Shown here: in pieces, positions 1 to 64,000 of the stretch
How the letters are laid out: every line of letters begins with the position of its first letter
Numbering within the stretch: position 1 is the first letter of the stretch
Source: Pseudomonadales bacterium
GTDB taxonomy: Bacteria > Patescibacteriota > Microgenomatia > UBA1400 > PJMF01
Length of the DNA: 64,000 nt
Direction: 5' to 3'
Assembly (NCBI GenBank): GCA_020632235.1
Contig: JACKFY010000004.1
Location: 4,811 to 68,810, forward strand
The notes under the pieces: generated by a model
Databases searched by the model: none
What the model was told of the DNA's origin: nothing
What the model saw: only the letters and a program-made list of their open reading frames with translations
Made by a program: the position numbers and the translations under genes

Positions 1-1
1 A

Positions 2-130
<129 letters not shown>

Positions 131-139
131 AAAACCAAT

Positions 140-406
140 ATGACCGGAACAGGTAGGGACGAGCTTGGTCGATCGCTGAGCGGAAGGAGTGAAACATCCG
201 GAATTGATTGGAGTGCATTGCGCTCATTTTCAACACCAGACAGGTCTCAATTCAATAAAAAAGAGGAAAAAGGAGATGAAAATTTGATGAGTCAATGTGA
301 AGCTCTACTAGATTTACTTGAGAAAAAAATGAGACTTGTGCTAAACCCCCCCCCACGTTCGGGTAGTAAAAAAAACACTCTCGAATCTCACTGGCGGATT
401 GATTGA
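140..406 (+). CDS. Hypothetical small protein in an AT-rich spacer. The frame passes through a C9 homopolymer.
   Basis: ORF-track ORF only, with no recognisable motif. The C-run at 346-354 would extend the ORF to about 530 if one C is missing. Confidence 0.2.
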   Translation: MTGTGRDELGRSLSGRSETSGIDWSALRSFSTPDRSQFNKKEEKGDENLMSQCEALLDLLEKKMRLVLNPPPRSGSKKNTLESHWRID

Positions 407-516
407 AACATCATCAACTGGAGACATTGTCATTTGCATTGCAGATAGACATCTTTATCAACTTAAAAATAAAATTAATAAGCTGCAAAGCTTAAAAAGA
501 AATATTTACCCAGTGT

Positions 517-870
517 TTGCCCAAGCATAAAAAAATAATAGCGAATATTCTTATGCAAATAATAACAACCATTGCTCATGAATTATTTCATGAAAGAGAA
601 GGTAGATTTAGACCAGAAATTTTTACTGCATCAATCTCAGCTACTGCTCAAAAAGGAAAGCAAAACCATATTTATAATTCTGATATAGGAGAAAGAAGAG
701 CCACTGCTTTTTCACTTAGAATGTTGCGGGAACTCAAAACAATAATTGAAGAAGACTCGCAATTTAAAGAGAGTGCTGTAGGAATGATTCTTAACGTACA
801 TATTTCTAGTTATTATAAGGAACAACTAAGCTATCTAGAGGCAAGAAATCCAAGAAAAAAAAGCACTTAG
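517..870 (+). CDS. Hypothetical small protein with an HExxH motif, possibly a mini metallopeptidase
   Basis: AHELFHE (HExxH) lies near the N-terminus. The gene is AT-rich relative to its flanks. No further homology recognised. Confidence 0.3.
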   Translation: MPKHKKIIANILMQIITTIAHELFHEREGRFRPEIFTASISATAQKGKQNHIYNSDIGERRATAFSLRMLRELKTIIEEDSQFKESAVGMILNVHISSYYKEQLSYLEARNPRKKST

Positions 871-918
871 GGTTTTTGTGCAACCTTCCTGTAAGCTTCC
901 CTTGCTACACTCGCCCTC

Positions 919-2418
919 GTGCTCTCACGAACCTACACCGCTACCACCCTCGGCTTTGACCCCCTCAAGATAGAGGTAGAGGTAGACGCCGTGCGCGGCG
1001 CGCCAAACCTGGTCTTGATTGGCTTGCCATCAAAAGCAGTCGATGAGTCAAAAGAGCGCATCACCGCGGCACTACTCAACAACGGGTTTTATCTACAATC
1101 AAAGCGAACCGTCGTAAACCTAGCGCCCGCCGACATCAGAAAAGACGGCAGTGCGTTTGAGCTAGCCATTGCCGTGGGCTTGCTCAAGCTCTATGGCTAC
1201 ATTACAAAAAACACCGATGACACTATGTTTTTTGGCGAGTTGTCACTTGACGGTAGTCTCAAGGCAGTGCGTGGGGCACTCCCACTCGTGCTTGCCGCCC
1301 GCGACATGGGACTCAAACAAGCAATCATACCAGCAGAGAACGCACGGGAGGTAGCGCTAGTAGAGGGGGTAGAGATTATTCCTGCGGGTAGTGTAGCCGA
1401 GGTTGTAGCGTTTTTTAATAACACAACCAACATCTCGCCACTCACCCCCACCCAGCTAAACAGAGAAAACATCACGCACGAGGTGCTCATATCTGATGTC
1501 AAAGGTCAAGAGCTGGCCAAGCGTGCGCTCGTCATAGCCGCAGCAGGTGGCCACAATGTATTTTTGAACGGCGCTCCAGGGTCTGGCAAAAGCATGTTGG
1601 CGCGCGCGTTTCGCTCACTCCTCCCACCACTTGAAAAAACAGAGGTGCTTGCTGTGACTGCTATTCACTCCATCACGGGGGCAAATAGGGGCTCGCTCGT
1701 CACCCATCGACCCTTTCGCTCACCCCACCACACAACATCAGATGTAGGGCTCATTGGTGGAGGTAGCAAGCTCAAGCCAGGCGAGATTTCACTAGCGCAT
1801 CGTGGAGTGTTATTTTTGGACGAGTTCCCCGAATTTAGTAGATCAGCGCTCGAGTCGCTTCGCCAACCACTCGAAGATGGTAATGTCACGATATCTCGCT
1901 CGGTGGGTAGCACCACTTACCCCGCCAAGTTTACCTTGGTCGCTGCTGCCAACCCGTGTCCGTGCGGCTGGTATGGATCGGGGGCAAAACCCTGCACCTG
2001 CTCTGATCACTCTCGCGCCCAGTATCAACGCAAGCTCTCTGGCCCTATTTTGGATAGAATTGATCTCCACATAGCTGTCAGACCAGTAGAGATCAAAACA
2101 CTGCGCGCTACAAAGACCAATAAAAAAGAACAAAAAAAGTTTGAAGAATCAATCTCTATTGCTCTTGAGCGACAAAAAAAGAGACTGTCAAACACCCCAT
2201 ACACCAGAAACGCAGAGATAATATCAAAAGACATTCACACACTCGGTTCATTTGAAGAAAGCGCGCTGACCATGCTGGCGGCAGCAGCCGAAACACTCTC
2301 CCTTTCAGCCAGAAGTTACTTCAAGATGATGAAGGTAGCACTCACCATTGCCGATCTTGAGCAAGCAGACTCTGTCACAGAAGCGCACATTGCCGAGTCA
2401 TTACAGTTTCGCAACTAA
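919..2418 (+). CDS. comM: YifB/ComM family Mg-chelatase-like AAA+ ATPase
   Basis: Walker A motif GAPGSGKSMLARAF. The protein is 499 aa, with the typical ComM N-terminal Lon-like region and a C-terminal ChlI-type ATPase. Confidence 0.9.
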   Translation: MLSRTYTATTLGFDPLKIEVEVDAVRGAPNLVLIGLPSKAVDESKERITAALLNNGFYLQSKRTVVNLAPADIRKDGSAFELAIAVGLLKLYGYITKNTDDTMFFGELSLDGSLKAVRGALPLVLAARDMGLKQAIIPAENAREVALVEGVEIIPAGSVAEVVAFFNNTTNISPLTPTQLNRENITHEVLISDVKGQELAKRALVIAAAGGHNVFLNGAPGSGKSMLARAFRSLLPPLEKTEVLAVTAIHSITGANRGSLVTHRPFRSPHHTTSDVGLIGGGSKLKPGEISLAHRGVLFLDEFPEFSRSALESLRQPLEDGNVTISRSVGSTTYPAKFTLVAAANPCPCGWYGSGAKPCTCSDHSRAQYQRKLSGPILDRIDLHIAVRPVEIKTLRATKTNKKEQKKFEESISIALERQKKRLSNTPYTRNAEIISKDIHTLGSFEESALTMLAAAAETLSLSARSYFKMMKVALTIADLEQADSVTEAHIAESLQFRN

Positions 2419-3201
2419 CCCACTTCCACCAACACTTCCAACAAAAAGCAGCACGCCAAGCACAATGCAGTAATACCCAAAGTAGCGCAGTTTGGCAGAC
2501 TGCATGACGTACTCAAAGACTCGCAGACTACCCAGACCGACAAGAAAAGAAGTAATCATACCGGCACCCAAGACAGGGAGTGAAATATTCGAAAGGGCTG
2601 TAGGGTCACGCACCCCGTCAAAAAGCTCCAACATAGTAGCTCCTAAAAGGGATGGTATAGCAAGTAAAAACGCAAATCGAAAGGCCTCGGTGCGCTCTAT
2701 GCCTTGAGATAAGGCTGCAAGAACGGTTGATCCAGACCGAGAAATAGCAGGAGAAATACCAAATACTTGGCCCACACCCGTCCACCATGCGGACCTACTT
2801 GATAAAGGGCTGATAGATGCGGGGTTTTCTTGTTGTTTGACGAGCAACCTGTCAATCATAATGTTTATACTACCCGTTATAATCAGCTCTATGGCAATGT
2901 ACCAAGTAATAAGTGAAAGCTGCTCGACAAGATCTTTGACCAACAGCCCAACAATTACAACAGGTACTGTGCCGATAACAAGAAGCCGTATATCTTTCAG
3001 ACGCAGAGAGAGTAGGGTAGAGCGAAAATAGTACACAATCGCCAAGAGCGAGGCAAAATGCAGTGCAATATCAAAACTCATTAGTGACTGAGAAAACCCC
3101 AATAATCGCTGCGCAATCAGCAAATGACCAGTGCTTGAAATGGGTAAAAACTCGGTTATTCCCTGCACTGCACCCAAGAGAATAGCCTGGAAAACCGACA
3201 T
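2401..3201 (-). CDS. uppP: Undecaprenyl-diphosphatase (UppP/BacA)
   Basis: N-terminal QGITEFLPISSTGHL matches the UppP signature. The protein is a 266-aa polytopic membrane protein. Confidence 0.9.
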   Translation of the reverse strand: MSVFQAILLGAVQGITEFLPISSTGHLLIAQRLLGFSQSLMSFDIALHFASLLAIVYYFRSTLLSLRLKDIRLLVIGTVPVVIVGLLVKDLVEQLSLITWYIAIELIITGSINIMIDRLLVKQQENPASISPLSSRSAWWTGVGQVFGISPAISRSGSTVLAALSQGIERTEAFRFAFLLAIPSLLGATMLELFDGVRDPTALSNISLPVLGAGMITSFLVGLGSLRVFEYVMQSAKLRYFGYYCIVLGVLLFVGSVGGSGLVAKL

Positions 3202-3203
3202 GT

Positions 3204-3908
3204 CTAGCTCTTTTTGGTTTTAGCAGGTGGTTGCTGTAACTGGGTAGAAAACCAACTCTCGATCACTTGTTGGGCCAAGTTTTTGCTGCCCAGTCCAAGA
3301 GCAAGACCAAGCGCCAACGAAAAAGAAAAGACAAGTCCGGCAAATAAAATTAAGATAAACTGACTCGCAATACCCAGTTCAGCAATAGCCGCCAATAGTG
3401 CCAAGGCCGTCACCCCATAACTACTTATCTTGGCAATAACTCGTCCATTAGAGTGATTGAGTGACTGCACCGCTTTTTTCACCACTGTTTCAACCAATCC
3501 AGCCAACAGCACCCCAACAATAAAGACAAATACAGCACTCGACACCCTCGAAACAAATACAAGCAGCGTACTAAACACTGCGGTCAATGAAGGAATGTGA
3601 AACAGAGAAACTACAGCATGGGCGGTAAGCAGTAGGATGAGCCAGTAGCAAACAGAACCCACCAACGCTTCTATTCTATGACCAAGTGTTTCATTTTCAA
3701 ACAAGTGTTCAAGCGGTGTCTTGCTCCCAGCTAGAGAGACACGAGTTTTCTCAAGAAGAGAGATGACAAACGAACGCACAAGACGAGCAATAAGGTAGCC
3801 AACCAATGCTGTTATGATCGCTACTAACAATCGAGGTGAGTACACGCTTACCGCAGAGGTAACTGATACAAGCGCTTGATTCAGTAGTGTTATGAACGCT
3901 TCCATCAT
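3204..3908 (-). CDS. Hypothetical polytopic membrane protein, possibly with conserved-TM-helix repeats
   Basis: Several hydrophobic helices. No catalytic motif recognised. Confidence 0.45.
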   Translation of the reverse strand: MMEAFITLLNQALVSVTSAVSVYSPRLLVAIITALVGYLIARLVRSFVISLLEKTRVSLAGSKTPLEHLFENETLGHRIEALVGSVCYWLILLLTAHAVVSLFHIPSLTAVFSTLLVFVSRVSSAVFVFIVGVLLAGLVETVVKKAVQSLNHSNGRVIAKISSYGVTALALLAAIAELGIASQFILILFAGLVFSFSLALGLALGLGSKNLAQQVIESWFSTQLQQPPAKTKKS

Positions 3909-3967
3909 AGATATCTACTAGTATAGCAAACATACCACATCCTGTCATGCGGTGTGGTAACAAACCT

Positions 3968-5008
3968 CTATGTTTTATCTACGTTCAGATTGTCATGTTG
4001 CACATGTTGGGACAGCACAAAGGTGCTGTAGAGAGCTCGGATAATTATATAGATAGGTATACACAGCAAAGCTCCCACCACACCACCCAGTGTGAGACCA
4101 ATGAGGATGATGATGATAGAAGCTAACGGGTTTACGTTTGCATTATCACTCATAATTTTAGGAACCAAAATATTATTTTCTACTTGTTGAATGATGATCA
4201 CCCCCACCAACACCGCGATGGCCAGTACCGGCCCACCACTAACGTAGGCAACAACCACACTTGGCACAGCAGCCAACGTAGGTCCAAGATTGGGAAGTAT
4301 CTCAAGTGCTCCAGCCACCAATGCAAGTGCAAGAGCGTACGGTACGCCCAAAAGACTGAGTACAATAAAGTTGGCAATGCCTATGACAAACATCAAAATC
4401 AGCTGACCGCGCACCCATCCGCCCAGTTGCTCTTCAATGTCATCTATTAAGCCTCGAATGGTAACTATAGTATCTACATTTCTCGTAATCCAGTAAAACT
4501 TCATGTAGAGTTTTTGCCTCCCCAGCATCATGTACATAGACAGCACTATCAGCGTAAAAAACATCAAGATGCTGCTAAACGTCGAGTTCACAATAGAGAA
4601 TAAGGTGGCAGCAGAACCAGAAAGTCGGTCGGCAATATTGCTGATATCGGTGAGCGTAAAGCTATAGTTTTCAAAGTGAAGATCAAGCCCTGGCACCTCT
4701 ACTTCTCTGATCAATCCATATCCCTGAGAAATGAGTGGTGGTAGCAGTACGATAGCCAGCAAGATACAGACAATGATGATCACTACGTAGGTGGTAAAAA
4801 TACTCACGAGTGGAGAGAGTCGCACCTTGTTTTGCAAAAAAAGTACGACGGGTCGCAACGCTACCATCAAGATAAACGAAAGTAAGACCAAGGCCACAAT
4901 GGCGCGAATGCTGTATAAAAAATAACCACCCAAAAGTATGCCTAACACCAGTAAGATACTTTCTGGAGCTATCACTACTGCATGTTTTGGCTTGAGTTTT
5001 TCAAGCAT
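3968..5008 (-). CDS. AI-2E family transporter (PerM/UPF0118-like permease)
   Basis: A 346-aa protein with the eight-TM topology and sequence pattern typical of AI-2E/YdiK-family membrane proteins. Confidence 0.75.
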   Translation of the reverse strand: MLEKLKPKHAVVIAPESILLVLGILLGGYFLYSIRAIVALVLLSFILMVALRPVVLFLQNKVRLSPLVSIFTTYVVIIIVCILLAIVLLPPLISQGYGLIREVEVPGLDLHFENYSFTLTDISNIADRLSGSAATLFSIVNSTFSSILMFFTLIVLSMYMMLGRQKLYMKFYWITRNVDTIVTIRGLIDDIEEQLGGWVRGQLILMFVIGIANFIVLSLLGVPYALALALVAGALEILPNLGPTLAAVPSVVVAYVSGGPVLAIAVLVGVIIIQQVENNILVPKIMSDNANVNPLASIIIILIGLTLGGVVGALLCIPIYIIIRALYSTFVLSQHVQHDNLNVDKT

Positions 5009-5055
5009 ATACTGTGCGTATTCCCATCAGTCTATCTACTACTCAAAAAAGTATA

Positions 5056-6042
5056 TCACGCACAACGTGCGTACAGGGTGGGAAATGCTTCTTCTTCAAA
5101 GGGTGCCAGCCAATCGTCTGGCGGGTACTTCTTAAGCCAAGTACGCTGGCGCTTGGCGTACTGTAGCTCTTGCGCTGTCCATCTGGTGATAAGTTGATCC
5201 TGAGTAAATGCACCTTCAAGATGCAGCGCAATGTCAGCAAACCCAATCGTACTGCCCAAACTATCAGAGATGGGCTGGTCAAGCAGTCGAGCTACCTCTG
5301 GAATCACACCAGATTGTATTCTTTCCTTGACCCGCGCTTGACACAATTTTTCTAAATTAAAAATGTCTGTTTGTAGTCCAATACCGTAGTGATCAAAGTG
5401 AGGTTGATCTGAGGACGAGTCACCTGACCAATTACCCAGCGACCGCTCGATAACTCGCACCAGCCTACGCGGGTTATTGCGATCAGAGTTGTTGAGACGA
5501 GAAAAAGAACCAGCATCAGATCTAGCTGCCCATGCTTGCAACTCTGCCAGTGACAACCTTTCGGCACGCGAGCGAACATTTGGGTTGGGCGGCACGCGCA
5601 GATCAGGGGAGGGAGTAGATATTTTTGAGTGATAGAGTCCTGTTCCGCCAACAATCATCACGAAACTTTTGCTGGTTAAAGTAGTGGCTATAATTTTGTG
5701 GCATTTTTTTTGAAATAATCCTAACGACCACTGCTCGTCAAATCCAAGCACCCCGCTAAGGTGGAGACAAATACGCGAGTCACTTGCAACATACACAGGA
5801 TCATCGAAGTCTTGGCGCTGAGTTAAAGAAAACCCTTCTGGTACATCAGCGCCAGAAAGAATAGGGATATCTTCGTACACCTGTCGAGAGTCGGCAGAAA
5901 TAATATGGACTGACTCTACTGCAGTGTGTTGAAGGAGATAACGGGCAAAAGAAAAAGAAAATGATGTTTTACCACTGCTGGTCATGCCCATTATCGATAG
6001 CACTTTTGGTACTTTAGTGTGCTGAAGTAGTGGCATATACAC
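5056..6042 (-). CDS. miaA: tRNA dimethylallyltransferase MiaA
   Basis: P-loop GMTSSGKTS and the IISADSRQVYEDIPILSGADVP block match MiaA. Its start overlaps the miaB stop at 6042. Confidence 0.85.
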   Translation of the reverse strand: MYMPLLQHTKVPKVLSIMGMTSSGKTSFSFSFARYLLQHTAVESVHIISADSRQVYEDIPILSGADVPEGFSLTQRQDFDDPVYVASDSRICLHLSGVLGFDEQWSLGLFQKKCHKIIATTLTSKSFVMIVGGTGLYHSKISTPSPDLRVPPNPNVRSRAERLSLAELQAWAARSDAGSFSRLNNSDRNNPRRLVRVIERSLGNWSGDSSSDQPHFDHYGIGLQTDIFNLEKLCQARVKERIQSGVIPEVARLLDQPISDSLGSTIGFADIALHLEGAFTQDQLITRWTAQELQYAKRQRTWLKKYPPDDWLAPFEEEAFPTLYARCA

Positions 6043-7193
6043 TAGATAACAACCGGCCTGTGGGGAAGGTTGTTTTTATTGATAATGTTGTCTAGCACTT
6101 CCCAGCGTTTCTTTTTGATACTATGGGGAATATCGTCTGAATAGATACGCCAGCTAGCAGTACCAGGACGAGGTGAGTACTGAGCAATAAAACCCACCTT
6201 CCAGTCCATCTGCCGGGCAAGAGAGACGGTCTCTGCAAACTCCGCGTCTGTTTCGCCCGGAAACCCCACCACAATATCGGTACCTATGACTATGTCAGGG
6301 TCAGCCGAGCGCAGCTTTTCTACTACCTCGATGTATCGCTCTCTGGTATAGCCTCTGTTCATACGATACAGAACGCTATTACTACCAGACTGGACGGGCA
6401 AGTGCACAAATCTATCTATTTTTTTATTTTGGCCAATCTCGGCTATCAACTCATCATGAAAATCCCAAGGGTTACTGGTCATAAACCGAATGGTGGTGAT
6501 TTGATCAAATTTTGAGATAGCCTGGAGAAGACGAACAAAGGGAGGAGTTTCAGTAGAAGAGAGGTACTGCGAGCTATTTTCTGGCAGATCAGAGCGTGTG
6601 AAGTTTTTGTTCTCCATCATCAACTTGCGAAATCCAATACCCACTTTTTCCAGCCCCCATGAGTTGACATTCATGCCTAGTAGTGTCACTTCTTTGTACC
6701 CTTTGTGTACCAATTTTGCTACCTCTTGCAAAATATCTTCAAGCGAGCGAGATTGTTCACGCCCCCGAGAGTAGGGGACAATACAGTAGGTGCAAAACGA
6801 GTTACAACCCGTCGAGATCGGTACCCAAGCGTGCGTGGTGTCCTTGCGCACCGCTGCCTGATTAAAACCCACTTCGTTGATAGGTAAAATTTCATCAATA
6901 ATAGGCAACATGGCATAAAGCCGCTCATTTCCGTGGTGCGTCATGCAGCCAGTGAGAATAATTTTTGGCCGACGCTTTCCGGAACTGTTGAAGTACGCGC
7001 CCACATTATGCAAAAACCCACGCGCTCGATGCTCAGCGCGCTGACGAATGGCACATGTATTGACAATCAGCTCGTCACACTCCCTCCAAGTGGTAGCCTC
7101 TATGTAGCCTCGCGCCTCATAGTCACCAGCAATGCGCTCAGAATCGCTTTTGTTGGATTGGCACCCAAACGTGTGAATGTAGTAACTTGACAT
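6042..7193 (-). CDS. miaB: tRNA-i6A37 methylthiotransferase MiaB (radical SAM MTTase)
   Basis: YIHTFGCQSNKSDSE N-terminal MTTase cysteine motif and the radical-SAM CNSFCTYCIVP motif. It is adjacent to miaA. Confidence 0.85.
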   Translation of the reverse strand: MSSYYIHTFGCQSNKSDSERIAGDYEARGYIEATTWRECDELIVNTCAIRQRAEHRARGFLHNVGAYFNSSGKRRPKIILTGCMTHHGNERLYAMLPIIDEILPINEVGFNQAAVRKDTTHAWVPISTGCNSFCTYCIVPYSRGREQSRSLEDILQEVAKLVHKGYKEVTLLGMNVNSWGLEKVGIGFRKLMMENKNFTRSDLPENSSQYLSSTETPPFVRLLQAISKFDQITTIRFMTSNPWDFHDELIAEIGQNKKIDRFVHLPVQSGSNSVLYRMNRGYTRERYIEVVEKLRSADPDIVIGTDIVVGFPGETDAEFAETVSLARQMDWKVGFIAQYSPRPGTASWRIYSDDIPHSIKKKRWEVLDNIINKNNLPHRPVVI

Positions 7194-7254
7194 ACTAAGG
7201 CCATCATTGTATCACCTGCAAGGTCCAACACAGCCAGAAAGACTACGTAAGTAT

Positions 7255-9432
7255 TTAGTAGATCCAATCCACAATCTGCAAACGACAGTTTTTATCAGCT
7301 GAAAGCGCTACTCCTCTCCAGGCAGGAAGCGACTGTTGAAAGTAACTTTCATCAAATGATCCACCATTAGTTTCAGCTATTTCTAGAAATGATTCGCCCA
7401 GACTTGTAGTGTCAGATAATGTGTACTGGTTAAAGTCAGAGTCGTATCGCACGTAGGCACGCACCAACTGCACTTCTTGTTGTTTCTGCTCGCAAAGCAA
7501 CCGATCGTAGGCAGCAACACTCAGCTCATCTACTTGCAACACTGACACTCCAGGAGAAGGACTTGGCTTTGTCCCCGACTGATCAAAGTCGTGCTCATCA
7601 TATGCGTTGTAGTCAAGACTCGTGTCTAAAAACGGATACTGTAGATCATCGGTGAGTGTGTACACTTGTTCATACAAAGCAACATCATATTTCATTTGAT
7701 AGCTGACAATTCTACCGGAAAGTGCGGGAAGTGTTTCAAGGTACAGCGCTTGGTTATTCATGATGTGCTGATAGGCTTGCCCACTACTATAGTTGAAGTA
7801 TCTCCAGGTTCGTACAGAAAGCACCTCTGGCCACAATGTGTGAGTATCATCATTTTCAAATGCTTCCTTGCGGAGCTCTTGATTCTCCCACAAAAACTGC
7901 TCTGGGGCGTGTTGAAGCATATTTTTTTCAACATTTTGCTGGATACTAAGTAATGCAAGTTTAATACCAGCGAGCTGTGATTTTTCTTTGTCAGAGAGTG
8001 TTTCTTTTGCCAAAAGTGTTTCGAGCTCACTTTCCATTGCATGGATGTTGGGCTCCCATCCACTCACCGCATCTTCAGACAGTTGGCTGAGATAAAAGTA
8101 GTCAGTGTATTCGTGATGACCCGGTACCCCCGCTACCACTCGCGCGTCAATATTGATTACATTCAATAGTAATACAACCAAACAGCTGATCACGACAATC
8201 CAGGTAAATAAGGCCGATTCACGCACTTTGCTCCAAACAAAGGATGCCAACAAGCCAAGAAGCACAAGTGCTAGCCACAGCGCAAACAGACCGCCAATAA
8301 TACGCACTCTCGTTAAGCCATATGCATCAACATATAGTATGTCTCGCTTCAGTGCTGAGAGCAACACAAAAAAGAGCTCCACCAAGAGCGCGCTTGAAAA
8401 CACACGGGTTAAAAGACTAACGGAGGTTTGAGAAGTCCGAGAAACAACTAGGCTAGTATACAGCAACACACTACCAACGCCTGTAGCAACAAGCAACTCT
8501 ACAAAACCTTTTCGTACATACTCACTGTAGGTTACACCAAGTGACGTAAATACATCTTGGTTTGCAAATAGGTACTCTGCTTGCACTGCTAAAAATGCTC
8601 CAAACAACACCACAAGGGCTGCGAGCGGTAAGACAATATCACTGGCAGAAAAAAGAGAAAATTGAATAGGTTTTTTCTGTACACGAACGTACTGAAAGGA
8701 AATCACACTTGCACTAACCAATAGCACTAGTGCGCTCGTAATACCGCGCTCTACAATGCTTTCAAAGATTTCTTCTACCTTTTTCGCAAAAATAGGGTCA
8801 GCGTTCATCAATAAAAGTGCAAAAAACACTACTACACACAACGTTAATCCGAGAGACACAATAAGTTGACGAATGTTTTTGCCATTTTTAGTGTTGTACG
8901 ACTGGGGCTGGAGCACCTTAAACACTTGGGCTACCCAACCCACTCCCGTCTGAACTGCCCACCGCACAAACCAAGCAATTTGAGGATACATAGTATGAGT
9001 GGCATACAGCATCAAAAGAGACAAAGAGAGTAACATAGTTGTAAGTGTATTCACTCCTTGCACAAATCCATTTGCTCGGTACACAGAGAAAAAACCAAAT
9101 ACTACACTCAAGAAAGAGAGGATAAGTACGCTACGACCAAGCAATTGTTTGGTGTACAGCAGCCAAAGAATCCCTAACTGCAACACAAAGTTAAATAAAG
9201 CAAATCCTAGTGGGGGAAACTGGCTTGACGTACCAAACAATAAAATATTCCACGCTAATATTGCAGAAAGAAGTAGCCATACAGAGCGTGGAGGAAACAA
9301 AACTGTTGTTGTAGGTTCTACCTGGGTGTTTGGAGGTGTTTCTTTTGGGCCACCAAACATCAGCTGGAGAATCTTTATCCCACCTGCAACCACGCAAGCG
9401 ATAATGACCAGCCCAAAAAAAAATGAAAACAT
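7255..9432 (-). CDS. Large hypothetical membrane protein (about 12 TM helices N-terminally, about 270-aa soluble C-terminal domain)
   Basis: A 725-aa ORF with a strongly hydrophobic N-terminal two-thirds. No known catalytic motif recognised. Confidence 0.55.
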   Translation of the reverse strand: MFSFFFGLVIIACVVAGGIKILQLMFGGPKETPPNTQVEPTTTVLFPPRSVWLLLSAILAWNILLFGTSSQFPPLGFALFNFVLQLGILWLLYTKQLLGRSVLILSFLSVVFGFFSVYRANGFVQGVNTLTTMLLSLSLLMLYATHTMYPQIAWFVRWAVQTGVGWVAQVFKVLQPQSYNTKNGKNIRQLIVSLGLTLCVVVFFALLLMNADPIFAKKVEEIFESIVERGITSALVLLVSASVISFQYVRVQKKPIQFSLFSASDIVLPLAALVVLFGAFLAVQAEYLFANQDVFTSLGVTYSEYVRKGFVELLVATGVGSVLLYTSLVVSRTSQTSVSLLTRVFSSALLVELFFVLLSALKRDILYVDAYGLTRVRIIGGLFALWLALVLLGLLASFVWSKVRESALFTWIVVISCLVVLLLNVINIDARVVAGVPGHHEYTDYFYLSQLSEDAVSGWEPNIHAMESELETLLAKETLSDKEKSQLAGIKLALLSIQQNVEKNMLQHAPEQFLWENQELRKEAFENDDTHTLWPEVLSVRTWRYFNYSSGQAYQHIMNNQALYLETLPALSGRIVSYQMKYDVALYEQVYTLTDDLQYPFLDTSLDYNAYDEHDFDQSGTKPSPSPGVSVLQVDELSVAAYDRLLCEQKQQEVQLVRAYVRYDSDFNQYTLSDTTSLGESFLEIAETNGGSFDESYFQQSLPAWRGVALSADKNCRLQIVDWIY

Positions 9433-9475
9433 GTGTTGTGCCTCCTTTTCTTTAAGTAGCTATAGTGTATCACAG

Positions 9476-11425
9476 CTACCCAGCACCCCCTCCACCCCCG
9501 CCCCCACCTCCGCCGCCTCCTCCAGAAGAACCACCAGAACTGCCCGTGCTACTCGCACCATAGCTAGCGGTAGTGGCCGCGCTAATACTACTAATACCAT
9601 CAAGTGCAGCAAGCGAGTGAAACGAGCCACCAGATCCAGAACCCCAGGTAGCTTGTGCACGCTCTGCCTGAGTACTTGAAAACTGGACTGGTAGGTCTTT
9701 GAGCACTTGCTCTGATACACCCAACACTGTGCCGTACACCAGGTAGTTTTCCCACATCACCAGCGAGTCTATCGGTGCATCTGCTGTCACGCGGTATTCC
9801 TCAATGTGTTTTTTGAATGCCAGCCACTCGGCTGCAGTCTCTGCCCCTTTTTTTGTTCTCTTTTCGGCGAACGCAAGCGCCAAAGAGGCAGTAATGATGC
9901 CACACACGGCAAGTCCCACCAGTCCGAACAGAGCAATTACTGACACTTCGAGCGAAAACGGCATAATAGGTAACTCTTGTTCCAGTCTATCGGCAAACAA
10001 CGAGGTAAAGAAAGCAACCGAGAAAATAGAAAAAATAAGAAGCCCAGCATACCACCCATCTTTGAGCGATGATCCAGTGAGAAATCCTTGCGCAACAGCT
10101 TGTCTATGAGAGAGCATGCCAAATCCAGGAAAGAATGCAGAAGCATATTTTGGATCTTTCTTTATATATTTTGGCAACTCTTTGAGAGAAAGAAGAGGGG
10201 CGGTGCTTTCAACATGCGCTGATTTTTTGAGAGGCACTGTGTGTAAAAACGACAAGACTGACTGCTGTAGCTCGGATGGATCATTTTCTCTCGTAACAAA
10301 CTCCAAAAAGTATTCATAGTTTTTAAAGATTGTGCCTGTTTTTTTAGCACTGCGGTGCACACGCACAAAGCCGTCTCTGACCAACGTCAACACAGTAGCA
10401 GTAAAAGCTTTGGGTGTCAGATTCTGGCTAATGCGAATGACTTGCTCAACAATAGCTGGTTCAAGATCACTTGGTGGCTCCCACAGTCGATCTGCTAGGT
10501 TGGCCGCAGGCAGCGGTACCTCTTTGCCTGTCTTCCAAAAATGAGTGATCGTTTTCCAGATCAGCGCCATCTGGATCACCAACGCACCAAAAAATAGCAT
10601 GCTAAAGAAAAGTTGCTGGGTATAGCTTGCTTGTTGTTGGCGCTGTGTTTCGTCTTGGAAACGCTGTTCTTCTGCACGAATTTCAGATTCACTGAGTGTG
10701 CCTGATGCTGTGTTTGTAAACGTCTTTGGGGCAAACAACACTCTACCCTCAACAAACTCGCCGGGAGGAAGAAAGGGGGTAGTAAAGGTAACCAGCTCGT
10801 CTTCTGGACGCGCCACTACTCCATCAAGCGGGCCATGTGACCACGCCTGCATAACGGCAGAGGAAAGCTGTTCTGGCACTCGCAAGCGTACCGAGATGTT
10901 GTTTTGAGGCACCTCCCACCCGCCCCCCACCCACTGCCAGTACAACTCTTGGACATCTTGGTGGGCAGTGACTGCACCTACAACGTCGTACGAGAGAGTA
11001 AAGCGTCGCTCTTCATCCTGGGCGCGGTAAAACCACCGCACGTAGTACTCATCACCTCCATCTATCACATAAAACGTGCCTGGCTCTCGCAGTACATCCA
11101 GCTCGCTAGCGCGTGCACCTGGTAGCTCTTGATAGCATGTTGTTCCCTCACACAGCTGAATGTTCTCAATTTGATAAGTTTTCGATCTACCAGAGTAGTT
11201 TGATTCTTTTGGAATGTACTGATACACAAATGAAAAATTGCCATCAAAATGATATGTGCGCTCTTCGCTCACGCTCATCACGCCCGAGTCATCAAGCTGG
11301 GCTGAAATAGAAACTTCAGAAATATCGTACGACTTGGCAAACAGAGGAGGGGGCAGGGCAAGCAAAGTAAGGCCTGCAACACAGCAAACAAACAGGGTGA
11401 TCAGCCAGCGAGTAACGCGCATCAA
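9476..11425 (-). CDS. DUF2207-like membrane protein with a poly-Gly/Ser C-terminal tail
   Basis: N-terminal signal/TM, a beta-rich ectodomain, central TM helices, and the tail SSGGSSGGGGGGGGGGGGGAG typical of DUF2207 proteins. Confidence 0.65.
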   Translation of the reverse strand: MMRVTRWLITLFVCCVAGLTLLALPPPLFAKSYDISEVSISAQLDDSGVMSVSEERTYHFDGNFSFVYQYIPKESNYSGRSKTYQIENIQLCEGTTCYQELPGARASELDVLREPGTFYVIDGGDEYYVRWFYRAQDEERRFTLSYDVVGAVTAHQDVQELYWQWVGGGWEVPQNNISVRLRVPEQLSSAVMQAWSHGPLDGVVARPEDELVTFTTPFLPPGEFVEGRVLFAPKTFTNTASGTLSESEIRAEEQRFQDETQRQQQASYTQQLFFSMLFFGALVIQMALIWKTITHFWKTGKEVPLPAANLADRLWEPPSDLEPAIVEQVIRISQNLTPKAFTATVLTLVRDGFVRVHRSAKKTGTIFKNYEYFLEFVTRENDPSELQQSVLSFLHTVPLKKSAHVESTAPLLSLKELPKYIKKDPKYASAFFPGFGMLSHRQAVAQGFLTGSSLKDGWYAGLLIFSIFSVAFFTSLFADRLEQELPIMPFSLEVSVIALFGLVGLAVCGIITASLALAFAEKRTKKGAETAAEWLAFKKHIEEYRVTADAPIDSLVMWENYLVYGTVLGVSEQVLKDLPVQFSSTQAERAQATWGSGSGGSFHSLAALDGISSISAATTASYGASSTGSSGGSSGGGGGGGGGGGGGAG

Positions 11426-11573
11426 ACCCTAGTATAGGCTAAGGAAAGTAAAAATGCTGCTACAAGTTTGTTTCACGCGTGAAACAATGTAATGACCTGG
11501 AAGTAGCAGTCGTGAAATGGCGGTGAAACCACCGTAAAACGGTATTGAGTATTTTCTGTGTGCAAAAAAAGTG

Positions 11574-11648
11574 AGGCGCGAGCGGGATTCGAACCCGCGA
11601 ATCGAAGGATTTGCAGTCCTCGCCATTAGACCACTCTGGTATCGCGCC
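11574..11648 (-). tRNA. tRNA-Cys (anticodon GCA)
   Basis: The reverse complement folds as a cloverleaf. Acceptor GGCGCGA/TCGCGCC, anticodon loop CTGCAAA, T-arm GCGGG-TTCGAAT-CCCGC. CCA is not encoded. Confidence 0.85.
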
Positions 11649-11733
11649 CAGACTACTCCTATATCGTACCACGCTTTGTTTGAATTTTAGTCGAAAACTA
11701 CCCTTTCTCGTTATTTTTGATACAATCAAGTGT

Positions 11734-11964
11734 ATGGATGGTACCTTAATCCCCGATGTAACAAAATTATTTTGGGGTGACGACCTGCAAGAACTCAGCT
11801 GGGAAAAACACCAGCGCTACATCACACAAACCATCTTGGAGCAGGGTAACGAAGTAGCTGTTGAGTGGCTACTATCACTCACACCTTCTCACACACTAGG
11901 AGCACACCTGCCCACACTTCGTTTGTCAGAAAAAACCCACCAATTTTGGAGCTCTGTTTTATGA
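11734..11964 (+). CDS. Small protein (76 aa), putative partner or antitoxin-like protein of the downstream nucleotidyltransferase
   Basis: Its stop TGA (11962-11964) overlaps the ATG (11961) of the next gene, giving an ATGA coupling. The motif LFWGDDLQELSWEKHQRYITQTILEQGNEVAVEWL resembles small proteins found upstream of AbiEii-like genes. Confidence 0.4.
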   Translation: MDGTLIPDVTKLFWGDDLQELSWEKHQRYITQTILEQGNEVAVEWLLSLTPSHTLGAHLPTLRLSEKTHQFWSSVL

Positions 11965-12607
11965 TGCACCCTGCCGTTTTACCGAAAAAAACAAGTCAGC
12001 TCGTCAACAACTTTCAACAAGTAGGTGCTGATTTCTTACAACCATTCTACCTATCTGGCGGCACAGCACTTGCATTACAACTGCGTCACCGAGAATCCAT
12101 CCATCTAGATTGTTTTTCACACAATCCGTTTTCCCCCGAAGCAGTACTCGCACAATTACAGTCATTTGGTCGCCCAACTGGCGTTGCAATGAGTCACGGC
12201 ACGCTTAATTGTTTTGTACGTGGGGTGCAGCTACAATTTCTTGAGTATCGCTATCCACTACTTCAACCTACAGTGTCATGGAGTGGACTCAATGTAAGTG
12301 GCGTGCTTGATGTAGCTGCGACCAAACTGCACACCATTAGTGCCAGGGGAAGCAAAAAAGACTTTATTGATCTTTGGCGCGTACTGCAAGAGGGGTACAC
12401 GCTACAAGAACTTTGTAAAGCACTGGAAAAAAATATCAGGATGTTCACTATAACACCGTCCACATTGTAAAATCACTCACCTACTTTGAAGAAGCGGATG
12501 TCCAACCGTCGCCCAAAATGCTCACCGATGTACATTGGCCAGACATCAAAAAAGACATCAAGCAAGCAGTGAAAAAATACGTACAATCTCTAGAGACCAC
12601 TGTTTGA
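11961..12607 (+). pseudogene. Nucleotidyltransferase of the AbiEii/AbiGii (DUF1814-like) toxin family, interrupted by a -1 frameshift in an A7 tract (12427-12433)
   Basis: N-terminal FYLSGGTALALQLRHRESIHLD matches the family. After the A-run the +2 frame reads KYQDVHYNTVHIVKSLTYFEEADVQP...*, the family C-terminus, ending at 12607. The frame as sequenced stops at 12470. Confidence 0.6.
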
Positions 12608-12614
12608 GCCTCAA

Positions 12615-13496
12615 CTACAACGCCTTCAGCTCAAACTCTGCCCCGCCTTCAGGATAATCAAAGCGCACCGCAGCCGTTTTTTCACCCATGTGATGCACAC
12701 GAAGGAAAAGCTCTACAAATGGGTTGTCATAGCCTGAAGAGCCAATATTGACTGCCAGCATGCCACGGTCCACCGCAAACCCACCAGTCGAGACAACACC
12801 CAGCATACTCACGTCGTTGAGGATAACCTGCACCTTTTGACCATCTTCCAGCCCCATTGATGCAAGATCGGACTTGCGCATGCTAGTCTTGATGTTTCCA
12901 AAGCCATCAGTCCAGGTCACGATGTTGTTAGGGATCTCGGGAATGTCGTCAATAGAAAGCTCATCGGTCAAAATAGAGGTATCACCATTGACCAGCTGCG
13001 CCACCCGCTTGGGGAAAAAATCACGCGAGCGAAACTGCGAGCCACTATCGGGTGAGTCAATAGTGCGAAACTCAACAATGCGAGACTTGAGAAAACCAAA
13101 GGCATACGGCGAGTTGACATTGATCACCTCGGTACCGGTATCAAGCCTGGCGTACTTGATGCCATGATCTTTGTTGTTCTTGCGGGCTTTGTCAGAGGTA
13201 CGACGCGGCGCAGCATTACCATAGATCACTTTTCTTAATTTGCACTCGGCCAATGCGAGCTGGGCAGTCACAAATCCAAGCGCTACGGTATCAAGTGGCG
13301 GCACCTCGGTATGATGAATGTGCACCTGACTACTATCTTCTAGATTGTCGAGAAGTCGGGTGATAATCTCGCCAAACTCTAGCCCCCCAGCTTTATAGTC
13401 ATGTACATTGTGAAGTAATACGCGCGGCATAACATCCTCTCGTCTAAAAAGTACTTGCAAAGTAGTGATTGTATCTGTCATCGGTGCTATTGCCAA
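12615..13496 (-). CDS. SAM hydroxide adenosyltransferase family protein (DUF62, SAM hydrolase)
   Basis: The WTDGFGNIKTS block matches the family D-x-FGN motif. The true start is probably the internal Met at about 13430. Confidence 0.65.
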   Translation of the reverse strand: MAIAPMTDTITTLQVLFRREDVMPRVLLHNVHDYKAGGLEFGEIITRLLDNLEDSSQVHIHHTEVPPLDTVALGFVTAQLALAECKLRKVIYGNAAPRRTSDKARKNNKDHGIKYARLDTGTEVINVNSPYAFGFLKSRIVEFRTIDSPDSGSQFRSRDFFPKRVAQLVNGDTSILTDELSIDDIPEIPNNIVTWTDGFGNIKTSMRKSDLASMGLEDGQKVQVILNDVSMLGVVSTGGFAVDRGMLAVNIGSSGYDNPFVELFLRVHHMGEKTAAVRFDYPEGGAEFELKAL

Positions 13497-13518
13497 GCGG
13501 TGGTATAATCAAAGCCCT

Positions 13519-14475
13519 ATGCCTACAAAAAAACCAAAAAAAACCAAAACAACAAAGCAAACAAAGACTGATGCGCCTTCAACGCAAGCTCCTATCGCCC
13601 CAAACACCAGCATTACCCTCACTATTCCTGCCAAACAGGCAACTACCGCCTACAAAAAAACCCTTGCCAAGCTGGCACAACAAGTACGCGTGCACGGCTT
13701 TCGCCTAGGAAAAGTGCCAGCACACATTGCACAAGAGCAGCTGGGTAGACCCTACGTGGTAGAAAAAGCACTCGGCGATCTCTTGCCAGAACACTACCAA
13801 ACAGCACTCAAAAAAGGCGCATACACCCCGCTGACCTACCCCCAGTTTTCCATTGTCAGTAGTGAAGAAGGAAAAGACTGGGAAGTAACAGCCCAGTTTG
13901 CCCAAAAGCCAACGGTGACGCTCAAAAACCACAAAAAAATCATCACAGACGCTAAAAAACAGCACCAAGCAGAACAAAAAAGGAAAGATGCTGAAAATAA
14001 AAAGAAAAAAGCAGACGCAAAAAAAAGTGCTCCAGAAAGAGAGCAGCCACCAGCTGACCCCAACCAAGCAGTGCTACAAGCTATCTATACAGCGCTTATA
14101 ACCACCGTCAGCCCCCATATTCCCGACCTACTCATCAAAGATGAGGTAGAGCATGAGCTGAAAAGCTACACCAATCAACTCAAGCAAATGAACATGACGC
14201 TAGAGGACTTTTTGAGTCGAAGAGGTACGGACTTCACCACCTTTACGTCGGGACTGGCTGGGCAGGCATTGGGCAGGCTGCAGCTCACCTTTATCTTGCA
14301 AGAACTAGCAGAAACAGAAAAACTTGTGCCGTCAGAAAAACAGATTGACACATATATTGCAGAACAGGCAGACAAAGACTTTGCTAGCAAAAACAAAAAC
14401 AACCCAGAGTACCGTGCCTACATTCGCCAGATGCTGCAGCGCGAGGCAGTAGAAAAATGGCTACTGGCTTTATAG
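13519..14475 (+). CDS. tig: Trigger factor-like chaperone (N-terminal ribosome-binding and C-terminal domains; the PPIase domain appears absent)
   Basis: GFRLGKVPAHIAQEQLG matches the trigger-factor GFRxGxxP ribosome-binding signature. Start chosen at MPTKKPKK. Length about 318 aa. Confidence 0.65.
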   Translation: MPTKKPKKTKTTKQTKTDAPSTQAPIAPNTSITLTIPAKQATTAYKKTLAKLAQQVRVHGFRLGKVPAHIAQEQLGRPYVVEKALGDLLPEHYQTALKKGAYTPLTYPQFSIVSSEEGKDWEVTAQFAQKPTVTLKNHKKIITDAKKQHQAEQKRKDAENKKKKADAKKSAPEREQPPADPNQAVLQAIYTALITTVSPHIPDLLIKDEVEHELKSYTNQLKQMNMTLEDFLSRRGTDFTTFTSGLAGQALGRLQLTFILQELAETEKLVPSEKQIDTYIAEQADKDFASKNKNNPEYRAYIRQMLQREAVEKWLLAL

Positions 14476-14635
14476 TATTCCCCCCGATTTTAATCGGCAT
14501 GACGGGTTGTGCTACGCTCGAAATGACGGAACAGAGAAGAATGGTCGAAGTGACAGATGGGTTTAATCTTGACTTTTTTTGTTATAGGATGTATACTGAA
14601 GTGTTACTCGGCATATCGAACTAGATCAAAGGATA

Positions 14636-15361
14636 TTGTGTTTTGACTCTGGATTGGCTATACTACCCCACTTTACAATAATGAAACCAGTGAACACCAA
14701 ATCACCAACAAAAAGCAGTGGACAGACCGGGCAGAACAGCAACCCGTTTGCCAGAGCGCTCGCCGAGACAGAGCAAGGTGCGTATCAAAGCGCCCAAAAG
14801 CCTGGCGGCATGGATACCTCATTTCTGCGTGACGCGCTCGCCCAAAGCGGCGGCAACTTCCCAACCGACAGCATACCTGGCAATGACCAAGATATGTTAC
14901 AACGTCAACAAGAAGAGCTAATGCGTCAACAAGAGCTCAAAGCGCGCAAGAAAAAACTCCACGACCAGATAAACCCAGTCAATCAAGAAAGTGTCTTTAA
15001 CGCCAAAGAAAAACGCGTCAAAGAAGAGCTAGAAAAAACCAGACAAGAGCTGGCCATGCTGGCCAAAGACATCGAGAAGTTTCGCAAAGACATTGGTGTT
15101 GCCACGTTTCAAGAGGTCACAGAACCAGGTACTGACGGCACCTACTACGTCTCGTTTTTCCAAAAGTTGCGCTCCTTTATCATGCTGCTCAGGCAAAAAA
15201 TAAAAAGTGCGAGCACTTGGGCAAACCAGTCAAATGGCAAAAAGAAAAAGAAAAAGCGCGGCAGCGCATTTATCATGGAGGGCAAAAGCAGCAATGAGCA
15301 AGGTAAGGCCATTTTTGACATGATGCACCACGAGGTGAGCAATGCCAGGAGTGGTGGGTAG
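14636..15361 (+). CDS. Hypothetical Lys/Glu-rich coiled-coil protein
   Basis: ORF only. The likely start is MKPVNTK at about 14678. No known domain recognised. Confidence 0.35.
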   Translation: MCFDSGLAILPHFTIMKPVNTKSPTKSSGQTGQNSNPFARALAETEQGAYQSAQKPGGMDTSFLRDALAQSGGNFPTDSIPGNDQDMLQRQQEELMRQQELKARKKKLHDQINPVNQESVFNAKEKRVKEELEKTRQELAMLAKDIEKFRKDIGVATFQEVTEPGTDGTYYVSFFQKLRSFIMLLRQKIKSASTWANQSNGKKKKKKRGSAFIMEGKSSNEQGKAIFDMMHHEVSNARSGG

Positions 15362-15559
15362 TTGACTGTCATGCTAGCTGGTTGTCACTCTGGAGCGAAG
15401 CGATAGAGTCTACAGTCACAAGCCAAGCGGTTGTCAATCTGAACTTGTTTCAGATTCAAAAAAAAACCCTACATCGTAATTCCAAATGACAATGGCGAAC
15501 CAGCTGAACCGCTCAATGTTGACTTTGAAACAGAAGGTGCTGATGCCACGAGCAGTGCT

Positions 15560-15796
15560 ATGCGAACCGGTCCATATGGCTATGTTCGAAGAGAGTGGGT
15601 AGTAGATCCTGACCAACCACCTGTAGAGCCAAATCAGTGGGATTTTGAACCAGAAGATTTAGGAACTAGTAGAAGGCGAAAACCTTACTTATATACTTCA
15701 AGAGGAAGTGAGGGGAAAGATAGCGGTGATGATAATGACAATGTCGTAGATTCAACTGCTAGAAGATTGCCAAAGAAAGATGAGCTAAAGGAGTAA
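15560..15796 (+). CDS. Hypothetical small acidic protein
   Basis: ORF only. The region is AT-rich. Confidence 0.2.
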   Translation: MRTGPYGYVRREWVVDPDQPPVEPNQWDFEPEDLGTSRRRKPYLYTSRGSEGKDSGDDNDNVVDSTARRLPKKDELKE

Positions 15797-15918
15797 TCTA
15801 TACAGCACGGACACATCAGTCTAGTAGAACTTGCGCAGCGGGGAGCAGATACCAAACGACTTGCCGAAGCTGCTAGAAGACTACCAGAGACAATGAGTAA
15901 AAAATAAAGAAAGGAAAA

Positions 15919-16230
15919 TATGACGGAAAGAAACAATGGGGGGGGTACGAAGCATTAAAAGCCATCGCCGACCAAAACCTTGCAGCATACAGGCAAATAC
16001 ATGCAGATGAGGAATGGCGCAACGAAAACATGGGAAAATGGGTGTTGCTTGTTGATGGAGTGTTGGTGGAGGTATTTGAGGAAAGAGACGAAGCCCTCGC
16101 ATATGGCAGGAGCAACCATGAAGGTAAAATACGTTATTTTACTCAAGTAGGCGAACATGCTGTCCAGCAAATTCCCGATGACACTATTGAAGTTGTGAGT
16201 CAACCTAGAGATGCCATTGGTTCTGAATGA
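15919..16230 (+). pseudogene. Small protein (about 104 aa if a G8 tract were G9), frameshifted as sequenced
   Basis: A strong RBS GAAAGGAAAATATG precedes the ATG at 15919. The G8 run at 15938-15945 stops the frame (MTERNNGGGTKH*). One extra G fuses it to the 66-aa ORF 16030..16230 (…YEALKAIADQNLAAYRQIHADEEWRNENMGKWVLLVDG…). Confidence 0.4.
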
Positions 16231-16274
16231 GCAAGCGCTCGTGGCATTTCTTCTTTCTCAAAAATAAAAAGCGG

Positions 16275-16348
16275 TGATCACTACTGGACTCGAACCAGTG
16301 ACCTCTTCGATGTCAACGAAGCGCTCTAGCCAACTGAGCTAAGTGATC
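16275..16348 (-). tRNA. tRNA-Val (anticodon GAC)
   Basis: Reverse-complement cloverleaf with acceptor GATCACT/AGTGATC, anticodon loop TTGACAT and T-loop TTCGAGT. 74 nt. Confidence 0.85.
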
Positions 16349-16408
16349 TAAGGCAAAAACTAGTATACCATCACCCAAAGAGGCTCGCGCGCCAGATTAC
16401 TACCAGGG

Positions 16409-16439
16409 TTTGCAATACAAGCAGAAGTAATGCTATAAT
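16409..16439 (+). promoter_or_regulatory. Candidate sigma70 promoter of the infC-rpmI-rplT operon
   Basis: TTGCAA (16409-16414), a 19-nt spacer, and an extended -10 TGcTATAAT (16431-16439). Confidence 0.4.
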
Positions 16440-16512
16440 CGCCGTTCGAACAGAAAGCATGTCGGGCACAACGTACCCATGCCAACATGCAGAAATGACT
16501 ACTTAAAGCTGA

Positions 16513-17049
16513 ATGAGAAAACGATACAACAGTAATAGACAAAGTAGTGTGGTGGCCAACCACCGCATTCGTTTTCCCACAGTCCGCGTAGTCTCAGACA
16601 CTGGTGATGCGCTGGGAGTGTTGCCCATAGCAGAGGCCTTGAGTGCTGCGCAGGATGCGGGTAAAGACTTGGTGCTCGTGACCGACCAAGCAAAGCCACC
16701 GGTCGTCAAAATTATAGATTTGGCAAAATATAAGTACCAGCAACAGCAAAAAGCAGCAGAAAGCAGAAAGAAATCAAAAAGCCAAGACATCAAAGAAGTA
16801 CGCTTTACCCCGTTTATGGGCGAGGGCGACTACCAATCGCGACTCAAAAAAGTGATTGGTTTTTTGCAAAAAGGTGATAAAGTACGCCTGTCGCTCTTGT
16901 TTAAGGGCAGAGCCATCACCAAAAAAGAGTTTGGCTACGAAGTATTTGACAAAGTCATTGCCCAGACTGACGATATAGCAACAGTCGAGATAGAGCCAAA
17001 ACTAATGGGCAAAAAACTACTCGCGCAGCTGCAACCAACAAAAAAATAA
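16513..17049 (+). CDS. infC: Translation initiation factor IF-3
   Basis: The VRVVSDTGDALGVLPIAEALSAAQDAGKDLVLVTDQAKPPVVKIIDLAKYKYQQQQK block matches IF-3. The true start may be a non-ATG (ATT/ATA) codon, as is common for infC. Confidence 0.85.
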   Translation: MRKRYNSNRQSSVVANHRIRFPTVRVVSDTGDALGVLPIAEALSAAQDAGKDLVLVTDQAKPPVVKIIDLAKYKYQQQQKAAESRKKSKSQDIKEVRFTPFMGEGDYQSRLKKVIGFLQKGDKVRLSLLFKGRAITKKEFGYEVFDKVIAQTDDIATVEIEPKLMGKKLLAQLQPTKK

Positions 17050-17052
17050 TCT

Positions 17053-17256
17053 ATGAAAAAGATAAAACAAAAAACACGATCTGGGGTAGCAAAGCGCTTT
17101 AAAATTACCGCTACGGGCAAAGTGTTGCGCAGATCACAAAACATGCGCCATCGCAGACGAATTAAGAGTAAAAAAGCTATTCGGGCGTACCGCGTGCCAG
17201 TTGAGGTCAAAGGCGTGTGGTCACGAAAGGTAAAACGCATGATGGGACTGGCTTAA
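17053..17256 (+). CDS. rpmI: 50S ribosomal protein L35
   Basis: A 67-aa basic protein in the conserved infC-rpmI-rplT position. Confidence 0.8.
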   Translation: MKKIKQKTRSGVAKRFKITATGKVLRRSQNMRHRRRIKSKKAIRAYRVPVEVKGVWSRKVKRMMGLA

Positions 17257-17276
17257 ACTAACAAACAGAGGATGCT

Positions 17277-17630
17277 ATGCCAAGAGTAAAAACAGGAGTT
17301 ACCAGAAGACGTCGTCATAAAAAAGTACTCAAAGCCACCAAGGGCTATCGCGGTGCTAACAGCAGGTTATACAAACGCGCGCACGAAGCATACCTTCACG
17401 CTGGAGCCTATGCCTACATCGGCCGAAAACTACGCAAGCGCGACATGAGAAAACTCTGGATTATCCGCATCAACGCGGGACTCAGGCAAATAGATGAGAA
17501 CTATAGTTACTCAGAATTTATTGGCAAGCTCAACAAGTCTGATGTAGGCCTCAACCGAAAGATGTTAGCCCAGCTGGCTGCCACTGACTTTACCGCCTTT
17601 ACCAGCGTGGTTCGAAAGGTGATGGGGTAA
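17277..17630 (+). CDS. rplT: 50S ribosomal protein L20
   Basis: MPRVKTGVTRRRRHKKVLKATKGYRGANSRLYKRAHE matches the L20 N-terminus. Confidence 0.9.
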   Translation: MPRVKTGVTRRRRHKKVLKATKGYRGANSRLYKRAHEAYLHAGAYAYIGRKLRKRDMRKLWIIRINAGLRQIDENYSYSEFIGKLNKSDVGLNRKMLAQLAATDFTAFTSVVRKVMG

Positions 17631-17655
17631 AACACACACCAACGAAAAAAACAAA

Positions 17656-17711
17656 CCCCTCACCTTGCGGTCTGGCCGACTGGACCAGAAAGCAATGGTG
17701 AGGGGTTTTTG
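17656..17711 (+). terminator. Rho-independent terminator after rplT
   Basis: CCCCTCACC ... GGTGAGGGG stem with a structured loop, then TTTTT. Confidence 0.7.
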
Positions 17712-17732
17712 ATATACTGAAGGCTAGAAGCT

Positions 17733-19595
17733 ATGAAAACAAAACAACTCTATCTATCTGATTCATATCTTAAGCAGGCTGATGCAAAGGTAGCTGAAAT
17801 AGAGCAGAATGAAAAAATTACTGTTGTGTATCTTGATCAGACTATTTTTTATGCCCAAGGTGGGGGGCAACCGGCTGATATAGGTATTATTGCAGGAAAA
17901 AATGGGACGCTAACCGTTTCTCATGTTTCATACAACAACGGCAAAATACAACATAAAGGTATGCTTTCTGGAACTCTTGAGGAGAATGATGTGGTTACAC
18001 TCACCATCGACTGGAAAAAACGCTATGAAAACATGCAACTCCACACAGCAGGACACGTTTTGGACCAAGCTGTTAAAAATATCATTCCAAATGTGTATGG
18101 GGTAGATGGCACACACGGCATTCAAGGAAAAAACTACATAGAGTTTAACGAAGAAATCAAACCAGATCAACTTCCCCAAATTCAAAAAGAAATAGAGAAC
18201 ATCTGTGCTGCGGGAGAGGACATCACAACACAGATGGTTACCCATGCAGAGATTAAAGCAATGGGCATACACCTGCCATTTGATTTGCCAAAAAATAAAG
18301 ACCTGCGCATCATGAGTATTGGTTCATACCCCGCAATGCCTGACGGAGGCACACAGCTAAAAAATACAGGTGAGTGCTGGCCTATTTCCGTCGATTCTGT
18401 ACAAGAGAAAAAGAATCTTTGGAGAGTACAGTACTCGGTAAAACATCCACAACACAAGAAATCACCAGAAAGTATTAAAAAGAAAAAAGAGGAGCACCTA
18501 CCACTAGTATCTTTAGAAGAGCTTAAAGTTCACGCCACTCGACTTGAACAAGAGGTTAAGGCCGACGTGGATGAAGGATCACCAGACCTCCACACCAAGT
18601 ACCTGGGGAAAAACGGTCTGTTTAACCAGCTAGCAAAAACAATCAAAGATATTGGCCCAGCAGAGCGAAAACAAGCAGGGATGCTGCTCAATCAGGTAAA
18701 AGCAAAGATTACCGCAGCACTAAAACAAACAACAACCAAGCAACAACATAGCGCCATCGACCTGACCATGCCAGGAACAGCCCCACATGTGGGGCATCTG
18801 CACCCCGTGACGCAGGCAATGCGCGAGATCACCGATATTTTTGAGCAAATTGGCTTTACCCGCGTGCGCTACCCAGAGGTAGACTGGGACTGGTACGTCT
18901 TTGAAAGCCTCAACATGCCCCCCCACCATCCCGCCCGAGACGAGTGGGAGACGTTTTTTGTTGACGTGCCAGATACCACCAAAGATGTAGCGTATGACTC
19001 AAACAACCCGCGTAAACGACACCCCAGTTTAGTAGGGGGCAAGGTGGTGCTGACCACGCACACCTCAAACGGCCAAGTACGCGAGATGGAGCGCATGGAC
19101 AGCACCCCACCTATTCGCTTTATCAACATTGCGCGGTGCTACCGCAGACAACAAGACGCCACCCACACGCAAATGTTTCATCAGTTTGAGGGACTGGTGA
19201 TAGACAAACACATCACCATTCAGCACTTAAAGGGCACACTCGACCACTTTGCCCAGCATTTTTACGGACCAACGGTCAAAAGTAGAATTAGACCGTTTCA
19301 CTTTCAGTTTACCGAGCCATCATTTGAGGTTGATTTTTCATGCCATATTTGTGACGGCACAGGGGTAGTAAACGGCGAAAAATGTAAATTTTGCAAATCT
19401 GGCTGGCATGAAGTAGGTGGAGCAGGCATGGTGCACCCCAATGTACTGAAAGCCGGCGGTATCGACCCCGACATATACACCGGCTTTGCCTTTGGCTGGG
19501 GGGTAGAGCGCACCTATACGCTCAAACCAGGGCTCAACATTGATGATATTCGATTGCTATACAGCAGTAACATACAGTTTTTGGAGCAGTTTTAG
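17733..19595 (+). CDS. pheS: Phenylalanyl-tRNA synthetase alpha subunit with an N-terminal AlaX-like (tRNA editing, tRNA_SAD-type) domain fused
   Basis: Residues 1-245 match AlaX (VVYLDQTIFYAQGGGQPADIG, HTAGH zinc motif). Residues 260-620 match PheS (LTTHTSNGQVREM, FQFTEPSFEVD, GWHEVGGAGMVHPNVL, GFAFGWGVER). It is one uninterrupted 620-aa ORF. Confidence 0.8.
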   Translation: MKTKQLYLSDSYLKQADAKVAEIEQNEKITVVYLDQTIFYAQGGGQPADIGIIAGKNGTLTVSHVSYNNGKIQHKGMLSGTLEENDVVTLTIDWKKRYENMQLHTAGHVLDQAVKNIIPNVYGVDGTHGIQGKNYIEFNEEIKPDQLPQIQKEIENICAAGEDITTQMVTHAEIKAMGIHLPFDLPKNKDLRIMSIGSYPAMPDGGTQLKNTGECWPISVDSVQEKKNLWRVQYSVKHPQHKKSPESIKKKKEEHLPLVSLEELKVHATRLEQEVKADVDEGSPDLHTKYLGKNGLFNQLAKTIKDIGPAERKQAGMLLNQVKAKITAALKQTTTKQQHSAIDLTMPGTAPHVGHLHPVTQAMREITDIFEQIGFTRVRYPEVDWDWYVFESLNMPPHHPARDEWETFFVDVPDTTKDVAYDSNNPRKRHPSLVGGKVVLTTHTSNGQVREMERMDSTPPIRFINIARCYRRQQDATHTQMFHQFEGLVIDKHITIQHLKGTLDHFAQHFYGPTVKSRIRPFHFQFTEPSFEVDFSCHICDGTGVVNGEKCKFCKSGWHEVGGAGMVHPNVLKAGGIDPDIYTGFAFGWGVERTYTLKPGLNIDDIRLLYSSNIQFLEQF

Positions 19596-19597
19596 GT

Positions 19598-20041
19598 ATG
19601 TCAAAAACCAATCACAACTCCGCCTTTATTGATGCCCAAAATCTCTACCTTGGAGTCAAAGCCTCTGGATGGAAACTTGATTATAAAAAACTTCTCCTTT
19701 ACTTAAAGCATAAGTTTGAGATTATAAAAGCATATTTATTTATAGGATATGTTGAAGAAAATAAGTACCTATATCAACAACTAGAGAATTATGGATATGA
19801 ACTCATGTTTAAACCAACAATTTCATATATACAAAATGGAAAAGTGATGAGAAAAGGGAATGTTGATGCAAAGAAACAAACTACTGCATGTTCTCACTCC
19901 AACAAAAAATTATTCTCAACTTTTACTACCCTAGGTGCGGTACATCACACACTTAGAAAAAATAAAAGAGTCAATAAAGAAAAAAATGGTCAGACTCGGC
20001 CTTCGGTCGAAACCTTAGGCGTATCTGGCCGTGGGTGTTGA
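19598..20041 (+). CDS. NYN (LabA-like) domain protein, probably a truncated remnant
   Basis: N-terminal AFIDAQNLYLG...DYKKLLLYL...AYLFIGY and KGNVDAK match NYN-domain blocks. The C-terminal half is low-complexity and lacks the third Asp motif. The gene is AT-rich compared with pheS and pheT. Confidence 0.45.
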   Translation: MSKTNHNSAFIDAQNLYLGVKASGWKLDYKKLLLYLKHKFEIIKAYLFIGYVEENKYLYQQLENYGYELMFKPTISYIQNGKVMRKGNVDAKKQTTACSHSNKKLFSTFTTLGAVHHTLRKNKRVNKEKNGQTRPSVETLGVSGRGC

Positions 20042-20077
20042 CGAAAATTGTAACAAATAAAGGCATAAAAAGCAAGC

Positions 20078-22093
20078 ATGAACATCCTCATTCCACACCA
20101 CTGGCTCCTTGAACACCTCGATACAACTGCCACACCAGCAGAGATACAAACACTCCTATCACTCTCTGGCCCTTCAGTTGAGATGATCTATGAGAAACCA
20201 GCCCCTGTCACAACAAAAGCGGGAGTCGAGTCTGTGTACGACATCGAGGTCACCACCAACAGGGTAGACAGCATGTCTGTTCGCGGCATCGCCAGAGAAG
20301 CGGCAGTTATCTTACACCAAGCAGGGAGTTCTTCATCGCTGAAAGCATTTGAGCCACACATGCCAGATAACTCAGGCGAACTACCACTCCCAACGATCAC
20401 AGATGAGAGCCAGCTATGCAACCGTATTGTGTGTGTAGTGCTCGATCAACTAGAGAGAACGCCAACACCGGACTGGATGGCAGAGCGACTGGGGTTAGTC
20501 GATATTCAAACTCACGACAGCGCTGTGGACATTACCAACTACGTCACCCACGAGATAGGCCATCCCATTCACGCCTTTGACTATGATGCTATTATGGCTC
20601 TGGGTGGCGAGATTATCATCAAAAAAGCTGATGCAGGAAAACAGTTTGTGACGCTTGATGGTCAAGCATACACCACTGTTGGCGGAGAAGTTGTGTTTGA
20701 AAACGAGTCAGGCGAGATCATCGACCTGCCGGCTATTAAAGGTACAAACAACACCTCAATACACAAAGATACCAAGCGCATACTACTGTGGACAGAAAAC
20801 CTCTCTGCCGCGGATGTACGGTTTGCCTCGATGACACACGCCATTCGTACCACTGCTGCGCAACTGAATGAAAAACATGTTGACCCCCACCTCGCCCTCC
20901 CCACGCTACTCAAGGCAGTCGAGCTATACCAATCACTCTGTCATGCACGAGTAGCCTCGCCTGTCCTTGACCTTTTTCCAGGAAAAACAACCCAACCAAG
21001 CGTTAAGATGAATCATGCTATGTTTGCGCGCTACCTAGGTATTACACTTTCTCCAAAACAGGTGCAAACAATCTTGCGGCAGTTAGAGTGTAGTGTAGTG
21101 TTTAATGCGCAAACACAACACTACAGCATCACCCCGCCCACCTTTCGCAGCGACCTTACCATTCCCGCCGATATTGTCGAAGAAATTGCCCGCATTTACG
21201 GCTATCACACCATCCCAAGTGTGCTGATGGACGGGTCTATTCCCACCAAAAAACAAGAAGGTGTGCATTTTAAGATTGAGAGAACACTCAAAGAATTTCT
21301 GGCCCACACAGGCTGGCAAGAGCTCTATACCTACTCAACGGTAAGCAGCGAGCTGGCAGAGCAATCAGGGTATGCACTCACCGATCATCTCGCCCTCCAA
21401 AACCCACTCGACACCGATCATGTCTACCTACGTCGTTCTCTCATTCCGTCACTTCTAGAGGCAGCAGAACAAAACTCCACTCGTACACAACTAGAGTTTT
21501 TTGAAGTAGCCAATGTCTATCATCCACAAAAAGAGGGACTGCCACATGAGGTTATGACGTTGTGCATGCTCACCACTACTTCATATCTCGGGTTCAAAGG
21601 CTCTATCGAGGCACTCCTGCGAGAGTACTTCCAAACAATCGAAGTAACAGAGGCAACAGCAAACAATACTACCGTACTCCAAGCAGGAGAAATAGCAGTA
21701 CACCAAAACGGATTGGAGCACGTCATCGGTACCATCCAGGTGCTAAAAAACAACTACTACGCAGCACAGATCGTCATTGACCAGTTAGCGCGCGTTGCGC
21801 GCACCCACCCCACCTACACCCCCCCACCGGCTACCGCCGAGATTATCGAAGATATGACGTTCTCTTTTACAAAGCTGCCAGAAATTGGGCCGCTGTTGGC
21901 GTTTATAGCGTCACTCACACCACGTATTTCTGGGGTGGAGCTGAGTAGTATCTACCACAACAACATAAGCGTTCGGCTACAGTTTAACGATCCACATCGC
22001 AATCTATCGTCTGAAGAACTAGAGCCAACGCGAAAACTTCTCGCCGAGAGTATCGAAAAAAAGTACCACGCAACCCTGGTTGGTACCGTGTGA
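20078..22093 (+). CDS. pheT: Phenylalanyl-tRNA synthetase beta subunit
   Basis: N-terminal MNILIPHHWLLEHLD... matches PheT. B3/4 and B5 regions are present. 671 aa. Confidence 0.9.
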   Translation: MNILIPHHWLLEHLDTTATPAEIQTLLSLSGPSVEMIYEKPAPVTTKAGVESVYDIEVTTNRVDSMSVRGIAREAAVILHQAGSSSSLKAFEPHMPDNSGELPLPTITDESQLCNRIVCVVLDQLERTPTPDWMAERLGLVDIQTHDSAVDITNYVTHEIGHPIHAFDYDAIMALGGEIIIKKADAGKQFVTLDGQAYTTVGGEVVFENESGEIIDLPAIKGTNNTSIHKDTKRILLWTENLSAADVRFASMTHAIRTTAAQLNEKHVDPHLALPTLLKAVELYQSLCHARVASPVLDLFPGKTTQPSVKMNHAMFARYLGITLSPKQVQTILRQLECSVVFNAQTQHYSITPPTFRSDLTIPADIVEEIARIYGYHTIPSVLMDGSIPTKKQEGVHFKIERTLKEFLAHTGWQELYTYSTVSSELAEQSGYALTDHLALQNPLDTDHVYLRRSLIPSLLEAAEQNSTRTQLEFFEVANVYHPQKEGLPHEVMTLCMLTTTSYLGFKGSIEALLREYFQTIEVTEATANNTTVLQAGEIAVHQNGLEHVIGTIQVLKNNYYAAQIVIDQLARVARTHPTYTPPPATAEIIEDMTFSFTKLPEIGPLLAFIASLTPRISGVELSSIYHNNISVRLQFNDPHRNLSSEELEPTRKLLAESIEKKYHATLVGTV

Positions 22094-23277
22094 GAGACAT
22101 GCGGGCACTTGTTCTACAGAGCGCTCTATTTAGTTTTATATTTTGTGCACCAATCAATTTTTTTTATGTTGTCAGCGACACGTATGCCTACACTGCTGGC
22201 CTGCGTTCTGACTACCTACTGCTGAGAGTATGGGCAGTGGTACTACCCGCATTAATTTTAGTTTTTTTGGGAAGACACACACTACTTGCAGTACTAAATA
22301 AACACCTGCGCTGGCAGTACGGCATAGTGCTGATACTGTGTGTACTCACCCAACTGTTGAGTCTGGTACCACTCGTTTCTGTGTTTCACTTGACGCAGAT
22401 TATCTTGATTGCTCTGGCAAGCATACTGCTGTTCAAACAAAAAAATACCCACTGGGATACTATCAAAGCAGCCGTGTGGGTAACACTTCTCTTTCAAACA
22501 GCGCTCGGCACCTACCAGGTTTTGACACAGTCTTCGCTCATGGGTTACGCACTATTGGGCGAACCAAGCATTCCTACTATCGGACTCAGCTCTGCTCATT
22601 TTTTTGGAGTAGAAACCATTCTTGCCTATGGCTCTACTGCGCACCCTAATATCTTGGCAGGTATGGGGGCGCTGTTCTCTGGTATTATTGTGGCACATAC
22701 TCCAACAAAAAAAGAAAGTATGCTTGCTATCGCAGTTGCAAGCTGGTTATGCCTATTCACGCTCTCTGTAAGTGGAGCAGCAGCACTGCTTATAACACTC
22801 GTTGCGTACTTTAGACCAAACGTTCAGCGCTACATCACCACCAAGCGAGTAGTAGTACTCATACTTATCTCCCTATGCTTACCGCTACTCGTATCAAACT
22901 ACACAGACAATCAAAGCATCAGCAGAAGAGCACTGCTGCTAGAAAATGCAGCTCGTACTACTTGGAATCATCCGCTCGGAACCGGCATAGGGCAGAGCAC
23001 GCTCTTTACTTCACCCACTCTTATGAGTACCGAGATTGCTCGATTTGTGCAGCCCGTGCACAACGTGTTTGTCTTATTTCTTGAAGAATGGGGAGTAGTC
23101 ATAGGAGTGTTTGTTTTCTGGCTGATCTACAAGCACCGTCGATATTTTTCTGCTTACTCGGCTACTCTTTTGCCACTATTACTATGGGATCACTACCTAC
23201 TCAGCATGGAGTCTGGAGTGGCGCTTTTATGCATCTACCTCGCACTTACAAGCATGAGTGCCAAACAGCATGAATGA
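22090..23277 (+). CDS. Polytopic membrane protein, possibly an O-antigen ligase/Wzy-like protein
   Basis: A 395-aa ORF with ten or more TM segments. The assignment is by topology only. Confidence 0.4.
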   Translation: MRDMRALVLQSALFSFIFCAPINFFYVVSDTYAYTAGLRSDYLLLRVWAVVLPALILVFLGRHTLLAVLNKHLRWQYGIVLILCVLTQLLSLVPLVSVFHLTQIILIALASILLFKQKNTHWDTIKAAVWVTLLFQTALGTYQVLTQSSLMGYALLGEPSIPTIGLSSAHFFGVETILAYGSTAHPNILAGMGALFSGIIVAHTPTKKESMLAIAVASWLCLFTLSVSGAAALLITLVAYFRPNVQRYITTKRVVVLILISLCLPLLVSNYTDNQSISRRALLLENAARTTWNHPLGTGIGQSTLFTSPTLMSTEIARFVQPVHNVFVLFLEEWGVVIGVFVFWLIYKHRRYFSAYSATLLPLLLWDHYLLSMESGVALLCIYLALTSMSAKQHE

Positions 23278-23281
23278 GTGA

Positions 23282-26056
23282 TTACCCATCATCTTCTGGA
23301 TCGGCCGAAGGGCTGGGGGAGGGGGTAGGGCTTGGGCTGGGTGACGGGGTAGGAGACGGCTTGTCTTCCTCATCCCACTCAACCCCACCCGTGCCAATAC
23401 GCACAGTATCAGAGATTTTCTCTCCACCGCCGTCTCGCACGTACGCTTTAGCGTAGATGCGATACTTTCCTTCTGGCAAGTTAAGCGAGCCTTTGTACTC
23501 TCTATTTTGAATAGTTTCACGCAAAGAGTCATTGACAAAGATCTCTATTTTCTCAATGCCGTTGTGGGCGTCAGCTGCTACCTCGATATCAATCTGCTCG
23601 TTTTCGTAATTTTTCTTGTCTTCTGGCTGTTTGAGCTCTACGTACACGTCGCCCTGCTCGCCACACAGCTCTGTCGGAACTTTGTAGAGTGCGTTATCAC
23701 CAGCTGCAATCCAGGCATCGATGCCAAACTGCCACCGGTTGGTGCCATCAACCGAGAGCGGATCTCGCTCTTCAAGCACCACGAACTCTTTTTCATCAAA
23801 ATCACCAGCCGCAATGCGGGCGTCATTCGCCAGCTTGTCTTCCTGTCCCTTGCAAACCTTAAGTTTTGTGTGAATGGGGTCAGGGAGAGGAGGGAGGGAG
23901 TTTTTAAGCACATACTCGGTCTTGCTGGCAAACTCATCATGGGCAGGATACCCAGAAATAGCATCCACTGTCACCTGCTCAACATCACTAGGAGGTTGCC
24001 AAGTGGGGGCTGCATACCCTTTCTCTATCAAAACGCCCATGATCCTGCGCCAAATAGGTGAGGCGCCCGAGACACCAGAGGCAACCGAGGTCATAGCACT
24101 CCCATCGTTGTTGCCTACCCAGGCAGCAACCAGCGCTGACGAGCTCCACCCAATCGCCCAGTTATCTTTTTGATTGTTGGTGGTACCAGTCTTAACTGCC
24201 ACACCACTCCCTACATTCAAAAGCGAGTTGGCACCAAACGCAGGAATGCGTGCGCTGTTGTCAGACAAAATATGGTTGATCAGAAAAGCCTCACCAGTAC
24301 TCATCACTCTTTTTCCAGGCAGCTGTTTGTGCTCAAAGAGCGTATTTCCGTCCTTGTCTTTGACAGAAAGAATAGAGACCACATCGTTTCGCTCACCACC
24401 TGTGGCAAATGAAGAGTAGGCCTGGGCCATATCGAGCATATGCACCTCAGCACCACCAAGGGTGACTGCCAGACCAAAGGTGCGTTTGTTCTCGGCTGTT
24501 GGCTCTAGGGTTTCAAGTCCCATGTCATACGCCTGACCCAAAAAATCATCAAGACCAACGATAGCCAAGGCTTTGACTGCAGGGATATTGAGCGAACTAC
24601 CAAGGCTGGTGCGAAGTGAGACAGGCCCGCGAAACGTACCGTCGTAGTTTTTGGGCGTGTACGGGTTGTCAGAAGCACTCGAAGCAAACGTGGTTGGTAC
24701 GTCTACTAAAATACTCGCTGGGGTGTAACCTTTTCTCAAAAGAGTAAGGTAGGTAATGGGCTTGATCGAGCTGCCTGGCTGGCGAAAACCATCGGCCACC
24801 ACATTAAACTCACCACCGATGTCTTTATTATTATAGTCTCTGCTGCCTACCATGCTCAAGATCTCGCCTGTATCTGGCTCCACTACTACCGCTGCCCCGT
24901 TGCTAATGTTGAGGTTGGTCACCTTTCCTACCTCTTCTGTGACAATAGCTTGGGCTTTTTTTTGTAGATCCAGATCGAGTGTAGTAGTTACCTGCAGCCC
25001 ACCAGACAGCACTGCGCTCTCACCATACATCTCAGACAACTGGTCACGCACATAAAATACAAAGTGAGGTGCATCAAGCTGCGTGCTGGGATCGGAGAAC
25101 TGCACGTCTGGCAGCTGAGCAAGTGCGTCTTGATACGCTATCTCGGTGATGTACTCGTCTTCACGCATACGCCTGAGCACCCCCTTGGTACGCTCCTGCC
25201 AATAGATATTGCCGTCTGGATCAGTCTTGTTGCTGTAGGGATAGTAAGTGCTAGGGCGCTGCGGGAGTCCTGCTAAGATGGCCGACTCAATAAGGTTGAG
25301 CTCTCCGACTGATTTATCAAAGTACATCTCGGCTGCCGCACCCACTCCAGCAGTGTTGCCCCCGTAGGGTATTTCATTCAGGTACATCTCGAGGATTTGG
25401 TCTTTGGTAAAGGTGCGCTCTATTTGGAGTGATAACACCAACTCTTTAAACTTACGCTCGATACTACGCTCGTCTGTGAGCAGTGCTTTTTTAACCAACT
25501 GCTGGGTCAGGGTCGAGCCACCCACCACTCGCTGGCGAGCAACAAGATTGTACGGGATTCTAATAACCGTCATCACATCAAACCCACTGTGCTTATAAAA
25601 ATCTTTATCTTCAATAGCAATTGTTGCCTGCTTAACCGTATCGGGGATTTGATTAGCTGGTACGTAGGTGCGTCGCTCATCACCATGTACGTCGTACAAA
25701 AGATGGCCATTTCTATCAAAAATTCTGGTACTAAAGCCGTCTTTGCGCACGACCTCGCCGGGCCTGGGAAGATCACGCGAGTACCAGGCGAACGCAATAA
25801 AAAAGACAATAATCCCCACCACCACCCCTATCAAAGAGAGAAGGGCGAGTATCTTGAGCACTTTTACTTTGTCTATAGATTGAAACCACGAGCGGATTTT
25901 GCCCGTTTTTCCTGCAGAAGACCGAGTGCTAGGCGAGGTGCGAGAACTAGATCGAGAAGAAGTGCTTACTGCTTTTCTGCGTGAGCGCGTCTTTCTTGCA
26001 GTCTGCTTTGTAATGTTCTTGAGAGCATCTATCATAGGTATCGTGCATTGTAGCAC
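23282..26056 (-). CDS. Class A penicillin-binding protein (bifunctional glycosyltransferase GT51 plus transpeptidase) with a C-terminal extension and PSPT-repeat linker
   Basis: GT51 block IAIEDKDFYKHSGFD...GGSTLTQQLVKK, the transpeptidase SxxK region, and a C-terminal PSPTPSPSPSPTPSPSPS low-complexity tail. Confidence 0.9.
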   Translation of the reverse strand: MLQCTIPMIDALKNITKQTARKTRSRRKAVSTSSRSSSRTSPSTRSSAGKTGKIRSWFQSIDKVKVLKILALLSLIGVVVGIIVFFIAFAWYSRDLPRPGEVVRKDGFSTRIFDRNGHLLYDVHGDERRTYVPANQIPDTVKQATIAIEDKDFYKHSGFDVMTVIRIPYNLVARQRVVGGSTLTQQLVKKALLTDERSIERKFKELVLSLQIERTFTKDQILEMYLNEIPYGGNTAGVGAAAEMYFDKSVGELNLIESAILAGLPQRPSTYYPYSNKTDPDGNIYWQERTKGVLRRMREDEYITEIAYQDALAQLPDVQFSDPSTQLDAPHFVFYVRDQLSEMYGESAVLSGGLQVTTTLDLDLQKKAQAIVTEEVGKVTNLNISNGAAVVVEPDTGEILSMVGSRDYNNKDIGGEFNVVADGFRQPGSSIKPITYLTLLRKGYTPASILVDVPTTFASSASDNPYTPKNYDGTFRGPVSLRTSLGSSLNIPAVKALAIVGLDDFLGQAYDMGLETLEPTAENKRTFGLAVTLGGAEVHMLDMAQAYSSFATGGERNDVVSILSVKDKDGNTLFEHKQLPGKRVMSTGEAFLINHILSDNSARIPAFGANSLLNVGSGVAVKTGTTNNQKDNWAIGWSSSALVAAWVGNNDGSAMTSVASGVSGASPIWRRIMGVLIEKGYAAPTWQPPSDVEQVTVDAISGYPAHDEFASKTEYVLKNSLPPLPDPIHTKLKVCKGQEDKLANDARIAAGDFDEKEFVVLEERDPLSVDGTNRWQFGIDAWIAAGDNALYKVPTELCGEQGDVYVELKQPEDKKNYENEQIDIEVAADAHNGIEKIEIFVNDSLRETIQNREYKGSLNLPEGKYRIYAKAYVRDGGGEKISDTVRIGTGGVEWDEEDKPSPTPSPSPSPTPSPSPSADPEDDG

Positions 26057-26082
26057 CTTCGCGTGAGGTAGTGAACAACTCT

Positions 26083-26111
26083 GTTCTTGAGGAAATCATC
26101 TGTGATATAAT
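26083..26111 (+). promoter_or_regulatory. Candidate extended -10 promoter of a tyrS leader
   Basis: TGaTATAAT at 26103-26111, with a weak -35. The terminator at 26220-26255 lies about 110 nt downstream. Confidence 0.35.
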
Positions 26112-26219
26112 GCGTAACGCACATGTATGCACCACTAACAAATGCCACTACATTTTGTTTTTTCTACTCAGCACAGAAAGGTGATGGGTAGTTTCGCGTA
26201 GTACTTCAAAAAAATACAA

Positions 26220-26255
26220 CCCCTCTCACTTTTCAAAAAAGGTGAGGGGTTTTTT
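26220..26255. terminator. Intrinsic terminator-like hairpin in the divergent PBP/tyrS intergenic region, with T-runs on both strands
   Basis: CCCCTCTCAC-TTTTCAAAAAA-GGTGAGGGG-TTTTTT. Confidence 0.5.
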
Positions 26256-26478
26256 GTTATGGGTAAAGTAAATACAAAAAAATAGAGAAAGGCTCTATGA
26301 GCAAAGAAACAAAGGATGGCAATTGGCAACGCTGGCAGAAGAGGCAAGAAATATGCACAGCTGGCAGTTGGGATGCTGGTGAGTGCTACTGCATCTACTG
26401 CACTAATGAAGCAGCAGAAAAACCAAAAGAAAACCAGCCATGACGAGAGCACAACACTCCGCTACAATAAAAACAGCT

Positions 26479-27666
26479 ATGTCAAACACCACTACAGACA
26501 CCGTGCTTGATAGAGGGGTGGCGGAGATTCTACCCTCCAAACAGACACTCGCAAAGGTAATGGAAGAAAAAAAGCTGCGTGTCTACCTCGGGATAGACCC
26601 TACAGGCGCAGCACTCACCCTCGGTCACTCGGTGGTGCTGCGCAAGCTGCAGCAGTTTGCTAGCCTGGGGCACGAGGCCATCTTGCTCATCGGTAACGGC
26701 ACAGTGCGTATTGGTGACCCCACAGGCAAAGACGCCAGCAGACCAGAGCTCACCGATGAAGAGATTTCCATCAACTTTCAAAACTGGAAAGAGCAAGCCA
26801 GCAAAGTACTTGATTTTACAAGCATCAAGATCAAGAAAAATGGCGATTGGCTTGACGCACTGACCTATGCTGATATTGTCAAGTTGCTGGCAAAAACAAC
26901 CGTGGGACAGCTCATGGAGCGTGACATGTTTCAAAAACGAGTGACAGAGGAAAAACCCATTCACGGCCACGAAATTATCTACCCACTGCTGCAAGGATAC
27001 GACTCGGTCGCGATGGATGTTGATCTAGAAATTGGTGGCAGTGACCAGCTATTTAACATGATGATGGGGAGGACTCTACAAAAAGAGTACAACAACAAAG
27101 AAAAATGGGTGCTCACCACCCCGCTCATTGTAGGCACTGATGGTAGGAAGATGAGTAAGTCGTACGGCAACTTTGTGGCACTCACTGATGAGCCTGGCAG
27201 TATGTACGGTAAGCTCATGAGTATACGCGACGAGAGCATCATGCCCTACTTTGAAGTACTAACCGATACATCAAATGAAGACTTGAGAGCAACCCAAGAT
27301 GCGCTGCAAGCAGGCAAAAACCCCATTACAACCAAAAAACAGCTTGCTCATACTATTACCCAGATGTATCACGGGGTAAAAAAAGCAGACGAGGCGCAAG
27401 AACACTTTGAAAAAACAGTCCAAGACAATCAGCTGCCAGAAACGATGCCGCAGGTTTCACTGGGTAAAACACCCCTCACCATACTAGAGGCGCTCAAAAT
27501 CATCGCGCCAGATAAAAGTAGTAGTCAGCTACGACGACTCATAGAGGAAGGCGGAGTAACCGTGTTCCCAGATGAAGAAAAACCAAGAGGCGTAGCAACC
27601 ATGATTGACCCTGTCAAAACAACGGTGATAAAACTAGGCAAGAGAGTATACGTACAGATAGTATGA
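26479..27666 (+). CDS. tyrS: Tyrosyl-tRNA synthetase
   Basis: GIDPTGAALTLGH (HIGH-region equivalent), the KMSKS motif, and a C-terminal S4-like domain. The ORF track starts at 26440, but MSNTTTD at 26479 fits the TyrS N-terminal length better. Confidence 0.9.
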   Translation: MSNTTTDTVLDRGVAEILPSKQTLAKVMEEKKLRVYLGIDPTGAALTLGHSVVLRKLQQFASLGHEAILLIGNGTVRIGDPTGKDASRPELTDEEISINFQNWKEQASKVLDFTSIKIKKNGDWLDALTYADIVKLLAKTTVGQLMERDMFQKRVTEEKPIHGHEIIYPLLQGYDSVAMDVDLEIGGSDQLFNMMMGRTLQKEYNNKEKWVLTTPLIVGTDGRKMSKSYGNFVALTDEPGSMYGKLMSIRDESIMPYFEVLTDTSNEDLRATQDALQAGKNPITTKKQLAHTITQMYHGVKKADEAQEHFEKTVQDNQLPETMPQVSLGKTPLTILEALKIIAPDKSSSQLRRLIEEGGVTVFPDEEKPRGVATMIDPVKTTVIKLGKRVYVQIV

Positions 27667-27774
27667 CCAAAAAAAATCAAGATCGTATCATCAAGTTTTT
27701 TGCCGTACTGTTTATTATTTTTATGATTCTCTCTACCTTCGCTGGTGGGCTTTTAACAATGCTATAGTGAGGTT

Positions 27775-29760
27775 GTGTACTATCTTTCTACTCCGCTCAC
27801 TGACGTTCAGGGTATCGGCGCAGTAACTGCCAAAAAATTAGCATCGATTGATATTCATACAGTGAGTGATTTTCTACTCATTCTTCCTTTGCGCTACGAC
27901 GACCGCTCACAGCACACGGCTATCGACAGCCTGCCATTGGGTGAAGTAGCAACCATTACTGGCTACATTACCGATGCCAAACAGTTTCGCAAAGGCAAGC
28001 GCACCTTTCAATCAGCCACCGCTCATGACGAAACAGGTAGTATCAAGCTGCAGTGGTTTAACAATCCCTACATTATTTCTCAGGTACAACCTGAAGTGCT
28101 CTACACCATCAGCGGTAAGGTGGGCAAGTATCAAACACTGGTGCAGCCAACCATTGAAAAGGTGGGCCAAGAAGGCATTCACACGGGGCGCATCGTCCCT
28201 TTCTACACGAGTACTACCAGAATGCCCCAAGGGACAACTCGCCGACTAGCACATCACATCCTCAAACAGCTGGCGGTAGAAACACAACCACTCGACGAGT
28301 ACTTGCACACCCAACACAGTACGCTCCCCGATCTACTCACAGCGCTCAAGATACTTCATTTTCCAGACCAAGAAAATGACGTGAGTGAGGCAAAAAAACG
28401 CATTGCGCTCGAAGAGTTTGTCCAGATTGCCAGGCAAGGGCGGGTGGGAAAAGAAGAGTGGAGCGATAAGGCAAGCGTAGGACAGATACACACCCAACCA
28501 CAACCGATTGTTCCAGCAAGTATTCCATTTGCCCCCACAAACGCCCAAGAAAGATCGATACAAGAAATTATGCATGATTTGGGTAGAACCACGCCCATGA
28601 ATAGACTGTTGATTGGTGATGTAGGCTCTGGCAAAACAGTGGTAGCTGGCACTGCTGCCTACCACCTGGTGCGCGCTGGCCACTCGGTAGCCCTTATTGC
28701 ACCCACCAAACTGCTCGCAACCCAACACACAGAAACACTCCGCTCCCTGTTTCCCGATATGGAGGTAGCAGTGCTGACAAGTACGCGGGCACTCAAAGAG
28801 GCAAGCACCCCGAGACTCGTAGTGGGCACTCACAGTGTCATTAACCAGCTGGAGACGATCAGCCCTGCTCTGGTTATATACGACGAACAACATCGCTTTG
28901 GAGTACTGCACCGTAGCACAGTGATGGATAAAAAAACTATCCCCCACACCTTGACTATGACTGCCACTCCCATTCCCCGCAGCATGATGCTCACGCTCTT
29001 TTCGCACCTTTCTGTTTCTCATGTTGATGAGCTACCCCGTGGGAGAAAACCCACCACCACCTGGGTCGTGCCAGAACAAAAACGAGCCGACTCATACCAG
29101 TGGATCAAAAACCAACTGAAAACAAACCCAGACTGGCAGGTGCTCATCGTCTGCCCGTTTGTCAACCCATCAGAGGCAGAACACACCGCCCATGTTGCCA
29201 ACGCGGTCGAAACGCACAAGCACATACAAAGTGCCTTTCCAGGCTATACCGTAGGGTTACTACACGGCCAGCAAACCAAAAAAGAGCAAAAAACAAGCAT
29301 TACCGCCATGTTTCAAAAAGACACTCAAATCCTCGTCACCACACCTATTGTGGAGGTAGGGGTCGATCTACCACAAGCTTCTATTATCATTATCGAATCA
29401 GCCGAGCGCTTTGGACTGGCGAGTCTTCACCAACTACGAGGAAGGGTGGGGCGGGCGGGGAGTGAAAGCTACTGCCTCCTGTTTGTTTCAAAAAAAAGTG
29501 GAGAGGCAACCAAGAGGTTGCGATACATTACCACCCATCACAATGGGAGTGAACTGGCCCAAAAAGACCTAGAGATGCGAGGGGCGGGGAGCTTGTTTGG
29601 TACAGAACAAAGTGGGTTTGCTGGCCTCAGGTTTGCCTCGTGGAGTAATATCGAGCTACTCAAGTTGGCGCAACACGCTGACGAAGTCCTCCCAAAGCAA
29701 TGGAGTTCAGAGATCATATCAATTGCTCCTAGTGCAGATACTCAGGTAGTAGCAAATTAG
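27775..29760 (+). CDS. recG: ATP-dependent DNA helicase RecG
   Basis: N-terminal L..GIGAVTAKKLASIDIHTVSDFLLILPLRYDD wedge region, DEAD-box motifs GSGKT and DEQH, and helicase C motifs. Confidence 0.85.
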   Translation: MYYLSTPLTDVQGIGAVTAKKLASIDIHTVSDFLLILPLRYDDRSQHTAIDSLPLGEVATITGYITDAKQFRKGKRTFQSATAHDETGSIKLQWFNNPYIISQVQPEVLYTISGKVGKYQTLVQPTIEKVGQEGIHTGRIVPFYTSTTRMPQGTTRRLAHHILKQLAVETQPLDEYLHTQHSTLPDLLTALKILHFPDQENDVSEAKKRIALEEFVQIARQGRVGKEEWSDKASVGQIHTQPQPIVPASIPFAPTNAQERSIQEIMHDLGRTTPMNRLLIGDVGSGKTVVAGTAAYHLVRAGHSVALIAPTKLLATQHTETLRSLFPDMEVAVLTSTRALKEASTPRLVVGTHSVINQLETISPALVIYDEQHRFGVLHRSTVMDKKTIPHTLTMTATPIPRSMMLTLFSHLSVSHVDELPRGRKPTTTWVVPEQKRADSYQWIKNQLKTNPDWQVLIVCPFVNPSEAEHTAHVANAVETHKHIQSAFPGYTVGLLHGQQTKKEQKTSITAMFQKDTQILVTTPIVEVGVDLPQASIIIIESAERFGLASLHQLRGRVGRAGSESYCLLFVSKKSGEATKRLRYITTHHNGSELAQKDLEMRGAGSLFGTEQSGFAGLRFASWSNIELLKLAQHADEVLPKQWSSEIISIAPSADTQVVAN

Positions 29761-29844
29761 CAACACGCCAAGAGCCCTTGACCATTCCTCTTGGGTTAGG
29801 TTACAATCGCCATCGTTTGGAAAACATAACAAAGGAGCATCACC

Positions 29845-30261
29845 ATGGGAGCACTACCAAAAAATAAAATTACCAGAGCCGAGCGAGGCAAACGTCGCAG
29901 TGGCAACACACCCAGTATCACCAAACAAACCGCTCATCACTCCGTACCACGTCACAAGCGAGGATTTGTGGCACAGATACTAGCCAGCATGGGCTTGAAA
30001 AGCACGGATAGCACAAAGCAAGATACTGCGCAACAATCAACACAGGTTACTACTCCCAAGACCACAAAAAAAGTAGAGACAGGGCGCACAAAGAAAGCGG
30101 CCAGCAAAACAACAAAAAAACCAACCACTGCCAAGAAAAAAACCGCTAGCACGGTAAAAAAAACAAACGCTTCCAAGAAAAAAACTACCAAAACTACAAA
30201 GAAACCAGCTAAACCAACAAAAAAACCAACCACTACAGCGAGCGCAAAGACTAGTACGTAA
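29845..30261 (+). CDS. Ribosomal protein bL32-like N-terminus fused to a Lys/Thr-rich histone H1-like tail
   Basis: MGALPKNKITRAERGKRRS fits the bL32 pattern MxxPKxKxxRxxRxKRR. It is followed by an 80-aa KKTxKK repeat tail. Confidence 0.45.
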   Translation: MGALPKNKITRAERGKRRSGNTPSITKQTAHHSVPRHKRGFVAQILASMGLKSTDSTKQDTAQQSTQVTTPKTTKKVETGRTKKAASKTTKKPTTAKKKTASTVKKTNASKKKTTKTTKKPAKPTKKPTTTASAKTST

Positions 30262-30279
30262 TGCTCTTGCTCCTGCTCT

Positions 30280-30645
30280 ATGTCTGACGATCGCCACCAG
30301 AAACGAATCCACCGCATGCAGCTCTTATTTGCGGCTGGTTTTTCACCAACGCAGCAGCACGCCAGTAATCCAATAGATAGTGAGTACATACAAGCGGTGC
30401 TATCAGAACGAGAAAGCATTGATGCGCTCATTCAATCAGCTGCCCCAGAACGACCACTCTCAGAGATCAACAAAGTGGACCTTGCCATACTACGGGTGAT
30501 TATGTTTGAATCAAGACATCACAACACACCGCCAAAAGTACTGGTCAACGAAGGCATAGAGCTCGCCAAAGCATACGGGAGCGATGCGTCTTCCAAGTTT
30601 GTCAATGGTGTGTTGGCAAAACTGCTCATTGATAGTACAAAATAA
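30280..30645 (+). CDS. nusB: Transcription antitermination factor NusB
   Basis: KVDLAILRVIMFE...VLVNEGIELAKAYGSDASSKFVNGVLAKL matches the NusB core. Confidence 0.8.
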   Translation: MSDDRHQKRIHRMQLLFAAGFSPTQQHASNPIDSEYIQAVLSERESIDALIQSAAPERPLSEINKVDLAILRVIMFESRHHNTPPKVLVNEGIELAKAYGSDASSKFVNGVLAKLLIDSTK

Positions 30646-30668
30646 ACAGTAAAAGAACACACATACCG

Positions 30669-30926
30669 ATGCACACCTACACCAGCATTCATGATGTTGT
30701 AACCGAAACCATTGCAGAGCTGTGCGGGCTGGAGAGCTTTGAAGTTCGTCCTGAAGACAGCTTGGAAGAAGATCTCGGCATTGCTCCACAAGACTTGAAG
30801 GTACTGCGTAGTATTTTGGAAAAAAAACTACGTCTCGACCATCTGGATGACACCGTGCTCTACCAAGAGGCGGAGACCGTTGCACAACTAGCCGAGCTGG
30901 TGAGCGAAGAAGTGGAGTTGGGATAG
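30669..30926 (+). CDS. Acyl carrier protein-like small acidic protein
   Basis: An 85-aa acidic protein with EDSLEEDLGI (a DSL-like phosphopantetheine site) in the acpP-rnc position seen in Firmicutes. Confidence 0.45.
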   Translation: MHTYTSIHDVVTETIAELCGLESFEVRPEDSLEEDLGIAPQDLKVLRSILEKKLRLDHLDDTVLYQEAETVAQLAELVSEEVELG

Positions 30927-30928
30927 TC

Positions 30929-31591
30929 ATGCTACCTACGTTTACCAACCAGCAACTGCTCACCACCGCTCTCACACACCGCAGCGCCTTGAATGAAAAC
31001 CCCGGTCTTTCACCAGAGTCAAATGAGCGACTTGAGTTCTTGGGTGATGCTGTGCTTGAGCTTGTCACTACCGAGTACTTGTTTACAACCTATCCAGACG
31101 AACCAGAGGGGGAGCTCACCGCCTACCGCAGTGCTTTGGTCAAAACCACCACCCTAGCCCAAGCTGCAACTGGGCTCAAACTAGGGAGTATGCTTCATAT
31201 GAGTAAGGGTGAAGAGACCACGGGAGGCAGAGAAAGTATAGGACTTCTTGCCAATACCATGGAGGCACTTATTGGCGCGCTGTACCTTGACCAAGGGTAC
31301 AATGCGTGTGTTTCATTCATACAAGAACACGTGTTGTGGCGGATTGATGAGATTATTAATAAAAAACTGTACAAAGACCCAAAAAGTAATCTGCAAGAAG
31401 TTGTGCAGGCAGAAGGACTAGAGACCCCCACCTACGAAGTGCTCAAAGAAACAGGTCCTGACCACGACAAACAATTTATAGTCGGAGTGTATGTTGACGG
31501 TGAGCTAACAGGAAAAGGAACGGGGAAAAGCAAGCAAGAGGCGCAGCGCAGCGCGGCTACAAAAGCACTTTCTGTAGTACAAAAAAGATAG
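30929..31591 (+). CDS. rnc: Ribonuclease III
   Basis: ERLEFLGDAVLELVTTEYLF matches the RNase III signature. A C-terminal dsRBD is present. Confidence 0.9.
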   Translation: MLPTFTNQQLLTTALTHRSALNENPGLSPESNERLEFLGDAVLELVTTEYLFTTYPDEPEGELTAYRSALVKTTTLAQAATGLKLGSMLHMSKGEETTGGRESIGLLANTMEALIGALYLDQGYNACVSFIQEHVLWRIDEIINKKLYKDPKSNLQEVVQAEGLETPTYEVLKETGPDHDKQFIVGVYVDGELTGKGTGKSKQEAQRSAATKALSVVQKR

Positions 31592-31592
31592 A

Positions 31593-31621
31593 TTGTCATT
31601 TTTCCTGACGAGGTGTATAAT
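31593..31621 (+). promoter_or_regulatory. Candidate sigma70 promoter of rpsP
   Basis: TTGTCA, a 17-nt spacer, and TATAAT preceded by TG. Confidence 0.4.
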
Positions 31622-31663
31622 CTCGGGGTTGTAAAAGCTAAGAAAGTAAGTACTCAAAGATAT

Positions 31664-32101
31664 ATGTTGAAAATAAAACTCGCACGCTTTGGTAAACGTG
31701 GCCAACCTCACTATCGATTTGTCATCACCAAAGATCGCAGCAAGCGAGATAGCAACTACATAGAAAGTATCGGTCACTACGCACCGACACAAAACCCCAA
31801 GGTACTTGTTCTTGATCTAGAAAAGTACGACGAGTGGTTGAAAAAAGGGGCACAGCCTACCGACACAGTCGCAGGTCTGGCCAAACGCGTAGCCTCGGGA
31901 AATCCCTTTCCTGAAAAACCAAAAAAGCCATCAAGAAAAGCCCTGGCAAAAGCGGCAAACAAAGCTGAAGAAAAAGTAGCAGAAACAGAAACTACCACTG
32001 ATAAAGGTAGTGAAGGTAGTGAAGAACAAACAAAGCAAGCTGAGACAAAAAACGAACAAAAAGAGATAAAAGAAGAAACAACAGAAGAAAAAGTAGAGTA
32101 G
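31664..32101 (+). CDS. rpsP: 30S ribosomal protein S16 with a Lys/Glu-rich C-terminal extension
   Basis: MLKIKLARFGKRGQPHYRFVITKDRSKRDS matches the S16 N-terminus. The ORF-track start is an upstream GTG. The ATG at 31664 is preferred. Confidence 0.85.
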   Translation: MLKIKLARFGKRGQPHYRFVITKDRSKRDSNYIESIGHYAPTQNPKVLVLDLEKYDEWLKKGAQPTDTVAGLAKRVASGNPFPEKPKKPSRKALAKAANKAEEKVAETETTTDKGSEGSEEQTKQAETKNEQKEIKEETTEEKVE

Positions 32102-32137
32102 ATAAAAACAGAAACGTGCGTCATACTAGCTTCATAC

Positions 32138-32368
32138 ATGAAAAATTTAATCGAGTTTCTCCTTATTCACATTACGCAACATCCAGAAGATGTTTTGGTC
32201 GTTGAAGAACAGGACGAGCATGGCTACACCTACACCATCAACGTGCACGATGATGACATTGGCAGAGTTATCGGCAAGAGAGGCTCGGTCATTCATGCTA
32301 TTCGCAGCATTGCCAAGATTCGCGCAGTCAAAGAACACATTCGCGCCTACGTCACTATTGCCGAGTAA
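32138..32368 (+). CDS. KH-domain RNA-binding protein (UPF0109/YlqC-like)
   Basis: VIGKRGSVIHAIRSIAK matches the KH GxxG loop. It sits in the conserved position after rpsP. Confidence 0.8.
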   Translation: MKNLIEFLLIHITQHPEDVLVVEEQDEHGYTYTINVHDDDIGRVIGKRGSVIHAIRSIAKIRAVKEHIRAYVTIAE

Positions 32369-32436
32369 TACTTCCTTCCCCTTGTGAGGGAGCCCCGATG
32401 TGAAATCGGGACGGGAACTCAAGTGAAACATGAGAG

Positions 32437-32514
32437 GGGTTTCTGTCATTTCGACTGGAACAAAGTGGAATGGAGAAATCCCGCTCAGATCTCTCCACTT
32501 ACGGTCGAGATGAC
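32437..32514. repeat. Intergenic long-hairpin repeat element R, copy 1
   Basis: GTCATTTCGAC pairs with GTCGAGATGAC (11 bp) around a roughly 50-nt loop. It is homologous to 44194-44268. Confidence 0.5.
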
Positions 32515-32543
32515 ATACTAGGTTTCAGTTGACGTCACACAAC

Positions 32544-33326
32544 CTACAGTCCAGTGTTTTGCCCGGGCACCACAAAGAAATCTTGCGAGCCGCCACCTTC
32601 GATCTGAGTTTGCGTAGGCACTACTATGCGGTTGAGTTGATCAAGCTTGACTAACACTTCTTCTTGGTCACTCGCAATCTCTGGTAGGGGAGTATCAACA
32701 GAGGTTGTCACGTCTTTGATAAAGTAGTAGGTGCGGGTTTCCAGCTCCGCTCGAAGCACCCCAGCCGAACGAAAGTTGGCTGTTTGGTCGTTTGATTTTT
32801 TTTGTAGTGTGACCTTGGTAAAGGAAGTAAACGGCGCAAACTGCTCGATGATCTGCAGAAAGCTCTGAATAGAGGTAAAGTCACCCTCCAACTCTACATA
32901 TAAATCAAGCGCATCGTAGTCTTCTACCTGACTTGATCGTTTTGTTTGGGCGCTGGCAGTAGCAAGCTCTCCGGGGCTCACCTCAAATGTGCTCAATGTC
33001 ACACCAGACTGATTGGCAGCAGAGCGTAAACTAGAAAGTAGCTCGAGCAAAGGTTTTTTTGAGGGAAGAGCGGCATCAGCCACTTCCGACTGCTCTTGTG
33101 TTTGCTGCTGGACCAGCTGTAATTGATCTCGCTTCTTTTCTAGTACAGCAATCTCTTTTCGTAACGCAGTCGTCTGTTGCTGTTTTTCATACGCCATGTT
33201 TGCTTGGGGAATAGCCACCACAAAGATTAGTAGTGCTGATCCAGCCAATAGAGCAACAGCAGTAAACAAGTACCGTCTGCGTGAAAGGAGTAATTTGTAG
33301 TGAATTTTTTTCTTTGCTGCAGCCAT
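32544..33326 (-). CDS. pilO: Type IV pilus assembly protein PilO-like
   Basis: Single N-terminal TM, coiled coil, and periplasmic domain. It is last in the pilM-pilN-pilO order. Confidence 0.65.
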   Translation of the reverse strand: MAAAKKKIHYKLLLSRRRYLFTAVALLAGSALLIFVVAIPQANMAYEKQQQTTALRKEIAVLEKKRDQLQLVQQQTQEQSEVADAALPSKKPLLELLSSLRSAANQSGVTLSTFEVSPGELATASAQTKRSSQVEDYDALDLYVELEGDFTSIQSFLQIIEQFAPFTSFTKVTLQKKSNDQTANFRSAGVLRAELETRTYYFIKDVTTSVDTPLPEIASDQEEVLVKLDQLNRIVVPTQTQIEGGGSQDFFVVPGQNTGL

Positions 33327-33337
33327 ATCTATCTTTT

Positions 33338-33886
33338 TTATGTTTCTGTAGTCAGGTAGACAGTTAAGTCCATAATGTACCCACCATCAGCAGTTCTCCT
33401 GAGTCCATCCTTTTGTACTTGACGCACCAGAGAGCTTCGCTGATTGGAGAGTGTGTTATATACCTCTTCTAATACAAACACGTCTTTTGCCTGCAAACCA
33501 AACGAGATAAATTGATCTTGCGATGAGTAGCGAATCTCGCTAATACTTACATCTCTGCCAAACGCGTTACTAAAGTAATCGATAGCTTCTTGCTTGTTTT
33601 TCCGCTCACCAAAAAGCTCTGACAATACCGCTACTTTTTGGGCAAAGACTGCGTAAGAATATTCTGCCTCACTCTGTGAGAGAAGCTCTTCGCGCACCGC
33701 TATCTCACGCTCTTCTAGAGCAGTCACAGACTGGCGAAACCACACGTGTGCCAAAATACTCCCCACACTCAATGCTACACACACAAGCAGCACGCCAATA
33801 GCAATGACTTGCTTTTTTTTGTCTTTCTCTGCCACTGCGGCAAATCGTTTTCTGGCAGTGTGAACAAAGTTGATGTTTCGCGCCAT
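33338..33886 (-). CDS. pilN: Type IV pilus assembly protein PilN-like
   Basis: A 182-aa protein with a single TM after a basic N-terminus, positioned between pilM and pilO. Confidence 0.65.
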   Translation of the reverse strand: MARNINFVHTARKRFAAVAEKDKKKQVIAIGVLLVCVALSVGSILAHVWFRQSVTALEEREIAVREELLSQSEAEYSYAVFAQKVAVLSELFGERKNKQEAIDYFSNAFGRDVSISEIRYSSQDQFISFGLQAKDVFVLEEVYNTLSNQRSSLVRQVQKDGLRRTADGGYIMDLTVYLTTET

Positions 33887-33887
33887 G

Positions 33888-34895
33888 CTACACCTCTCTC
33901 ATGAGTAGTCCCATGGCTGGTCCAAAGCTAGCGGTCGTAAGAACAGTGGGTAGTGCTCCCTTGGCGCTGGCAAATGGCGCTGCCACTAGTGTCTCGACAC
34001 CCAGCACCTCAGTGATATGCTCTACCAGCCCAGGCATCACCGCCGAACCGCCAGACAAAATAACACGACTAATAGTCTGGCCACCTGCTTGGTTGGCATA
34101 AAACTGCATAGATTTTTGCACCTCTCCTGTGAGCACCTGCATCGTGGTCAAGATAGCCTCACGCACCTTCCCCTGAAACTGTGACGGGTCAAGCCCATAC
34201 GTGCGCTTGTACTGCTCGGCTTGCTCTGCGGTCAAAGAAAATGATTGAGAGATAGACTTGGTCAGCAACTGTCCACCGTTCAGATGAGACACCACAAACT
34301 GCAGCTCGTCGCCACGCATGACCACAAGCGTCATGGTCTGGGCGCCCAAATGCATGATCAAAGTTGGCGGGTCTTCTGGAGTAAACCCCAGTGAGCGCAC
34401 CAGCGAAAGTGCCTGTGTTTCTACAAGCGTGGGCTCAATACCAATCGCATTAAACATCTCAACGTAGCGTTCAATGTTGTTTTTTCGCGCTCCCACCAAG
34501 AGCACGCGCATGTTTTCTTTACTACTTTTTTCTGGCCTATACAGCACTTGGTACTCTAGCGTCAGCTCATCGGGCGGGATGGGAATGTGTTTTTCAGCCT
34601 GCCACTGAATGGCGGATGCCAGCTCAGCATCGTTGAGTGGCGGTATGGCGATCACCTTGGTCGAGACCACAGTCTCGGGGATTGTCAGGCGCACATCATT
34701 GGTGGGAAACCTGTTGTCAGACCACAGTGAAGAGAGAACTTGGGTCAAACGCTCCAGCGTCGGCTCATCGGCGGGCACTGCGCTACCCACGCTGTTGAAT
34801 GTCTCTATCACTCGCTCAACAACTGGCTGTTTGCCGGGTTTGGCGTGGATGGTTTTGATGGTGTATGAACCAATATCTATGGCAACGGCAGGCAT
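33888..34895 (-). CDS. pilM: Type IV pilus assembly protein PilM (actin-like ATPase fold)
   Basis: N-terminal AIDIGSYTIKTIH... matches the PilM/FtsA-like fold. 335 aa. Confidence 0.85.
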   Translation of the reverse strand: MPAVAIDIGSYTIKTIHAKPGKQPVVERVIETFNSVGSAVPADEPTLERLTQVLSSLWSDNRFPTNDVRLTIPETVVSTKVIAIPPLNDAELASAIQWQAEKHIPIPPDELTLEYQVLYRPEKSSKENMRVLLVGARKNNIERYVEMFNAIGIEPTLVETQALSLVRSLGFTPEDPPTLIMHLGAQTMTLVVMRGDELQFVVSHLNGGQLLTKSISQSFSLTAEQAEQYKRTYGLDPSQFQGKVREAILTTMQVLTGEVQKSMQFYANQAGGQTISRVILSGGSAVMPGLVEHITEVLGVETLVAAPFASAKGALPTVLTTASFGPAMGLLMREV

Positions 34896-34927
34896 GGTGT
34901 ATTGTTTGTATTACTTGCTACATAGGT

Positions 34928-35728
34928 TTAATTAACTTGTTGTATCTCTCCTTCTGCATACAGTGAGTAGTCCATAAATGCAGGAACAGCAGGTAGTATC
35001 CGCTGGGCAGACACGCTGTGCTGCTCGGTGCTGTCTGCACCCTCATTTGCAGTATTCCTGGCAGTAGAAACGATATCATGTGCCTGTACAGTGCCGATCA
35101 CTGTCGTAACCAAGTCGGTACCCGCGTACACGGGGTGCAGTCGCATCTTGAGTGGCGTGAGCGTTGACTGCAAAGGCACACTGTAGCTATTTTTGTACTC
35201 TCCTGATGAAATAGTAGTAGAGCCGTCAAAATCATCGCCTCGAGCATTTCCATTGTTATTATTGGGTTGGCCAATCGCGTGATACTCCACCAAACCATTG
35301 CTGTAGTACACCGCTGCAATAAGAGACGCTCTCTGGTTTATATCTCCTTCCTTTGCCCACTCAATGTCCAGTCGATCACTCGTAAAGCCCTCAAGTTGCA
35401 CCTCGGCTACCTCGCCCTCAAGCAACGATACTTCCAAGGTATCAGTGGGCGTAATGGTGTATGAGCCAGCTGTGTTTTGACCATCATCGGAAAATGAAAC
35501 TGTTTGGGGCCCTGCACCAACAGAAAAATTACCACTCTGCAGTGCTCGTTCTATCCCCGTCTCGGCTGCATTTAGCACCTTGGTTGACTCGCTTTGCTGA
35601 GTGGCTCTGCCCAAGTCATCACTGGTGCGCACCGCTACAGACAGCCCTACAGTCAGCACTACTGCCATTAAAAGTAGTACTATTACCGCAATTTGCCCAC
35701 GCTGCGAGTGTTTCTGACGGATCACCAT
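34928..35728 (-). CDS. PilX-like minor pilin / pilus assembly protein
   Basis: QRGQIAVIVLLLMAVVLTVGLSVA matches the PilX N-terminal hydrophobic segment. Start chosen at the internal Met (ORF track: 35794). Confidence 0.5.
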   Translation of the reverse strand: MVIRQKHSQRGQIAVIVLLLMAVVLTVGLSVAVRTSDDLGRATQQSESTKVLNAAETGIERALQSGNFSVGAGPQTVSFSDDGQNTAGSYTITPTDTLEVSLLEGEVAEVQLEGFTSDRLDIEWAKEGDINQRASLIAAVYYSNGLVEYHAIGQPNNNNGNARGDDFDGSTTISSGEYKNSYSVPLQSTLTPLKMRLHPVYAGTDLVTTVIGTVQAHDIVSTARNTANEGADSTEQHSVSAQRILPAVPAFMDYSLYAEGEIQQVN

Positions 35729-35820
35729 ACCATCTATACTATCCTGTATTGCCATGCAATTGCAATGGGTAGGTAGGTCATGTTGCTGATACACAAAAAA
35801 TACCCTACACTGAGTACACT

Positions 35821-37896
35821 ATGTTGAATACTCTGCGTACCAGATGGCAGTACATGAGCATGCGAAAGCGAATAAAGGCTCTCATTTCTGGCTTTTTTTT
35901 GCTCATACTCATGGTAACCGCTGTCTCGGCGTTAATTGTAGTGCAGCAAAATCAAGAAAACAGGCAAAAAGCATCAGAAATTGATGGCACTACCTGCAGC
36001 ATTGCTTCGTACGCTCAAACCGGCACAAACCTTGTTCCTACTACTATCTTTGATCCAAGTGAACCTATTATTTTTGCTATTACAGTAGAGCAGACTAGAG
36101 GTCCACTACCTATTATTGTAGACGACTATCTCCACGATTTCTTGGCTGCAGGCTACACCATTTCACCCCCACTCTACAGCCCAGAATGTACAGCGCCAGA
36201 GTTTCCCCACACCGATCCCTTTGTCTATCGCTGTAACTGGCTCACGGCCATTCCAGGTGGCAGCATGACCACCTACCTACAGCTCGCTCCACCTATATCG
36301 CCCAGCCCCTCCCTGCCTGGTCAAACCCTTACCAATCAAGTAGAGCTCTTGCCCTGCGAAACCTGTGGTGGACTCGGCAGGCCTGCTAGCTGGACACCCA
36401 CTGTGTCCGTCAATGCAGCAGGGATCAGCGACCCTTCTTGCAGTACCACCATCACCATAACAGAAGAGCCCGTGACGCTGGGTGGTCAAGCCTACTGCAT
36501 AGACCAAGCAACCGGCAACAAACAGTACCAACAGGGAGTACAGATAGGGGAGAGAGCTAGCGAGCACTGGAGCGTGACCACCGATGCAAACGGCAGGTGG
36601 AGCGTGACACGACCAGCAGCTGAAATAAACCCTGACAACTATGCCATTCGTCCGTTTGGTAACAGTGACTTTCCCTACGCTTCTGACGTTATGACAACTG
36701 GTGTAAGCGGTATTTCTTGCCCAGATAGTAATATTGAGGGGCCAGAGCTCACACAAAACAATACTGCGGTTGTTGAGCGGGCTGCTGGCAGCTGCGGCAG
36801 AGCGCTGCCACTCGATACCCTAGATTTCAATTTGGGCTACTGCCCTGCCAATACTACGCCTGGAGTGCAGTGTGACTCTGTCTGCACGCCACCCAACACT
36901 CCAGCAAGTAGTGAAGAAATAGGTGCGCCAATTACTGATGAGTGTGTCCAAGCACTGGGGTCAGAGTATGCCTGCATGCCTGTGGGCACCGAGTACCGCT
37001 GCAGACTCATTGCCGATCCAACGAACGCCAGCTGCAACATCGCACCCACCCCCACCTACTACGACGGCTGGTGGCAGAGTAGAGGAGGACTTGTCTACAG
37101 CGCCCTCGCACTGACCAACGAAGTTCACCAAGACGCCAACCCACTCTTTGGTCTGCTAGCAAGATCATACATAGGTAGCGTCAATCCGAACTCCAGTGGT
37201 ATCGCCCGTGTAGGCAGCACTATTGTCACTTTTGGCAACGCCCAGCCCACCCAGCGAGTACGATCTCAACAAATGGCAAGTGGTAGCGATGCTCTCTCTC
37301 CGCCTAGTCTCACCACCACTATTTCTACCATACTTGCTAACAGTAGCGCTGCTCGTAGCCTTCCTAGCACCCTCACCCAAAAGCCCACAGACTGCACACC
37401 ACTTGATGGTGCGACTGTCTGCACAGCAACAGGCCTCCTGACCATTGATGGCGAACGCTGGATCGTAAACCCAGGGGAAAAGCTTATTATCGTTGTCGGG
37501 GGTGATGTACGCTTTGCGGGCAGTAGAAAGCAAGCTATCTGGCTACAAGACGGTGGCTTTTTTGCCCTGATTGCCAGCGGCACCATCACCTTTGGCGGTG
37601 AGCTGGGCAGCACCGACCACCAGCCGGGTCAGCCAGACGTCCCCCAAACAGACAACTACACTGCTGGTGGCGTGTACCTGGCGGGCCACAACATCGTAAT
37701 AGAGCAAACCAGCCAAGACACCGACAAACAGTTCGTAGGAAACGGCGTCTTTGCCGCAGGCGGGAACATACAGCTGCAGCGCTCATTAGCCTTTGATGGC
37801 AACACCCACCCTGCTAGTCTATTTGTCTACAACCCCCAGCTGTTACTCAATGCTCCTGATTTCTTCTTGGAGGGTTCGGTGGAGTGGCAGCCGTAG
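35821..37896 (+). CDS. Large Cys-rich surface protein (691 aa) with an N-terminal TM anchor and a conserved C-terminal beta-solenoid-like domain shared with the 1070-aa paralog
   Basis: N-terminal TM at RKRIKALISGFFLLILMVTAV. The C-terminal roughly 330 aa begins DGWWQSRGGL and ends NAPDFFLEGSVEW, aligning with the tail of 40188..43391. Confidence 0.65.
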   Translation: MLNTLRTRWQYMSMRKRIKALISGFFLLILMVTAVSALIVVQQNQENRQKASEIDGTTCSIASYAQTGTNLVPTTIFDPSEPIIFAITVEQTRGPLPIIVDDYLHDFLAAGYTISPPLYSPECTAPEFPHTDPFVYRCNWLTAIPGGSMTTYLQLAPPISPSPSLPGQTLTNQVELLPCETCGGLGRPASWTPTVSVNAAGISDPSCSTTITITEEPVTLGGQAYCIDQATGNKQYQQGVQIGERASEHWSVTTDANGRWSVTRPAAEINPDNYAIRPFGNSDFPYASDVMTTGVSGISCPDSNIEGPELTQNNTAVVERAAGSCGRALPLDTLDFNLGYCPANTTPGVQCDSVCTPPNTPASSEEIGAPITDECVQALGSEYACMPVGTEYRCRLIADPTNASCNIAPTPTYYDGWWQSRGGLVYSALALTNEVHQDANPLFGLLARSYIGSVNPNSSGIARVGSTIVTFGNAQPTQRVRSQQMASGSDALSPPSLTTTISTILANSSAARSLPSTLTQKPTDCTPLDGATVCTATGLLTIDGERWIVNPGEKLIIVVGGDVRFAGSRKQAIWLQDGGFFALIASGTITFGGELGSTDHQPGQPDVPQTDNYTAGGVYLAGHNIVIEQTSQDTDKQFVGNGVFAAGGNIQLQRSLAFDGNTHPASLFVYNPQLLLNAPDFFLEGSVEWQP

Positions 37897-37992
37897 GGCT
37901 ATTCCCCTTGTAAGGGGAGACGTCCCGACTTTAGTCGGGGCAGATGGGATGCAAGCTTCCTGTAATGCTCGTAATGTACACTGCGCCCTTGT

Positions 37993-38061
37993 GGGGACGC
38001 CACTGGCTGTGGAACCGTGTCTACGGAACTTGGTTTGCGAGTTCGATTCTCGTCGTCTCCA
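37993..38061 (+). other. tRNA-Ala-like fragment (acceptor stem with G3.U70 and canonical T-arm, but no cloverleaf in the 5' half)
   Basis: GGGGACG...GCGAG-TTCGATT-CTCGT-CGTCTCC-A. A perfect GGAGACG partner also lies at 37919-37925. Confidence 0.35.
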
Positions 38062-38159
38062 CAGGAAAAACTGTTTACTACTTGAAATACAGAGAAAGCA
38101 GAGTAAAATGAATGTCAATTCGTAGACGCGGTTATTTCATACCAATGGAAACCAATCAA

Positions 38160-38190
38160 CCCCTCACCAGCTGGTGAGGGGTTTTGTTTG
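38160..38190 (+). terminator. Rho-independent terminator
   Basis: CCCCTCACC-AGCT-GGTGAGGGG-TTTTGTTTG. Confidence 0.55.
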
Positions 38191-38233
38191 TATCCCCTCT
38201 TTTCAAGAGGGGTGTCCGTCAATTGACGGAAGG

Positions 38234-38347
38234 GGTGTTTAGCATCTCCTCTTTTCAAGAGGGGCATCCTTCACCTGAAAGGTGAGAGGGTGAGGTGTTT
38301 AGCACTCCCTTTCGTAAGGGGACAGGGACATCCCGACTTTAGTCGGG
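38234..38347 (+). repeat. Multi-hairpin structured element E, copy 1 (candidate ncRNA or repeat)
   Basis: Hairpins CCTCTTTTCAAGAGG, CCTTCACC-TGAAA-GGTGAG, CCCTT-TCGT-AAGGG and CCCGACTTTAGTCGGG, plus two GGTGTTTAGCA spacers. It is homologous to 44013-44131 with compensatory stem changes. Confidence 0.5.
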
Positions 38348-38448
38348 GGAGAGGGGTTTCCCTATTGCATTCCAACGTCTCATAGTATATTATGAGAGAT
38401 AGTGTGTTGTAGTAGCGGTATAAACAAACAACACACAGAAAACAAACC

Positions 38449-39678
38449 ATGCTGTTCCCATTTTTTTTTGAAGCGGAAGGTGTTAAACCAGTAAACCCTG
38501 ACGAGCTCGCTGCTGGTCAACCACAGATAGTAGCTGAACAAGCGTTGCCTCATGCCATAATTGCGGAACTACAACGAGCTCCAATTACTCTAGCTCCTTC
38601 CAGTGGCAACACTGCTACCCAAGGAGGGGAGGCAGCTGTGTTTGAAGCAGAAAATCAGCAATCAGCTATTCCGCCCTTGGAATTACCATTTGGTCCCCAG
38701 TATATTTCTCCAGAAAGACAGCGTGGGACTGAAATCACTGTAGCTCCGACAATCAACCCAGAAAATATTACCTGGGCACGACAAAATAACGGGATCGCCG
38801 ATATCATCTATGTGCCTACTGGAACAAGTGAAGAAAAGGCTAAGCTAAGAGAACTCTTCGAAAGTACGTGGCTTACTCAACTACAATCATCCCTACCTTA
38901 CTTCAGACATGGTTTTACTGGTTTAAATATTGGAGTCTGGGGAACCTATGATAACGGGCAGCCTGCCTTGCAACGACCCGACTTAATCATGCAGGCTGGT
39001 AAAAAATATGATGGAGACGTTCATCCAACAAGGGAAACAATTATCATCACTATTTCACTCGCTGGTGCAAATAATTTTTCTCAAGATGATTTGGTGATGG
39101 GTTCAGCTTACCAAGAAAATAATGTTGTAGCTGTGCAGGTTGACCGTGGATATGAGGGAAGAAATAACTATGCTTCATATACAAATGAGGCTTTTTTATT
39201 TCAATTAGGCCAAGCCGTTCGGCATGAAATCGGTCATATATTTGGACTTGAGCATGGACACAATGTGGGGGAATATAGCAATCAAAGCCTGGGCATTGCA
39301 GACTTTTATCTCAAACCAGAAGGTACATATACTCAAGAAGGAGGGTTTATCAAAGTTGATCTTGGCCAACTAGATTATACCTCAAATAGAAGTGGGGGAA
39401 ATGAGGTCATAGCTTATGTTTCTTGGCTTACGATGAAGCGTATAGCAACTGATGGTCAACATGTGTTTTTGCGAAAAATTGGTCCTCTAGGTGGTCGAGA
39501 TATCTATAGAATTCAGTATAGAGGAACTATAGAAAACTACCTTGATGTTTGGTTTCAAACTTACGATGAAACATTTCTTCAACAAAAAACATCACAAGTT
39601 GAACAATCACCACGCATTCCTCGCTCCAAAGTTGCTCGCAAATCCAATGTAGATTTGTCAGGTAAGAGAATAAGCTAA
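38449..39678 (+). CDS. Metzincin-type zinc metalloprotease
   Basis: VRHEIGHIFGLEHGHN matches the HExxHxxGxxH metzincin signature. There is no obvious signal peptide at the called start. Confidence 0.7.
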   Translation: MLFPFFFEAEGVKPVNPDELAAGQPQIVAEQALPHAIIAELQRAPITLAPSSGNTATQGGEAAVFEAENQQSAIPPLELPFGPQYISPERQRGTEITVAPTINPENITWARQNNGIADIIYVPTGTSEEKAKLRELFESTWLTQLQSSLPYFRHGFTGLNIGVWGTYDNGQPALQRPDLIMQAGKKYDGDVHPTRETIIITISLAGANNFSQDDLVMGSAYQENNVVAVQVDRGYEGRNNYASYTNEAFLFQLGQAVRHEIGHIFGLEHGHNVGEYSNQSLGIADFYLKPEGTYTQEGGFIKVDLGQLDYTSNRSGGNEVIAYVSWLTMKRIATDGQHVFLRKIGPLGGRDIYRIQYRGTIENYLDVWFQTYDETFLQQKTSQVEQSPRIPRSKVARKSNVDLSGKRIS

Positions 39679-39730
39679 AAATAACTTCTTCTACTTGTCT
39701 TCTTCCTCTTGGCTGGCGTATAGTGTAGTC

Positions 39731-40198
39731 ATGTGGCGTTATATAAAAATAGGTGTAGTTTTTCTCGTTATTTTTTGTGTTGGAATAGGTGGGGCGTATG
39801 TAAGTTTTTCTCAGATTATTCCTAATAAGAACTATGGTAAAAATCAAATCGCCGGCGATAAAATAGTTAAAGACCAAGAACCAACCAATCAAAATGGTCA
39901 ATATATTGCGAGAGGAAAACTAATAAGCTTTATTCCTGAACTAATTATAGTTTCAATTAATAACCAAAAATACTTTTTAAATGTTACTTCTAAAACAAAG
40001 TTTTTTATTTCTCATGTAGATCATAGTGATGGACTAAGTGGTGATCTCATAGAGAACAAAGATATAAGCATGCGTGATTTTGAAAATAAAATTTTAAATA
40101 CTCAACCTTTATTTGTATCGATTGTGTATAAAGAAAATGATACAAATGATGTGAATCAAAAAGAAGCAATTTTTATTAATGCTGCATATGATAAGTAA
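39731..40198 (+). CDS. Hypothetical small membrane-anchored protein (AT-rich gene)
   Basis: MWRYIKIGVVFLVIFCVGIGGAYV TM anchor. AT content is markedly higher than in neighbouring genes. Confidence 0.35.
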   Translation: MWRYIKIGVVFLVIFCVGIGGAYVSFSQIIPNKNYGKNQIAGDKIVKDQEPTNQNGQYIARGKLISFIPELIIVSINNQKYFLNVTSKTKFFISHVDHSDGLSGDLIENKDISMRDFENKILNTQPLFVSIVYKENDTNDVNQKEAIFINAAYDK

Positions 40199-43100
40199 GT
40201 CATTAAAAAAAATATTTACCTCTATATCAATTTTTATTGTTTTAACAATTACTCCAAGTCCTGTGCACGCAGAGTGTTACTTAGTATATGATGACTTTCA
40301 TCCCGGCGCTCCTGCAAACTGTCATGCTTATGCAGGGTGTGTAGACAGCTCGCCTCCAGGCTCAAGTAAAAATGAATTTATTTGCGAACTAGATGGCAAT
40401 GGTAATTGGGGATATAGGCATTATCACTACAGTGGTTACGGGAGTTTTTGCTCCTGCGGTGGAAGTGGAGGTGGCATCGTCCACTCTCACTTCAACGCCA
40501 CAATCACCGATCAAAACGGGCAGTACTACACGGTAGACAGTTGTAACGGCGGGGGCAATGGAGCTAACATAAGTGTGAGTGGCTCTGATGCATCTATTGA
40601 GGCAAAATGCGACACCACCCAGGCTGGCATGCCAGAGGGTCACTTTTCAGGAAAGGCAGAAGAAAACACTGATGCTACCTTTACCATGTCACAATTCCCC
40701 ACAGGCTTCATGTGCACTGGCTGGGAAGTGGTGCAAGGCGTGAACGGTACAAACCCTGGTGCATGGGTTGCTGGCCAAAGTACGACAAATTGTCAAACAA
40801 GCGCTGTCAATGTAGGTGATAACGACCACGACATAGAGGTGCACTTCCAAATTGAACCCATCCCCACACCCACACTCTCCCTCTCATGCAACAGCAACGA
40901 CCAAGTGGTGGTCAACTGGAGTAATGTAGGCACGCCGTTCTACCATATTCGTCTAGATACAGACCCTTCTTCTTGGAATGGAGACTGTAGCAACCCCAAC
41001 AACAGAGACATCTGCAACAACCAATACTACGACACTAACTATACCATCGGCAGTACTGAAAATAGAAACTATCACTTTTGGGTGCATGGCGCCACCGATA
41101 CTACCTTTGGGTCAGCAGGGACGATAGAGTTCAACTACCAGGACGTCTACGAGCAACAATGCATAGAGTACACCTCGTTTGATGCCATAATAGTGGGTGG
41201 AGACTTGCGCCATGGCCAAATCCCCCCCAGCAGCAGCTGCAGTACGGCGCAGAACTCGGGCATAGGTGACATCCAGTTTTATGCACCCTATAGCAGCCAA
41301 GAGTGGCTGTGTGGGGGTGACGGTAAGGTCTACGCCCGCCTTACTACCGAATCAAACAGAAACATCAGCGCCCAGACCCAACCCCCCAACGGGTATGTTT
41401 GTGATGGGTGGGAGATGCTTGATGCAAGCAATGGGTATAATCAAATTGCCTTTGGGGGACCAGGAGACTGCGGGCCTGAAAACTACACCATGCAGCACGG
41501 GGTGAATAGATTGCTCGTACTAAAAGTGAGGCAAAAAGCAGAAATAAACACTATTCTGACAGACAACACCTATCGCTATGGCTTCATTCCTCCTGGCGCA
41601 GCCTGCAATACCAATCTCAATGTGCAAGGAGGAAGTATATTTTATAGTGGTACTGGAAATCCGATGGGCCAGTGGATGTGTGGTGGTGATGGTCTGTTAT
41701 TTAGTAAAATCACCACAGATGTAAATGAAAATATATCTATCCAAGCCACCCCGCCGCCCAACTTTTCTTGTAATGGCTGGCGCTACACCGATAATAACGG
41801 CACTCAATCAGGACCTGGATGTGGACCATCTACTCTTTCCCCTGCGGCTAATCTTAACAGCACACTGGTACTAGATGTGCAGCCAAACCCCAGCAACACC
41901 GGCATCTGTGGCGATGGCACCATCCAGTCACCCAACAGCAACGGCGTGTATGAAGACTGCGATGACGGCAACACGACTGATTGGGATAGCTGTCATAGTG
42001 ACTGTACGCTGGAAACCTACGCTATCGGCTCTGTGGTTGATGACGTGGGAAAGTACTATGGCCCCTCATCACTCTCGTGTGCAAACGTATCTAACCCAAA
42101 CTATGGGGGAGAGGCTACTTTTACAACATCTATGGACTCCGTGCAGTGGAGTTGTAAAGCAGATGGGAAAATATTTGTCGATATGTATAGTCATCCCTAC
42201 ACCGATGCTGAGAGCATCACTGTGCAGAACGTACCCCCAGGCATTCAGTGTAGCACTGATGTAGACTGGTTTGTGCTAGGGGATACTACAAACTACTCTG
42301 GCACAACATGTAGTGCTACCAACCTTACAGGGAACAAACAATTTGACCTCCAGTTTAATATCGCCACAGACCCCACAGCGCCTCAACAGTGTAATCAATC
42401 ATGTAGTATTGACGATGACTGCGCGACAGGGCTATCGTGCGTAGGTGGAATGTGCACAGGGAACTCTTGCCCCACCTTTACCAATCCACCCACCCCAACA
42501 CCTACTCCTCCTACCGGCCCGGTTATAGACGGCTGGTGGCAGGTGAGGGGAGGGCTTCTTTTGAGCAATGATAATTTTACAAATCCAATTGCGTCTTCAG
42601 TCTTGCGATTTTTAATGATAGCCACAGACCCATCCAACGAACTAACTGCTGGCATCCCCATTGCTCCAAACGGTTTTGATATCGACGTCAATAATGAACC
42701 CACCCAGAGAGAAAAACCATACCAAGCAGCTACCACTGGCGCCAACCCTCACGCAGAGATTTCAAAAGCCAAAAACGCACTGCTCAAAAAAGCAGAGGAG
42801 CTCGTAGGCTCTAACGCCCACTCTACCCCCATGTCTGAAAAGCCCTCCTGCACCCCAATTCCGGGCACAACGTCTGGTGCAAGCGAGGGTGGTGAAACAG
42901 AGGGGGCAGCCGCCACTGAGACAAGTATTTGTTATGTTGACGGAGACCTCACTATCTCCAATCCAACCACGTGGAGCATTGACGCAGACGAAAACCTCAT
43001 CATCGTAGCAAAAGGCGACATTGTATTTAGTGGCACAGCGCCCCTGAACACTATTACACCTGGTGGGTTCTTGGGCTTTATAGCAGGTGGCACCATTACG

Positions 43101-43391
43101 TTTGAGGAAGATATGGGCAATACCACCTCTCAACAACCCAACACACTCACCCCCACGCCCACCGTACACGCTGTTTTTCTGGCAGACTCCATTACTATAG
43201 ATGGCGAACCTACAGGAAACGGACAGTTTGTGGGCAAAGGTGTGTTTGCAGCTGTGAACGACATTATGCTGCAGCGCAAACTTTCTGCCGGTGGTGATGA
43301 GTACCCTGCCAGCTACTTTATCCACGACTCACTCTTGGTACAAAACGCCCCAGATTTTTTCAAAAGTACTCGCCTGGAATGGGGAAAATAA
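40188..43391 (+). CDS. Giant secreted Cys-rich repeat protein (about 1067 aa) with a Sec signal peptide, internal roughly 120-aa Cys modules, a Myxococcus-type CxxCDDGN repeat, a Pro/Thr linker and the shared C-terminal domain
   Basis: Signal peptide MISKSLKKIFTSISIFIVLTITPSPVHA-E. Repeats W.CGGDGK..(R/K)(I/L)TT(E/D).N.NIS.Q..PP....C.GW occur at least three times. CGDGTIQSPNSNGVYEDCDDGNTTDWDSCHSDCT. The C-terminus DGWWQVRGGL...NAPDFF...EW aligns with 35821..37896. Confidence 0.7.
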   Translation: MISKSLKKIFTSISIFIVLTITPSPVHAECYLVYDDFHPGAPANCHAYAGCVDSSPPGSSKNEFICELDGNGNWGYRHYHYSGYGSFCSCGGSGGGIVHSHFNATITDQNGQYYTVDSCNGGGNGANISVSGSDASIEAKCDTTQAGMPEGHFSGKAEENTDATFTMSQFPTGFMCTGWEVVQGVNGTNPGAWVAGQSTTNCQTSAVNVGDNDHDIEVHFQIEPIPTPTLSLSCNSNDQVVVNWSNVGTPFYHIRLDTDPSSWNGDCSNPNNRDICNNQYYDTNYTIGSTENRNYHFWVHGATDTTFGSAGTIEFNYQDVYEQQCIEYTSFDAIIVGGDLRHGQIPPSSSCSTAQNSGIGDIQFYAPYSSQEWLCGGDGKVYARLTTESNRNISAQTQPPNGYVCDGWEMLDASNGYNQIAFGGPGDCGPENYTMQHGVNRLLVLKVRQKAEINTILTDNTYRYGFIPPGAACNTNLNVQGGSIFYSGTGNPMGQWMCGGDGLLFSKITTDVNENISIQATPPPNFSCNGWRYTDNNGTQSGPGCGPSTLSPAANLNSTLVLDVQPNPSNTGICGDGTIQSPNSNGVYEDCDDGNTTDWDSCHSDCTLETYAIGSVVDDVGKYYGPSSLSCANVSNPNYGGEATFTTSMDSVQWSCKADGKIFVDMYSHPYTDAESITVQNVPPGIQCSTDVDWFVLGDTTNYSGTTCSATNLTGNKQFDLQFNIATDPTAPQQCNQSCSIDDDCATGLSCVGGMCTGNSCPTFTNPPTPTPTPPTGPVIDGWWQVRGGLLLSNDNFTNPIASSVLRFLMIATDPSNELTAGIPIAPNGFDIDVNNEPTQREKPYQAATTGANPHAEISKAKNALLKKAEELVGSNAHSTPMSEKPSCTPIPGTTSGASEGGETEGAAATETSICYVDGDLTISNPTTWSIDADENLIIVAKGDIVFSGTAPLNTITPGGFLGFIAGGTITFEEDMGNTTSQQPNTLTPTPTVHAVFLADSITIDGEPTGNGQFVGKGVFAAVNDIMLQRKLSAGGDEYPASYFIHDSLLVQNAPDFFKSTRLEWGK

Positions 43392-43946
43392 ATGAAACAG
43401 CACCACTCTGCTGGGTTTACTCTCATTGAGCTACTCATCGCCACAGCATTAACCGCATTTATCATGGTTTCTGCATCGTACCTACTGGTCTCAACACTCA
43501 GCGCTCGCGGCAAAACGGCAGTCAGGCAGACACTCAAGGCAGAGGGGCAGTTTGTCCAAAACCAAGTAGACACAGCCCTGCGTAGTGCCAAAGCACCCAT
43601 CACCTGCATTACAGATGAAGAAACAGGTGTCGCCTCCACCATTCTCTTTTACAACTCTGCAGGCGAAGCGCACCAGTTTTCCCATCAGCCGCTAGCTGCG
43701 GTAGGCACTCCAATAGACGCCATTTATTATGACAACGACATTCTTGTGTCAGATGCGGTGACCATCACCGATCTTTCATTTCGCTGTGAAAACGCGCGAA
43801 CAGACAGAACTCAAGTGGGCGGTGGTAGCGACGTCTACATCACCACCACGTTCCAGGTGCATAACAAAGATGCAAGTGGTGGAGCGGGCGAGATCTATGA
43901 GTTATTTCGCTCTGGTGTGCTCATCCGCAACACCATCGGCCAGTAG
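43392..43946 (+). CDS. Type IV pilin/pseudopilin with a class III signal
   Basis: MKQHHSAG-FTLIELLIATALTAF prepilin cleavage/methylation motif. Confidence 0.8.
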   Translation: MKQHHSAGFTLIELLIATALTAFIMVSASYLLVSTLSARGKTAVRQTLKAEGQFVQNQVDTALRSAKAPITCITDEETGVASTILFYNSAGEAHQFSHQPLAAVGTPIDAIYYDNDILVSDAVTITDLSFRCENARTDRTQVGGGSDVYITTTFQVHNKDASGGAGEIYELFRSGVLIRNTIGQ

Positions 43947-44012
43947 CCCCCTCACCCAGACTTCTCCACTTGCGGTCGAAGTGACAGACTAGTGTTTAGT
44001 CAAAACAAAAAG

Positions 44013-44131
44013 GTTTAGCATCTCGTCTTTGCAAGAGGAGCACCCTTCACCTTTCAGGTGAAAGGGCGAGGTGCTTAGCTCTTCCCTTCATAAGGGAACC
44101 CCCGATGAAACATCGGGGGACAGGGACATCA
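44013..44131 (+). repeat. Multi-hairpin structured element E, copy 2
   Basis: Same order of hairpins and GTTTAGC spacers as 38234-38347, with covarying stems (CGTCTTTGCAAGAGG, CCTTCACC-TTTC-AGGTGAAAGG, CCCTT-CAT-AAGGG, CCCGATGAAACATCGGG) and a conserved ACAGGGACATC 3' end. Confidence 0.5.
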
Positions 44132-44193
44132 AGCGTGAGCGTGATAGATAGGTTTAAACATTCCCCTTGTAAGGGGAAAACTCGAGCGAAAAG

Positions 44194-44268
44194 GGTTTCT
44201 GTCATTTAGATCCACCAGCTGACGGAGAGAAATCACACCCAGATTTCTCGACTACGCTCGAAATGACG
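44194..44268. repeat. Intergenic long-hairpin repeat element R, copy 2
   Basis: GGGTTTCTGTCATTTAGATC ... CAGATTTCTCGACTACGCTCGAAATGAC is homologous to 32437-32514. Confidence 0.5.
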
Positions 44269-44317
44269 GGGAGGAATGGTCGGTATGACAGGTGGGATTA
44301 GTGGAGAGCATTGACTT

Positions 44318-44357
44318 GCAGTCGTCACTCTGGAGTAAAACGATAGAGTCTGACTGC
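44318..44357. repeat. Conserved stem-loop motif, copy B (GCAGTC-ACTCT-GGAGTAAAACGAT-AGAGT-GACTGC)
   Basis: It shares the 27-nt core CACTCTGGANNNAANCGATAGAGTCT with 15381-15417 and 55343-55382. Confidence 0.55.
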
Positions 44358-44358
44358 C

Positions 44359-44889
44359 CTAATACTGCGCAAACTCTCGGCGTAGCGTTACTTCACGCTC
44401 CTGCGTACCAATGCGCCAGGTGGTTGTCACCAACACCGTGATAGTGCTGCCAGTATTTTCTTCAACTTCTAGCTCTCGGGTAAACTCTGCTCGCAGGTCA
44501 TCATCCATCAAAAATGAACAGGTGTATGCCTGTTGACCAAATGGTGACGTCCAATTAATAAATGCATCTTCTTGTAAAGAGCCATCATCTGTCAAACAAA
44601 TAGTTTGACTTTCTGGTAGTTCATCTGAAAATGCCTGCCAACCATACACGGCACGCGATCGCTGTAGATACTCCATCACGTGTTGTGACTTGGCAGTTGC
44701 TACCTCGCGCATGCGCGCCTCGGCCGAGTTCCGCACACTTTGGGTGAGCACCATAGCAATACCTGTCAACATAATGCCAGAAATAGCCACCGCCACCAAT
44801 ACTTCTATCAGGCCGATGCCAGCTGAGTGGCGTTTTAGTCGAGCAACACGGTCTTTAAAGATCATGGAGATTCCCCTCAGAAGTAACAC
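44359..44889 (-). CDS. Pseudopilin / minor type IV pilin
   Basis: RHSAGIGLIEVLVAVAISGIML variant prepilin motif (G-IGLIE). Confidence 0.65.
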   Translation of the reverse strand: MLLLRGISMIFKDRVARLKRHSAGIGLIEVLVAVAISGIMLTGIAMVLTQSVRNSAEARMREVATAKSQHVMEYLQRSRAVYGWQAFSDELPESQTICLTDDGSLQEDAFINWTSPFGQQAYTCSFLMDDDLRAEFTRELEVEENTGSTITVLVTTTWRIGTQEREVTLRREFAQY

Positions 44890-45442
44890 CTCTACTTCCT
44901 ACCGCAAATGAGTACTCAAGCGTGTCAGACTGCAGACGCACAACACCACCAGAACCAGGTAGGTTGATAACAACATCTAGACCGTCAACAAGGTACTGCA
45001 CATTTCCTGTAGTATGCAGTGTTGCCAGTCCATCAAAATCTACAAAAACCAAATTATCGTATAACACAACAGCGCCGCCTTCCACACAAGACGCATGCAG
45101 TGCTGCACTACTTCCCGAAAGACTTACTTCATACCCAAGTAGTTGGTCGCCTACATCAAGGCAGTCTCTAGGCGTATCCATCGCTTGCACTCTGCGCTGT
45201 GCCTCAAGAAACAGCCCTCGCACCTCTTCCCCAACAGCCCCTACTTTCCTACGCTCGTTAAATGAAATGTACCCCACCAACCCTCCACCTATCAAAACAG
45301 CAGAGATGGCTATGACCACCATCAGTTCGATAAGAGTAAAGCCCCCTCGATGTAAAGAAAAAACATTACTGGCTGGTCGCACAGTAGTACCCTCCGCTAC
45401 CTGCCATATTGCAAACATTATTGCTGTTGCTTTTGTCATCAT
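44855..45442 (-). CDS. Pseudopilin / minor type IV pilin
   Basis: LHRGGFTLIELMVVIAISAVLIGG prepilin motif. The leader is long as called, so the true start may be internal. Confidence 0.65.
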   Translation of the reverse strand: MMTKATAIMFAIWQVAEGTTVRPASNVFSLHRGGFTLIELMVVIAISAVLIGGGLVGYISFNERRKVGAVGEEVRGLFLEAQRRVQAMDTPRDCLDVGDQLLGYEVSLSGSSAALHASCVEGGAVVLYDNLVFVDFDGLATLHTTGNVQYLVDGLDVVINLPGSGGVVRLQSDTLEYSFAVGSRGVTSEGNLHDL

Positions 45443-45788
45443 TTTCTAGATCAGCGCAGAGACAGTACACACCACCAACAGAATAAGAGTAATGATAGGG
45501 AGTTGTTGCTCCTGGGTCAACAGGATAGGGATTACTGAGATACCCACCACTTACAAGTTGTACAACCATATTGACATACCCATTATTTATAGCAATAGGG
45601 TACCCTCCTTCTTCAGATCGATACAGTGCTAACGCCTGGCGTACTGCTTCGATGTCTGCCATGCGCTTGCTGTCACGACTGGCTTTACTCGCGTTGCTGT
45701 ATGACACAAAGCCGATGCCCATCAGTACGGCAATGATGGTCACGGTCACGAGTAGCTCAATCAGGGTAAAACCACGTTGTTGTTTCAT
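45366..45788 (-). CDS. Type IV pilin (GspG/PilA-like)
   Basis: MKQQRGFTLIELLVTVTIIAVLMGIG followed by the ASRDSKRMADIEAVRQALALY pilin block. Confidence 0.8.
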   Translation of the reverse strand: MKQQRGFTLIELLVTVTIIAVLMGIGFVSYSNASKASRDSKRMADIEAVRQALALYRSEEGGYPIAINNGYVNMVVQLVSGGYLSNPYPVDPGATTPYHYSYSVGGVYCLCADLENDDKSNSNNVCNMAGSGGYYCATSQ

Positions 45789-45809
45789 ACCGATGCCCTA
45801 CGCTACCTA

Positions 45810-46241
45810 CTACTGCAAGTTTTTGACACAAAATGCAGAGCCGTCACTCCCACTTGTAAAGCTACAACCAGCATCTGCATTTCCATTTCTGTTTTCTAAC
45901 GCAGCACATGCGCAGTAGTCATATGCTGCACCAGTACCTGTACTCGCGCAGCTGTACACAAATACCCCTGTATTCTTTGGATCTTGAGGGTTTGCCGGCA
46001 ATTCTTCGGAAAGCACGGACGCAGAGCAATCACGAGCATACTCACCATTCACCGCGTAGTACTGCTCTTGGGCAGTTTGGATAGCCTTCATGTCAGCCCG
46101 GCGCTTGGCGTCTCTGGTGCCCTTTTGGGCATTGGTGTAGGCCGCCATTCCCATCGCCATCAAGATACCGATGATAGACACCACTACCAATAGCTCAATC
46201 AGGGTAAAACCACGCATGGATGAGAGTAATTTTTTATGCAT
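45810..46241 (-). CDS. Type IV pilin (GspG/PilA-like) with a Cys-rich C-terminus
   Basis: MHKKLLSSMRGFTLIELLVVVSIIGILMAMG followed by the TRDAKRRADMKAIQTAQEQYY block. Confidence 0.8.
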   Translation of the reverse strand: MHKKLLSSMRGFTLIELLVVVSIIGILMAMGMAAYTNAQKGTRDAKRRADMKAIQTAQEQYYAVNGEYARDCSASVLSEELPANPQDPKNTGVFVYSCASTGTGAAYDYCACAALENRNGNADAGCSFTSGSDGSAFCVKNLQ

Positions 46242-46293
46242 ATAAACCAGCATAGACTACTGGTTTCCGTCGCGCAACTAGCACCAGAAAAAC

Positions 46294-46872
46294 TCACTCC
46301 GTCAAAGCATCACGGGAGGAAGAAAGCTCTGAACCATCCCACACAATAAAGATATGTTTTTGAAAAAAACGAGTCCATTGCGGCAGGTTTTTGTAGAGCG
46401 TTTCAAATGAGACAAGCTCTAGAAAGGATGGCTCGTCACCAAGTACGAGAGAATCGGAGTCTAACACAGCAAAAAGGCTGGGAGGCAACTCACCCTCATA
46501 CACTGTTTGTCTGTTTTGTGCATACGGATAGCACTCTGCCTGGATCAAAAACTGGCGCTCGTCTTCAAACACAACCGAGTACTGTGTTGACACAGGGCTA
46601 AAGGTGTACTCAGAGTTAGTGGTCAGGTCTCGCAGGTACTCAGAGCAAGACTCCACACCACTGCTTTGGGCAGTCGTAATACTATCTATAAATGAGCGGA
46701 TGCCAAAAGAAAAAATTACTTGCTGTGTCAGAAAAAATACGACAATACTACCAACGCTAAGACACGCTATCCAAAACAAAACATATCGCAGTACACGCAT
46801 GTCAAAAGTATGCAAAAGAAAGCCAGGGTCGTCAAGTATGTGCCCTACATACCAAGCTGTGAAAGATACCAC
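46294..46872 (-). CDS. Hypothetical membrane-anchored protein within the pilus locus
   Basis: The internal Met MRVLRYVLFWIACLSVGSIVVFFL gives a single TM. No motif recognised. Confidence 0.35.
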   Translation of the reverse strand: MVSFTAWYVGHILDDPGFLLHTFDMRVLRYVLFWIACLSVGSIVVFFLTQQVIFSFGIRSFIDSITTAQSSGVESCSEYLRDLTTNSEYTFSPVSTQYSVVFEDERQFLIQAECYPYAQNRQTVYEGELPPSLFAVLDSDSLVLGDEPSFLELVSFETLYKNLPQWTRFFQKHIFIVWDGSELSSSRDALTE

Positions 46873-47699
46873 CCCAACAGCGTGTCACCCCATAGTAGAG
46901 AAAACACTGCCCCAGCAATAAGAAATGGCCCAAACGGTACTGCATACTTCATCGTTTTCTTGCCACAAACCATCAATAACACACCAACAACTGCACCGCT
47001 CACAAATGCTACAAAGAGGAGCGCCACCACCTGTGGCCAACCAACAAGTAAGGCCAGAGGCACCATCAACTTAACGTCACCAAAACCAATACCTTTGCCA
47101 CGAGTTGCGTGCCACAAGATAAAAAGAAAACCGCTGCCTACCAGTGCTGCCAAAGCCAGTTGTATGTAGTCTGTTGGCTGCATAATACCAGCTGCGGTCA
47201 AAGCGGTGCGATAGCACAGCGCCAGTACCAAGAGAAGAGCACTCAAGACGTCAGGAATAATGTAGTGCTGCATATCTATCACCACAATCAAGCACAGCAC
47301 TACCCCCACGCACAGCCAAAATAACGGCTGGACCACCTGGAATGGGTTTTGCGATAGCTGAAAAAACAACGAGCCAACCAAGTACCACCACACAAAAAGC
47401 GAACCCATCAAGACCTCTACCACGGGGTGGGTTATGTCTATAGGCTTTTTACACACGCTGCATCTGCCGCCAAGCATCACAAAAGAGAGTAGGGGAATGT
47501 TTTCGTACCAAGTAATAGTATGGTTACAGTGCTCGCAGTGCGAACGCCCCACTTTCCAGCTTTCGCCACTCAGTGTTCGGTACACCACTACGTTTAAAAA
47601 ACTCCCGATAGCAGCACCCAGAAAAAATAACAATACACAGACAAACAACATAGTTAGCATAGTCGTAGCATACAGTAGTGGAGGAGGGGAGAGCAACAA
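46845..47699 (-). CDS. pilD: Prepilin peptidase (A24 family)
   Basis: N-terminal CxxC...CxxC tetracysteine (CEHCNH...CSVC) and a multi-TM body with a conserved Asp region. 284 aa. Confidence 0.85.
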   Translation of the reverse strand: MLLSPPPLLYATTMLTMLFVCVLLFFLGAAIGSFLNVVVYRTLSGESWKVGRSHCEHCNHTITWYENIPLLSFVMLGGRCSVCKKPIDITHPVVEVLMGSLFVWWYLVGSLFFQLSQNPFQVVQPLFWLCVGVVLCLIVVIDMQHYIIPDVLSALLLVLALCYRTALTAAGIMQPTDYIQLALAALVGSGFLFILWHATRGKGIGFGDVKLMVPLALLVGWPQVVALLFVAFVSGAVVGVLLMVCGKKTMKYAVPFGPFLIAGAVFSLLWGDTLLGWYLSQLGM

Positions 47700-47704
47700 A
47701 AAAA

Positions 47705-47753
47705 CCCCTCACCTTGCTTTCTGGTCCAGTCGGCCAGACCACAAGGTGAGGGG
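47705..47753 (-). terminator. Rho-independent terminator/attenuator after the pilin gene. It is a near-identical inverted copy of the rplT terminator.
   Basis: The minus-strand transcript reads CCCCTCACCTTGTGGTCTGGCCGACTGGACCAGAAAGCAAGGTGAGGGG-TTTTTTT. It differs from 17656-17705 by two nucleotides. Confidence 0.7.
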
Positions 47754-47759
47754 AAGTAA

Positions 47760-48341
47760 CTATGGCAAGCAAATAAGCTCATTGCCATCATCGCAGATCA
47801 TACTTTCTGCAGTTTGCCCTACGTCTCCTGGTAAACCTGCATCACACCGCTCTATAGCTTGCGTCTTAAATGCTTGTGACTGTGGCTCAAAACATACATA
47901 GGTAGCGTCACCTGTGCCACCTTCATTGTACACATAGAGAGGTCGAGCGTCAGGATCACTTACCCTCGTTATAAACGTTGATTTTAGCTCATCTGTGCCA
48001 TCACAGGATGCTCCATCACCACCAGCCAATTTTTCAAGTATGCTACACCCAGCACCATCATCAACATTCTCAATTTCAACAAGAGCTGACACAGGGTTGG
48101 CCGTATCATTTGCATCTTCTAGCCAAGGGTAGTAGCCTTTGAAGGCATTATACCTATCCACAGCACTAATAAGTTGCTCTGCATCAGACTGAGAGCTGGT
48201 GTCACGACCTCTGTTGATCTGCTCGACTGGATTGATAGCTGCCAAGACGGCAACTGCCAAAATACCTAAGATAGAGATCACGATCAAAAGCTCAATCATG
48301 GTAAAACCTGCTTGTTTTCTCAGTTTCTGAAGAAATTTCAT
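47760..48341 (-). CDS. Type IV pilin, candidate major pilin
   Basis: MKFLQKLRKQAGFTMIELLIVISILGILAVAV prepilin motif. It is followed by a strong terminator and is the first pilin after pilB/T/C. Confidence 0.8.
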   Translation of the reverse strand: MKFLQKLRKQAGFTMIELLIVISILGILAVAVLAAINPVEQINRGRDTSSQSDAEQLISAVDRYNAFKGYYPWLEDANDTANPVSALVEIENVDDGAGCSILEKLAGGDGASCDGTDELKSTFITRVSDPDARPLYVYNEGGTGDATYVCFEPQSQAFKTQAIERCDAGLPGDVGQTAESMICDDGNELICLP

Positions 48342-48422
48342 ACTCGTTTCCTTTTGTATTGTTACTAATACATACTTCACTCTACAGCATTCTTCAAGAG
48401 TAATGCAAGAGCTAAAAATAGT

Positions 48423-49625
48423 CTAAAACTGCGAGGTCAGGCTGTAGATAGGCATAATGACTGCAATCACCATCAGCCCCACCCCAATGCCCAGCACGAT
48501 CATGATCATTGGCTCGATAGCAGCAGTCATGTTACGCACTGCCTGCTCACTTTCCGACTCAAAGTATTCAGATACTTTGGTCAAGATCTCGTCAAGCTTG
48601 CCTGTTTCTTCACCCACGCGGATCATCTGGTACAAAATGGGAGGGAAGAGCTCAAATCGCTCAAGAGCGGTACTGAGTGCCACACCCTTTTCTACCTCAT
48701 CTGCCGCTTGCCCCAACGCCTCACGATACAGCACGTTGTTGATGCCTTCCGTTACGATATCAAGTGCTTTGAGCAGTGAAATACCTGCTCCTAACAACAG
48801 CGCAATCGTGCGTGCAAACTCGGTGAGGATAATTTTTTTCATCAAGTCACCAAAAATAGGGAGACGGAGCACTGTCTGGGCTATCAGTCTCTGGCCTGCC
48901 TCGGTATTTTTCCAGCGGGTAAAAAACCCTATTCCTATAGCCAAAAGCGCAAGAAAGATCCATTTATACTGTACTAAAAAGTTGGAAGAGCCAATCAATA
49001 TTTTGGTAGGAAGGGGGAGCTCAGCACCAAAGTCTTCATACATAGCGGTCATCTGCGGGATAACAAAAATCATCATGATAAACCCCACCACTATCATCGC
49101 TATCACCACAATAGCAGGATAGATCATCGCTCCCTTGGTTTTTGAGCGAAATTCATGTGACTTTTCTAGATTGATGGCAAGCCTATCAAGCACCTGGTCC
49201 ATCACACCGCCCGTCTCACCTGCATTTACTAGTTGCACATACAGCCGAGAAAATACTTTTGGATGCTTGCCCAGCGCCTCGCTAAAGGTCATGCCGCCCT
49301 CAACATCTTGCAAAATAGTAGCAATGAGGGCGGCAAACTCACCTTTGTTTTGGCGCACCAAGATAGAAAGCGCACTCGCCAGGGGCAATCCTGCCGTGAT
49401 CATTGTTGAAAGTTGCCTGGTAAAGCGCACCACTTCTGCTGTCTTGATGCCACCACTAATATTTTTCAAGAAAGCAAACGAAGAAGAGGTGAGGGGAGTC
49501 AGCTTGATAAGCAGCAGGCCCCTATTGGTAATCTCAATGGCCGCATGACGCTCTGTCTGGGCTTCTACCTTTCCCTTGACTATGTTGCCAAAGGTATTTT
49601 TGGCAGTGTAGTTAAAAAATGGCAT
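48423..49625 (-). CDS. pilC: Type IV pilus platform protein PilC (GspF family)
   Basis: A 400-aa protein with duplicated GspF domains and three TM helices. Confidence 0.9.
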   Translation of the reverse strand: MPFFNYTAKNTFGNIVKGKVEAQTERHAAIEITNRGLLLIKLTPLTSSSFAFLKNISGGIKTAEVVRFTRQLSTMITAGLPLASALSILVRQNKGEFAALIATILQDVEGGMTFSEALGKHPKVFSRLYVQLVNAGETGGVMDQVLDRLAINLEKSHEFRSKTKGAMIYPAIVVIAMIVVGFIMMIFVIPQMTAMYEDFGAELPLPTKILIGSSNFLVQYKWIFLALLAIGIGFFTRWKNTEAGQRLIAQTVLRLPIFGDLMKKIILTEFARTIALLLGAGISLLKALDIVTEGINNVLYREALGQAADEVEKGVALSTALERFELFPPILYQMIRVGEETGKLDEILTKVSEYFESESEQAVRNMTAAIEPMIMIVLGIGVGLMVIAVIMPIYSLTSQF

Positions 49626-49628
49626 TAC

Positions 49629-50702
49629 CTACTCTTTCACTTGACTTGTTTTGTTAAGCAATCTATCCATATCGTCTTTACGAAATGAGTACTCTTGGGC
49701 AACCAGCGACGAAATACTACCCTGCTGCACTAGTGTCTGCAGGTGGGTTTCCAAAAGCATCATCTGCTTGCTGGCAGACGTCTGGATAACATTATCAATT
49801 TGGTAGGTCTTTGCCTCGCGGATTAAGTTGCGAATAGCAGGCGTTCCCAACATAACTTCGAGGGCTGCAGTACGCTTGCCATTCAAGGTCGGCACCAGCC
49901 GTTGTGACACAATGGCTTGTACAGTAGAGGCAAGCTGCTGGCGCACCTGAGACTGCTGGGCAGCAGGAAAGACATCGATGATACGGTCTATGGTCTGGGC
50001 TGCAGTGGCCGTGTGAAGCGTGGCAAACACCAGGTGGCCCGTTTCTGCCACCGTGATGGCAGAGGCAATTGTTTCAAAATCACGCATTTCGCCCACCAAC
50101 ACCACATCGGGGTCTTCGCGCAGAGCAGATTTGAGTGCAATATCCCACCCGTGAGTATCTTGGGTTATCTCCCGCTGAGAAATAACACTTTTTTGTGGCT
50201 CGTACACAAACTCAATTGGGTCTTCAATGGTCAAGATATGCTCAGCACGCGCATGATTAATCTCGTTGATGATCGCCGCCAAACTGGTCGACTTTCCTTC
50301 ACCCGTAGGGCCAGTGATCAAGATAATACCTTGTTTGTACTGAGTAAAGTCATGAAACACTTTGGGTAGGTGTAACTCTTCGAGTGTCTTTATTCTATTG
50401 GGAATGAGGCGCAAAGCAGCAGAGAGTCCCCCTTGCGACAAATACACATTAACGCGAAATCTTCCCTTATCCAAGTACTGGTAGGCAAAATCAAGCTCTT
50501 TGTTGACCTCCACATAGTCTTTTTGCTCTTGGGTTAACAAAGGGTGAATGAGCGTCTCACTCTGCTTTTCTGTCAAAACAGGTGCCCCATCGACTGGCTT
50601 GAGAACACCCTCTACTCGAATAGTAGGCGGACTCCCAGGCACAATATGAATGTCAGAGCCTTCGCTATCGATCAGTTGTTGGAGTATGTCAAATGTGTTC
50701 AT
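49629..50702 (-). CDS. pilT: Twitching-motility (retraction) ATPase PilT
   Basis: Walker A GPTGEGKSTSL, His box, and the 357-aa length typical of PilT. Confidence 0.85.
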   Translation of the reverse strand: MNTFDILQQLIDSEGSDIHIVPGSPPTIRVEGVLKPVDGAPVLTEKQSETLIHPLLTQEQKDYVEVNKELDFAYQYLDKGRFRVNVYLSQGGLSAALRLIPNRIKTLEELHLPKVFHDFTQYKQGIILITGPTGEGKSTSLAAIINEINHARAEHILTIEDPIEFVYEPQKSVISQREITQDTHGWDIALKSALREDPDVVLVGEMRDFETIASAITVAETGHLVFATLHTATAAQTIDRIIDVFPAAQQSQVRQQLASTVQAIVSQRLVPTLNGKRTAALEVMLGTPAIRNLIREAKTYQIDNVIQTSASKQMMLLETHLQTLVQQGSISSLVAQEYSFRKDDMDRLLNKTSQVKE

Positions 50703-50735
50703 CGTGGGCTTTCTTGCTGTTCTTGATACACCTAT

Positions 50736-52511
50736 CTAAATTTGTGCTACCCTGAGTACTTCCTCTATTGTGGTAATGCCTTCAAGTGCTTTGAGATACC
50801 CGTCTTGCTTCATCAACAACATACCATCTTTTATTGCAAGTTCTTCTAGTTCGCTGGCAGGCTTTTGTTGCATGATACACTTGCCTATCTCTTCGGTAAT
50901 ATTCATGACCTCAAAAATAGCTACTCGACCTTTGTACTCTGGCTCTGTTTCTGGTCGCTCCTTTTTGGCCCGGTACAGTTTAATAGCGTCTGGTGTCACG
51001 TTGTGCTGCTGACACCATAAGCCAAGTCTCTCTCCCAGTACCGAGCGAATGTCATCAACCACTGCTTTCTCTGGTGTGTACTGCTCTGTGTACTCGGGGT
51101 TAATACGTCGTAAAACACGCTGCGCCATGGTCAATGTCATCGAAGACGCAAGTAAAAATGGCTCGGCGCCCATATCCATCAGGCGAGGAATAGCGCCCGC
51201 AGCAGATGAGGTATGAAGGGTCGAGAACACCAAGTGGCCAGTCAGTGAGGCTTGAATAGCCAGCTCTGCTGTTTCACTGTCACGGATCTCTCCTACCATG
51301 ATAATGTTGGGGTCTTGGCGCAAGAACGAGCGCAGGCCAGAGGCAAACGTCAGGCCTGCTTGTGGGTTGGTCTGCACCTGGTTGATACCTACCATTTGGT
51401 ACTCAACAGGGTCTTCAAGCGTCATGATATTCACTTTTGGCGAGTTGATGGTGTGCAAAACAGAGTAGAGTGTGGTCGTTTTTCCAGAACCAGTTGGGCC
51501 GGTCACCAGGATAATGCCGTGCGGCACCTTGATGGCATCTTGTACGTGGTTGAGTGCCAACCCAGTAAGCCCAAGTTGCTCAAGAGACGGCACCGTTGCA
51601 TCTTTTTTCAACAGACGCATTACGATTTTCTCTCCATCAACAGTGGGCAACGTCGAGACGCGAAGGTCAACTTCTTGATCGCCAGCAGTAAAGGTAAACC
51701 TGCCGTCTTGCGGCACGCGCTTTTCATCTATTTTTAAACCAGACAAAATCTTGATGCGTGACACCACCGCCTCGTGCACACTCGCGGGCAGAATAAGTTT
51801 TTCTGCCAGAATGCCATCAATGCGGTAGCGCACTCTCGTTTTTTCTTCTTGTGGCTCGATATGAATGTCAGACGCGCGGGCTTTGATAGCAAACTCTACA
51901 ATGGTCTCGACAATCTTGGTGATTGGTGCCTGACGAATTGTTTCGCCAGACAGTGACGAGAAGTTTTGCTCTTGTTTTTTTGTTTCTTGTATTTGACTGG
52001 TTTGTTCAAGTGCGGCAGAAACTTCATTTGACAAATTTTGAGAGTACCGCTCGGCTATCAAACGCTCTATCTCTGATTTACTTGCATAGTGAGCAAGAAT
52101 GCGAAACCCACTTTTTTGCTCGGCAAAATCGATAGCCAGTACGTCAAGCGGATCAACCATCGCCACCGATAGTTGTTTTTTCTCACCGTCAACAGCAAAC
52201 GGCAGCATCTGGTACTGCTGGGCAACTGACTCGGGTAAAGCCGAAAGCGCCTCTGGCGAAACACCGGTGCTTGCAATCGCCACAAACGGCACGTTGTGAA
52301 AGGTACTCTTGGCTCTGGCGATGTCTTCTTCGCTGGCAAGAGATTTCTCTCTGAGCACATCATCTGGTTTTTTGCCTGTCTGGATCGTTTCAAGCGTAAT
52401 CAAGTTAACGTCATCAGCAGTTATCACGCCCTGTGCAACCAATACATCCAAGATTGAGGAGTAGGCTCCAGGGGCAGCTGGTGAGGATGATTGGGCAGGT
52501 TGATTCATCAC
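50736..52511 (-). CDS. pilB: Type IV pilus assembly ATPase PilB (GspE family)
   Basis: N-terminal GSPII_E_N-like domain, Walker A GPTGSGKTTTL, and a CxxC tetracysteine. Confidence 0.9.
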   Translation of the reverse strand: MMNQPAQSSSPAAPGAYSSILDVLVAQGVITADDVNLITLETIQTGKKPDDVLREKSLASEEDIARAKSTFHNVPFVAIASTGVSPEALSALPESVAQQYQMLPFAVDGEKKQLSVAMVDPLDVLAIDFAEQKSGFRILAHYASKSEIERLIAERYSQNLSNEVSAALEQTSQIQETKKQEQNFSSLSGETIRQAPITKIVETIVEFAIKARASDIHIEPQEEKTRVRYRIDGILAEKLILPASVHEAVVSRIKILSGLKIDEKRVPQDGRFTFTAGDQEVDLRVSTLPTVDGEKIVMRLLKKDATVPSLEQLGLTGLALNHVQDAIKVPHGIILVTGPTGSGKTTTLYSVLHTINSPKVNIMTLEDPVEYQMVGINQVQTNPQAGLTFASGLRSFLRQDPNIIMVGEIRDSETAELAIQASLTGHLVFSTLHTSSAAGAIPRLMDMGAEPFLLASSMTLTMAQRVLRRINPEYTEQYTPEKAVVDDIRSVLGERLGLWCQQHNVTPDAIKLYRAKKERPETEPEYKGRVAIFEVMNITEEIGKCIMQQKPASELEELAIKDGMLLMKQDGYLKALEGITTIEEVLRVAQI

Positions 52512-52581
52512 AAAGCACCACTATTATTAGCACAAACACTCCAAGAGATGAAGTGCTGATATACTGCATGCTAGAAACCGT

Positions 52582-53250
52582 ATGATACCCCTTACACAAA
52601 GCATGCTGTGCGTGTATGACACCAGCAACACAGAGCAACAAAAACAAACACTTCTCTCACAGTGCATACCTGCGCGCGCGCATACTTCTTGGTATGGAGC
52701 AGACGACACAATCAAGATCAAACACGTGCGAGAGCTTCAACAAGCCAGCTCGTACAGCGCCCAAGCAAACCAACCGCATGTTATGGTGCTCCACAACATC
52801 GATGCCGCGTCTCTGCCTGCCCAAAACGCCCTTCTCAAACTAGTAGAAGAACCACCCCCCCATGTCTACCTTGTCTTGACTGCCACCAAGCGCTCGGACG
52901 TTTTACCCACCCTCCAGTCGCGCTGCATAACTCACACCATTGCTATAGATACTTCACAAAAAAAAGATAATGGGGCGCCCGCAACCACACTCTACCAAGA
53001 CATCATGCAGTCTTCACATGGCCAATTGGTACTACTCGCAGCCCAGTACAAAGAAAGAGACGCAGCGCGCACAGTGGTGAATGATCTGCTATCGTATGTT
53101 GTACACCAACTGGAAAAAACTACGGGTGAAACCAAGCAACTAATCAAGCAGAGTCAAGCTCTTGATGCTGCTTGCTCCAAACTTGATGCGAACACAAACG
53201 TCTTATTGACACTAGAATCGTGTTTTTTTTCTATGATTGATGCCCCCTAG
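52582..53250 (+). CDS. DNA polymerase III delta-prime-like subunit (short, no P-loop)
   Basis: NALLKLVEEPPPHVYLVLTATKRSDVLPTLQSRC matches the clamp-loader sensor region. Only 222 aa. Confidence 0.55.
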   Translation: MIPLTQSMLCVYDTSNTEQQKQTLLSQCIPARAHTSWYGADDTIKIKHVRELQQASSYSAQANQPHVMVLHNIDAASLPAQNALLKLVEEPPPHVYLVLTATKRSDVLPTLQSRCITHTIAIDTSQKKDNGAPATTLYQDIMQSSHGQLVLLAAQYKERDAARTVVNDLLSYVVHQLEKTTGETKQLIKQSQALDAACSKLDANTNVLLTLESCFFSMIDAP

Positions 53251-53300
53251 CTTTGCAACTGGGTGTGGGGTGTGATATAAGTAGCTCTTCAAAGCATACT

Positions 53301-55331
53301 ATGACCGACCAACACACAACAAATCAGTATGGGGCAGGGGACATTAAGGTCTTGGAAGGTCTTGAGCCTGTTCGCAAGCGGCCAGGCATGTACATCGGCT
53401 CAACGGACGCTAGAGGCCTGCACCACCTAGCAAAAGAAATTTTAGACAACGCAGTTGACGAGGCCATCGCTGGATACGGCAAAACTATTACCTTGTACCG
53501 CACGCCCACTACCGATGAGCATCAAAAAAAAGCAGGAAAAGACGTTACTATTGCCGACGAAGCCATCACAGTAGTCGATAGCGGGCGAGGCATTCCTGTT
53601 GATGTGCATCCCCAAACTGGCCTCTCGGCACTCGAAGTAGTGCTGACCAAACTACACGCTGGCGGCAAGTTTGAAGAAACAGCCTACCAAGCCTCTGGAG
53701 GTCTGCATGGCGTTGGCTCTTCGGCAGTCAACGCGCTCTCATCGCTCCTACAAGTGATCGTTAAGCGTGACGGGGCGCTGCATTACCAGCACTACTCACA
53801 GGGCGTGCCGAAAGCTCCTGTCACAACAATTTCAGAGGCAGAGGCACAAGCGCTGTTTCCTCGTGCGGTAGAGCAGTTACTCTCTCATGAAACAGGCACG
53901 CTCATTCAGTTTGTACCAGACCCTACTATTTTCTCGACCACCCAGTTTAACCACAAAACACTCATTGATGTAGTCAAAGACCGTGCCTACCTGATGGCAG
54001 GAATCTACTTTACCTTTGTTGACCAGGTTGAACAAACCGAGGAAGACTACTACTTTGAAGGTGGTATTCGCTCCCTGGTCGAGCACATCAACATGCAGAA
54101 AAAACCCCTCCACGACGTGATGTATACCGAAGGGTTTTGGACAGATGACAGTACAGGTAAAAAAATTGGGGTTGAGGTAGCCCTTCAGTACAACGACTCA
54201 TACAAAGAACGGATGGAGTCGTACGTCAATGTGATTCGCACTCCAGATGGCGGAGCTCACATCAACGGCTTTCGAAACGCTCTGGGCAAAGTGCTGCGCG
54301 ACTATGCTGACAAACATGGGCTGCTCAAAGAAAAAGAGTCATTTGTTGCCGATGACATGCGCGAAGGCATTACTGCCGTGGTGTTTGTCAAGATGCCATC
54401 AAATGACCTCCAGTTTGAGTCACAAACCAAAACAAAGCTTAATAATTCCGAGGCCCAATCAGCTGTGTATCAAATTTTTAAGGATGGCTTTACCACCTTT
54501 TTGGAAGAAAACCCCAGTGCAGGTAAAGCTATTATCGAAAAAATTATGCTCTCGGCACGGGCGCGAATGGCGGCACGGGCTGCCAAAGACGCAGTGATTC
54601 GAAAAGGAGTGTTTGAAGGCAGTTCACTGCCAGGAAAACTCGCCGACTGCCAAAGTAGAAACGCAGCAGAGTCAGAGATCTACATCGTCGAGGGAGACTC
54701 AGCTGGTGGCTCGGCCAAGCAAGGCAGAGATCGTAAGTTTCAAGCTATCTTTCCTCTGCGTGGTAAGATCTTGAACACCGAGAGAGCACGACTAGACAAG
54801 ATTGTTGCCTTTGAAGAGCTCAAAAACCTTGTTATCGCGTTGGGTGCGGGTATTGGTGAGACATTCGACCCAGAAAAATTGCGTTATCATCGCATTATTC
54901 TCATGAATGATGCTGACGTTGATGGTGAGCACATCACGACACTCGGGCTTACCTTTTTCTTTCGCCACTTGCCAGAAGTTGTTGAGCAAGGCTACCTCTA
55001 CATCGCCATGCCACCCCTCTACAAAGTCAGTCACGGCAAAACGGAGCAGTATGCCTACTCAGAGAACGAGCGAGACGAGTATATCGCCCACATTCGCCAG
55101 GGTAATGAGCGGGCAAATATCACCGTCCAGCGTTATAAAGGTCTCGGCGAGATGAACCCCGATCAACTCTGGAACACCACTATGGATCCAGAAACACGCA
55201 TGCTTAAAAAAGTAACCATAGAGGACGCCGAGGCAGCTGACACCATCTTTTCAACCTTGATGGGAGACGACGTAGCACCCAGAAAGCGATTTATCCAAAC
55301 CCACGCGCAACTGGCAAACCTAGATGTATAA
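53301..55331 (+). CDS. gyrB: DNA gyrase subunit B
   Basis: YGAGDIKVLEGLEPVRKRPGMYIGST, GHKL ATPase and TOPRIM motifs. Start chosen at MTDQHTT. Confidence 0.9.
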   Translation: MTDQHTTNQYGAGDIKVLEGLEPVRKRPGMYIGSTDARGLHHLAKEILDNAVDEAIAGYGKTITLYRTPTTDEHQKKAGKDVTIADEAITVVDSGRGIPVDVHPQTGLSALEVVLTKLHAGGKFEETAYQASGGLHGVGSSAVNALSSLLQVIVKRDGALHYQHYSQGVPKAPVTTISEAEAQALFPRAVEQLLSHETGTLIQFVPDPTIFSTTQFNHKTLIDVVKDRAYLMAGIYFTFVDQVEQTEEDYYFEGGIRSLVEHINMQKKPLHDVMYTEGFWTDDSTGKKIGVEVALQYNDSYKERMESYVNVIRTPDGGAHINGFRNALGKVLRDYADKHGLLKEKESFVADDMREGITAVVFVKMPSNDLQFESQTKTKLNNSEAQSAVYQIFKDGFTTFLEENPSAGKAIIEKIMLSARARMAARAAKDAVIRKGVFEGSSLPGKLADCQSRNAAESEIYIVEGDSAGGSAKQGRDRKFQAIFPLRGKILNTERARLDKIVAFEELKNLVIALGAGIGETFDPEKLRYHRIILMNDADVDGEHITTLGLTFFFRHLPEVVEQGYLYIAMPPLYKVSHGKTEQYAYSENERDEYIAHIRQGNERANITVQRYKGLGEMNPDQLWNTTMDPETRMLKKVTIEDAEAADTIFSTLMGDDVAPRKRFIQTHAQLANLDV

Positions 55332-55342
55332 AAATAAAACCC

Positions 55343-55382
55343 GCAGTCTTCACTCTGGACCGAAACGATAGAGTCTGACTGC
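55343..55382. repeat. Conserved stem-loop motif, copy C, between gyrB and ppa
   Basis: GCAGTC-TTC-ACTCT-GGACCGAAACGAT-AGAGT-CT-GACTGC. The flanks are identical to copy B. Confidence 0.55.
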
Positions 55383-55394
55383 AAGAAAGGAACT

Positions 55395-55877
55395 ATGAGC
55401 AACACCGTTACCGTTTTAATCGAGATTCCAGAGGGCTCTCAGGTCAAGTACGAGCTAAATGAGGACACGCACCAAATGGAGGTAGACCGCATCATGCCGG
55501 TCGCGATGGGGTATCCTGTCAACTATGGCTTGATCGATGACACCAAAGGTGAAGATGGAGACGCACTCGACGCACTTGTTTTCTTGGGCGCCCCAGTAGT
55601 ACCAGGGGTGCGCATCAAGTGTAAAGTCATCGGCATGCTCGAAATGGAAGACGAGGCAGGCATCGATCACAAGCTGGTCTGCGTGCCCGCTACCACCAAG
55701 ATTGACCCTGCGTGCGGTGCTTGGGAGTCTTTAGACGATGTGCCAGAGTGGAAAAAAACCCAAATCAGACACTTTTTTGAACACTACAAAGACTTGGAAG
55801 AAGGTAAGTGGGTCAAACTCAATAACTGGCAGGACAGCGCCACTGCACTGGGAGTACTAGCAAAAGGAAGAGTATAA
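55395..55877 (+). CDS. ppa: Inorganic pyrophosphatase (family I)
   Basis: [23 protein letters not shown] matches the active-site region. Confidence 0.9.
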
Positions 55878-55923
55878 CCCTCCATTCTACAACCCACATT
55901 CTCTATTCTACATTCTAAAAACC

Positions 55924-58671
55924 ATGACCGATACACAACCAGAAACACCAGACATTCAAAACCAAGTAGTTGAAGAGACTGAAAGCGTGGTGGGGCAGAT
56001 AGAAGAAACCAAGTACGGCAAGCTCAAACACGTCTCGATCAAGCAAGAGATGGAAAAATCATACCTTGACTACGCGATGAGCGTGATTGTCTCGCGCGCA
56101 CTACCCGATGTTCGTGATGGTTTAAAGCCAGTTCATCGACGCATTTTGTACTCGATGTATAAAAGTGGCATTCACCACACCAGCTCGTACAAAAAATCGG
56201 CTCGTATTGTAGGTGATGTCTTGGGTAAGTACCATCCTCATGGTGACGCGCCTGTATACGGGGCGCTGGTGCGCCTAGCTCAAGACTTTAACATGCGTTA
56301 CCTACTCGTGGATGGCCAGGGCAACTTTGGCTCGATTGATGGCGATAGTCCTGCTGCTATGCGCTATACCGAGGCCAGGCTAGCCAAGATCACTGCCGAA
56401 CTTTTGATAGATATTGACAAAGAAACAGTCCCATTCACTGACAACTTTGACGGCTCGGTCCAAGAGCCAACGGTGTTACCAGCCAAGCTGCCCAACCTAC
56501 TACTCATGGGTTCGGAGGGTATCGCAGTCGGCATGGCTACCAAAATCCCACCCCACAACTTGCATGAAGTCTGTGATGCCATCATTGCCATGCTTGATGC
56601 GGGCGGTGCTATAAAAGAAGAGAAGGGACTCAAGCAAGAGACAAAAACACCAACCAAAGAAGAAGTAGAAACTCAGACAAGTAACGCTACAGGAGCGGTA
56701 CTCTCCAAGGAAATTCAGGCTCAAAACAAAACAATAGATGCGCTGCTTGCCGCCAACCCCCAGACGTTGGCAGGTACATTTGAAACCGACAGCACGATTG
56801 ATGACATCATGACACATGTGCAAGGCCCAGACTTCCCCACAGGGGGCATCATGTACGACTTTAACGCTATCAAAGAAGGGTATCGTACGGGCAAAGGCAG
56901 AGTGGTTATCCGGGCGAAAGCAAGCATTGAAGAAACCAAAAAAGGCGGCTTTCAAATTATCGTGACCGAGTTGCCATTCCAGGTCAACAAAGCTAAGTTA
57001 TTGATGAAAATCGCCGATCTAGTCAAAAACAAAAAAATCCAAGGCATTCGTGATCTAAACGACGACTCAGATAGAAATGGTATGCAGATCACCATTGACC
57101 TCAAGCGTGATGCTCGACCAAAGGTAGTGCTCAACAAACTGTTTCGCTACTCAGAGCTGCAAACATCATTCCCCATGAACATGGTGGCGCTGCGCAGTGA
57201 CGGCACACCACAGCTGATGAACATCAGGCACATCTTGATGGAGTACATCGCTCACAGACAAGCTATCGTGGTGCGTCGTTCACAGTATGAGTTGCGATCT
57301 GCCCGCGACCGAGCACATATCTTGGAAGGGCTCTTGATTGCTCTGGGCAACTTGGACGAGGTGATACAAACCATTCGTGAGTCAGCCGACACTGATGCTG
57401 CCAAAACTGCTCTGATGTCCAAATTTGGCCTCTCTGAGGTACAGTCTCTGGCCATTCTTGAGATGCAACTCAAGCGCCTGGCTGCCCTCGAGCGCAAAAA
57501 AATAGAAGACGAGTACAAAGAGATCCAAACTACCATCAAGTCGCTCATCGCTCTTCTGCAAAACCCTGGGAAGATTCTCTCGGTGATTGGTGACGAGGTG
57601 GCGGGCCTGAAAGAAACTTATGGTGATGAGCGTCGTACCAAGCTCGTCAAGGGCAAAATCGGCGAGTTTAGTGAAGAAGATCTCATCCCCAACGAGCCAG
57701 CGGTGATCACGCTCACCGAGACCGGCTACATCAAGCGCAGCAAACCAAATGCGTTCCGTGTACAGTCGCGCGGTGGTAAAGGCTCAAAAGGCGTGCAGAT
57801 GAAAGACGAAGATGTGGTCAAGGCACTCCTGACTGCCCAAACGCACGACACGCTTTTAATGTTTACCAACCAAGGTCGCGTCTTTAGCATGAAAGCCCAC
57901 GAAATACCCGACGTCAAACGCCAGGCCAAAGGCACAGCTATTGTCAATCTTTTGAGCCTCAAACAAGACGAAACCATTCAGTCACTCCTCATCCTAGACG
58001 AAACAGATGACAAAGACAGCTACATCAGCCTTGCTACCAAACACGGCTTAGTCAAAAAGACTGCAGTTAAGCTGTTTAATAACATTCGCCAAAACGGCAT
58101 TATAGCTATCACTCTCAATGAAGGTGATGAAGTTGTATGGGGCAAACTTTCATCTGGAGAAGACGATATTATGCTCATTACACATGCTGGCAAATCTATA
58201 CGATTTTCCGAAACAGAAGTGAAGTCATCTAACAGAGACACAAAGGGTGTTAAAGGTATTACTCTCAAGAGAGGTGATTATGTAATAGGCGTAGAAGCAC
58301 TGAGCGCTCAAGAAAGCTCGTCCTCAAAATACCAGCTCCTCGTAATTACAGAAAAAGGCCTAGGAAAGCGCACTGCACTTGACCAATACCCTGTACAAAA
58401 AAGATCTGGTGTTGGTGTGAAAGTGTCTACAATCACAAAAAAAACTGGCAATGTTGCATCTGCCAAGCTTGTCTCAAGCACAAAGCACAAAGAAATTGTT
58501 ATTAGTAGTAGAGAAGGGCAAACCATCAAATTGCCACTTACTAAAAAATCTATACCTATTCTCGGTAGAGCCACGCAAGGAGTCATCTTGATGAGACTTA
58601 AAGCTTCTGATGCTGTTTCTGCCGTAGCACTGACGTACAAAAACACTGATGCTGAAAGCGATGATACGTAA
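55924..58671 (+). CDS. gyrA: DNA gyrase subunit A (with a roughly 60-aa insertion in the N-terminal domain)
   Basis: [36 protein letters not shown] and the catalytic Tyr region [11 protein letters not shown]-terminal beta-pinwheel repeats. Confidence 0.9.
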
Positions 58672-59557
58672 AAAACACCCCTCTTCTGAGAGAATAGGAG
58701 AGGCATCAATTTTAATTCAGGCAGCACTGTGGTCATTGTTTCCCATCATTACTGTTCTCTCATATAGTGGGCTGCAACCCATCATATCTTTAGCATGGAC
58801 AACGTTATTTTCATGTTTTTTCTTTTTTTTAGTAATAATTGCTAAACAATCGTGGACAGCGATACGCTCAAAGAAAGTACTGCTGCCACTACTATTCATT
58901 GCACTTTTCAACGGAATAGGATTTTATTTTTTTTACTTTTTAGGATTAACACTCACTTCTCCTGGTAATGCCGCTATTGTAGCGACATTTGAAGTATTCT
59001 TTAGCTTTTTGTTGTTTAATGTACTGCAAAAAGAAGCACTAACTCCATCACATGTTTTAGGAATGATATGTATGGTAATAAGTGCCATAATAATCTTTTT
59101 TCCTACAGATTTATCCCTCCAAAAAGGCGACTTTTTTATCTTACTAGCTGCTGCTGTTGCGCCAATGGGCAATCATTTTCAAAAACAAGTGAGGACTCAT
59201 CTAAAAACTGAGCAAATTCTAGCTTTTAGAACTATAATCTCAGTACCCTTCTTGTTTTTAATGGCTATAATGCTAGGTGAGCAAGTAGTGCTTCCCACGG
59301 GCAACACACTTTTACTTGTGATATTTAGTGGCGTAGTCTTGTTTGGTATCTCAAAAATGCTATGGATAGAAGGTATTTTTAGAATTAGTGTCACCAAGGC
59401 AATCTCTCTTAGCAGTGTTGCTCCAGTACTCACACTCGTTTTTGCCTACCTAATACTCGGAGAAACTCCCACCAAAGTACAGCTGGTAGCAGTACCTCTT
59501 GCCGTAGCTGGAGTACTACTGCTGACACACAATAGAGCTTTAAAGAATAAATACTAA
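58661..59557 (+). CDS. EamA/DMT-superfamily transporter
   Basis: Ten TM segments in two EamA-like halves. Confidence 0.65.
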
Positions 59558-59566
59558 TTGTATAGA

Positions 59567-59821
59567 CTAATCAAAGAGCGCTTTTGAAATTTTTAAAAAA
59601 TGAGAAGTTTTACTATCTTCAGTATTAAGCTTGCTCCTGAGATCTCTTAATCTTTTATCAAGTTCGTGTTCAAAACGATACATTTCACTTTGACACTGTG
59701 CATCCACTGGCCTAGTGCTATGAAAAAATTCACCTCTTATGTAGCTAAAGAACTCACGACACACTACAAGCTTGGGGTAGACTTCCGGAAGTTCACTCCT
59801 CCCAGATTCAGCGCGAGACAA
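59567..59821 (-). CDS. Hypothetical protein (AT-rich accessory block)
   Basis: ORF only. Confidence 0.25.
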   Translation of the reverse strand: MSRAESGRSELPEVYPKLVVCREFFSYIRGEFFHSTRPVDAQCQSEMYRFEHELDKRLRDLRSKLNTEDSKTSHFLKISKALFD

Positions 59822-60040
59822 TTCTTCCTCTATAAGTTCTTGTAGTGATTTTTACAATGCACAGTAATCCATAGAGCTCTTTTCACTTTTTACTACAGTT
59901 AGTGTACCACTTCAATGCTCTAGTAATATTGACAAGATACTGTTGAATCTTCATAGTAGAGAAGTATAAATGAAACAACAGACTCCCTACCTCGTGATGA
60001 TGATATAGAAACAAGAGGAATACAAGATATTCACGAAACT

Positions 60041-60517
60041 ATGCCACCAGTAACTGAAGAGGGAAGTCAAGCAGCAATTGATCTAGTGCAAAGAGCATTG
60101 GACGGCGGAGGCGATCTTCAGTTGCACGCATCATTGGATGGTGAAACCAGACTTGCAAATGGAGAAGACGGAAGTGTAATACTGTTTCTTCCACAAGAGG
60201 TACTTGCTGCTCTTAAAAGAGCTGACGCCAGTGTCAAAATTATAGCTAATGAGCTTCCAGAGAATAGCACTAGCGACATTCCTCAACCAGAAAATCCAAG
60301 TAGTGCTAGAGATCCAATTGTAGATCACTCAAAAGAATTTGCTGAGCTGCGAGAACAACCAAGACCAGGCTGTCTGATTGCAGTATTTAACATCTTTAGA
60401 ACGATGGGCAGACTTAAACTCGCAGAGTGGAAAAATAAAAGAGGATCTAGCAAACATGCGCAGCAAGAAAAGGAAAAGCAAGAAAAGAAAAACTCATACA
60501 GCTTGACGAAATATTAG
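60041..60517 (+). CDS. Hypothetical protein (AT-rich accessory block)
   Basis: ORF only. Confidence 0.3.
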   Translation: MPPVTEEGSQAAIDLVQRALDGGGDLQLHASLDGETRLANGEDGSVILFLPQEVLAALKRADASVKIIANELPENSTSDIPQPENPSSARDPIVDHSKEFAELREQPRPGCLIAVFNIFRTMGRLKLAEWKNKRGSSKHAQQEKEKQEKKNSYSLTKY

Positions 60518-60552
60518 ACAGAAATAAAGACAATACAGAGCTGAGAAATAGA

Positions 60553-62865
60553 ATGCTAGAATCACTAGCAGAATATAATATTCAGCCTATCTACATTGAT
60601 AAACTATTAAACTTTATTGTCACACTAAAAGCTAAAACACAATCTATTTTAGATAGAGAGCTACACAAGAAGCTGCATAAACATATGCAAGAGTCTGGTC
60701 TGGACTCTCAAGACTTGCCACTTGATTTTGAAGATTTTGACCAAGTGATTACACCAATAACACAGGTGCTTGTGGAATTGTTCCCTGACTGGATACAACA
60801 AGAGAACCTTGACCAGCCTACTACCGCGCAGCAGACACAAAAAGATAAAATTAAAGAAAAGCAAGATGCTTTAGAAAGAATTACTGAACCCTATCGTTAT
60901 GACCCAAAGGCTGATGCACGAGCAGAAGCAAGCCGAAATGAAGTCGTGCGCAACCTCAAACAAGGACTATCTGAATATTTAGAAACAGTTGGAGTACACA
61001 GCCAGCTGAAGTTAGAACTACTTTCAATTATTATCTACTTAATGGGTGAGCAGAGAACAATAAACCCACACACGCTATCTGAAGTTCTTAGAGAAAGAAT
61101 TAAAAAATACCAAACAAATGATACACACACTAGTAATAAAGGAGAGCCACCCTCAGCAGACATACAACAACATAGAAGTAGTGAGGATGTCTCAAAGCTG
61201 GTAGGCGCAATCTTGCATTTTGTTAGAAATGCGGCTCCGGGATGGATAGATAACTTGAGCCCTCAACCTGAACAAAGCACTTCTGGCTTAGAAAGTTATA
61301 TTAATCTGCTTGTAGATGAAGGGAAGCTCAAACCATATGAGAGAGAGTTTGCAAAAGACCCGCGTGTACTTGATAGGTTGATGAGTATTTTTGATGGCAC
61401 CACTAACCGCATGAGAGCTCTAAAATCAGCTGCAAAACACGCAGAGTTCTTTGGAAACGACAAGCTAAGATTTATGAGGCTAGTAGCGCTCTTACTCCCA
61501 ATATTACTGCTGTTAGGAGTAGTTACTGATAGAGATAATCAAGTCGATTTTGGAACAATAGGTACCAAAACTGAAGCATTAATAGGACCTCTTCCCCCAG
61601 ATGAAAACACCTCTCCTGAGGAACAACCAAAAACAACTCTACCCACACAAGGAGAAAATAAAACCAATAACGTCCAAGAGCTTACAACTCCCACTGACAC
61701 AGCACCTAATGTAGGATCACAAGAAGCATATGCACTAGCACCTGGAGAAGATGTTATGGGAGTGCTTACCCGTGCTGTAAATGAAGGAAACTCAAGTGAG
61801 AATGCTGGTCTTACTAGCACTGCAGAAGCTGCTGAGTCACTCTCTGAGCAAGAAAAAGATCAATTCATAAACCTACTAGCCCAAATAGATGCTATACGCA
61901 ATAACTGGCCGGTTGATAGAGCAACTGAGCGTCCCCCAGGGTATAAAATCAGCCTTCTCACTGATCACTTACAGTTACTTGCCCGAGCGATCAAGGTGCG
62001 AGGTCAAAATGAGGCGGCAAATGAGCTCATAAATCAAATAATGAGCCCTGACACAACAGAAGATCAACTCAGCGGGATACTGGCATCACTGCAAACACTT
62101 TTTGAAGTAATTGAAGATACAGAAACACACTCCCAGCAAAGTAGTGGAGAATCAACAGCAGAAGTCATGCAGACAGTAGAAAAGCTGCAAGCTATAAGAA
62201 TTGACGTCGACGATACTATCTCTACTAACATTAATGACAATCAGTTTATGATTCTCGTTCAAAAAGGTGCTGCTTCTCACTATGCGGTTGGGGGCAATAC
62301 GGTGATTGTATTGCCAAGTGGTAAATCAATTCCCTTCAGTGATTTCCTGGAAGGCTATAATGGAGTAAATATGACCAATGTTACAATCACTCCTAGCTCT
62401 GATACAGTATCTTCCAATAACCGTACTTTCAAGATTGCTTCAGAAATAGTTATTCCCCAATTTCCCAGCTTGGAAACACTCAATCAATTTCCCAACCTAC
62501 CCCAACTTGTAGAGAAGTTGGAGGAAAAATATGGTTTTGGTAAAATGAGCAACATTATCAAAATAGCTGAGGCGCAAATAGACAGCCACAAACTTAATGA
62601 TAATGAGGCCTCATTTTTATTTCAAATGCTCTTATATTTAAATGAGTCACTAGGAGGAAGAAACGCTAATGATATAGTTTCACACGCAGTTGACATTGCA
62701 AACTTAACAAATGGCGAGACAGATAAAATTAATGACCTACTCAGAAGTGTTTCTAGTTATGAAGAACAGTATGGTGATATGGAATCTCAAGTGTTGACTG
62801 CACTAATAACATTAAAACGCAATCTAAATAATTTAGGGTGGACCGAAGGGGACTCGAACCCCTGA
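60553..62865 (+). CDS. Large hypothetical protein (770 aa) whose 3' end runs 27 nt into the tRNA-Ala gene
   Basis: Long ORF with low GC, one internal hydrophobic segment (LVALLLPILLLLGVV) and no recognised domain. The stop at 62863-62865 lies inside the tRNA at 62839-62912. Confidence 0.45.
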   Translation: MLESLAEYNIQPIYIDKLLNFIVTLKAKTQSILDRELHKKLHKHMQESGLDSQDLPLDFEDFDQVITPITQVLVELFPDWIQQENLDQPTTAQQTQKDKIKEKQDALERITEPYRYDPKADARAEASRNEVVRNLKQGLSEYLETVGVHSQLKLELLSIIIYLMGEQRTINPHTLSEVLRERIKKYQTNDTHTSNKGEPPSADIQQHRSSEDVSKLVGAILHFVRNAAPGWIDNLSPQPEQSTSGLESYINLLVDEGKLKPYEREFAKDPRVLDRLMSIFDGTTNRMRALKSAAKHAEFFGNDKLRFMRLVALLLPILLLLGVVTDRDNQVDFGTIGTKTEALIGPLPPDENTSPEEQPKTTLPTQGENKTNNVQELTTPTDTAPNVGSQEAYALAPGEDVMGVLTRAVNEGNSSENAGLTSTAEAAESLSEQEKDQFINLLAQIDAIRNNWPVDRATERPPGYKISLLTDHLQLLARAIKVRGQNEAANELINQIMSPDTTEDQLSGILASLQTLFEVIEDTETHSQQSSGESTAEVMQTVEKLQAIRIDVDDTISTNINDNQFMILVQKGAASHYAVGGNTVIVLPSGKSIPFSDFLEGYNGVNMTNVTITPSSDTVSSNNRTFKIASEIVIPQFPSLETLNQFPNLPQLVEKLEEKYGFGKMSNIIKIAEAQIDSHKLNDNEASFLFQMLLYLNESLGGRNANDIVSHAVDIANLTNGETDKINDLLRSVSSYEEQYGDMESQVLTALITLKRNLNNLGWTEGDSNP

Positions 62866-62912
62866 CCTCCTGCATGCCATGCAGGCGCTCTAGCCAACTG
62901 AGCTACCGGCCC
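62839..62912 (-). tRNA. tRNA-Ala (anticodon GGC)
   Basis: Reverse-complement cloverleaf. Acceptor GGGCCGG/TCGGTCC with a G3.U70 pair (the alanine identity element), anticodon loop ATGGCAT, T-loop TTCGAGT. Confidence 0.9.
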
Positions 62913-63415
62913 ATTTTAGGTATAGTATACATCAGAATGTAATAAGCTGCGCAGCATTGAGTGAGAGGCAACTCACTGGGCAGACTACAAGATATTTTAT
63001 GTATCTTGTATAGAAATGCTAATGCAGTTTTTGAACACTGATAAACAAAAATCATACAATATAGTAATTTTCACAAAGTTATTTTAGTATGCATACGCAT
63101 TCTTTACATATTAGCATCATCTGTGATACACTGCCAACCTTGCCATAGTGCAAATAAGGCTGGTACAAAAACACTTTTTTTAAGCCTAAATATATATCTG
63201 TATTTCAATAAAGTGCAAAGTGTCTCGTAGTATGAGTATCTATATACTTATACATCCTCTTTTAAGTAAAAGCCTTAGTATGTTGTTGGGGTAGAGCAGA
63301 GAAGAGCAACATAATTTTAATTGATATACAGGTAATTATTGGTATAATAGTAAAATTAGCAGAGTAGTAATTAGACTGCTAAAATCCTATAGTAATTTAA
63401 GATTTTAGAGAGTCA

Positions 63416-64000
63416 TCATGACTTTGAGTGATACGTTTGGTGCACCTTTTTTAATTGAGGCTTTGTAATATGGGTGTAAATTTGAGTAGTAGCTATGTTT
63501 TTGTGACCCAGCATTTCTTGCACATCCCTCAGGCCCGCTCCATTACTCAGTAAGTCGGTAGCAAAGCTATGCCTGAGACCATGGGGGCTAATCTTGATGG
63601 GTAAGTGTGCTTTTCTTGAATACTTATCTACAATTCTTTGCACACTTCTTGCACTGAGCCTCATGCTTTCTCCTGAATCAGTTATTCCTGGCTTCTTACC
63701 ACTAAAGCGAATAAAAACTGGCTGCCAATTATCATCTCTTGCATCAAGCCACTTCTGCAGCCACTTGCAGGCTCTATCACTCAAAAAAACTACACGCTGT
63801 CGTCTACCTTTACCAATAACTCCGAACTCTTTTGTATTAAAATTTAGCTGGTCTCTATTAAGGCTTACCAACTCACTCACTCTCAGACCAGTAGAGAAGA
63901 AGACTTCTAAAATTGCCTTGTCTCTAAGGCCTATCGGCGTACTAAGACTTGGTTGGCTCAGTAGCAGCTCTACTTTTTCAAGGGGAAGATACTGCATGTG
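63416..64000 (-). CDS. Tyrosine recombinase (XerC/XerD/integrase family). Only the C-terminal catalytic domain is in the window (N-terminus beyond 64000).
   Basis: HGLRHSFAT and LGHKNIATTQIYTH match the R..HxxR..Y catalytic tetrad blocks. Confidence 0.8.
   Translation of the reverse strand, partial: HMQYLPLEKVELLLSQPSLSTPIGLRDKAILEVFFSTGLRVSELVSLNRDQLNFNTKEFGVIGKGRRQRVVFLSDRACKWLQKWLDARDDNWQPVFIRFSGKKPGITDSGESMRLSARSVQRIVDKYSRKAHLPIKISPHGLRHSFATDLLSNGAGLRDVQEMLGHKNIATTQIYTHITKPQLKKVHQTYHSKS

Follow-up and report, generated by a model that had tools for sequence, protein, structure and literature searches.

Pilus-tip proteins in other bacteria

In Proteobacteria, the PilY1/PilC proteins are large non-pilin proteins that carry a Sec signal and are encoded among minor pilin genes. 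Their C-terminal domain, which is a β-propeller in PilY1, is conserved and their N-terminal part is variable. The proposal is that they become part of the minor-pilin priming complex and are displayed at the tip. ComZ (Thermus thermophilus, PDB 6qvi) and cyanobacterial PilX, both from lineages without PilY1 (bioRxiv 10.64898/2026.02.12.705559), place an ice-binding-like solenoid at the tip of the pilus, where it is the proposed PilY1 substitute (PMC6561018; bioRxiv 10.64898/2026.02.12.705559). This solenoid sits within a GspK-like pilin fold, between its final two strands, the protein itself is a pilin, and its gene lies beside those of minor pilins resembling T2SS pseudopilins. Also in Thermus, the large gene TTHA1220 adjoins the GspJ-like TTHA1219 (PMC5131608).

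Type IV pili are near-universal in Patescibacteria, and Saccharibacteria need them for host attachment (PMC11623550). In TM7x (Saccharibacteria), PilX1 and PilX2 are large pilus-locus proteins with accessory domains and without a PilD-type signal. They are described as pilin-like 'lollipop' proteins that include a jelly-roll domain or β-propeller, and both are proposed tip adhesins, with PilX2 required for efficient host binding (PMC11623550). Here, we describe two large proteins, A and B, that are encoded in a patescibacterial pilus locus, share a C-terminal domain (the tail) and may be associated with the pilus tip.

Organization of the pilus locus

Both ORFs named in the original prediction are present in the window (the whole 64,000-nucleotide stretch of DNA analysed here). 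Protein A (691 aa; 35821..37896, + strand), annotated solely as 'hypothetical protein', was delimited correctly. The ORF for protein B (1070 aa, + strand) runs from 40179 to 43391; the start originally assigned, 40188, is an in-frame ATG that forms its fourth codon, and the signal peptide of B is retained from either start. As had been claimed, A and B have a pilX-like gene on one side and a block of prepilin genes on the other. PilM, PilO, PilD, PilC, PilT and PilB are encoded around them, and no secretin was seen at the locus.

The pilX-like gene (34928..35794, − strand; 288 aa as the longest ORF) is divergent from A. It matches PF14341 PilX_N below the cut-off (E=3.6e-3), lacks a canonical prepilin motif, and probably encodes a GspK/PilX-type tip subunit. 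Relatives occupy the same relative position in related loci L017, L021, L029 and L036, and in L038 a relative adjoins the tail gene. A terminator-like hairpin (38158..38183, + strand; 11-bp stem with 7 G-C pairs), recognized only by a consensus scan, is located about 260 nt past the stop of A and probably ends the A transcript.

Two ORFs, both on the + strand, separate A from B. The first (409 aa; 38449..39678) contains a metzincin-type zinc motif, HEIGHIFGLEHGH, at 39223..39261 and has weak zincin matches (Peptidase_M54, E=7e-4; archaemetzincin, E=9e-6). It is not conserved, with no tblastn match across 38 related loci. The second (167 aa; 39695..40198), in a GC trough of 0.29, has an N-terminal membrane helix, and with its stop it overlaps the start of B. 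At the equivalent place, related loci carry a gene for 189-202 aa with the same topology. However, membership of the 167-aa ORF in a family of small membrane proteins encoded upstream of tail genes was not supported: there is no detectable homology (HMM E=0.06), and the likeness is therefore one of positional analogy only. A search of PHROGs returned zero matches for A, B and these two ORFs.

The minor pilin gene that follows B (184 aa; 43392..43946, + strand), referred to here as the partner pilin, has its ATG straight after the TAA stop of B. Its product has a prepilin leader with Glu5, an N_methyl match of 28.9 bits and a soluble domain at approximately residues 35-184. The structure predicted for this pilin alone has a GspJ/PilW-class fold, an α1 helix with two β-sheets, and is closest to the T2SS pseudopilins GspJ, XcpW and EpsJ. 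Against the gspJ equivalog model TIGR01711 it scores 17.3 bits (cut-off 64.85 bits), over the N-terminal helix only. Pilins of the GspJ/PilW class are core subunits of the tip complex. Four further prepilin genes with N_methyl matches and prepilin motifs are found on the − strand (44359..44889, 44855..45442, 45366..45788 and 45810..46253). The tip set as predicted comprises PilX_N-like, GspI-like, GspJ-like and GspH-like pilins. The ORF at 49629..50702 was assigned to the PilT retraction ATPase from its position and its resemblance to the T2SSE genes of related loci.

N-terminal regions of A and B

In A, a hydrophobic anchor or signal at approximately residues 14-42 is followed by a Cys-containing variable region (residues 43-414) and then the tail. 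B begins with a Sec-type signal peptide (residues 1-31, ending VHA|E) and continues with Cys-rich modules, a Myxococcus-type repeat, a Cys knot with a Pro/Thr linker, and the tail. Cys makes up 2.6% of A and 3.6% of B.

The variable region of B (40461..42374, + strand) was delimited by BLASTP of module against module and by the TIGR02232 score. At least three Cys-rich modules of approximately 120 aa had been claimed and four were found: m1 (residues 95-228; 40461..40862), m2 (residues 325-455; 41151..41543), m3 (residues 452-570; 41532..41888) and m4 (residues 608-732; 42000..42374), all on the + strand. In pairwise BLASTP, m2 is related to m3 (E=2.7e-24), m4 (E=7e-7) and m1 (E=7e-6). The single Myxococcus-type repeat (residues 577-613; 41907..42017, + strand) scores 28.5 bits with TIGR02232, above the curated cut-off of 20.8, and with Pfam DUF4215 it reaches 20 bits, under the cut-off of 27.

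The N-terminal parts of A and B are not related to one another (best E=2.8), and nothing informative, known binding domains included, matched either. No prepilin leader was found in A or B, and neither has an N_methyl match in the Pfam scan. Neither has a PilY1/PilC match in Pfam or NCBIfam.

The shared C-terminal tail

Residues 415-689 of A align with residues 784-1068 of B (34% identity, BLASTP E=4e-32), and the C-terminal domain is thus common to both, as the original prediction held. Its length is approximately 277-287 aa rather than 330. The tail corresponds to residues 415-691 of A (37063..37893, + strand) and residues 784-1070 of B (42528..43388, + strand), and both proteins stop 2-3 residues past the end of the domain. 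All of the motifs originally quoted (DGWWQxRGGL, NLIIV..GD..F.G, GGTITF, QFVG.GVFAA, LQR, PAS.F and NAPDFF...EW) are found in the alignment. In B, the tail opens with the conserved WWQxxGG start; a variable loop and a long helix come next, ahead of the β-solenoid core (~42921..43388); the extreme C-terminal peptide is unpacked in the predicted model. An LQR/RPD region is also among the conserved elements. The invariant positions are Gly, Phe, Pro, Trp and a single Arg, with no cluster of acidic or basic residues such as a catalytic site usually has. The conserved residues are chiefly Gly, aromatic or hydrophobic, which points to a structural role.

The predicted structure agrees with the β-solenoid pattern that had been suspected from the letters of the sequence. 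The tail is modelled as a right-handed β-helix with a flanking α-helix, as in DUF3494/IBP-1 ice-binding-like proteins (e.g. PDB 3wp9, 4nu2), and this predicted fold is a known one, also present in the ComZ and cyanobacterial PilX tip pilins; the model is closer to the ice-binding proteins than to ComZ. β-Solenoids are widespread scaffolds. A Foldseek search with the predicted tail gave no match at E<=1e-3, and sequence and profile searches of the PDB with tail profiles gave only noise, with no ice-binding protein and no ComZ. When A, B and 24 tails were compared with Pfam, neither the DUF3494/Ice_binding model nor any lyase family was matched at E<=1. The tail also differs from DUF3494/IBP-1 proteins in its genomic and organismal context and in its additional elements, the conserved WWQxxGG start and a W-x-E C-terminal peptide. 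There is no indication that the tail binds ice, and no link between DUF3494 or ice-binding folds and Patescibacteria pili was found in the literature searched.

The statement that the domain could not be assigned to a named family stands for the tails in the window, which fall below every curated threshold in Pfam and NCBIfam. Among curated sequence families, Pfam DUF7305 (PF23981) alone gives any signal on the tail core; no mention of it was found in the literature searched. The match spans about 100 of the roughly 280 tail residues. Family member P0176 scores 27.1 bits (cut-off 27) and P0177 scores 26.3, with faint matches in several others, but B reaches only 12.9 bits (E=0.11) and A has no match at E<=1. 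As B is under the cut-off and P0176 barely above it, the relationship is remote. The term 'novel' is nevertheless too strong, because the fold is known, some members reach DUF7305, and the family comprises about 1000 clusters at 50% identity.

Size and distribution of the tail family

A word-indexed homolog search with the B tail retrieved only B itself, and an exhaustive HMMER scan was required to reveal the family. The profile used (A2/A3) has approximately 285 positions, and the family is defined by a significant match to it at the extreme C-terminus, as in A (E=9.4e-72) and B (E=6.6e-75). There are 985 clusters (50% identity) at E<=1e-3 and 406 at E<=1e-10, mainly from Patescibacteria with some from Chloroflexota. 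The family is large and unannotated.

The tail ends within 10 aa of the C-terminus in 180/184 family proteins and is preceded by Sec-type signal peptides and variable Cys-rich regions. Signal-peptide-like N-termini were found in 93/142 members and a prepilin motif in 0/142. Cys accounts for 4.9% of the N-terminal parts vs 0.7% of the tails. The smallest member, P0053, consists of a signal peptide and a tail and nothing else.

Pairing with a GspJ-class pilin

The association with pilins predicted for the window extends to other genomes. A homolog of the partner pilin starts between -35 and +62 nt from the stop of the tail gene in 12/38 tail-seeded loci. In these 12, the pilin gene is followed by minor pilin genes, pilD, pilC, pilT and pilB, with pilM/N/O and a PilX_N-like gene upstream. 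When the search was seeded with the pilin instead, the gene directly upstream bore a tail in 3/3 independent contexts (E=1e-67 to 1e-70). The paired genes are co-oriented, abut or overlap, and lie within one pilus gene block.

The tail is, however, not exclusive to pilus loci, as genes for pilins or pilus machinery are missing within reach (up to 10 kb) in approximately 20/38 of the sampled loci, among them the three Chloroflexota copies, without exception. In the Aggregatilineales MAG, for example, the copies are dispersed. A division of pilin-linked and dispersed tails into separate clades was considered and rejected, as the two are intermixed in clustering. Given this intermixing and the number of unlinked loci, the tail domain may have a more general role.

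Comparison with known tip proteins

A and B resemble PilY1/PilC in being large non-pilin proteins with a Sec signal, a conserved C-terminal domain and a variable N-terminal part. Both are encoded among core minor pilin genes, as is PilY1/PilC, and this arrangement is conserved in other genomes. However, the predicted β-solenoid is not a β-propeller, there is no homology, and the tail family has many copies outside pilus loci. The original prediction saw A and B as analogues of PilY1/PilC. Their homology to PilY1/PilC is absent, but a PilY1-like role is the best-supported reading because the pairing of a tail with a GspJ-class pilin recurs across many genomes.

With ComZ and cyanobacterial PilX, the tail has in common the predicted ice-binding-like solenoid fold, an occurrence in lineages without PilY1, and a gene next to T2SS-pseudopilin-like minor pilin genes, here with the GspJ-class pilin directly after B. 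In contrast to ComZ and PilX, A and B have no pilin module and carry Sec-type signal peptides. In the tail proteins, the solenoid is not placed within a GspK-like pilin fold; it is the last domain, after long variable Cys-rich regions, and no sequence similarity to ComZ was detected. The TM7x proteins PilX1 and PilX2 are likewise large pilus-locus proteins of a patescibacterium, but they come from a different lineage, their domains are not β-solenoids, and no relation to the tail family was found.

Possible roles of the tail proteins

We consider, with a probability of roughly 0.55, that A and B are non-pilin, Sec-exported proteins that dock to the pilus tip via the solenoid and display the variable N-terminal part. 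The Sec pathway would export a protein consisting of a variable, Cys-rich 'business end' and a conserved C-terminal β-solenoid. The solenoid would join it to the minor-pilin priming/tip complex of the type IV pilus, probably via B's co-translated partner, the GspJ-class pilin, and extension of the pilus would then display the variable part at the tip. The variable part is probably the binding end, and its modules may bind a ligand or the host. The dispersed paralogs could serve as alternative tip proteins, and the organism may be episymbiotic. Against this reading, the gene of A is not adjacent to a pilin start and has an apparent terminator of its own.

A and B could instead be cargo, with the pilus-like machinery working like the piston of a type II secretion system to drive Sec-exported proteins across the cell wall or S-layer, and with the C-terminal solenoid as a recognition module engaged transiently by the pseudopilus tip, GspJ-class subunit included. 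T2SS substrates contact the GspK-I-J tip, and the partner pilin has its nearest structural relatives among T2SS pseudopilins. The many paralogs, with unrelated N-terminal 'payloads' on one common C-terminal domain, fit this arrangement, and the many family genes distant from the pilus locus are typical of substrates of a single export route. We nevertheless regard it as unlikely. The classical reason for having a T2SS does not arise, because Patescibacteria are presumed to be monoderm and the locus showed no secretin. The PilT retraction ATPase is typical of true pili, the tight translational coupling to one structural subunit suggests a stoichiometric complex, not enzyme-substrate logic, and ComZ and PilX, the pilus-linked precedents for the fold, are structural tip components. 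We give similarly little weight to the possibility that the tail serves, independently of pili, as a general domain for self-association or for anchoring at the cell surface, for example by wall/S-layer binding or β-helix stacking, with the location in pilus loci reflecting only co-regulation of surface structures. The strictly C-terminal position after variable extracellular regions is one that many anchoring or sorting domains occupy, the residue conservation suits a structural role, and over half of the loci sampled lack a pilus link, with linked and dispersed tails intermixed. However, this would leave unexplained why one minor-pilin family lies directly downstream in the window, in 12 tail-seeded loci and in 3/3 pilin-seeded contexts, frequently with a stop that overlaps the next start, when a random neighbour in that pilin family is expected about once per genome, and ComZ, the closest pilus-related structural precedent, is a tip subunit.

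It is very improbable that the tail acts in its own right and not in docking, either by DUF3494-like ice binding or antifreeze activity, or by glycan cleavage as in many β-helix lyases and tailspikes, used to attack or remodel host surfaces. Ice-binding and lyase families were unmatched at E<=1, the invariant residues include no catalytic-type charged cluster, and the likeness of ComZ to ice-binding proteins is likewise functionally meaningless (PMC6561018). An enzymatic or ice-binding tail was rejected as the main explanation, and the conserved pairing with a pilin would remain unaccounted for.

Implications

A more specific form of the tip reading, which we put forward tentatively and hold to be distinctly less probable than tip docking as such, is that the tail is a trans-acting docking module that loads interchangeable Sec-secreted Cys-rich proteins onto the tip via the co-translated GspJ-class pilin. 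If so, the repertoire would consist of the pilus-locus copies and the dispersed paralogs, and host or substrate specificity in Patescibacteria and some Chloroflexota would be set by a tip-adhesin system that is modular and polymorphic. It would be a 'split' counterpart of the solenoid that is built into the ComZ and PilX tip pilins.

To our knowledge, the host-recognising molecules are unknown for most of the Patescibacteria radiation. A and B are good candidates for the host-contacting parts of the pilus, and the tail family as a whole would provide concrete, testable host-recognition candidates in Woesebacteria, Pacebacteria and related lineages, each combining a hypervariable, disulfide-rich outer part with a conserved handle that is linked to a defined tip pilin. 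It would extend an emerging pattern in which lineages that lack PilY1 put an ice-binding-like β-solenoid at the pilus tip, and would be the first case of such a solenoid on a separate, non-pilin polypeptide. About a thousand clusters of 'hypothetical' proteins thereby receive a domain definition and a working hypothesis.

A common C-terminal domain in two proteins of the pilus locus

Proteins A (691 aa; ORF at 35821..37896, + strand) and B (1070 aa; 40179..43391, + strand) end in a common domain, here called the tail. The start at 40188 in the original prediction for B is also an ATG in the B frame, lying three codons after 40179. BLASTP aligned residues 415-689 of A with 784-1068 of B (34 % identity, E=4e-32), and all of the motifs first quoted for the tail were found in this alignment. 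The shared domain is therefore real, but its size is about 280 aa and not the roughly 330 aa proposed. In both proteins it starts with DGWWQxRGGL, immediately past a Pro/Thr linker, and ends with NAPDFF....EW, with the stop codon two or three residues on.

The N-terminal parts of A and B showed no relationship to each other (best E = 2.8). B includes four Cys-rich modules, each about 120 aa long (residues 95-228, 325-455, 452-570 and 608-732), where at least three had been predicted, and the second and third match one another with E=2.7e-24. It also has the expected single Myxococcus-type repeat (TIGR02232, one copy scoring above the cut-off). Apart from this repeat, no Pfam, NCBIfam or PDB sequence match was found for the variable N-terminal regions, and A is annotated by NCBI as 'hypothetical protein'.

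An AlphaFold2 model of the B tail, made with a 25-row alignment, had a pTM of 0.76 and a mean pLDDT of 70.5. The confident part is a 20-residue helix followed by a β-solenoid (residues about 77-280), the fold suspected originally, and confidence is low for a variable loop (23-75) and the last seven residues. The latter (284-290, window about 43368..43388) are unpacked in the monomer (pLDDT <50). The last tail residues, with a conserved W-x-E and often WQEVN or WQEVAP, are nearly invariant across the family. Going by the model, this would fit a C-terminal W-x-E peptide that takes up its fold only on binding a partner.

The tail family

A word-indexed search with the tail returned only the query protein itself. 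When 1.84 billion cluster representatives were scanned exhaustively with HMMER and a two-tail profile, 985 proteins were recovered at E<=1e-3, 406 of them at E<=1e-10. Of 184 collected members, 180 have the tail no more than 10 residues away from the C-terminus, and the median Cys content in this set is 4.9 % ahead of the tail versus 0.7 % within it. Member lengths are 320-1603 aa; in the shortest complete one (P0053) the tail comes straight after a signal peptide. Sec signal peptide-like N-termini were seen in 93 of 142 members and a prepilin motif in none of these 142. A C-terminal W-(Q/K/R)-E-(V/T)-N or -AP is common.

The only curated family giving a signal was Pfam DUF7305, positioned on the tail core, with 27.1 bits for one member (P0176; cut-off 27) and 12.9 bits for B; DUF7305 was not mentioned in the literature searched. 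Conserved tail positions are mainly Gly, aromatic and hydrophobic, with one invariant Arg, and these residue types argue for a structural or binding role, not a catalytic one.

Members with a named source come from Woesebacteria, Pacebacteria, Paceibacterota, Beckwithbacteria and 'Patescibacteria group'; Chloroflexota are represented by an Aggregatilineales MAG (three copies) and a single contig of uncultured Chloroflexi. A protein identical to A is filed as 'Pseudomonadales bacterium' (MCB9802305.1) and a fragment as 'Candidatus Woesebacteria bacterium'; the latter label is credible because the named relatives are all Patescibacteria. Many related MAG contigs titled 'uncultured Pseudomonadales' or 'Gammaproteobacteria' have a gene content like that of Patescibacteria loci, and these labels look unreliable (A in the window; L001, L006, L011-L013, L019, L022 and others).

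Gene context of the tail

In the window, Pfam confirmed PilM, PilO, a prepilin peptidase, PilC, PilB and six prepilin-type genes. The order begins with pilO, a pilN-like gene, pilM and a PilX_N-like gene (weak Pfam match, divergent from A), all on the - strand. A follows, then a terminator-like hairpin (38158-38183), a 409-aa ORF with a metzincin motif, a 167-aa membrane ORF and B. The ATG of a GspJ-class prepilin gene (184 aa; 43392..43946, + strand) comes immediately after the TAA of B, and past it are four prepilin genes (- strand), pilD, one more pilin gene, pilC, pilT and pilB. No pilin gene directly follows A, and no secretin was seen at the locus. A 192-aa ORF without a Pfam match (46294..46872, - strand) separates the minor pilin genes from pilD, and the equivalent place in three related loci (L039, L041 and L043) is taken by an unannotated gene encoding about 333 aa. 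The N-terminus of a 138-aa ORF (29845..30261) looks like that of a small, basic, ribosomal-type protein, and a long, low-complexity, Lys/Thr/Ala-rich C-terminal extension (TTKK and KKPT repeats) follows it.

A degenerate-pattern scan, using one genome per GTDB species, found 38 related loci. In 12 of these (L002, L005, L012, L014, L017, L021, L022, L025, L029, L033, L036 and L037), the start of a co-oriented prepilin gene (171-197 aa) is -35 to +62 nt from the tail stop codon, with frequent overlap of the two genes, and this prepilin gene encodes a homolog of the 184-aa pilin. Downstream of this pilin come minor pilins on the minus strand, pilD, pilC, pilT and pilB, as in the window, and upstream are pilM/N/O and a PilX_N-like gene. 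Pilus genes are nearby in three further loci, and nine loci have tandem tail genes as in the window. In the reverse direction, with three pilin-family members on long contigs as seeds, the gene directly upstream carried the tail in all three contexts (E=1e-67 to 1e-70). At the position of A, the pilin-seeded loci contain a large unannotated gene (540-701 aa; L039 2438..4543, L041 2901..4523, L043 2535..4589) with no Pfam match and no tail, which could represent a separate and unrelated group of surface proteins encoded in pilus loci.

The pilus reading has limits. Of the 38 loci, about 20 (loci with sufficient flanking sequence only) lack any pilin or pilus-machinery gene in their flanks, and all Chloroflexota copies are among these. 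Distance clustering intermixed pilin-linked and dispersed tails. The Aggregatilineales contig CBDCER010000003.1 (3.68 Mb) has three tail-family genes (775-806 aa; L004, L007 and L008), none with a pilin or pilus-machinery gene within 10 kb, and two of the tails share 85 % identity, with about 90 kb between them. These copies show that the family reaches past Patescibacteria and that the pilus link is not constant.

Genes between A and B

The 409-aa ORF (38449..39678) has a canonical metzincin zinc motif (HEIGHIFGLEHGH, 39223..39261). Its zincin matches (Peptidase_M54, archaemetzincin) are all sub-threshold, and there is no obvious signal peptide at the called start. Encoded as it is between two surface proteins, a protease here could take part in their processing. 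The stop of the 167-aa ORF overlaps the start of B. A sharp GC trough in 39100..40300 (0.29 at 39700-40299, about 0.50 either side) covers the last part of the 409-aa ORF together with the entire 167-aa ORF. In the 38 related loci tblastn found no relative of either ORF, so this stretch may have been inserted specifically in this lineage.

Proteins of 189-202 aa with one N-terminal membrane helix are encoded directly upstream of pilin-linked tail genes (L022, L029, L036, L037, L039, L042 and L043), overlapping them by 4-14 nt, which suggests a three-gene module of small membrane protein, tail protein and GspJ-class pilin. The 167-aa ORF resembles this family in position and topology, with homology undetectable (HMM E=0.06).

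Role of the tail proteins

The best-supported reading is that A and B are non-pilin, Sec-exported proteins joined to the minor-pilin tip complex by the solenoid. The C-terminal solenoid would attach them, most likely via the GspJ-class subunit co-translated with B, and the pilus tip would present their variable, disulfide-rich N-terminal regions. The analysis shows the tail family, its synteny, the type of N-terminus and the predicted fold; docking, tip location and adhesion are inferred.

Two rival readings, of the tail as a general surface-anchoring domain and of A and B as cargo in a secretion-like use of the pilus machinery, are improbable to a like degree. An intrinsic ice-binding or glycan-cleaving activity is very unlikely. 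The relevant fold comparison is ComZ, a GspK-like pilin whose last strand is preceded by a large inserted solenoid, and the closest relative that its authors found for this solenoid was an ice-binding protein (PMC6561018). The same ice-binding-like solenoid is reported for all cyanobacterial PilX homologs, and was proposed to substitute for the PilY1 'tip plug' where PilY1 is absent (2026 preprint, bioRxiv 10.64898/2026.02.12.705559).

For the proposed attachment to the tip complex, PilY1/PilC provide the parallel in role, as they too are Sec-exported, non-pilin and encoded among minor pilins, and ComZ and cyanobacterial PilX provide the parallel in fold. The fold is already known, and so are the concepts of a tip-associated solenoid and of a non-pilin tip protein. 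In ComZ and PilX the solenoid is inside a pilin, and what is new here is a solenoid on a separate polypeptide, outside any pilin. The combination of a detached C-terminal solenoid on Sec-secreted Cys-rich proteins, a gene coupled to a GspJ-class pilin and a distribution over roughly a thousand protein clusters of Patescibacteria and Chloroflexota had no match in the literature searched.

Follow-up and report, generated by a model that had tools for sequence, protein, structure and literature searches.

The window, the whole 64-kb stretch of DNA analysed here, contains two copies of an 87-nt direct repeat. The explanation that we favour, at a probability of about 55%, is that these copies belong to a lineage-specific mosaic of terminator-like hairpin repeats, similar in kind to REP/BIME or BOX elements and probably transcribed in the 3' regions of genes, and that they are neither a discrete non-coding RNA nor a TIGR array. 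The sequence is repeated and modular, it lies 3' of genes, it is absent from relatives, and it has a propensity to form hairpins that is biased towards the + strand. A first-pass annotation had proposed it as a candidate structured RNA of about 115 nt. Part of this proposal holds, since the element is strongly hairpin-forming and its + strand is favoured, but covariation, an Rfam family, homologs and a self-contained unit all failed to appear. Terminator-like 3'-end structures are a more likely description of the element than a dedicated RNA gene.

Two copies of an 87-nt repeat

Pfam scans of the window identify housekeeping genes and a type IV pilus cluster. The MAG is labelled Pseudomonadales in one source; the PilC protein, however, places the host among the CPR bacteria, because its best named relatives are Pacebacteria, Woesebacteria and Patescibacteria.

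The ungapped core of the repeat runs from 38237 to 38323 in copy 1 and from 44013 to 44099 in copy 2, both on the + strand: 72 of the 87 positions are identical (83%), 15 differ, the longest identical run is 12 nt, and BLAST within the window aligns the two copies with E=1.7e-18. The two regions had been described as sharing one order of parts, and this is what the alignment confirms: each copy has a box GTTTAGCATCTC, hairpin 1, hairpin 2, a box GAGGTG(T/C)TTAGC, hairpin 3 and the closing sequence ACAGGGACATC. In copy 1 (38234..38333, which the covariance model R1 described below scores at 122 bits), box 1, GGTGTTTAGCATCTC, occupies positions 38234-38248, hairpin 1 positions 38246-38264, hairpin 2 positions 38267-38290, box 2, GAGGTGTTTAGCAC, positions 38292-38305, and hairpin 3, with ACAGGGACATC after it, positions 38306-38322. 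Copy 2 (44011..44130) has a hairpin 1 with a G.G mismatch at 44022-44040, a hairpin 2 with a flipped loop at 44043-44066, and hairpin 3 at 44082-44098. The closing ACAGGGACATC is common to both copies, as annotated, but copy 2 alone has an extra perfect 20-nt hairpin, CCCCCGATGAAACATCGGGGG, inserted ahead of it at 44099-44119, which the annotation had not separated; an apparent AC duplication accompanies this hairpin at 44097-44121, and ACAGGGACATC follows at 44120-44130. All these features are read on the + strand.

Both spacers match, base for base, contigs of the deposited MAG GCA_020429115.1, copy 2 being identical in contig L001. A search for strain variants yielded no informative variation: this MAG and Logan SRR12358676 are the only other assemblies found with proteins of the window, and they are 99.9-100% identical.

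The gene context is also as first described. Copy 1 lies in a spacer of 552 nt between the gene of a 691-aa protein and the gene of a metzincin-like protein, which carries the motif HEIGHIFGLEH and has Pfam matches below threshold only, while copy 2 lies in a convergent spacer of 412 nt behind an N_methyl pseudopilin gene. The downstream contexts are different: copy 1 is followed by a + strand gene, and copy 2 by the end of a converging gene.

Given these positions, one may ask whether the element is a passive relic of a segmental duplication, copied together with the 3' flank of two paralogs, the genes of the 691-aa and 1070-aa proteins. The two proteins do share a C-terminal domain of about 300 aa (34% identity, E=4e-32), and each paralog has a copy downstream of it, equally oriented and at a similar offset of 5.4-5.8 kb. 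However, the coding DNA of the paralogs has an identity of only about 60% over 319 nt, below the 83% of the element, the pseudopilin gene separates the 1070-aa gene from copy 2, and the same modules are found behind unrelated genes, those of a KH-domain protein and of trigger factor, all of which makes a relic of this kind very unlikely. Because of the same difference in identity from the adjacent paralogous coding DNA, selection on a specific element could lie behind the conservation of the 87-nt core. We also looked for the remnant of a pseudopilin pseudogene in the copy-1 spacer and dropped it, the best tblastn match (E=0.027 over 30 aa) being no convincing signal.

Substitutions and folds of the hairpins

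The first-pass annotation had seen, in the hairpin stems, paired substitutions that preserve pairing, and had taken them as the covariation that is the hallmark of selection on RNA structure. The count of pairs does not support this. When the three local hairpins are set as the structure on the two-row alignment, which gives 25 stem pairs, 20 pairs are invariant, three have one-sided changes (U.G to U-A or C-G), one is compensatory and one is broken. Shuffles of the 3'-partner assignment between the two sequences equal the observed count in 259 of 500 trials, and the two sequences therefore carry no statistical covariation. Hairpin by hairpin, the paired change claimed for hairpin 1 resolves into a C to G substitution in copy 2, which creates the G.G mismatch, and a one-sided change from U.G to U-A; the change claimed for the stem of hairpin 2 disappears, the stems being identical and only the 3-nt loop differing, from GAA to TTC; and in hairpin 3 we do find the sole true double change, from C-G to U-A, but the other change there goes from U.G to C-G. 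The loop TTC is the exact reverse complement of GAA, and the two versions of hairpin 2 match more closely, at 22/23, once one of them is put in reverse orientation: the difference is most simply a single DNA-level flip of the centre of a palindrome.

The stems are nevertheless less variable than the rest: differences are found at 6 of the 50 paired positions and at 9 of the 37 unpaired ones, and pairing is kept in five of the six stem substitutions. Since stems differ less than unpaired positions, and since their changes mostly keep pairing, the hairpins would have been maintained, either through selection or through palindrome-correcting repair.

Compared with shuffled sequences, the fold energy has z = -6.3 in the copy-1 region and z = -4.9 in the other. 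Folded as RNA, the + strand reaches -85.8 kcal/mol in the copy-1 region and -70.8 in the copy-2 region, and the - strand -60.1 and -65.7, respectively. The majority of the mini-hairpins are perfect palindromes, equally stable on either strand, and the asymmetric ones favour the + strand via G.U pairs. Because the + strand folds better than the - strand through these pairs, a role at the RNA level on the + strand is plausible; the folding bias would also be compatible with transcription from the upstream + strand genes, without proving it.

The three local hairpins have a competitor. In an alternative fold, a three-way junction closed by the pairing of box 1 (AGCAUCUC) with box 2 (GAGGUGYU), 98% of the pairs form, and the fit equals that of the local hairpins. 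The junction is the predicted centroid for copy 2 and the predicted minimum-free-energy fold for copy 1, and in copy 2 its pairing gains from the substitutions at alignment columns 18, 60 and 67, which either create a pair or make one stronger. Because the element consists of complementary pyrimidine and purine runs, numerous other competing helices are possible.

Could the element then be a discrete structured small RNA, or a cis-acting RNA, represented by a pair of paralogs in association with the type IV pilus/adhesin cluster, with the three-way junction as one possible fold? That the same junction is predicted for both copies, that the substitutions in three of its columns improve it in copy 2, that five of six stem substitutions keep pairing, that differences are twice as frequent at unpaired as at paired positions, that G.U pairs favour the + strand, and that the identity of the copies is far above that of the neighbouring paralogous coding DNA would all suit such an RNA. 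We hold it to be rather unlikely: covariation is statistically nil with n=2 sequences, two folds fit equally well among many alternative helices, the loop flip and the inserted hairpin are events of palindromes at the DNA level, and the two copies have different downstream contexts. The element is also absent from syntenic relatives, and its parts are found independently elsewhere, as we show in the following sections.

Searches for RNA families and homologs bear on the same question. The comparison with Rfam that the first-pass annotation had called for matches the element to no family: at gathering thresholds, the whole window contains only three tRNAs, and a permissive search of both spacers reaches at best 21 bits against a threshold of 50, all matches having E>0.5. 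ARAGORN finds neither a tRNA nor a tmRNA in the spacers, and a candidate tRNA/tmRNA at 37992-38061 was dropped as only a weak tRNA-Sec-like match (E=0.67). The covariance model R1, built from copies 1 and 2 and run over the entire window with filters off, finds no third copy: its matches are the two copies, their palindromic echoes on the reverse strand, and a partial tandem unit at 38194-38230. On 15 fetched loci, R1 finds nothing credible. Its sole match below E=0.01, in locus L003 (25.6 bits, E=4e-6), was rejected as a homolog, being inside the coding gene mnmA and pre-selected by the search pattern. That pattern, a degenerate 20-base form of hairpin 1, has three matches in species-representative genomes, in L003, L004 and L005, all apparently due to chance, those in L004 and L005 lying in putative coding sequence; in the JGI metagenomes and IMG/VR it has no match. 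The pattern of hpB, a module described below, has no match in the viral collection IMG/VR, and BLAST of the copy-2 spacer against phage and plasmid collections gives no match either. The search for covarying homologs with a covariance model, which had also been recommended, thus returned none in the window or in the 15 loci, and the structured RNA is left with no third copy or homolog in any of the window, locus, genome, metagenome and viral scans. Tandem hairpins with no covarying homologs are the very outcome that the first-pass annotation had named as speaking against its own proposal.

Modules, terminators and long hairpins

The 87-nt element is not self-contained: its parts recur separately, and in other orders, in at least three other spacers behind genes. 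Ahead of copy 1, two additional hairpins had been noted, and both are there, CCCCTCTTTTCAAGAGGGG at 38194-38212 and CCGTCAATTGACGG at 38215-38230. Together they make up the partial tandem unit (38194..38230, + strand, its second hairpin being TCCGTCAATTGACGGA), which shares 80% identity over 40 nt with the beginning of copy 1, at a spacing of 52 nt, and which matches positions 15-59 of R1 with E=0.0017. Copy 1 is itself a tandem array of two-hairpin units spaced by 52-60 nt, with units at 38187, 38239 and 38299, and nine hairpins are found within 190 nt, from 38158 to 38348.

Three small modules can be followed from spacer to spacer. Six nucleotides past the stop of the 691-aa gene, at 37901..37948 on the + strand, lies a pair formed by hpA (TCCCCTTGTAAGGGGA, 37903-37918) and hpB (CCCGACTTTAGTCGGG, 37924-39). 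The segment 37903-37948 is 82% identical (E=1.9e-6) to 38306-38356, which consists of hairpin 3 and the hpB at the end of copy 1; this second hpB, with its flanks GACATCCCGACTTTAGTCGGGGGAGAGGGG, lies directly behind copy 1 at 38327..38356, on the + strand, and is 90% identical to 37919-37948. A second hpA, ATTCCCCTTGTAAGGGGA, is found in the copy-2 spacer at 44160..44178: it is exact (100%), and its neighbour differs from that at 37901. The third spacer, behind the KH-domain gene (32375..32443, + strand), has a variant of hpA at 32377-32391, a variant of hpB at 32393-32410, and then ACGGGAAC...GAGAGGGGTTTC leading into a long hairpin. The fourth, behind the trigger-factor gene (14479..14565, + strand), has an hpB-like hairpin, CCCCCCGATTTTAATCGG, and behind it fragments of the long hairpin family. 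The sites of hpA are thus about 37901-37903 and 44160-44161, 100% identical, with the variant at about 32375-32377; those of hpB (GACrTCCCGACTTTAGTCGGGG) are about 37919-37924 and 38327-38332, with variants at 32393, 44099 and 14481; and those of hpC (CCTCTTTTCAAGAGGGG) are about 38194-38196 and 38246-38249, with a variant in copy 2 at 44022. The neighbours of all three modules differ from site to site, and the linker ACAGGGACATC itself stands before hpB in copy 1 and behind an hpB-like hairpin in copy 2. Each module has 2-5 copies within the 64-kb window and about 1 kb of flank (L021). In all four spacers, behind the 691-aa, pseudopilin, KH-domain and trigger-factor genes, the arrays start 0-8 nt past the stop codon of a + strand gene.

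A mosaic of repeats is further suggested by the differences between the two copies, namely an indel at the level of a module (the hairpin 44099-44119) and an inversion (the loop of hairpin 2). Against it stands the fact that the array hairpins have no U-tracts, and hence that intrinsic termination is not predicted for them. In both spacers, only one site qualifies as a GC-rich hairpin with a U-tract: the canonical intrinsic terminator AACCCCTCACC-AGCT-GGTGAGGGGTT, with a T-run behind it, at 38158..38192 on the + strand, between the 691-aa gene and copy 1. No terminator-like site was found in the copy-2 spacer. The stem at 38158-38192 is also that of the repeated terminators 17656-17710 and 47700-47753, a 55-nt sequence found at two sites, 17656 on the + strand and 47700 on the - strand, with 53 of 55 positions identical and each co-oriented with its upstream gene. 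To this stem, CCCCTCACC/GGTGAGGGG, which is found again at 38158, hairpin 2 bears a weak resemblance. Such re-use of terminators within the genome speaks for a mosaic of repeats. The arrays thus resemble intrinsic terminators in placing GC-rich hairpins right behind stop codons, and in the likeness of hairpin 2 to this stem, but differ from them in the missing U-tract and in stringing up to nine hairpins over 190 nt. A further match of the terminator scan, at 38232-38248, corresponds to box 1 and then the pyrimidine arm of hairpin 1. The sole promoter-like site is at 38082-38109, and the terminator 38158-38192 intervenes before the element. Because a good terminator lies upstream of copy 1, this copy may belong to the 5' leader of the metzincin-like gene and not to a 3' UTR.

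The arrays are adjoined by a longer hairpin. The motif CACTCTGGAnnnAAnCGATAGAGTCT occurs at 15386, 44326 and 55351 in the window, and has 12 exact-pattern matches in metagenome contigs of 33-52% GC. In 11 of these 12 contigs it is the 5' arm of an imperfect hairpin of 72-128 nt (L018 lacks the 3' arm) with the layout GUCACUCUGGAG-CGAAG-CGAUAGAGUCU ... AGAUUCUAUCG-(variable mini-hairpin)-CUCCAGAAUGAC, in which one G.U pair and one C.A mismatch are both conserved; it matches no family in Rfam. Each metagenome locus has one copy, directly behind one of an assortment of housekeeping genes and co-oriented with it. In the window, a diverged full-length member occupies 44199..44269 on the + strand of the copy-2 spacer, other members are found at 32443-32516 and 15382-15492, and short forms or fragments at 44318-44357, 55343-55382 and 43957-44000. 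Members of the window score 49, 48.6 and 28.3 bits with a model R2, and those at 32443-32516 and 44199-44269 keep their helices via compensatory changes. The segment 44252-44300 is similar to 14512-14565, in the trigger-factor spacer (E=3.7e-6), and the family contains a mini-hairpin of the GCGAAGC type. Its occurrence in many unrelated CPR contigs implies horizontal spread. This long hairpin family looks of greater interest than the original pair of repeats.

One may conjecture that the long hairpin element (GUCACUCUGGAG...CUCCAGAAUGAC) and the arrays of small hairpins are members of a single undescribed class of Patescibacteria elements, spreading horizontally, orientation-specific, located 3' of genes and active as RNA, within which the 87-nt unit would be a functional RNA module, for example a processing or protection signal for pilus/adhesin transcripts. 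We consider this conjecture distinctly unlikely as it stands.

Syntenic relatives and known repeat systems

The closest relatives that we compared, loci L006 and L007, were obtained via PilC homologs: their PilC is 70% identical, and they are syntenic with the window through the pilus cluster. A homolog search with the 1070-aa protein as query gave no match, and no database record exists for the protein encoded at the right end of the window. In both loci, no spacer exists at the position of copy 2, where the two converging pseudopilin genes have orthologs that touch or overlap, and the genes upstream of the one for the large protein are separated by 26-51 nt; the spacers at the two copies in the window have 412 and 552 nt. 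Neither locus contains a sequence similar to the element, or a hairpin cluster. Because the spacer, the similar sequence and the hairpin cluster are all missing there, the copy-2 spacer reads as a lineage-specific insertion. For copy 1, the comparison is by gene order and position alone, since the 691-aa, 409-aa and 167-aa proteins of the window have no detectable orthologs in L006 and L007; this spacer is probably a lineage-specific insertion too. Direct repeats of an att site or of a genomic island were ruled out: the relatives keep the pseudopilin and 1070-aa-type orthologs in place, and the repeats are just 83% identical.

Insertions of this sort raise the possibility, a doubtful one in our estimate, of non-autonomous mobile DNA (REPIN, MITE or palindrome-associated), in which the hairpins would be recognition structures in single-stranded DNA, the transposase would act in trans, and any effect as RNA would be incidental. 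Such elements would account for the spacers being insertions relative to the relatives, for the 20-nt hairpin inserted with an apparent AC duplication (44097-44121), for the stacking of several repeat families in one 412-nt spacer, for the small hairpins being largely perfect palindromes with the same stability on both strands, and for the adjacent long hairpin family, with its GCGAAGC-type mini-hairpin, in many unrelated CPR contigs. However, none of the 38 ORFs scanned with Pfam in the 64-kb window is a transposase, RAYT or IS200/IS605 gene, the 87-nt unit has neither terminal inverted repeats nor consistent target-site duplications, the GTAG/CGTC tags of RAYT-type REPs are absent or do not fit, and phage and plasmid collections give no match.

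The best-supported reading remains that of a new lineage-specific family of a known kind, interspersed mosaic hairpin repeats comparable to the BIMEs of E. coli or the BOX elements of pneumococci. In Enterobacteria and Pseudomonas, REP/BIME elements are short GC-rich imperfect palindromes, extragenic and arranged in mosaic arrays with linker motifs (PMC3733652, PMC2817692, bioRxiv 10.64898/2026.03.23.713779), and REP-type repeats act as terminator or stabiliser elements in 3' UTRs, between unidirectional and convergent genes (PMC3733652; bioRxiv 10.64898/2026.03.23.713779). The arrays are alike in being short (15-40 nt) GC-rich imperfect palindromes, strictly extragenic and mostly just 3' of genes, all modules lying in the four spacers; in standing between convergent or co-directional genes, in mosaic clusters with linker motifs; and, by analogy, in being plausibly transcribed as a 3'-UTR stabiliser or partial terminator. 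They differ in having no sequence similarity to REP/BIME elements, in containing several unrelated hairpin sequences where REPs have one or two types, in the lack of a RAYT gene among the ORFs of the window, and in their host, which belongs to the Patescibacteria. REPs are further recognized by copy numbers above 100 per genome, where the stretch covered here has 2-5 copies of each module, and by a tag, GTAG or CGTC, at one end, and families with CGTC have stems of 8-9 bp opening with A-T, loops of 4-5 nt and a CCA tail. Here, one hpB is preceded by CGTC (37921-37924) and the other by CATC, the array stems have 5-7 bp and open with C-G, and the CCA tail is absent: the arrays do not follow the tag and stem rules of REPs in the strict sense. 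In the literature, we found no REP-like or interspersed palindromic repeats reported for Patescibacteria, and the motif sequences likewise led to nothing relevant.

The BOX elements of Streptococcus pneumoniae, with the structure boxA-(boxB)n-boxC, and the mycobacterial MIRUs are modular intergenic repeats as well. The likeness lies in a module of about 45-60 nt reiterated in tandem a variable number of times, and in a composite predicted to fold into stable stem-loops. The differences are that the sequences are unrelated, that the modules here are strings of mini-hairpins, and that their order is not fixed.

A third known system deserves comparison on account of the host. TIGR arrays encode tandem interspaced guide RNAs, which Tas proteins with a Nop domain bind, and are common in Patescibacteria (Faure et al. 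2025, PMC12045711; bioRxiv 10.64898/2026.09.09.750476). A stem-loop guide-RNA array of this type would agree with a Patescibacteria-type host and with tandem stem-loops of variable palindromes whose period of about 52-60 nt is near the tigRNA unit of about 54 nt. We give it hardly any credence, and rejected it on its motifs, its loop size and the missing Tas protein: the arrays lack box C/D motifs and spacer intervals, their loops of 3-6 nt are too small for two spacers of 8-12 nt, and they are scattered behind housekeeping genes instead of being grouped around a tas locus. When both strands of the window are searched by the published TIGRFinder-type rule, which asks for two occurrences, within 15 nt, of box C (CNA), 9-nt spacer and box D (YG), enclosed by a stem, neither strand yields a candidate with a stem of 5 bp or more. 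No Nop or Tas protein appears in the Pfam scans of the ORFs of the window, where the few ORFs without a match are more than 20 kb away.

If the two copies do belong to a mosaic of terminator-like hairpin repeats, they would be two instances of one arrangement in a family of short GC-clamped repeats that populate a few enlarged spacers just 3' of genes. Hairpins of 15-25 nt and two-hairpin units of about 52-60 nt would be duplicated in tandem, inserted, flipped and recombined into new orders; that the arrays spread as mosaic repeats, and in what mode, we infer at most. Transcripts of the upstream + strand genes would include the arrays as their 3' part. The stacked hairpins, having no U-tracts, might act generically, impeding 3'->5' exonucleases, slowing or stopping read-through between converging or adjacent genes, or both, and would not work through one particular RNA fold of defined tertiary structure. 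We infer this transcription, and any terminator or stabiliser activity, from position and folding; alternatively, the arrays may be nearly neutral passengers.

The example calls for some caution, in that two stretches that resemble each other, are rich in hairpins and show a few differences compatible with pairing do not amount to evidence for a structured RNA gene when their parts recur separately. Because the genomes of Patescibacteria are very small and tightly packed, spacers of 400-550 nt full of hairpin repeats are unexpected in them. If such arrays occur genome-wide, they would provide a handle on how the 3' ends of transcripts are formed or protected, and on how repeats spread, in reduced genomes.

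Hairpin elements and terminators

Hairpin 2, the middle hairpin of the three-hairpin repeat, has loops in its two copies that are exact inversions of each other: 38270-38292 (CACCTGAAAGGTG) in copy 1 versus 44041-44062 (CACCTTTCAGGTG) in copy 2. This points to a single event, a flip of the palindrome centre or a template switch, rather than to three point substitutions.

A second family, which we call the long hairpin element, has the layout GUCACUCUGGAG-CGAAG-CGAUAGAGUCU...AGAUUCUAUCG-(variable mini-hairpin)-CUCCAGAAUGAC and is 72-128 nt long. Its full-length copies in the window are at 32443-32516, 44199-44269 and 15382-15492, with short forms or fragments at 44318-44357, 55343-55382, 43957-44000 and 14512-14565; the helices of these window copies are maintained by compensatory changes. 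The element carries one conserved G.U pair and one C.A mismatch. Outside the window, the motif has 12 exact-pattern matches (loci L009-L020) on metagenome contigs of 33-52% GC, and the element is distributed across contigs of the candidate phyla radiation (CPR). It lies directly 3' of housekeeping genes, in the same orientation as the gene. We found no Rfam family for it, and no mention of it in the literature searched.

In this genome, terminators act like a family of repeats. One intrinsic terminator cassette spans 55 nt, with the layout CCCCTCACC-(37-nt inner hairpin)-GGTGAGGGG and then a T-run. It is present at 17656-17710 (+), downstream of rplT, and at 47700-47753 (-), downstream of a pilin-like gene; the two cassettes are in opposite orientations with 53/55 identity, and each points the same way as the gene that precedes it. 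The terminator at 38158-38192 has the stem of the cassette, but a 4-nt loop.

A hairpin-rich stretch within mnmA

Locus L003, on contig CAUTUR010000009.1, carries a hairpin-rich stretch of about 110 nt (4022-4138) that includes CCCCTCTTTTCAAGAGG and lies in frame within an mnmA gene. This gene appears to have an additional insertion of about 34 amino acids, and some 20 nt further downstream it carries on in another, second frame. The arrangement is reminiscent of in-gene palindromic elements, but the search pattern had pre-selected this locus.

The spacer upstream of copy 1 and two paralogous genes

The genes at 35821-37896 and 40179-43391 encode proteins of 691 and 1070 amino acids, paralogous over their C-terminal 300 or so amino acids (34% identity). 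Neither has a Pfam domain above threshold, and in a search of 5.8 billion proteins none of the retrieved candidates matched the longer one at E<=1e-10; the label "adhesin" is putative.

Between the first of these genes and copy 1 lies a tRNA-like 3' fragment (37992-38061), made of T-arm GCGAGTTCGATTCTCGT and acceptor strand CGTCTCCA. Pairing of this fragment with GGGGACG, located 60 nt upstream, can form a G3.U70-type acceptor stem. ARAGORN makes no call here, and the Rfam match is weak only (tRNA-Sec, E=0.67); an integration scar and a tRNA-like minihelix are both possible readings of the fragment. The stretch 38082-38192 starts with a promoter-like site (TTGAAA, 16 nt, TAAAAT), after which comes a 21-codon ORF at 38112-38177, overlapping with the strong terminator 38158-38192. 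This layout resembles that of a leader or attenuator placed ahead of the hairpin array and of the metzincin-like gene.

Low-GC block and host

Positions 58000-64000 have low GC (0.37-0.42) and ORFs without Pfam matches. A phage-type integrase (63416-63997, minus strand) is found there about 500 nt from a tRNA-Ala(GGC) at 62836-62913. The block is probably an integrated element.

The deposited MAG carrying both copy spacers, GCA_020429115.1, is named "Pseudomonadales bacterium" in one source. Both the genes it carries (DUF5660, the pilus cluster) and the best relatives of the pilus protein PilC, which belong to Pacebacteria, Woesebacteria and Patescibacteria, indicate that the organism is instead a CPR bacterium, and that label is therefore probably wrong.

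Follow-up and report, generated by a model that had tools for sequence, protein, structure and literature searches.

A plastic, integrase-free gene slot between gyrA and tRNA-Ala(GGC) lies within a low-GC tract of a Patescibacteria genome

We analyzed a 64-kb stretch of DNA (hereafter, the window) from a Patescibacteria (CPR) genome, in which gyrA and a tRNA-Ala(GGC) gene enclose 4.16 kb of cargo, comprising an EamA/DMT transporter gene and the reading frames orf84, orf158, and orf770. The cargo occupies a variable slot on a conserved gyrA, tRNA-Ala, and xer backbone, and we consider it probable, at roughly 0.6, that a lower-GC relative donated the whole segment by double homologous recombination. 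A preliminary description of the same DNA had viewed the block as an element integrated at a tRNA att site. The features are listed in Table 1.

Table 1. Features of the low-GC tract and adjoining backbone, in window coordinates
Feature	Position	Strand	Basis
GC3 breakpoint support interval, left edge of low-GC tract	58027..58126		Change-point analysis
gyrA 3' end, last ~190 codons, low GC3; assigned to the putatively imported tract	58099..58671	+	GC3
EamA/DMT-family transporter	58649..59557	+	Pfam EamA E = 5.8e-35, two domains; GC3 0.31
orf84, doubtful gene, 84 aa	59567..59821	-	ORF; no family match
Promoter-like TTGACA-17-CATAGT, 5' of orf158/orf770	59929..59957	+	Consensus match only
orf158, orphan protein, 158 aa	60041..60517	+	ORF; coding-like GC1/2/3
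orf770, orphan protein, 770 aa, one predicted membrane crossing	60553..62865	+	ORF
orf770 single predicted transmembrane helix, ~aa 305-325	61465..61527	+	Kyte-Doolittle
orf770 strain-variable 3' third	62035..62780	+	Window versus contig L081
Antisense overlap of orf770 3' end and tRNA 3' end, 27 nt	62839..62865		Rfam boundaries
tRNA-Ala(GGC), intact, G3:U70 pair, conserved backbone	62839..62912	-	Rfam 63.5 bits; ARAGORN 62836-62913
AT-rich spacer from tRNA-Ala to xer, 502 nt, ~31% GC	62914..63415		Sequence composition
Degenerate second palindrome copy	63111..63137		Sequence search
Palindrome TTAGCAG-N13-CTGCTAA, 27 bp, 34 nt from xer stop	63356..63382		Conserved in clade
Xer-type tyrosine recombinase, C-terminal 193 aa, cut by window end	63416..64000	-	Pfam Phage_integrase E = 4.7e-42

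The low-GC tract begins within gyrA

A composition scan of the window showed a drop in GC content already at 58.0 to 58.5 kb, and change-point analysis placed a switch in GC3, from 0.55 on the left to 0.31 on the right, at about nt 58099 (log-likelihood ratio of 18.6, against 6.1 at most in permutations; Fisher p = 1.3e-9). Because this change point lies inside gyrA, the 3' end of that gene and the EamA/DMT transporter belong to the block as well; the AT-richness previously reported from about 59.56 kb is genuine, but it sets in at 58.1 kb. From there, the tract extends over the gyrA 3' end, the transporter, orf84, orf158, orf770, tRNA-Ala(GGC), and the spacer, and it reaches the right end of the window within the Xer fragment. 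The cargo has a GC3 of 0.30 to 0.32, compared with 0.49 ± 0.08 (sd) for the backbone, and the Xer fragment, at 0.39, is also low by this measure; hence, the block does not end at the tRNA, as had been thought. None of the gyrA genes of the six relatives compared contains a similar switch.

An abrupt change of composition within a conserved gene is a typical place for an assembly mis-join, through which a low-GC block could have been attached to a different genome. Such a chimera is scarcely credible here: an independent contig (L082; Logan, SRR12358675) corresponds to window positions 56109-61113 at 99.98% identity and crosses the gyrA junction, another (L081; SRR28385528) covers positions 59340-62882, and gyrA is full length with an unbroken reading frame.

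A conserved backbone encloses a plastic slot

The arrangement gyrA→ ←tRNA-Ala(GGC) ←xer is kept in more than 20 related Patescibacteria loci (L001, L002, and L022, plus at least 20 distinct metagenomic loci), the comparison covering a family-level clade with approximately 70% GyrA identity. In six relatives, one of them represented by a contig with the tRNA and without xer, the gyrA stop lies just 0 to 14 nt from the tRNA 3' end. More than 20 relatives have a filled slot, with 0.2 to 6.2 kb between the 2 genes, and the products encoded there include a two-component system together with a P-type ATPase, enzymes of the mevalonate pathway, an AAA/DUF4143 ATPase, a protein with a DnaJ domain, and hypothetical proteins; these genes are unrelated and of housekeeping type, and no integrase is found among them. 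The interval that separates the gyrA stop from the tRNA is a plastic slot, empty in some genomes and occupied by unrelated genes in others.

The recombinase at the right end of the window, correctly recognized earlier as a partial XerC/D-family protein encoded on the minus strand, has XerC and XerD as its best NCBIfam matches (~194 bits each), and its translation displays the R...K...HxxR...H...Y residues. Across the more than 20 loci, xer retains its position and orientation beside tRNA-Ala and gyrA, and its identity to the window copy (64% to 77%) is on par with that of gyrA and gyrB. Since synteny is kept in the relatives, no slot has an integrase, and neither the window nor the relatives contain a second tRNA 3' end, Xer is a conserved chromosomal neighbor, that is, the resident recombinase rather than the integrase of an island. 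This agrees with the fallback offered in the preliminary description, a chromosomal Xer with the island to its left.

The cargo is lineage-unique and consists mostly of orphans

The transporter gene overlaps the end of gyrA by 23 nt (11 nt if the NCBI start is used). Its product has a best non-self homologue that is 53% identical, and the named matches are from Patescibacteria; the closest homologue has another genomic setting, behind a PNPase-type gene (RNase_PH/KH/S1 domains), and an EamA transporter was found downstream of gyrA in 0 of 165 loci.

The 3 hypothetical proteins of 84, 158, and 770 aa are, as first described, encoded by open reading frames and devoid of recognizable domains, with no significant match in Pfam, PHROGs, NCBIfam, PADLOC, or PDB sequences, but orf84 is doubtful as a gene, its length being within chance (84% of shuffles yield an open frame at least as long); its sequence is the same in L081 and L082. 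An open frame of the length of orf158 occurs in 2% of shuffles and its GC1/2/3 pattern is that of a typical coding sequence; orf158 is probably a real gene, for which a search among 5.8 billion proteins returned only itself (NCBI hypothetical protein H6774_04530). That orf770 is a genuine reading frame is certain (chance of approximately 1.5e-23). The remote-homology searches and structure prediction proposed for its product yielded neither a relative nor a usable model: 5.8 billion proteins, as well as 1.84 billion representatives scanned in full with HMMER, contained no homologue other than its own truncated copy, JGI metagenomes and IMG/VR contained no relative, and AlphaFold2 reached a pLDDT of 39 over the full length and 44 over the C-terminal region. 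The cargo of the window is absent from every relative examined, and the block is lineage-unique, mostly orphan cargo.

The Kyte-Doolittle profile of the orf770 protein peaks at 2.46 at aa 307-325, every other scanning window reaching at most 1.6, and the predicted helix is preceded by K/R and followed by D residues, an N-in/C-out charge bias. This single helix and its charge bias hint at the surface protein or effector suggested earlier, and our guess would be an operon of orf158 and orf770 that encodes a membrane-anchored, extracytoplasmic, and fast-changing protein.

Strain variation was apparent in orf770. A sister strain carries a nonsense allele (Q495*), and the window and L081 differ at approximately 28 positions per 848 nt in the 3' third, compared with 5 per 2695 nt upstream (Fisher p = 2e-13). 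The codon changes in this third are 24 nonsynonymous and 3 synonymous (pN/pS of ~3), and a 39-nt patch within it, at 62146-62184, has been replaced.

The slot lacks the signature of tRNA-targeted integration

The 770-aa reading frame does terminate inside the 3' end of tRNA-Ala, as noted initially, with its stop codon (62863-62865) 27 nt within the gene as delimited by Rfam, or 30 nt as delimited by ARAGORN. This overrun had been taken as a hallmark of an att site, but because the gyrA stops of the six relatives with an empty slot also abut the tRNA, a plus-strand reading frame tight against it is the local norm. A direct repeat matching the 3' end of the tRNA, which was to be sought near 59.5 kb, occurs nowhere in the window and is lacking in 14 relatives as well; local alignment of the tRNA against positions 55000-62830 gave scores no better than those of shuffled queries, and the block contains no recombinase or mobility gene. 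These results do not support the proposed element at a tRNA att site; the cargo, which is no autonomous integrative element, sits in an integrase-less variable slot. As evidence against its own proposal, the preliminary description had named relatives with the same genes at similar GC content and no att repeat: the repeat is indeed missing, but the cargo is not shared and its GC content is atypical.

A genomic island in the 3' end of tRNA-Ala(GGC) might have decayed, losing its integrase while the distal att repeat eroded. The cargo lies exactly 3' of a tRNA, the classic integrase target, has a low GC3, is missing from all relatives, and consists of orphans, and the slot is repeatedly occupied in relatives. 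We nonetheless judge a decayed island quite improbable. Besides the missing att repeat, in both the window and the 14 relatives, integrase, phage, and conjugation genes are absent from every version of the slot, and the odd composition spreads into gyrA and over the tRNA and xer, which insertion at a tRNA site would not bring about. Furthermore, the gyrA breakpoint is intragenic, the cargo reading frames overlap both backbone genes, leaving no noncoding junction, and the tRNA stems, whose changes with respect to relatives are compensated, are co-adapted and bear no sign of a chimeric tRNA.

Beyond the tRNA, the AT-rich spacer of about 500 nt was described accurately; relatives are not alignable across it save for short motifs. 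A 27-bp palindrome is located on both sides of xer throughout the clade.

Capture of the cargo by the adjacent Xer-like recombinase at these conserved palindromes, in the manner of IMEX elements or dif modules, would account for cargo without an integrase of its own, and in addition to the palindromes flanking xer clade-wide, a copy resides within the slot in 2 relatives. Such capture is, however, very unlikely: no copy is present in window positions 1-63110, left boundary included, with up to 2 mismatches; copies in the same genome differ in their central regions and thus cannot be partners for a tyrosine recombinase; the gyrA-side site is missing in most filled slots; and there is no GC-skew switch at the tRNA-Ala/xer locus.

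A lower-GC relative as the probable source of the segment

Because the cargo belongs to a single uninterrupted low-GC3 tract with a sharp breakpoint in gyrA, we infer that the segment was imported as a whole. The donor would have been a lower-GC relative with the same gyrA/tRNA-Ala/xer backbone, and its segment, stretching from the gyrA 3' end over the cargo, tRNA, and spacer into xer, of which it includes at least the 3' half, would have entered as one piece through a double crossover in the flanking conserved genes, an MGE-independent "hotspot" route. The GC content of the relatives (36% to 40%) fits the composition of the tract, making them possible donors; the best match of the GyrA C-terminal part (70% to 71%) is no better than that of the N-terminal part and singles out no donor, which counts against the import. 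Type IV pilus genes (for PilB/PilT/PilC-like proteins and a pilin-like protein) are located 6 to 15 kb upstream, and CPR bacteria use type IV pilus-type systems for DNA uptake. The double crossover is half observed because its right-hand breakpoint falls beyond the window. With a GC3 of ~0.3 in the donor and ~0.55 in the recipient, nucleotide identity in the flanks would be low and classical homologous recombination inefficient.

The orphans without homologues could also have arisen or diverged in situ. Extended to the entire block, an origin without horizontal transfer would have the cargo born de novo or evolving fast in place, with local mutational or selective relaxation lowering its GC content. 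The lack of homologues of orf158 (5.8 billion proteins) and orf770 (5.8 and 1.84 billion) fits such an origin, as do the nonsense allele in one strain and the pN/pS of ~3 in the orf770 3' third, which suggest weak constraint. We regard it as unlikely, given that the sharp GC3 switch lies inside the essential gyrA and that EamA, the tRNA flank, and xer are affected too; relaxed selection on orphans cannot explain the composition of gyrA synonymous sites, and the EamA transporter is a normal member of a conserved family with homologues in other Patescibacteria. Import of the whole segment from a lower-GC relative is the reading that we prefer.

Comparison with known systems

The block resembles tRNA-integrated islands (P4-type integrase islands, ICEs, and IMEs) in its location at a tRNA 3' end, atypical GC content, strain- or lineage-specific spread, and cargo without assigned function. 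It differs from them in having no integrase of its own, att direct repeats, or mobility genes, and in that its odd composition extends past the tRNA on one side and into an essential gene on the other.

The window Xer shares with the XerC/XerD dimer resolution recombinases the catalytic domain, the motif residues, and a stably kept chromosomal position, and its orthologues align over their whole length with the XerC and XerD profiles. On the other hand, these orthologues score 241 to 245 bits, short of the NCBIfam equivalog cut-offs (330 to 335), and are equidistant from XerC and XerD, and no dif site was found. In the single-recombinase systems XerS/difSL and XerH/difH, the site adjoins the recombinase gene, and a conserved 27-bp palindrome (consensus with 10-nt arms and a 7-nt center) likewise lies directly beside the recombinase gene here. 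Unlike in those systems, several copies with dissimilar centers are present per locus, the outer rather than the inner arm positions are conserved, and the palindrome does not resemble known dif sites in sequence and lies away from a skew switch.

MGE-independent hotspots (2017, PMC5635113) differ in being defined within species, whereas our comparison spans a family-level clade (~70% GyrA identity), and the signal here is compositional rather than phylogenetic, with one crossover observed. The window shares with them a short core-gene interval whose gene content differs strongly among relatives, free of integrases and mobile elements, with a recombination-type breakpoint in a flanking core gene and a tRNA at the spot.

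Organization of the gyrA–tRNA-Ala–xer region

The last 8 kb of the window hold gyrA, four reading frames that we call the cargo (an EamA/DMT transporter gene, orf84, orf158, and orf770), a tRNA-Ala(GGC) gene, and the C-terminal part of a tyrosine recombinase gene, xer. The slot, that is, the interval between the gyrA stop codon and the 3′ end of the tRNA gene, measures 4164 nt. The cargo directly adjoins this 3′ end, overlapping it by 27 nt; the preliminary description had placed the orf770 stop codon 27 nt within the tRNA gene, and the Rfam boundaries confirm this. Its statement that the products of orf84, orf158, and orf770 have no recognizable domains also holds, with no significant match in Pfam, PHROGs, NCBIfam, PADLOC, or PDB sequences, and Rfam detected no RNA family in the region besides tRNA-Ala.

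Features of the last 8 kb of the window
Feature	Position	Strand	Remarks
gyrA	55924-58671	plus	
EamA/DMT transporter	58649-59557	plus	Pfam E = 5.8e-35
orf84	59567-59821	minus	84 aa
orf158	60041-60517	plus	158 aa
orf770	60553-62865	plus	770 aa
tRNA-Ala(GGC)	62839-62912 (Rfam); 62836-62913 (ARAGORN)	minus	63.5 bits (Rfam)
tRNA–xer spacer			502 nt; ~31% GC
Tyrosine recombinase (xer)	63416 to window end	minus	C-terminal 193 residues; Pfam Phage_integrase PF00589, E = 4.7e-42

GyrA assigns the window to the Patescibacteria (CPR), the nearest genomes including “Patescibacteria group bacterium BroJett025” and “Candidatus Pacebacteria bacterium CG2_30_36_39” (GyrA identity 66-70%). The NCBI label “Pseudomonadales bacterium” (protein H6774_04530) is evidently wrong taxonomically. 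A number of related binned MAGs, among them L002, L005, and L007, also carry a Pseudomonadales or Gammaproteobacteria label, while their GyrA, gene content, and neighbors are those of Patescibacteria.

The 302-aa EamA protein contains two Pfam EamA stretches, an arrangement that fits the EamA/DMT family, whose members have two EamA domains, some 10 transmembrane segments, and a length of about 300 aa; the same domain occurs in 87 homologues. Its best non-self homologue is 53% identical and lies in a different genomic context, and the matches with a named source come from Patescibacteria. The protein is, as judged from its sequence, an ordinary DMT transporter. A terminator-like hairpin followed by a T-run (58680-58703, plus strand) begins 9 nt past the gyrA stop codon and falls within the first ~18 codons of the EamA frame, so that either the true EamA start or regulation by read-through is uncertain.

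A vertically conserved backbone with a chromosomal Xer

In the related contigs L001, L002, and L022, gyrA is followed by tRNA-Ala(GGC) and then xer, both encoded on the minus strand, and these xer copies share 71-72% identity with the window fragment; the related contig L003 carries the tRNA, and xer is absent within its length. A second scan with the GyrA C-terminal domain as query added 80 metagenomic loci. The same backbone was found in at least 20 distinct metagenomic loci with GyrA identity of at least 59%; in more distant genomes (GyrA identity 52-55%), xer lies beside gyrA without the tRNA. Altogether, more than 30 loci, with GyrA identities between 52 and 72%, have xer adjoining gyrA, which points to a stable, vertically inherited chromosomal position.

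The tyrosine-recombinase catalytic residues R-K-H-R-H/W-Y are visible in the translation of the window copy, which is cut by the window end and scores 194 bits. Full-length orthologues cover the XerC and XerD profiles from one end to the other and score 241-245 bits against them, equidistant from the two and under the NCBIfam equivalog cut-offs of 330-335 bits. The recombinase is accordingly a predicted Xer-type chromosomal enzyme that is not strictly classifiable as XerC or XerD. No dif-like site was recognized at the locus, and the GC skew showed no change of sign in 13 relatives. As a fallback, the preliminary description had proposed a chromosomal Xer with the island lying to its left, and this proves correct, xer being a vertically conserved neighbor.

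The slot turns over among relatives without mobile-element genes

The slot varies strongly in size. The distance from the gyrA stop codon to the tRNA 3′ end is 0, 4, 6, 9, 11, and 14 nt in six relatives; in others, with the GyrA alignment end as the starting point, the gap is between 51 nt and 6.2 kb long. Slots of 0.2-6.2 kb hold genes unrelated to one another: L110 has genes for a response regulator, a histidine kinase, and a P-type ATPase; L103, for a GHMP kinase together with a diphosphomevalonate decarboxylase; L100, for an AAA/DUF4143 ATPase; L097, for a DnaJ-domain protein; and the remainder, for assorted hypothetical proteins. No relative's filling includes an integrase, and no repeat of the tRNA 3′ end rose above shuffled controls in the slots of 14 relatives. 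The slot is therefore bounded by core genes and turns over in gene content among relatives, free of integrase, transposase, or other mobile element. Homologues of EamA, orf84, orf158, and orf770 are missing from the relatives' slots; the preliminary description had suggested a comparison with relatives lacking the block, and these relatives do lack it.

The response regulator–histidine kinase–P-type ATPase cassette stands directly 3′ of gyrA both in L110 (11185-14927), inside the slot, and in L007 (12725-16467), with no tRNA or xer nearby. Since the two contexts differ, either the cassette or the backbone has been rearranged.

The proposed integration at the tRNA gene

The preliminary description had interpreted the AT-rich block as an element integrated at a tRNA att site, given the overlap of orf770 with the tRNA gene. 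Searches of Pfam, PHROGs, and NCBIfam revealed no recombinase between 58672 and 62835; the sole recombinase lies 5′ of the tRNA and keeps its synteny in over 20 relatives. A direct repeat of the tRNA 3′ end, which the preliminary description suggested seeking near 59.5 kb, is absent: a repeat finder detected none in the window, 29-mer and 16-mer tRNA patterns with up to 3 mismatches matched only the tRNA itself in the window, and Smith-Waterman alignment of the tRNA with 55000-62830 scored no better than shuffled queries. Both ends of the cargo are coding, with EamA overlapping the gyrA stop codon and orf770 overlapping the tRNA, and hence there is no non-coding junction to house an att site. 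The tRNA-Ala has the G3:U70 pair, and where its stems differ from those of relatives, the two strands have changed in a compensating way, so that it bears no sign of a chimera produced by att recombination. Integration at the tRNA is thus unsupported, the block having neither its own integrase nor an att repeat, and its atypical composition spilling past the slot (see below). The most fitting reading of the overlap of orf770 with the tRNA is an extreme form of the close packing that relatives show at this tRNA.

A low-GC tract that begins inside gyrA

The GC content falls from a window mean of ~47% to ~39% in the last 6 kb. The AT-rich region had been described as starting at about 59.56 kb, but GC is already falling near 58.0 kb. 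Third-position GC (GC3) is ~0.49 in the backbone (sd 0.08, 60-codon windows), 0.30-0.32 in EamA, orf84, orf158, and orf770, and 0.39 in the Xer fragment. Within gyrA itself, GC3 drops from 0.55 to 0.31, with a maximum-likelihood change point at nt 58099 (support interval 58027-58126; log-likelihood ratio 18.6 vs a permutation maximum of 6.1; Fisher p = 1.3e-9), and no such switch was found in gyrA of the six relatives tested. An assembly artefact at the gyrA junction is ruled out by L082, a contig from an independent run (SRR12358675) that reproduces window 56109-61113 across the junction with one mismatch. The atypical tract is therefore not confined to the slot: it spans the gyrA interior, the cargo, the tRNA, and the spacer and continues into xer, its right edge lying past the window end.

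A second low-GC3 patch (38449-40198) comprises a 409-aa ORF (GC3 0.29), with a Peptidase_M54 match below threshold, and a 167-aa ORF (GC3 0.20), directly followed by genes for a 1070-aa protein and for a pilin-like protein bearing an N_methyl motif. This segment, too, may have been imported.

The import of the cargo by homologous recombination has, in our estimate, about even odds. One crossover would have left the breakpoint inside gyrA, and the second would lie outside the window. The composition of the tract (GC3 ~0.31) resembles that of the sampled relatives (36-40% GC). As caveats, the identity ranks of the left side (gyrB, gyrA 5′) and the right side (gyrA 3′, xer) show no more than weak incongruence, a donor so different at synonymous sites would recombine inefficiently, and no donor was found, the C-terminal segment of GyrA being at most 70-71% identical to any sampled sequence, metagenomes included. 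CPR bacteria use type IV pilus-type systems for DNA uptake, and the type IV pilus genes just upstream may be relevant here. These genes (43392-52511) encode two T2SSE ATPases (PilB/PilT-like), a T2SSF platform protein, and a pilin-like protein, and are followed downstream by a DNA polymerase III delta′-like gene, gyrB, an inorganic pyrophosphatase gene, and gyrA.

orf770 and its strain variation

The reading frame of orf770 is real: at this composition, 770 open codons would arise by chance with a probability of ~1.5e-23, and shuffled sequences reach at most 189 codons. An open frame as long as orf158 arises in 2% of shuffles, so that orf158 is probably a real gene; the length of orf84 is no greater than that of chance ORFs. 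Both longer frames are orphans in the data searched. For orf158, the only match was itself, and for orf770, a word-indexed search of 5.8 billion proteins and a full HMMER scan of 1.84 billion representatives returned nothing beyond its own truncated copy, with no relative in JGI metagenome contigs or IMG/VR.

The predicted orf770 product has an N-terminal portion of ~300 aa that is largely helical in a low-confidence model, a hydrophobic helix at ~aa 305-325 preceded by K/R and followed by D residues, a T/P/E-rich linker (~aa 324-400), and an acidic C-terminal part of ~370 aa, a layout from which we infer a putative N-in/C-out topology. AlphaFold2 run without an alignment reached a pLDDT of 39 on the full-length protein and of 44 on residues 400-770, values at which fold matches would be meaningless. 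An internal duplication seemed plausible by eye; its alignment scores were not above those of shuffles.

Contig L081 (SRR28385528), from a sister strain, matches 59340-62882 at 99.1% identity, with 5 differences over the first 2695 nt compared with ~28 over the final 848 nt (Fisher p = 2e-13; 4e-6 without the 62146-62184 patch). The clustered differences all fall within the 3′ third of orf770 (62035-62780, codons 495-743) and amount to 24 non-synonymous and 3 synonymous codon changes. pN/pS is about 2.8-3.9 there vs 0.6 upstream, a very uncertain ratio resting on only 1-2 synonymous changes. In L081, a C-to-T change converts codon 495 into a stop (Q495*), and a 39-nt stretch (62146-62184) is replaced; of the 14 substitutions that lie elsewhere, 8 change G to A on the coding strand. 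In this one pairwise comparison, the variation could stem from diversifying selection acting on an exposed domain, from import of a divergent allele, or from the decay of a gene that is dispensable. DGR-type mutagenesis was considered and set aside, there being no template repeat in the window and the variation spanning ~750 nt.

A conserved 27-bp palindrome around xer

The tRNA–xer spacers of relatives cannot be aligned apart from the tRNA, and they share a conserved 27-bp palindrome, TTAGCAG-N13-CTGCTAA (consensus TTAGCAGTCT-N7-AGACTGCTAA). In the window, it occupies 63356-63382, 34 nt from the xer stop codon, with a degenerate copy at 63111-63137. In about 433 kb of DNA from the clade, palindromes with exact arms occur at 17 distinct sites in 15 loci; nearly all of them lie directly downstream of the xer stop codon, and often a further copy stands directly upstream of the xer start. 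The palindrome brackets xer across the clade (contigs compared: L001, L002, L003, L022, and L090-L116). L001 and L002 carry one-mismatch copies some 0.2-0.3 kb upstream of gyrB, as does L090 at the corresponding position.

The palindrome looks like a candidate binding site for a dimeric protein. An RNA hairpin or terminator is unlikely, as the variation in the inner arm positions and in the centre shows no covariation. The dif, inverton, and cassette readings were rejected in view of its multiple copies, of centres that differ between copies of the same genome (which rules the copies out as partners for a tyrosine recombinase), and of the GC skew, which has no sign change at the locus in 13 relatives and makes a terminus dif unlikely.

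Other spacer features were recorded. A 30-nt palindrome, CTAAAATCCTA-N8-TAAGATTTTAG (63379-63408), immediately past the xer stop codon is marginally unusual (p ~0.04 vs shuffles) and is not palindromic in relatives, and was rejected as dif. Its 12-mer TAAAATCCTATA (63380-63391) occurs once each in L001 and L002, in the tRNA–xer spacer, and its first 10 nt also in that of L094. A sigma70-type promoter close to consensus (TTGATA-16-TATAAT, preceded by TG; 63321-63348, plus strand) points antisense into the 3′ end of xer, and several relatives carry the same TTGATATA box on the opposite strand, directed at the tRNA. In L086, L087, and L089, tRNA-Ala(GGC) is inverted to the plus strand between gyrA and xer (10947-11021 in L086) with a palindrome copy upstream, implying that the tRNA and the site were flipped as a unit in one lineage.

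Interpretation and comparison with known systems

We consider the cargo to be a non-mobile, lineage-specific filler of a variable slot next to a chromosomal Xer, with a probability of roughly 80%. Such a cargo, specific to one lineage, made up largely of orphans, and sitting in a variable slot that lacks an integrase, is a real feature of an ordinary kind. The locus urges caution in island calling, because a low-GC orphan block beside a tRNA and a nearby tyrosine recombinase need not be an integrative element. In this case, both tRNA and recombinase are vertically conserved, and the slot turns over without mobile-element machinery. The gyrA breakpoint may be a footprint of import by homologous recombination in CPR bacteria, which have tiny genomes, DNA-uptake-type pili, and poorly documented gene flow. 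The orphan orf770 membrane protein, with its strain-variable outer part and nonsense allele, and the clade-wide xer palindrome are leads rather than results.

A literature search returned nothing relevant on CPR genomic islands at tRNAs. Like a tRNA-integrated genomic island, the cargo sits at a tRNA 3′ end, but it differs from one in the lack of its own integrase and of attL/attR direct repeats and in an atypical composition not limited to the slot. Unlike the cargo of IMEX or dif modules, it is not flanked by palindromes, no copy with up to 2 mismatches lying left of the tRNA in the window. A far bolder proposal would make the gyrA|tRNA-Ala–xer junction a dedicated gene-capture platform, at which the resident Xer or another palindrome-binding protein promotes integrase-less cargo turnover and orf770 is a captured, rapidly diversifying episymbiont surface protein; such a platform would be a chromosomal analogue of dif modules or integron platforms, and we regard it as very improbable. 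The closest parallel to a non-mobile filler of this kind is offered by MGE-free hotspots (Oliveira et al. 2017, PMC5635113), with which the locus shares conserved flanks, high cargo turnover, and no mobile-element genes.
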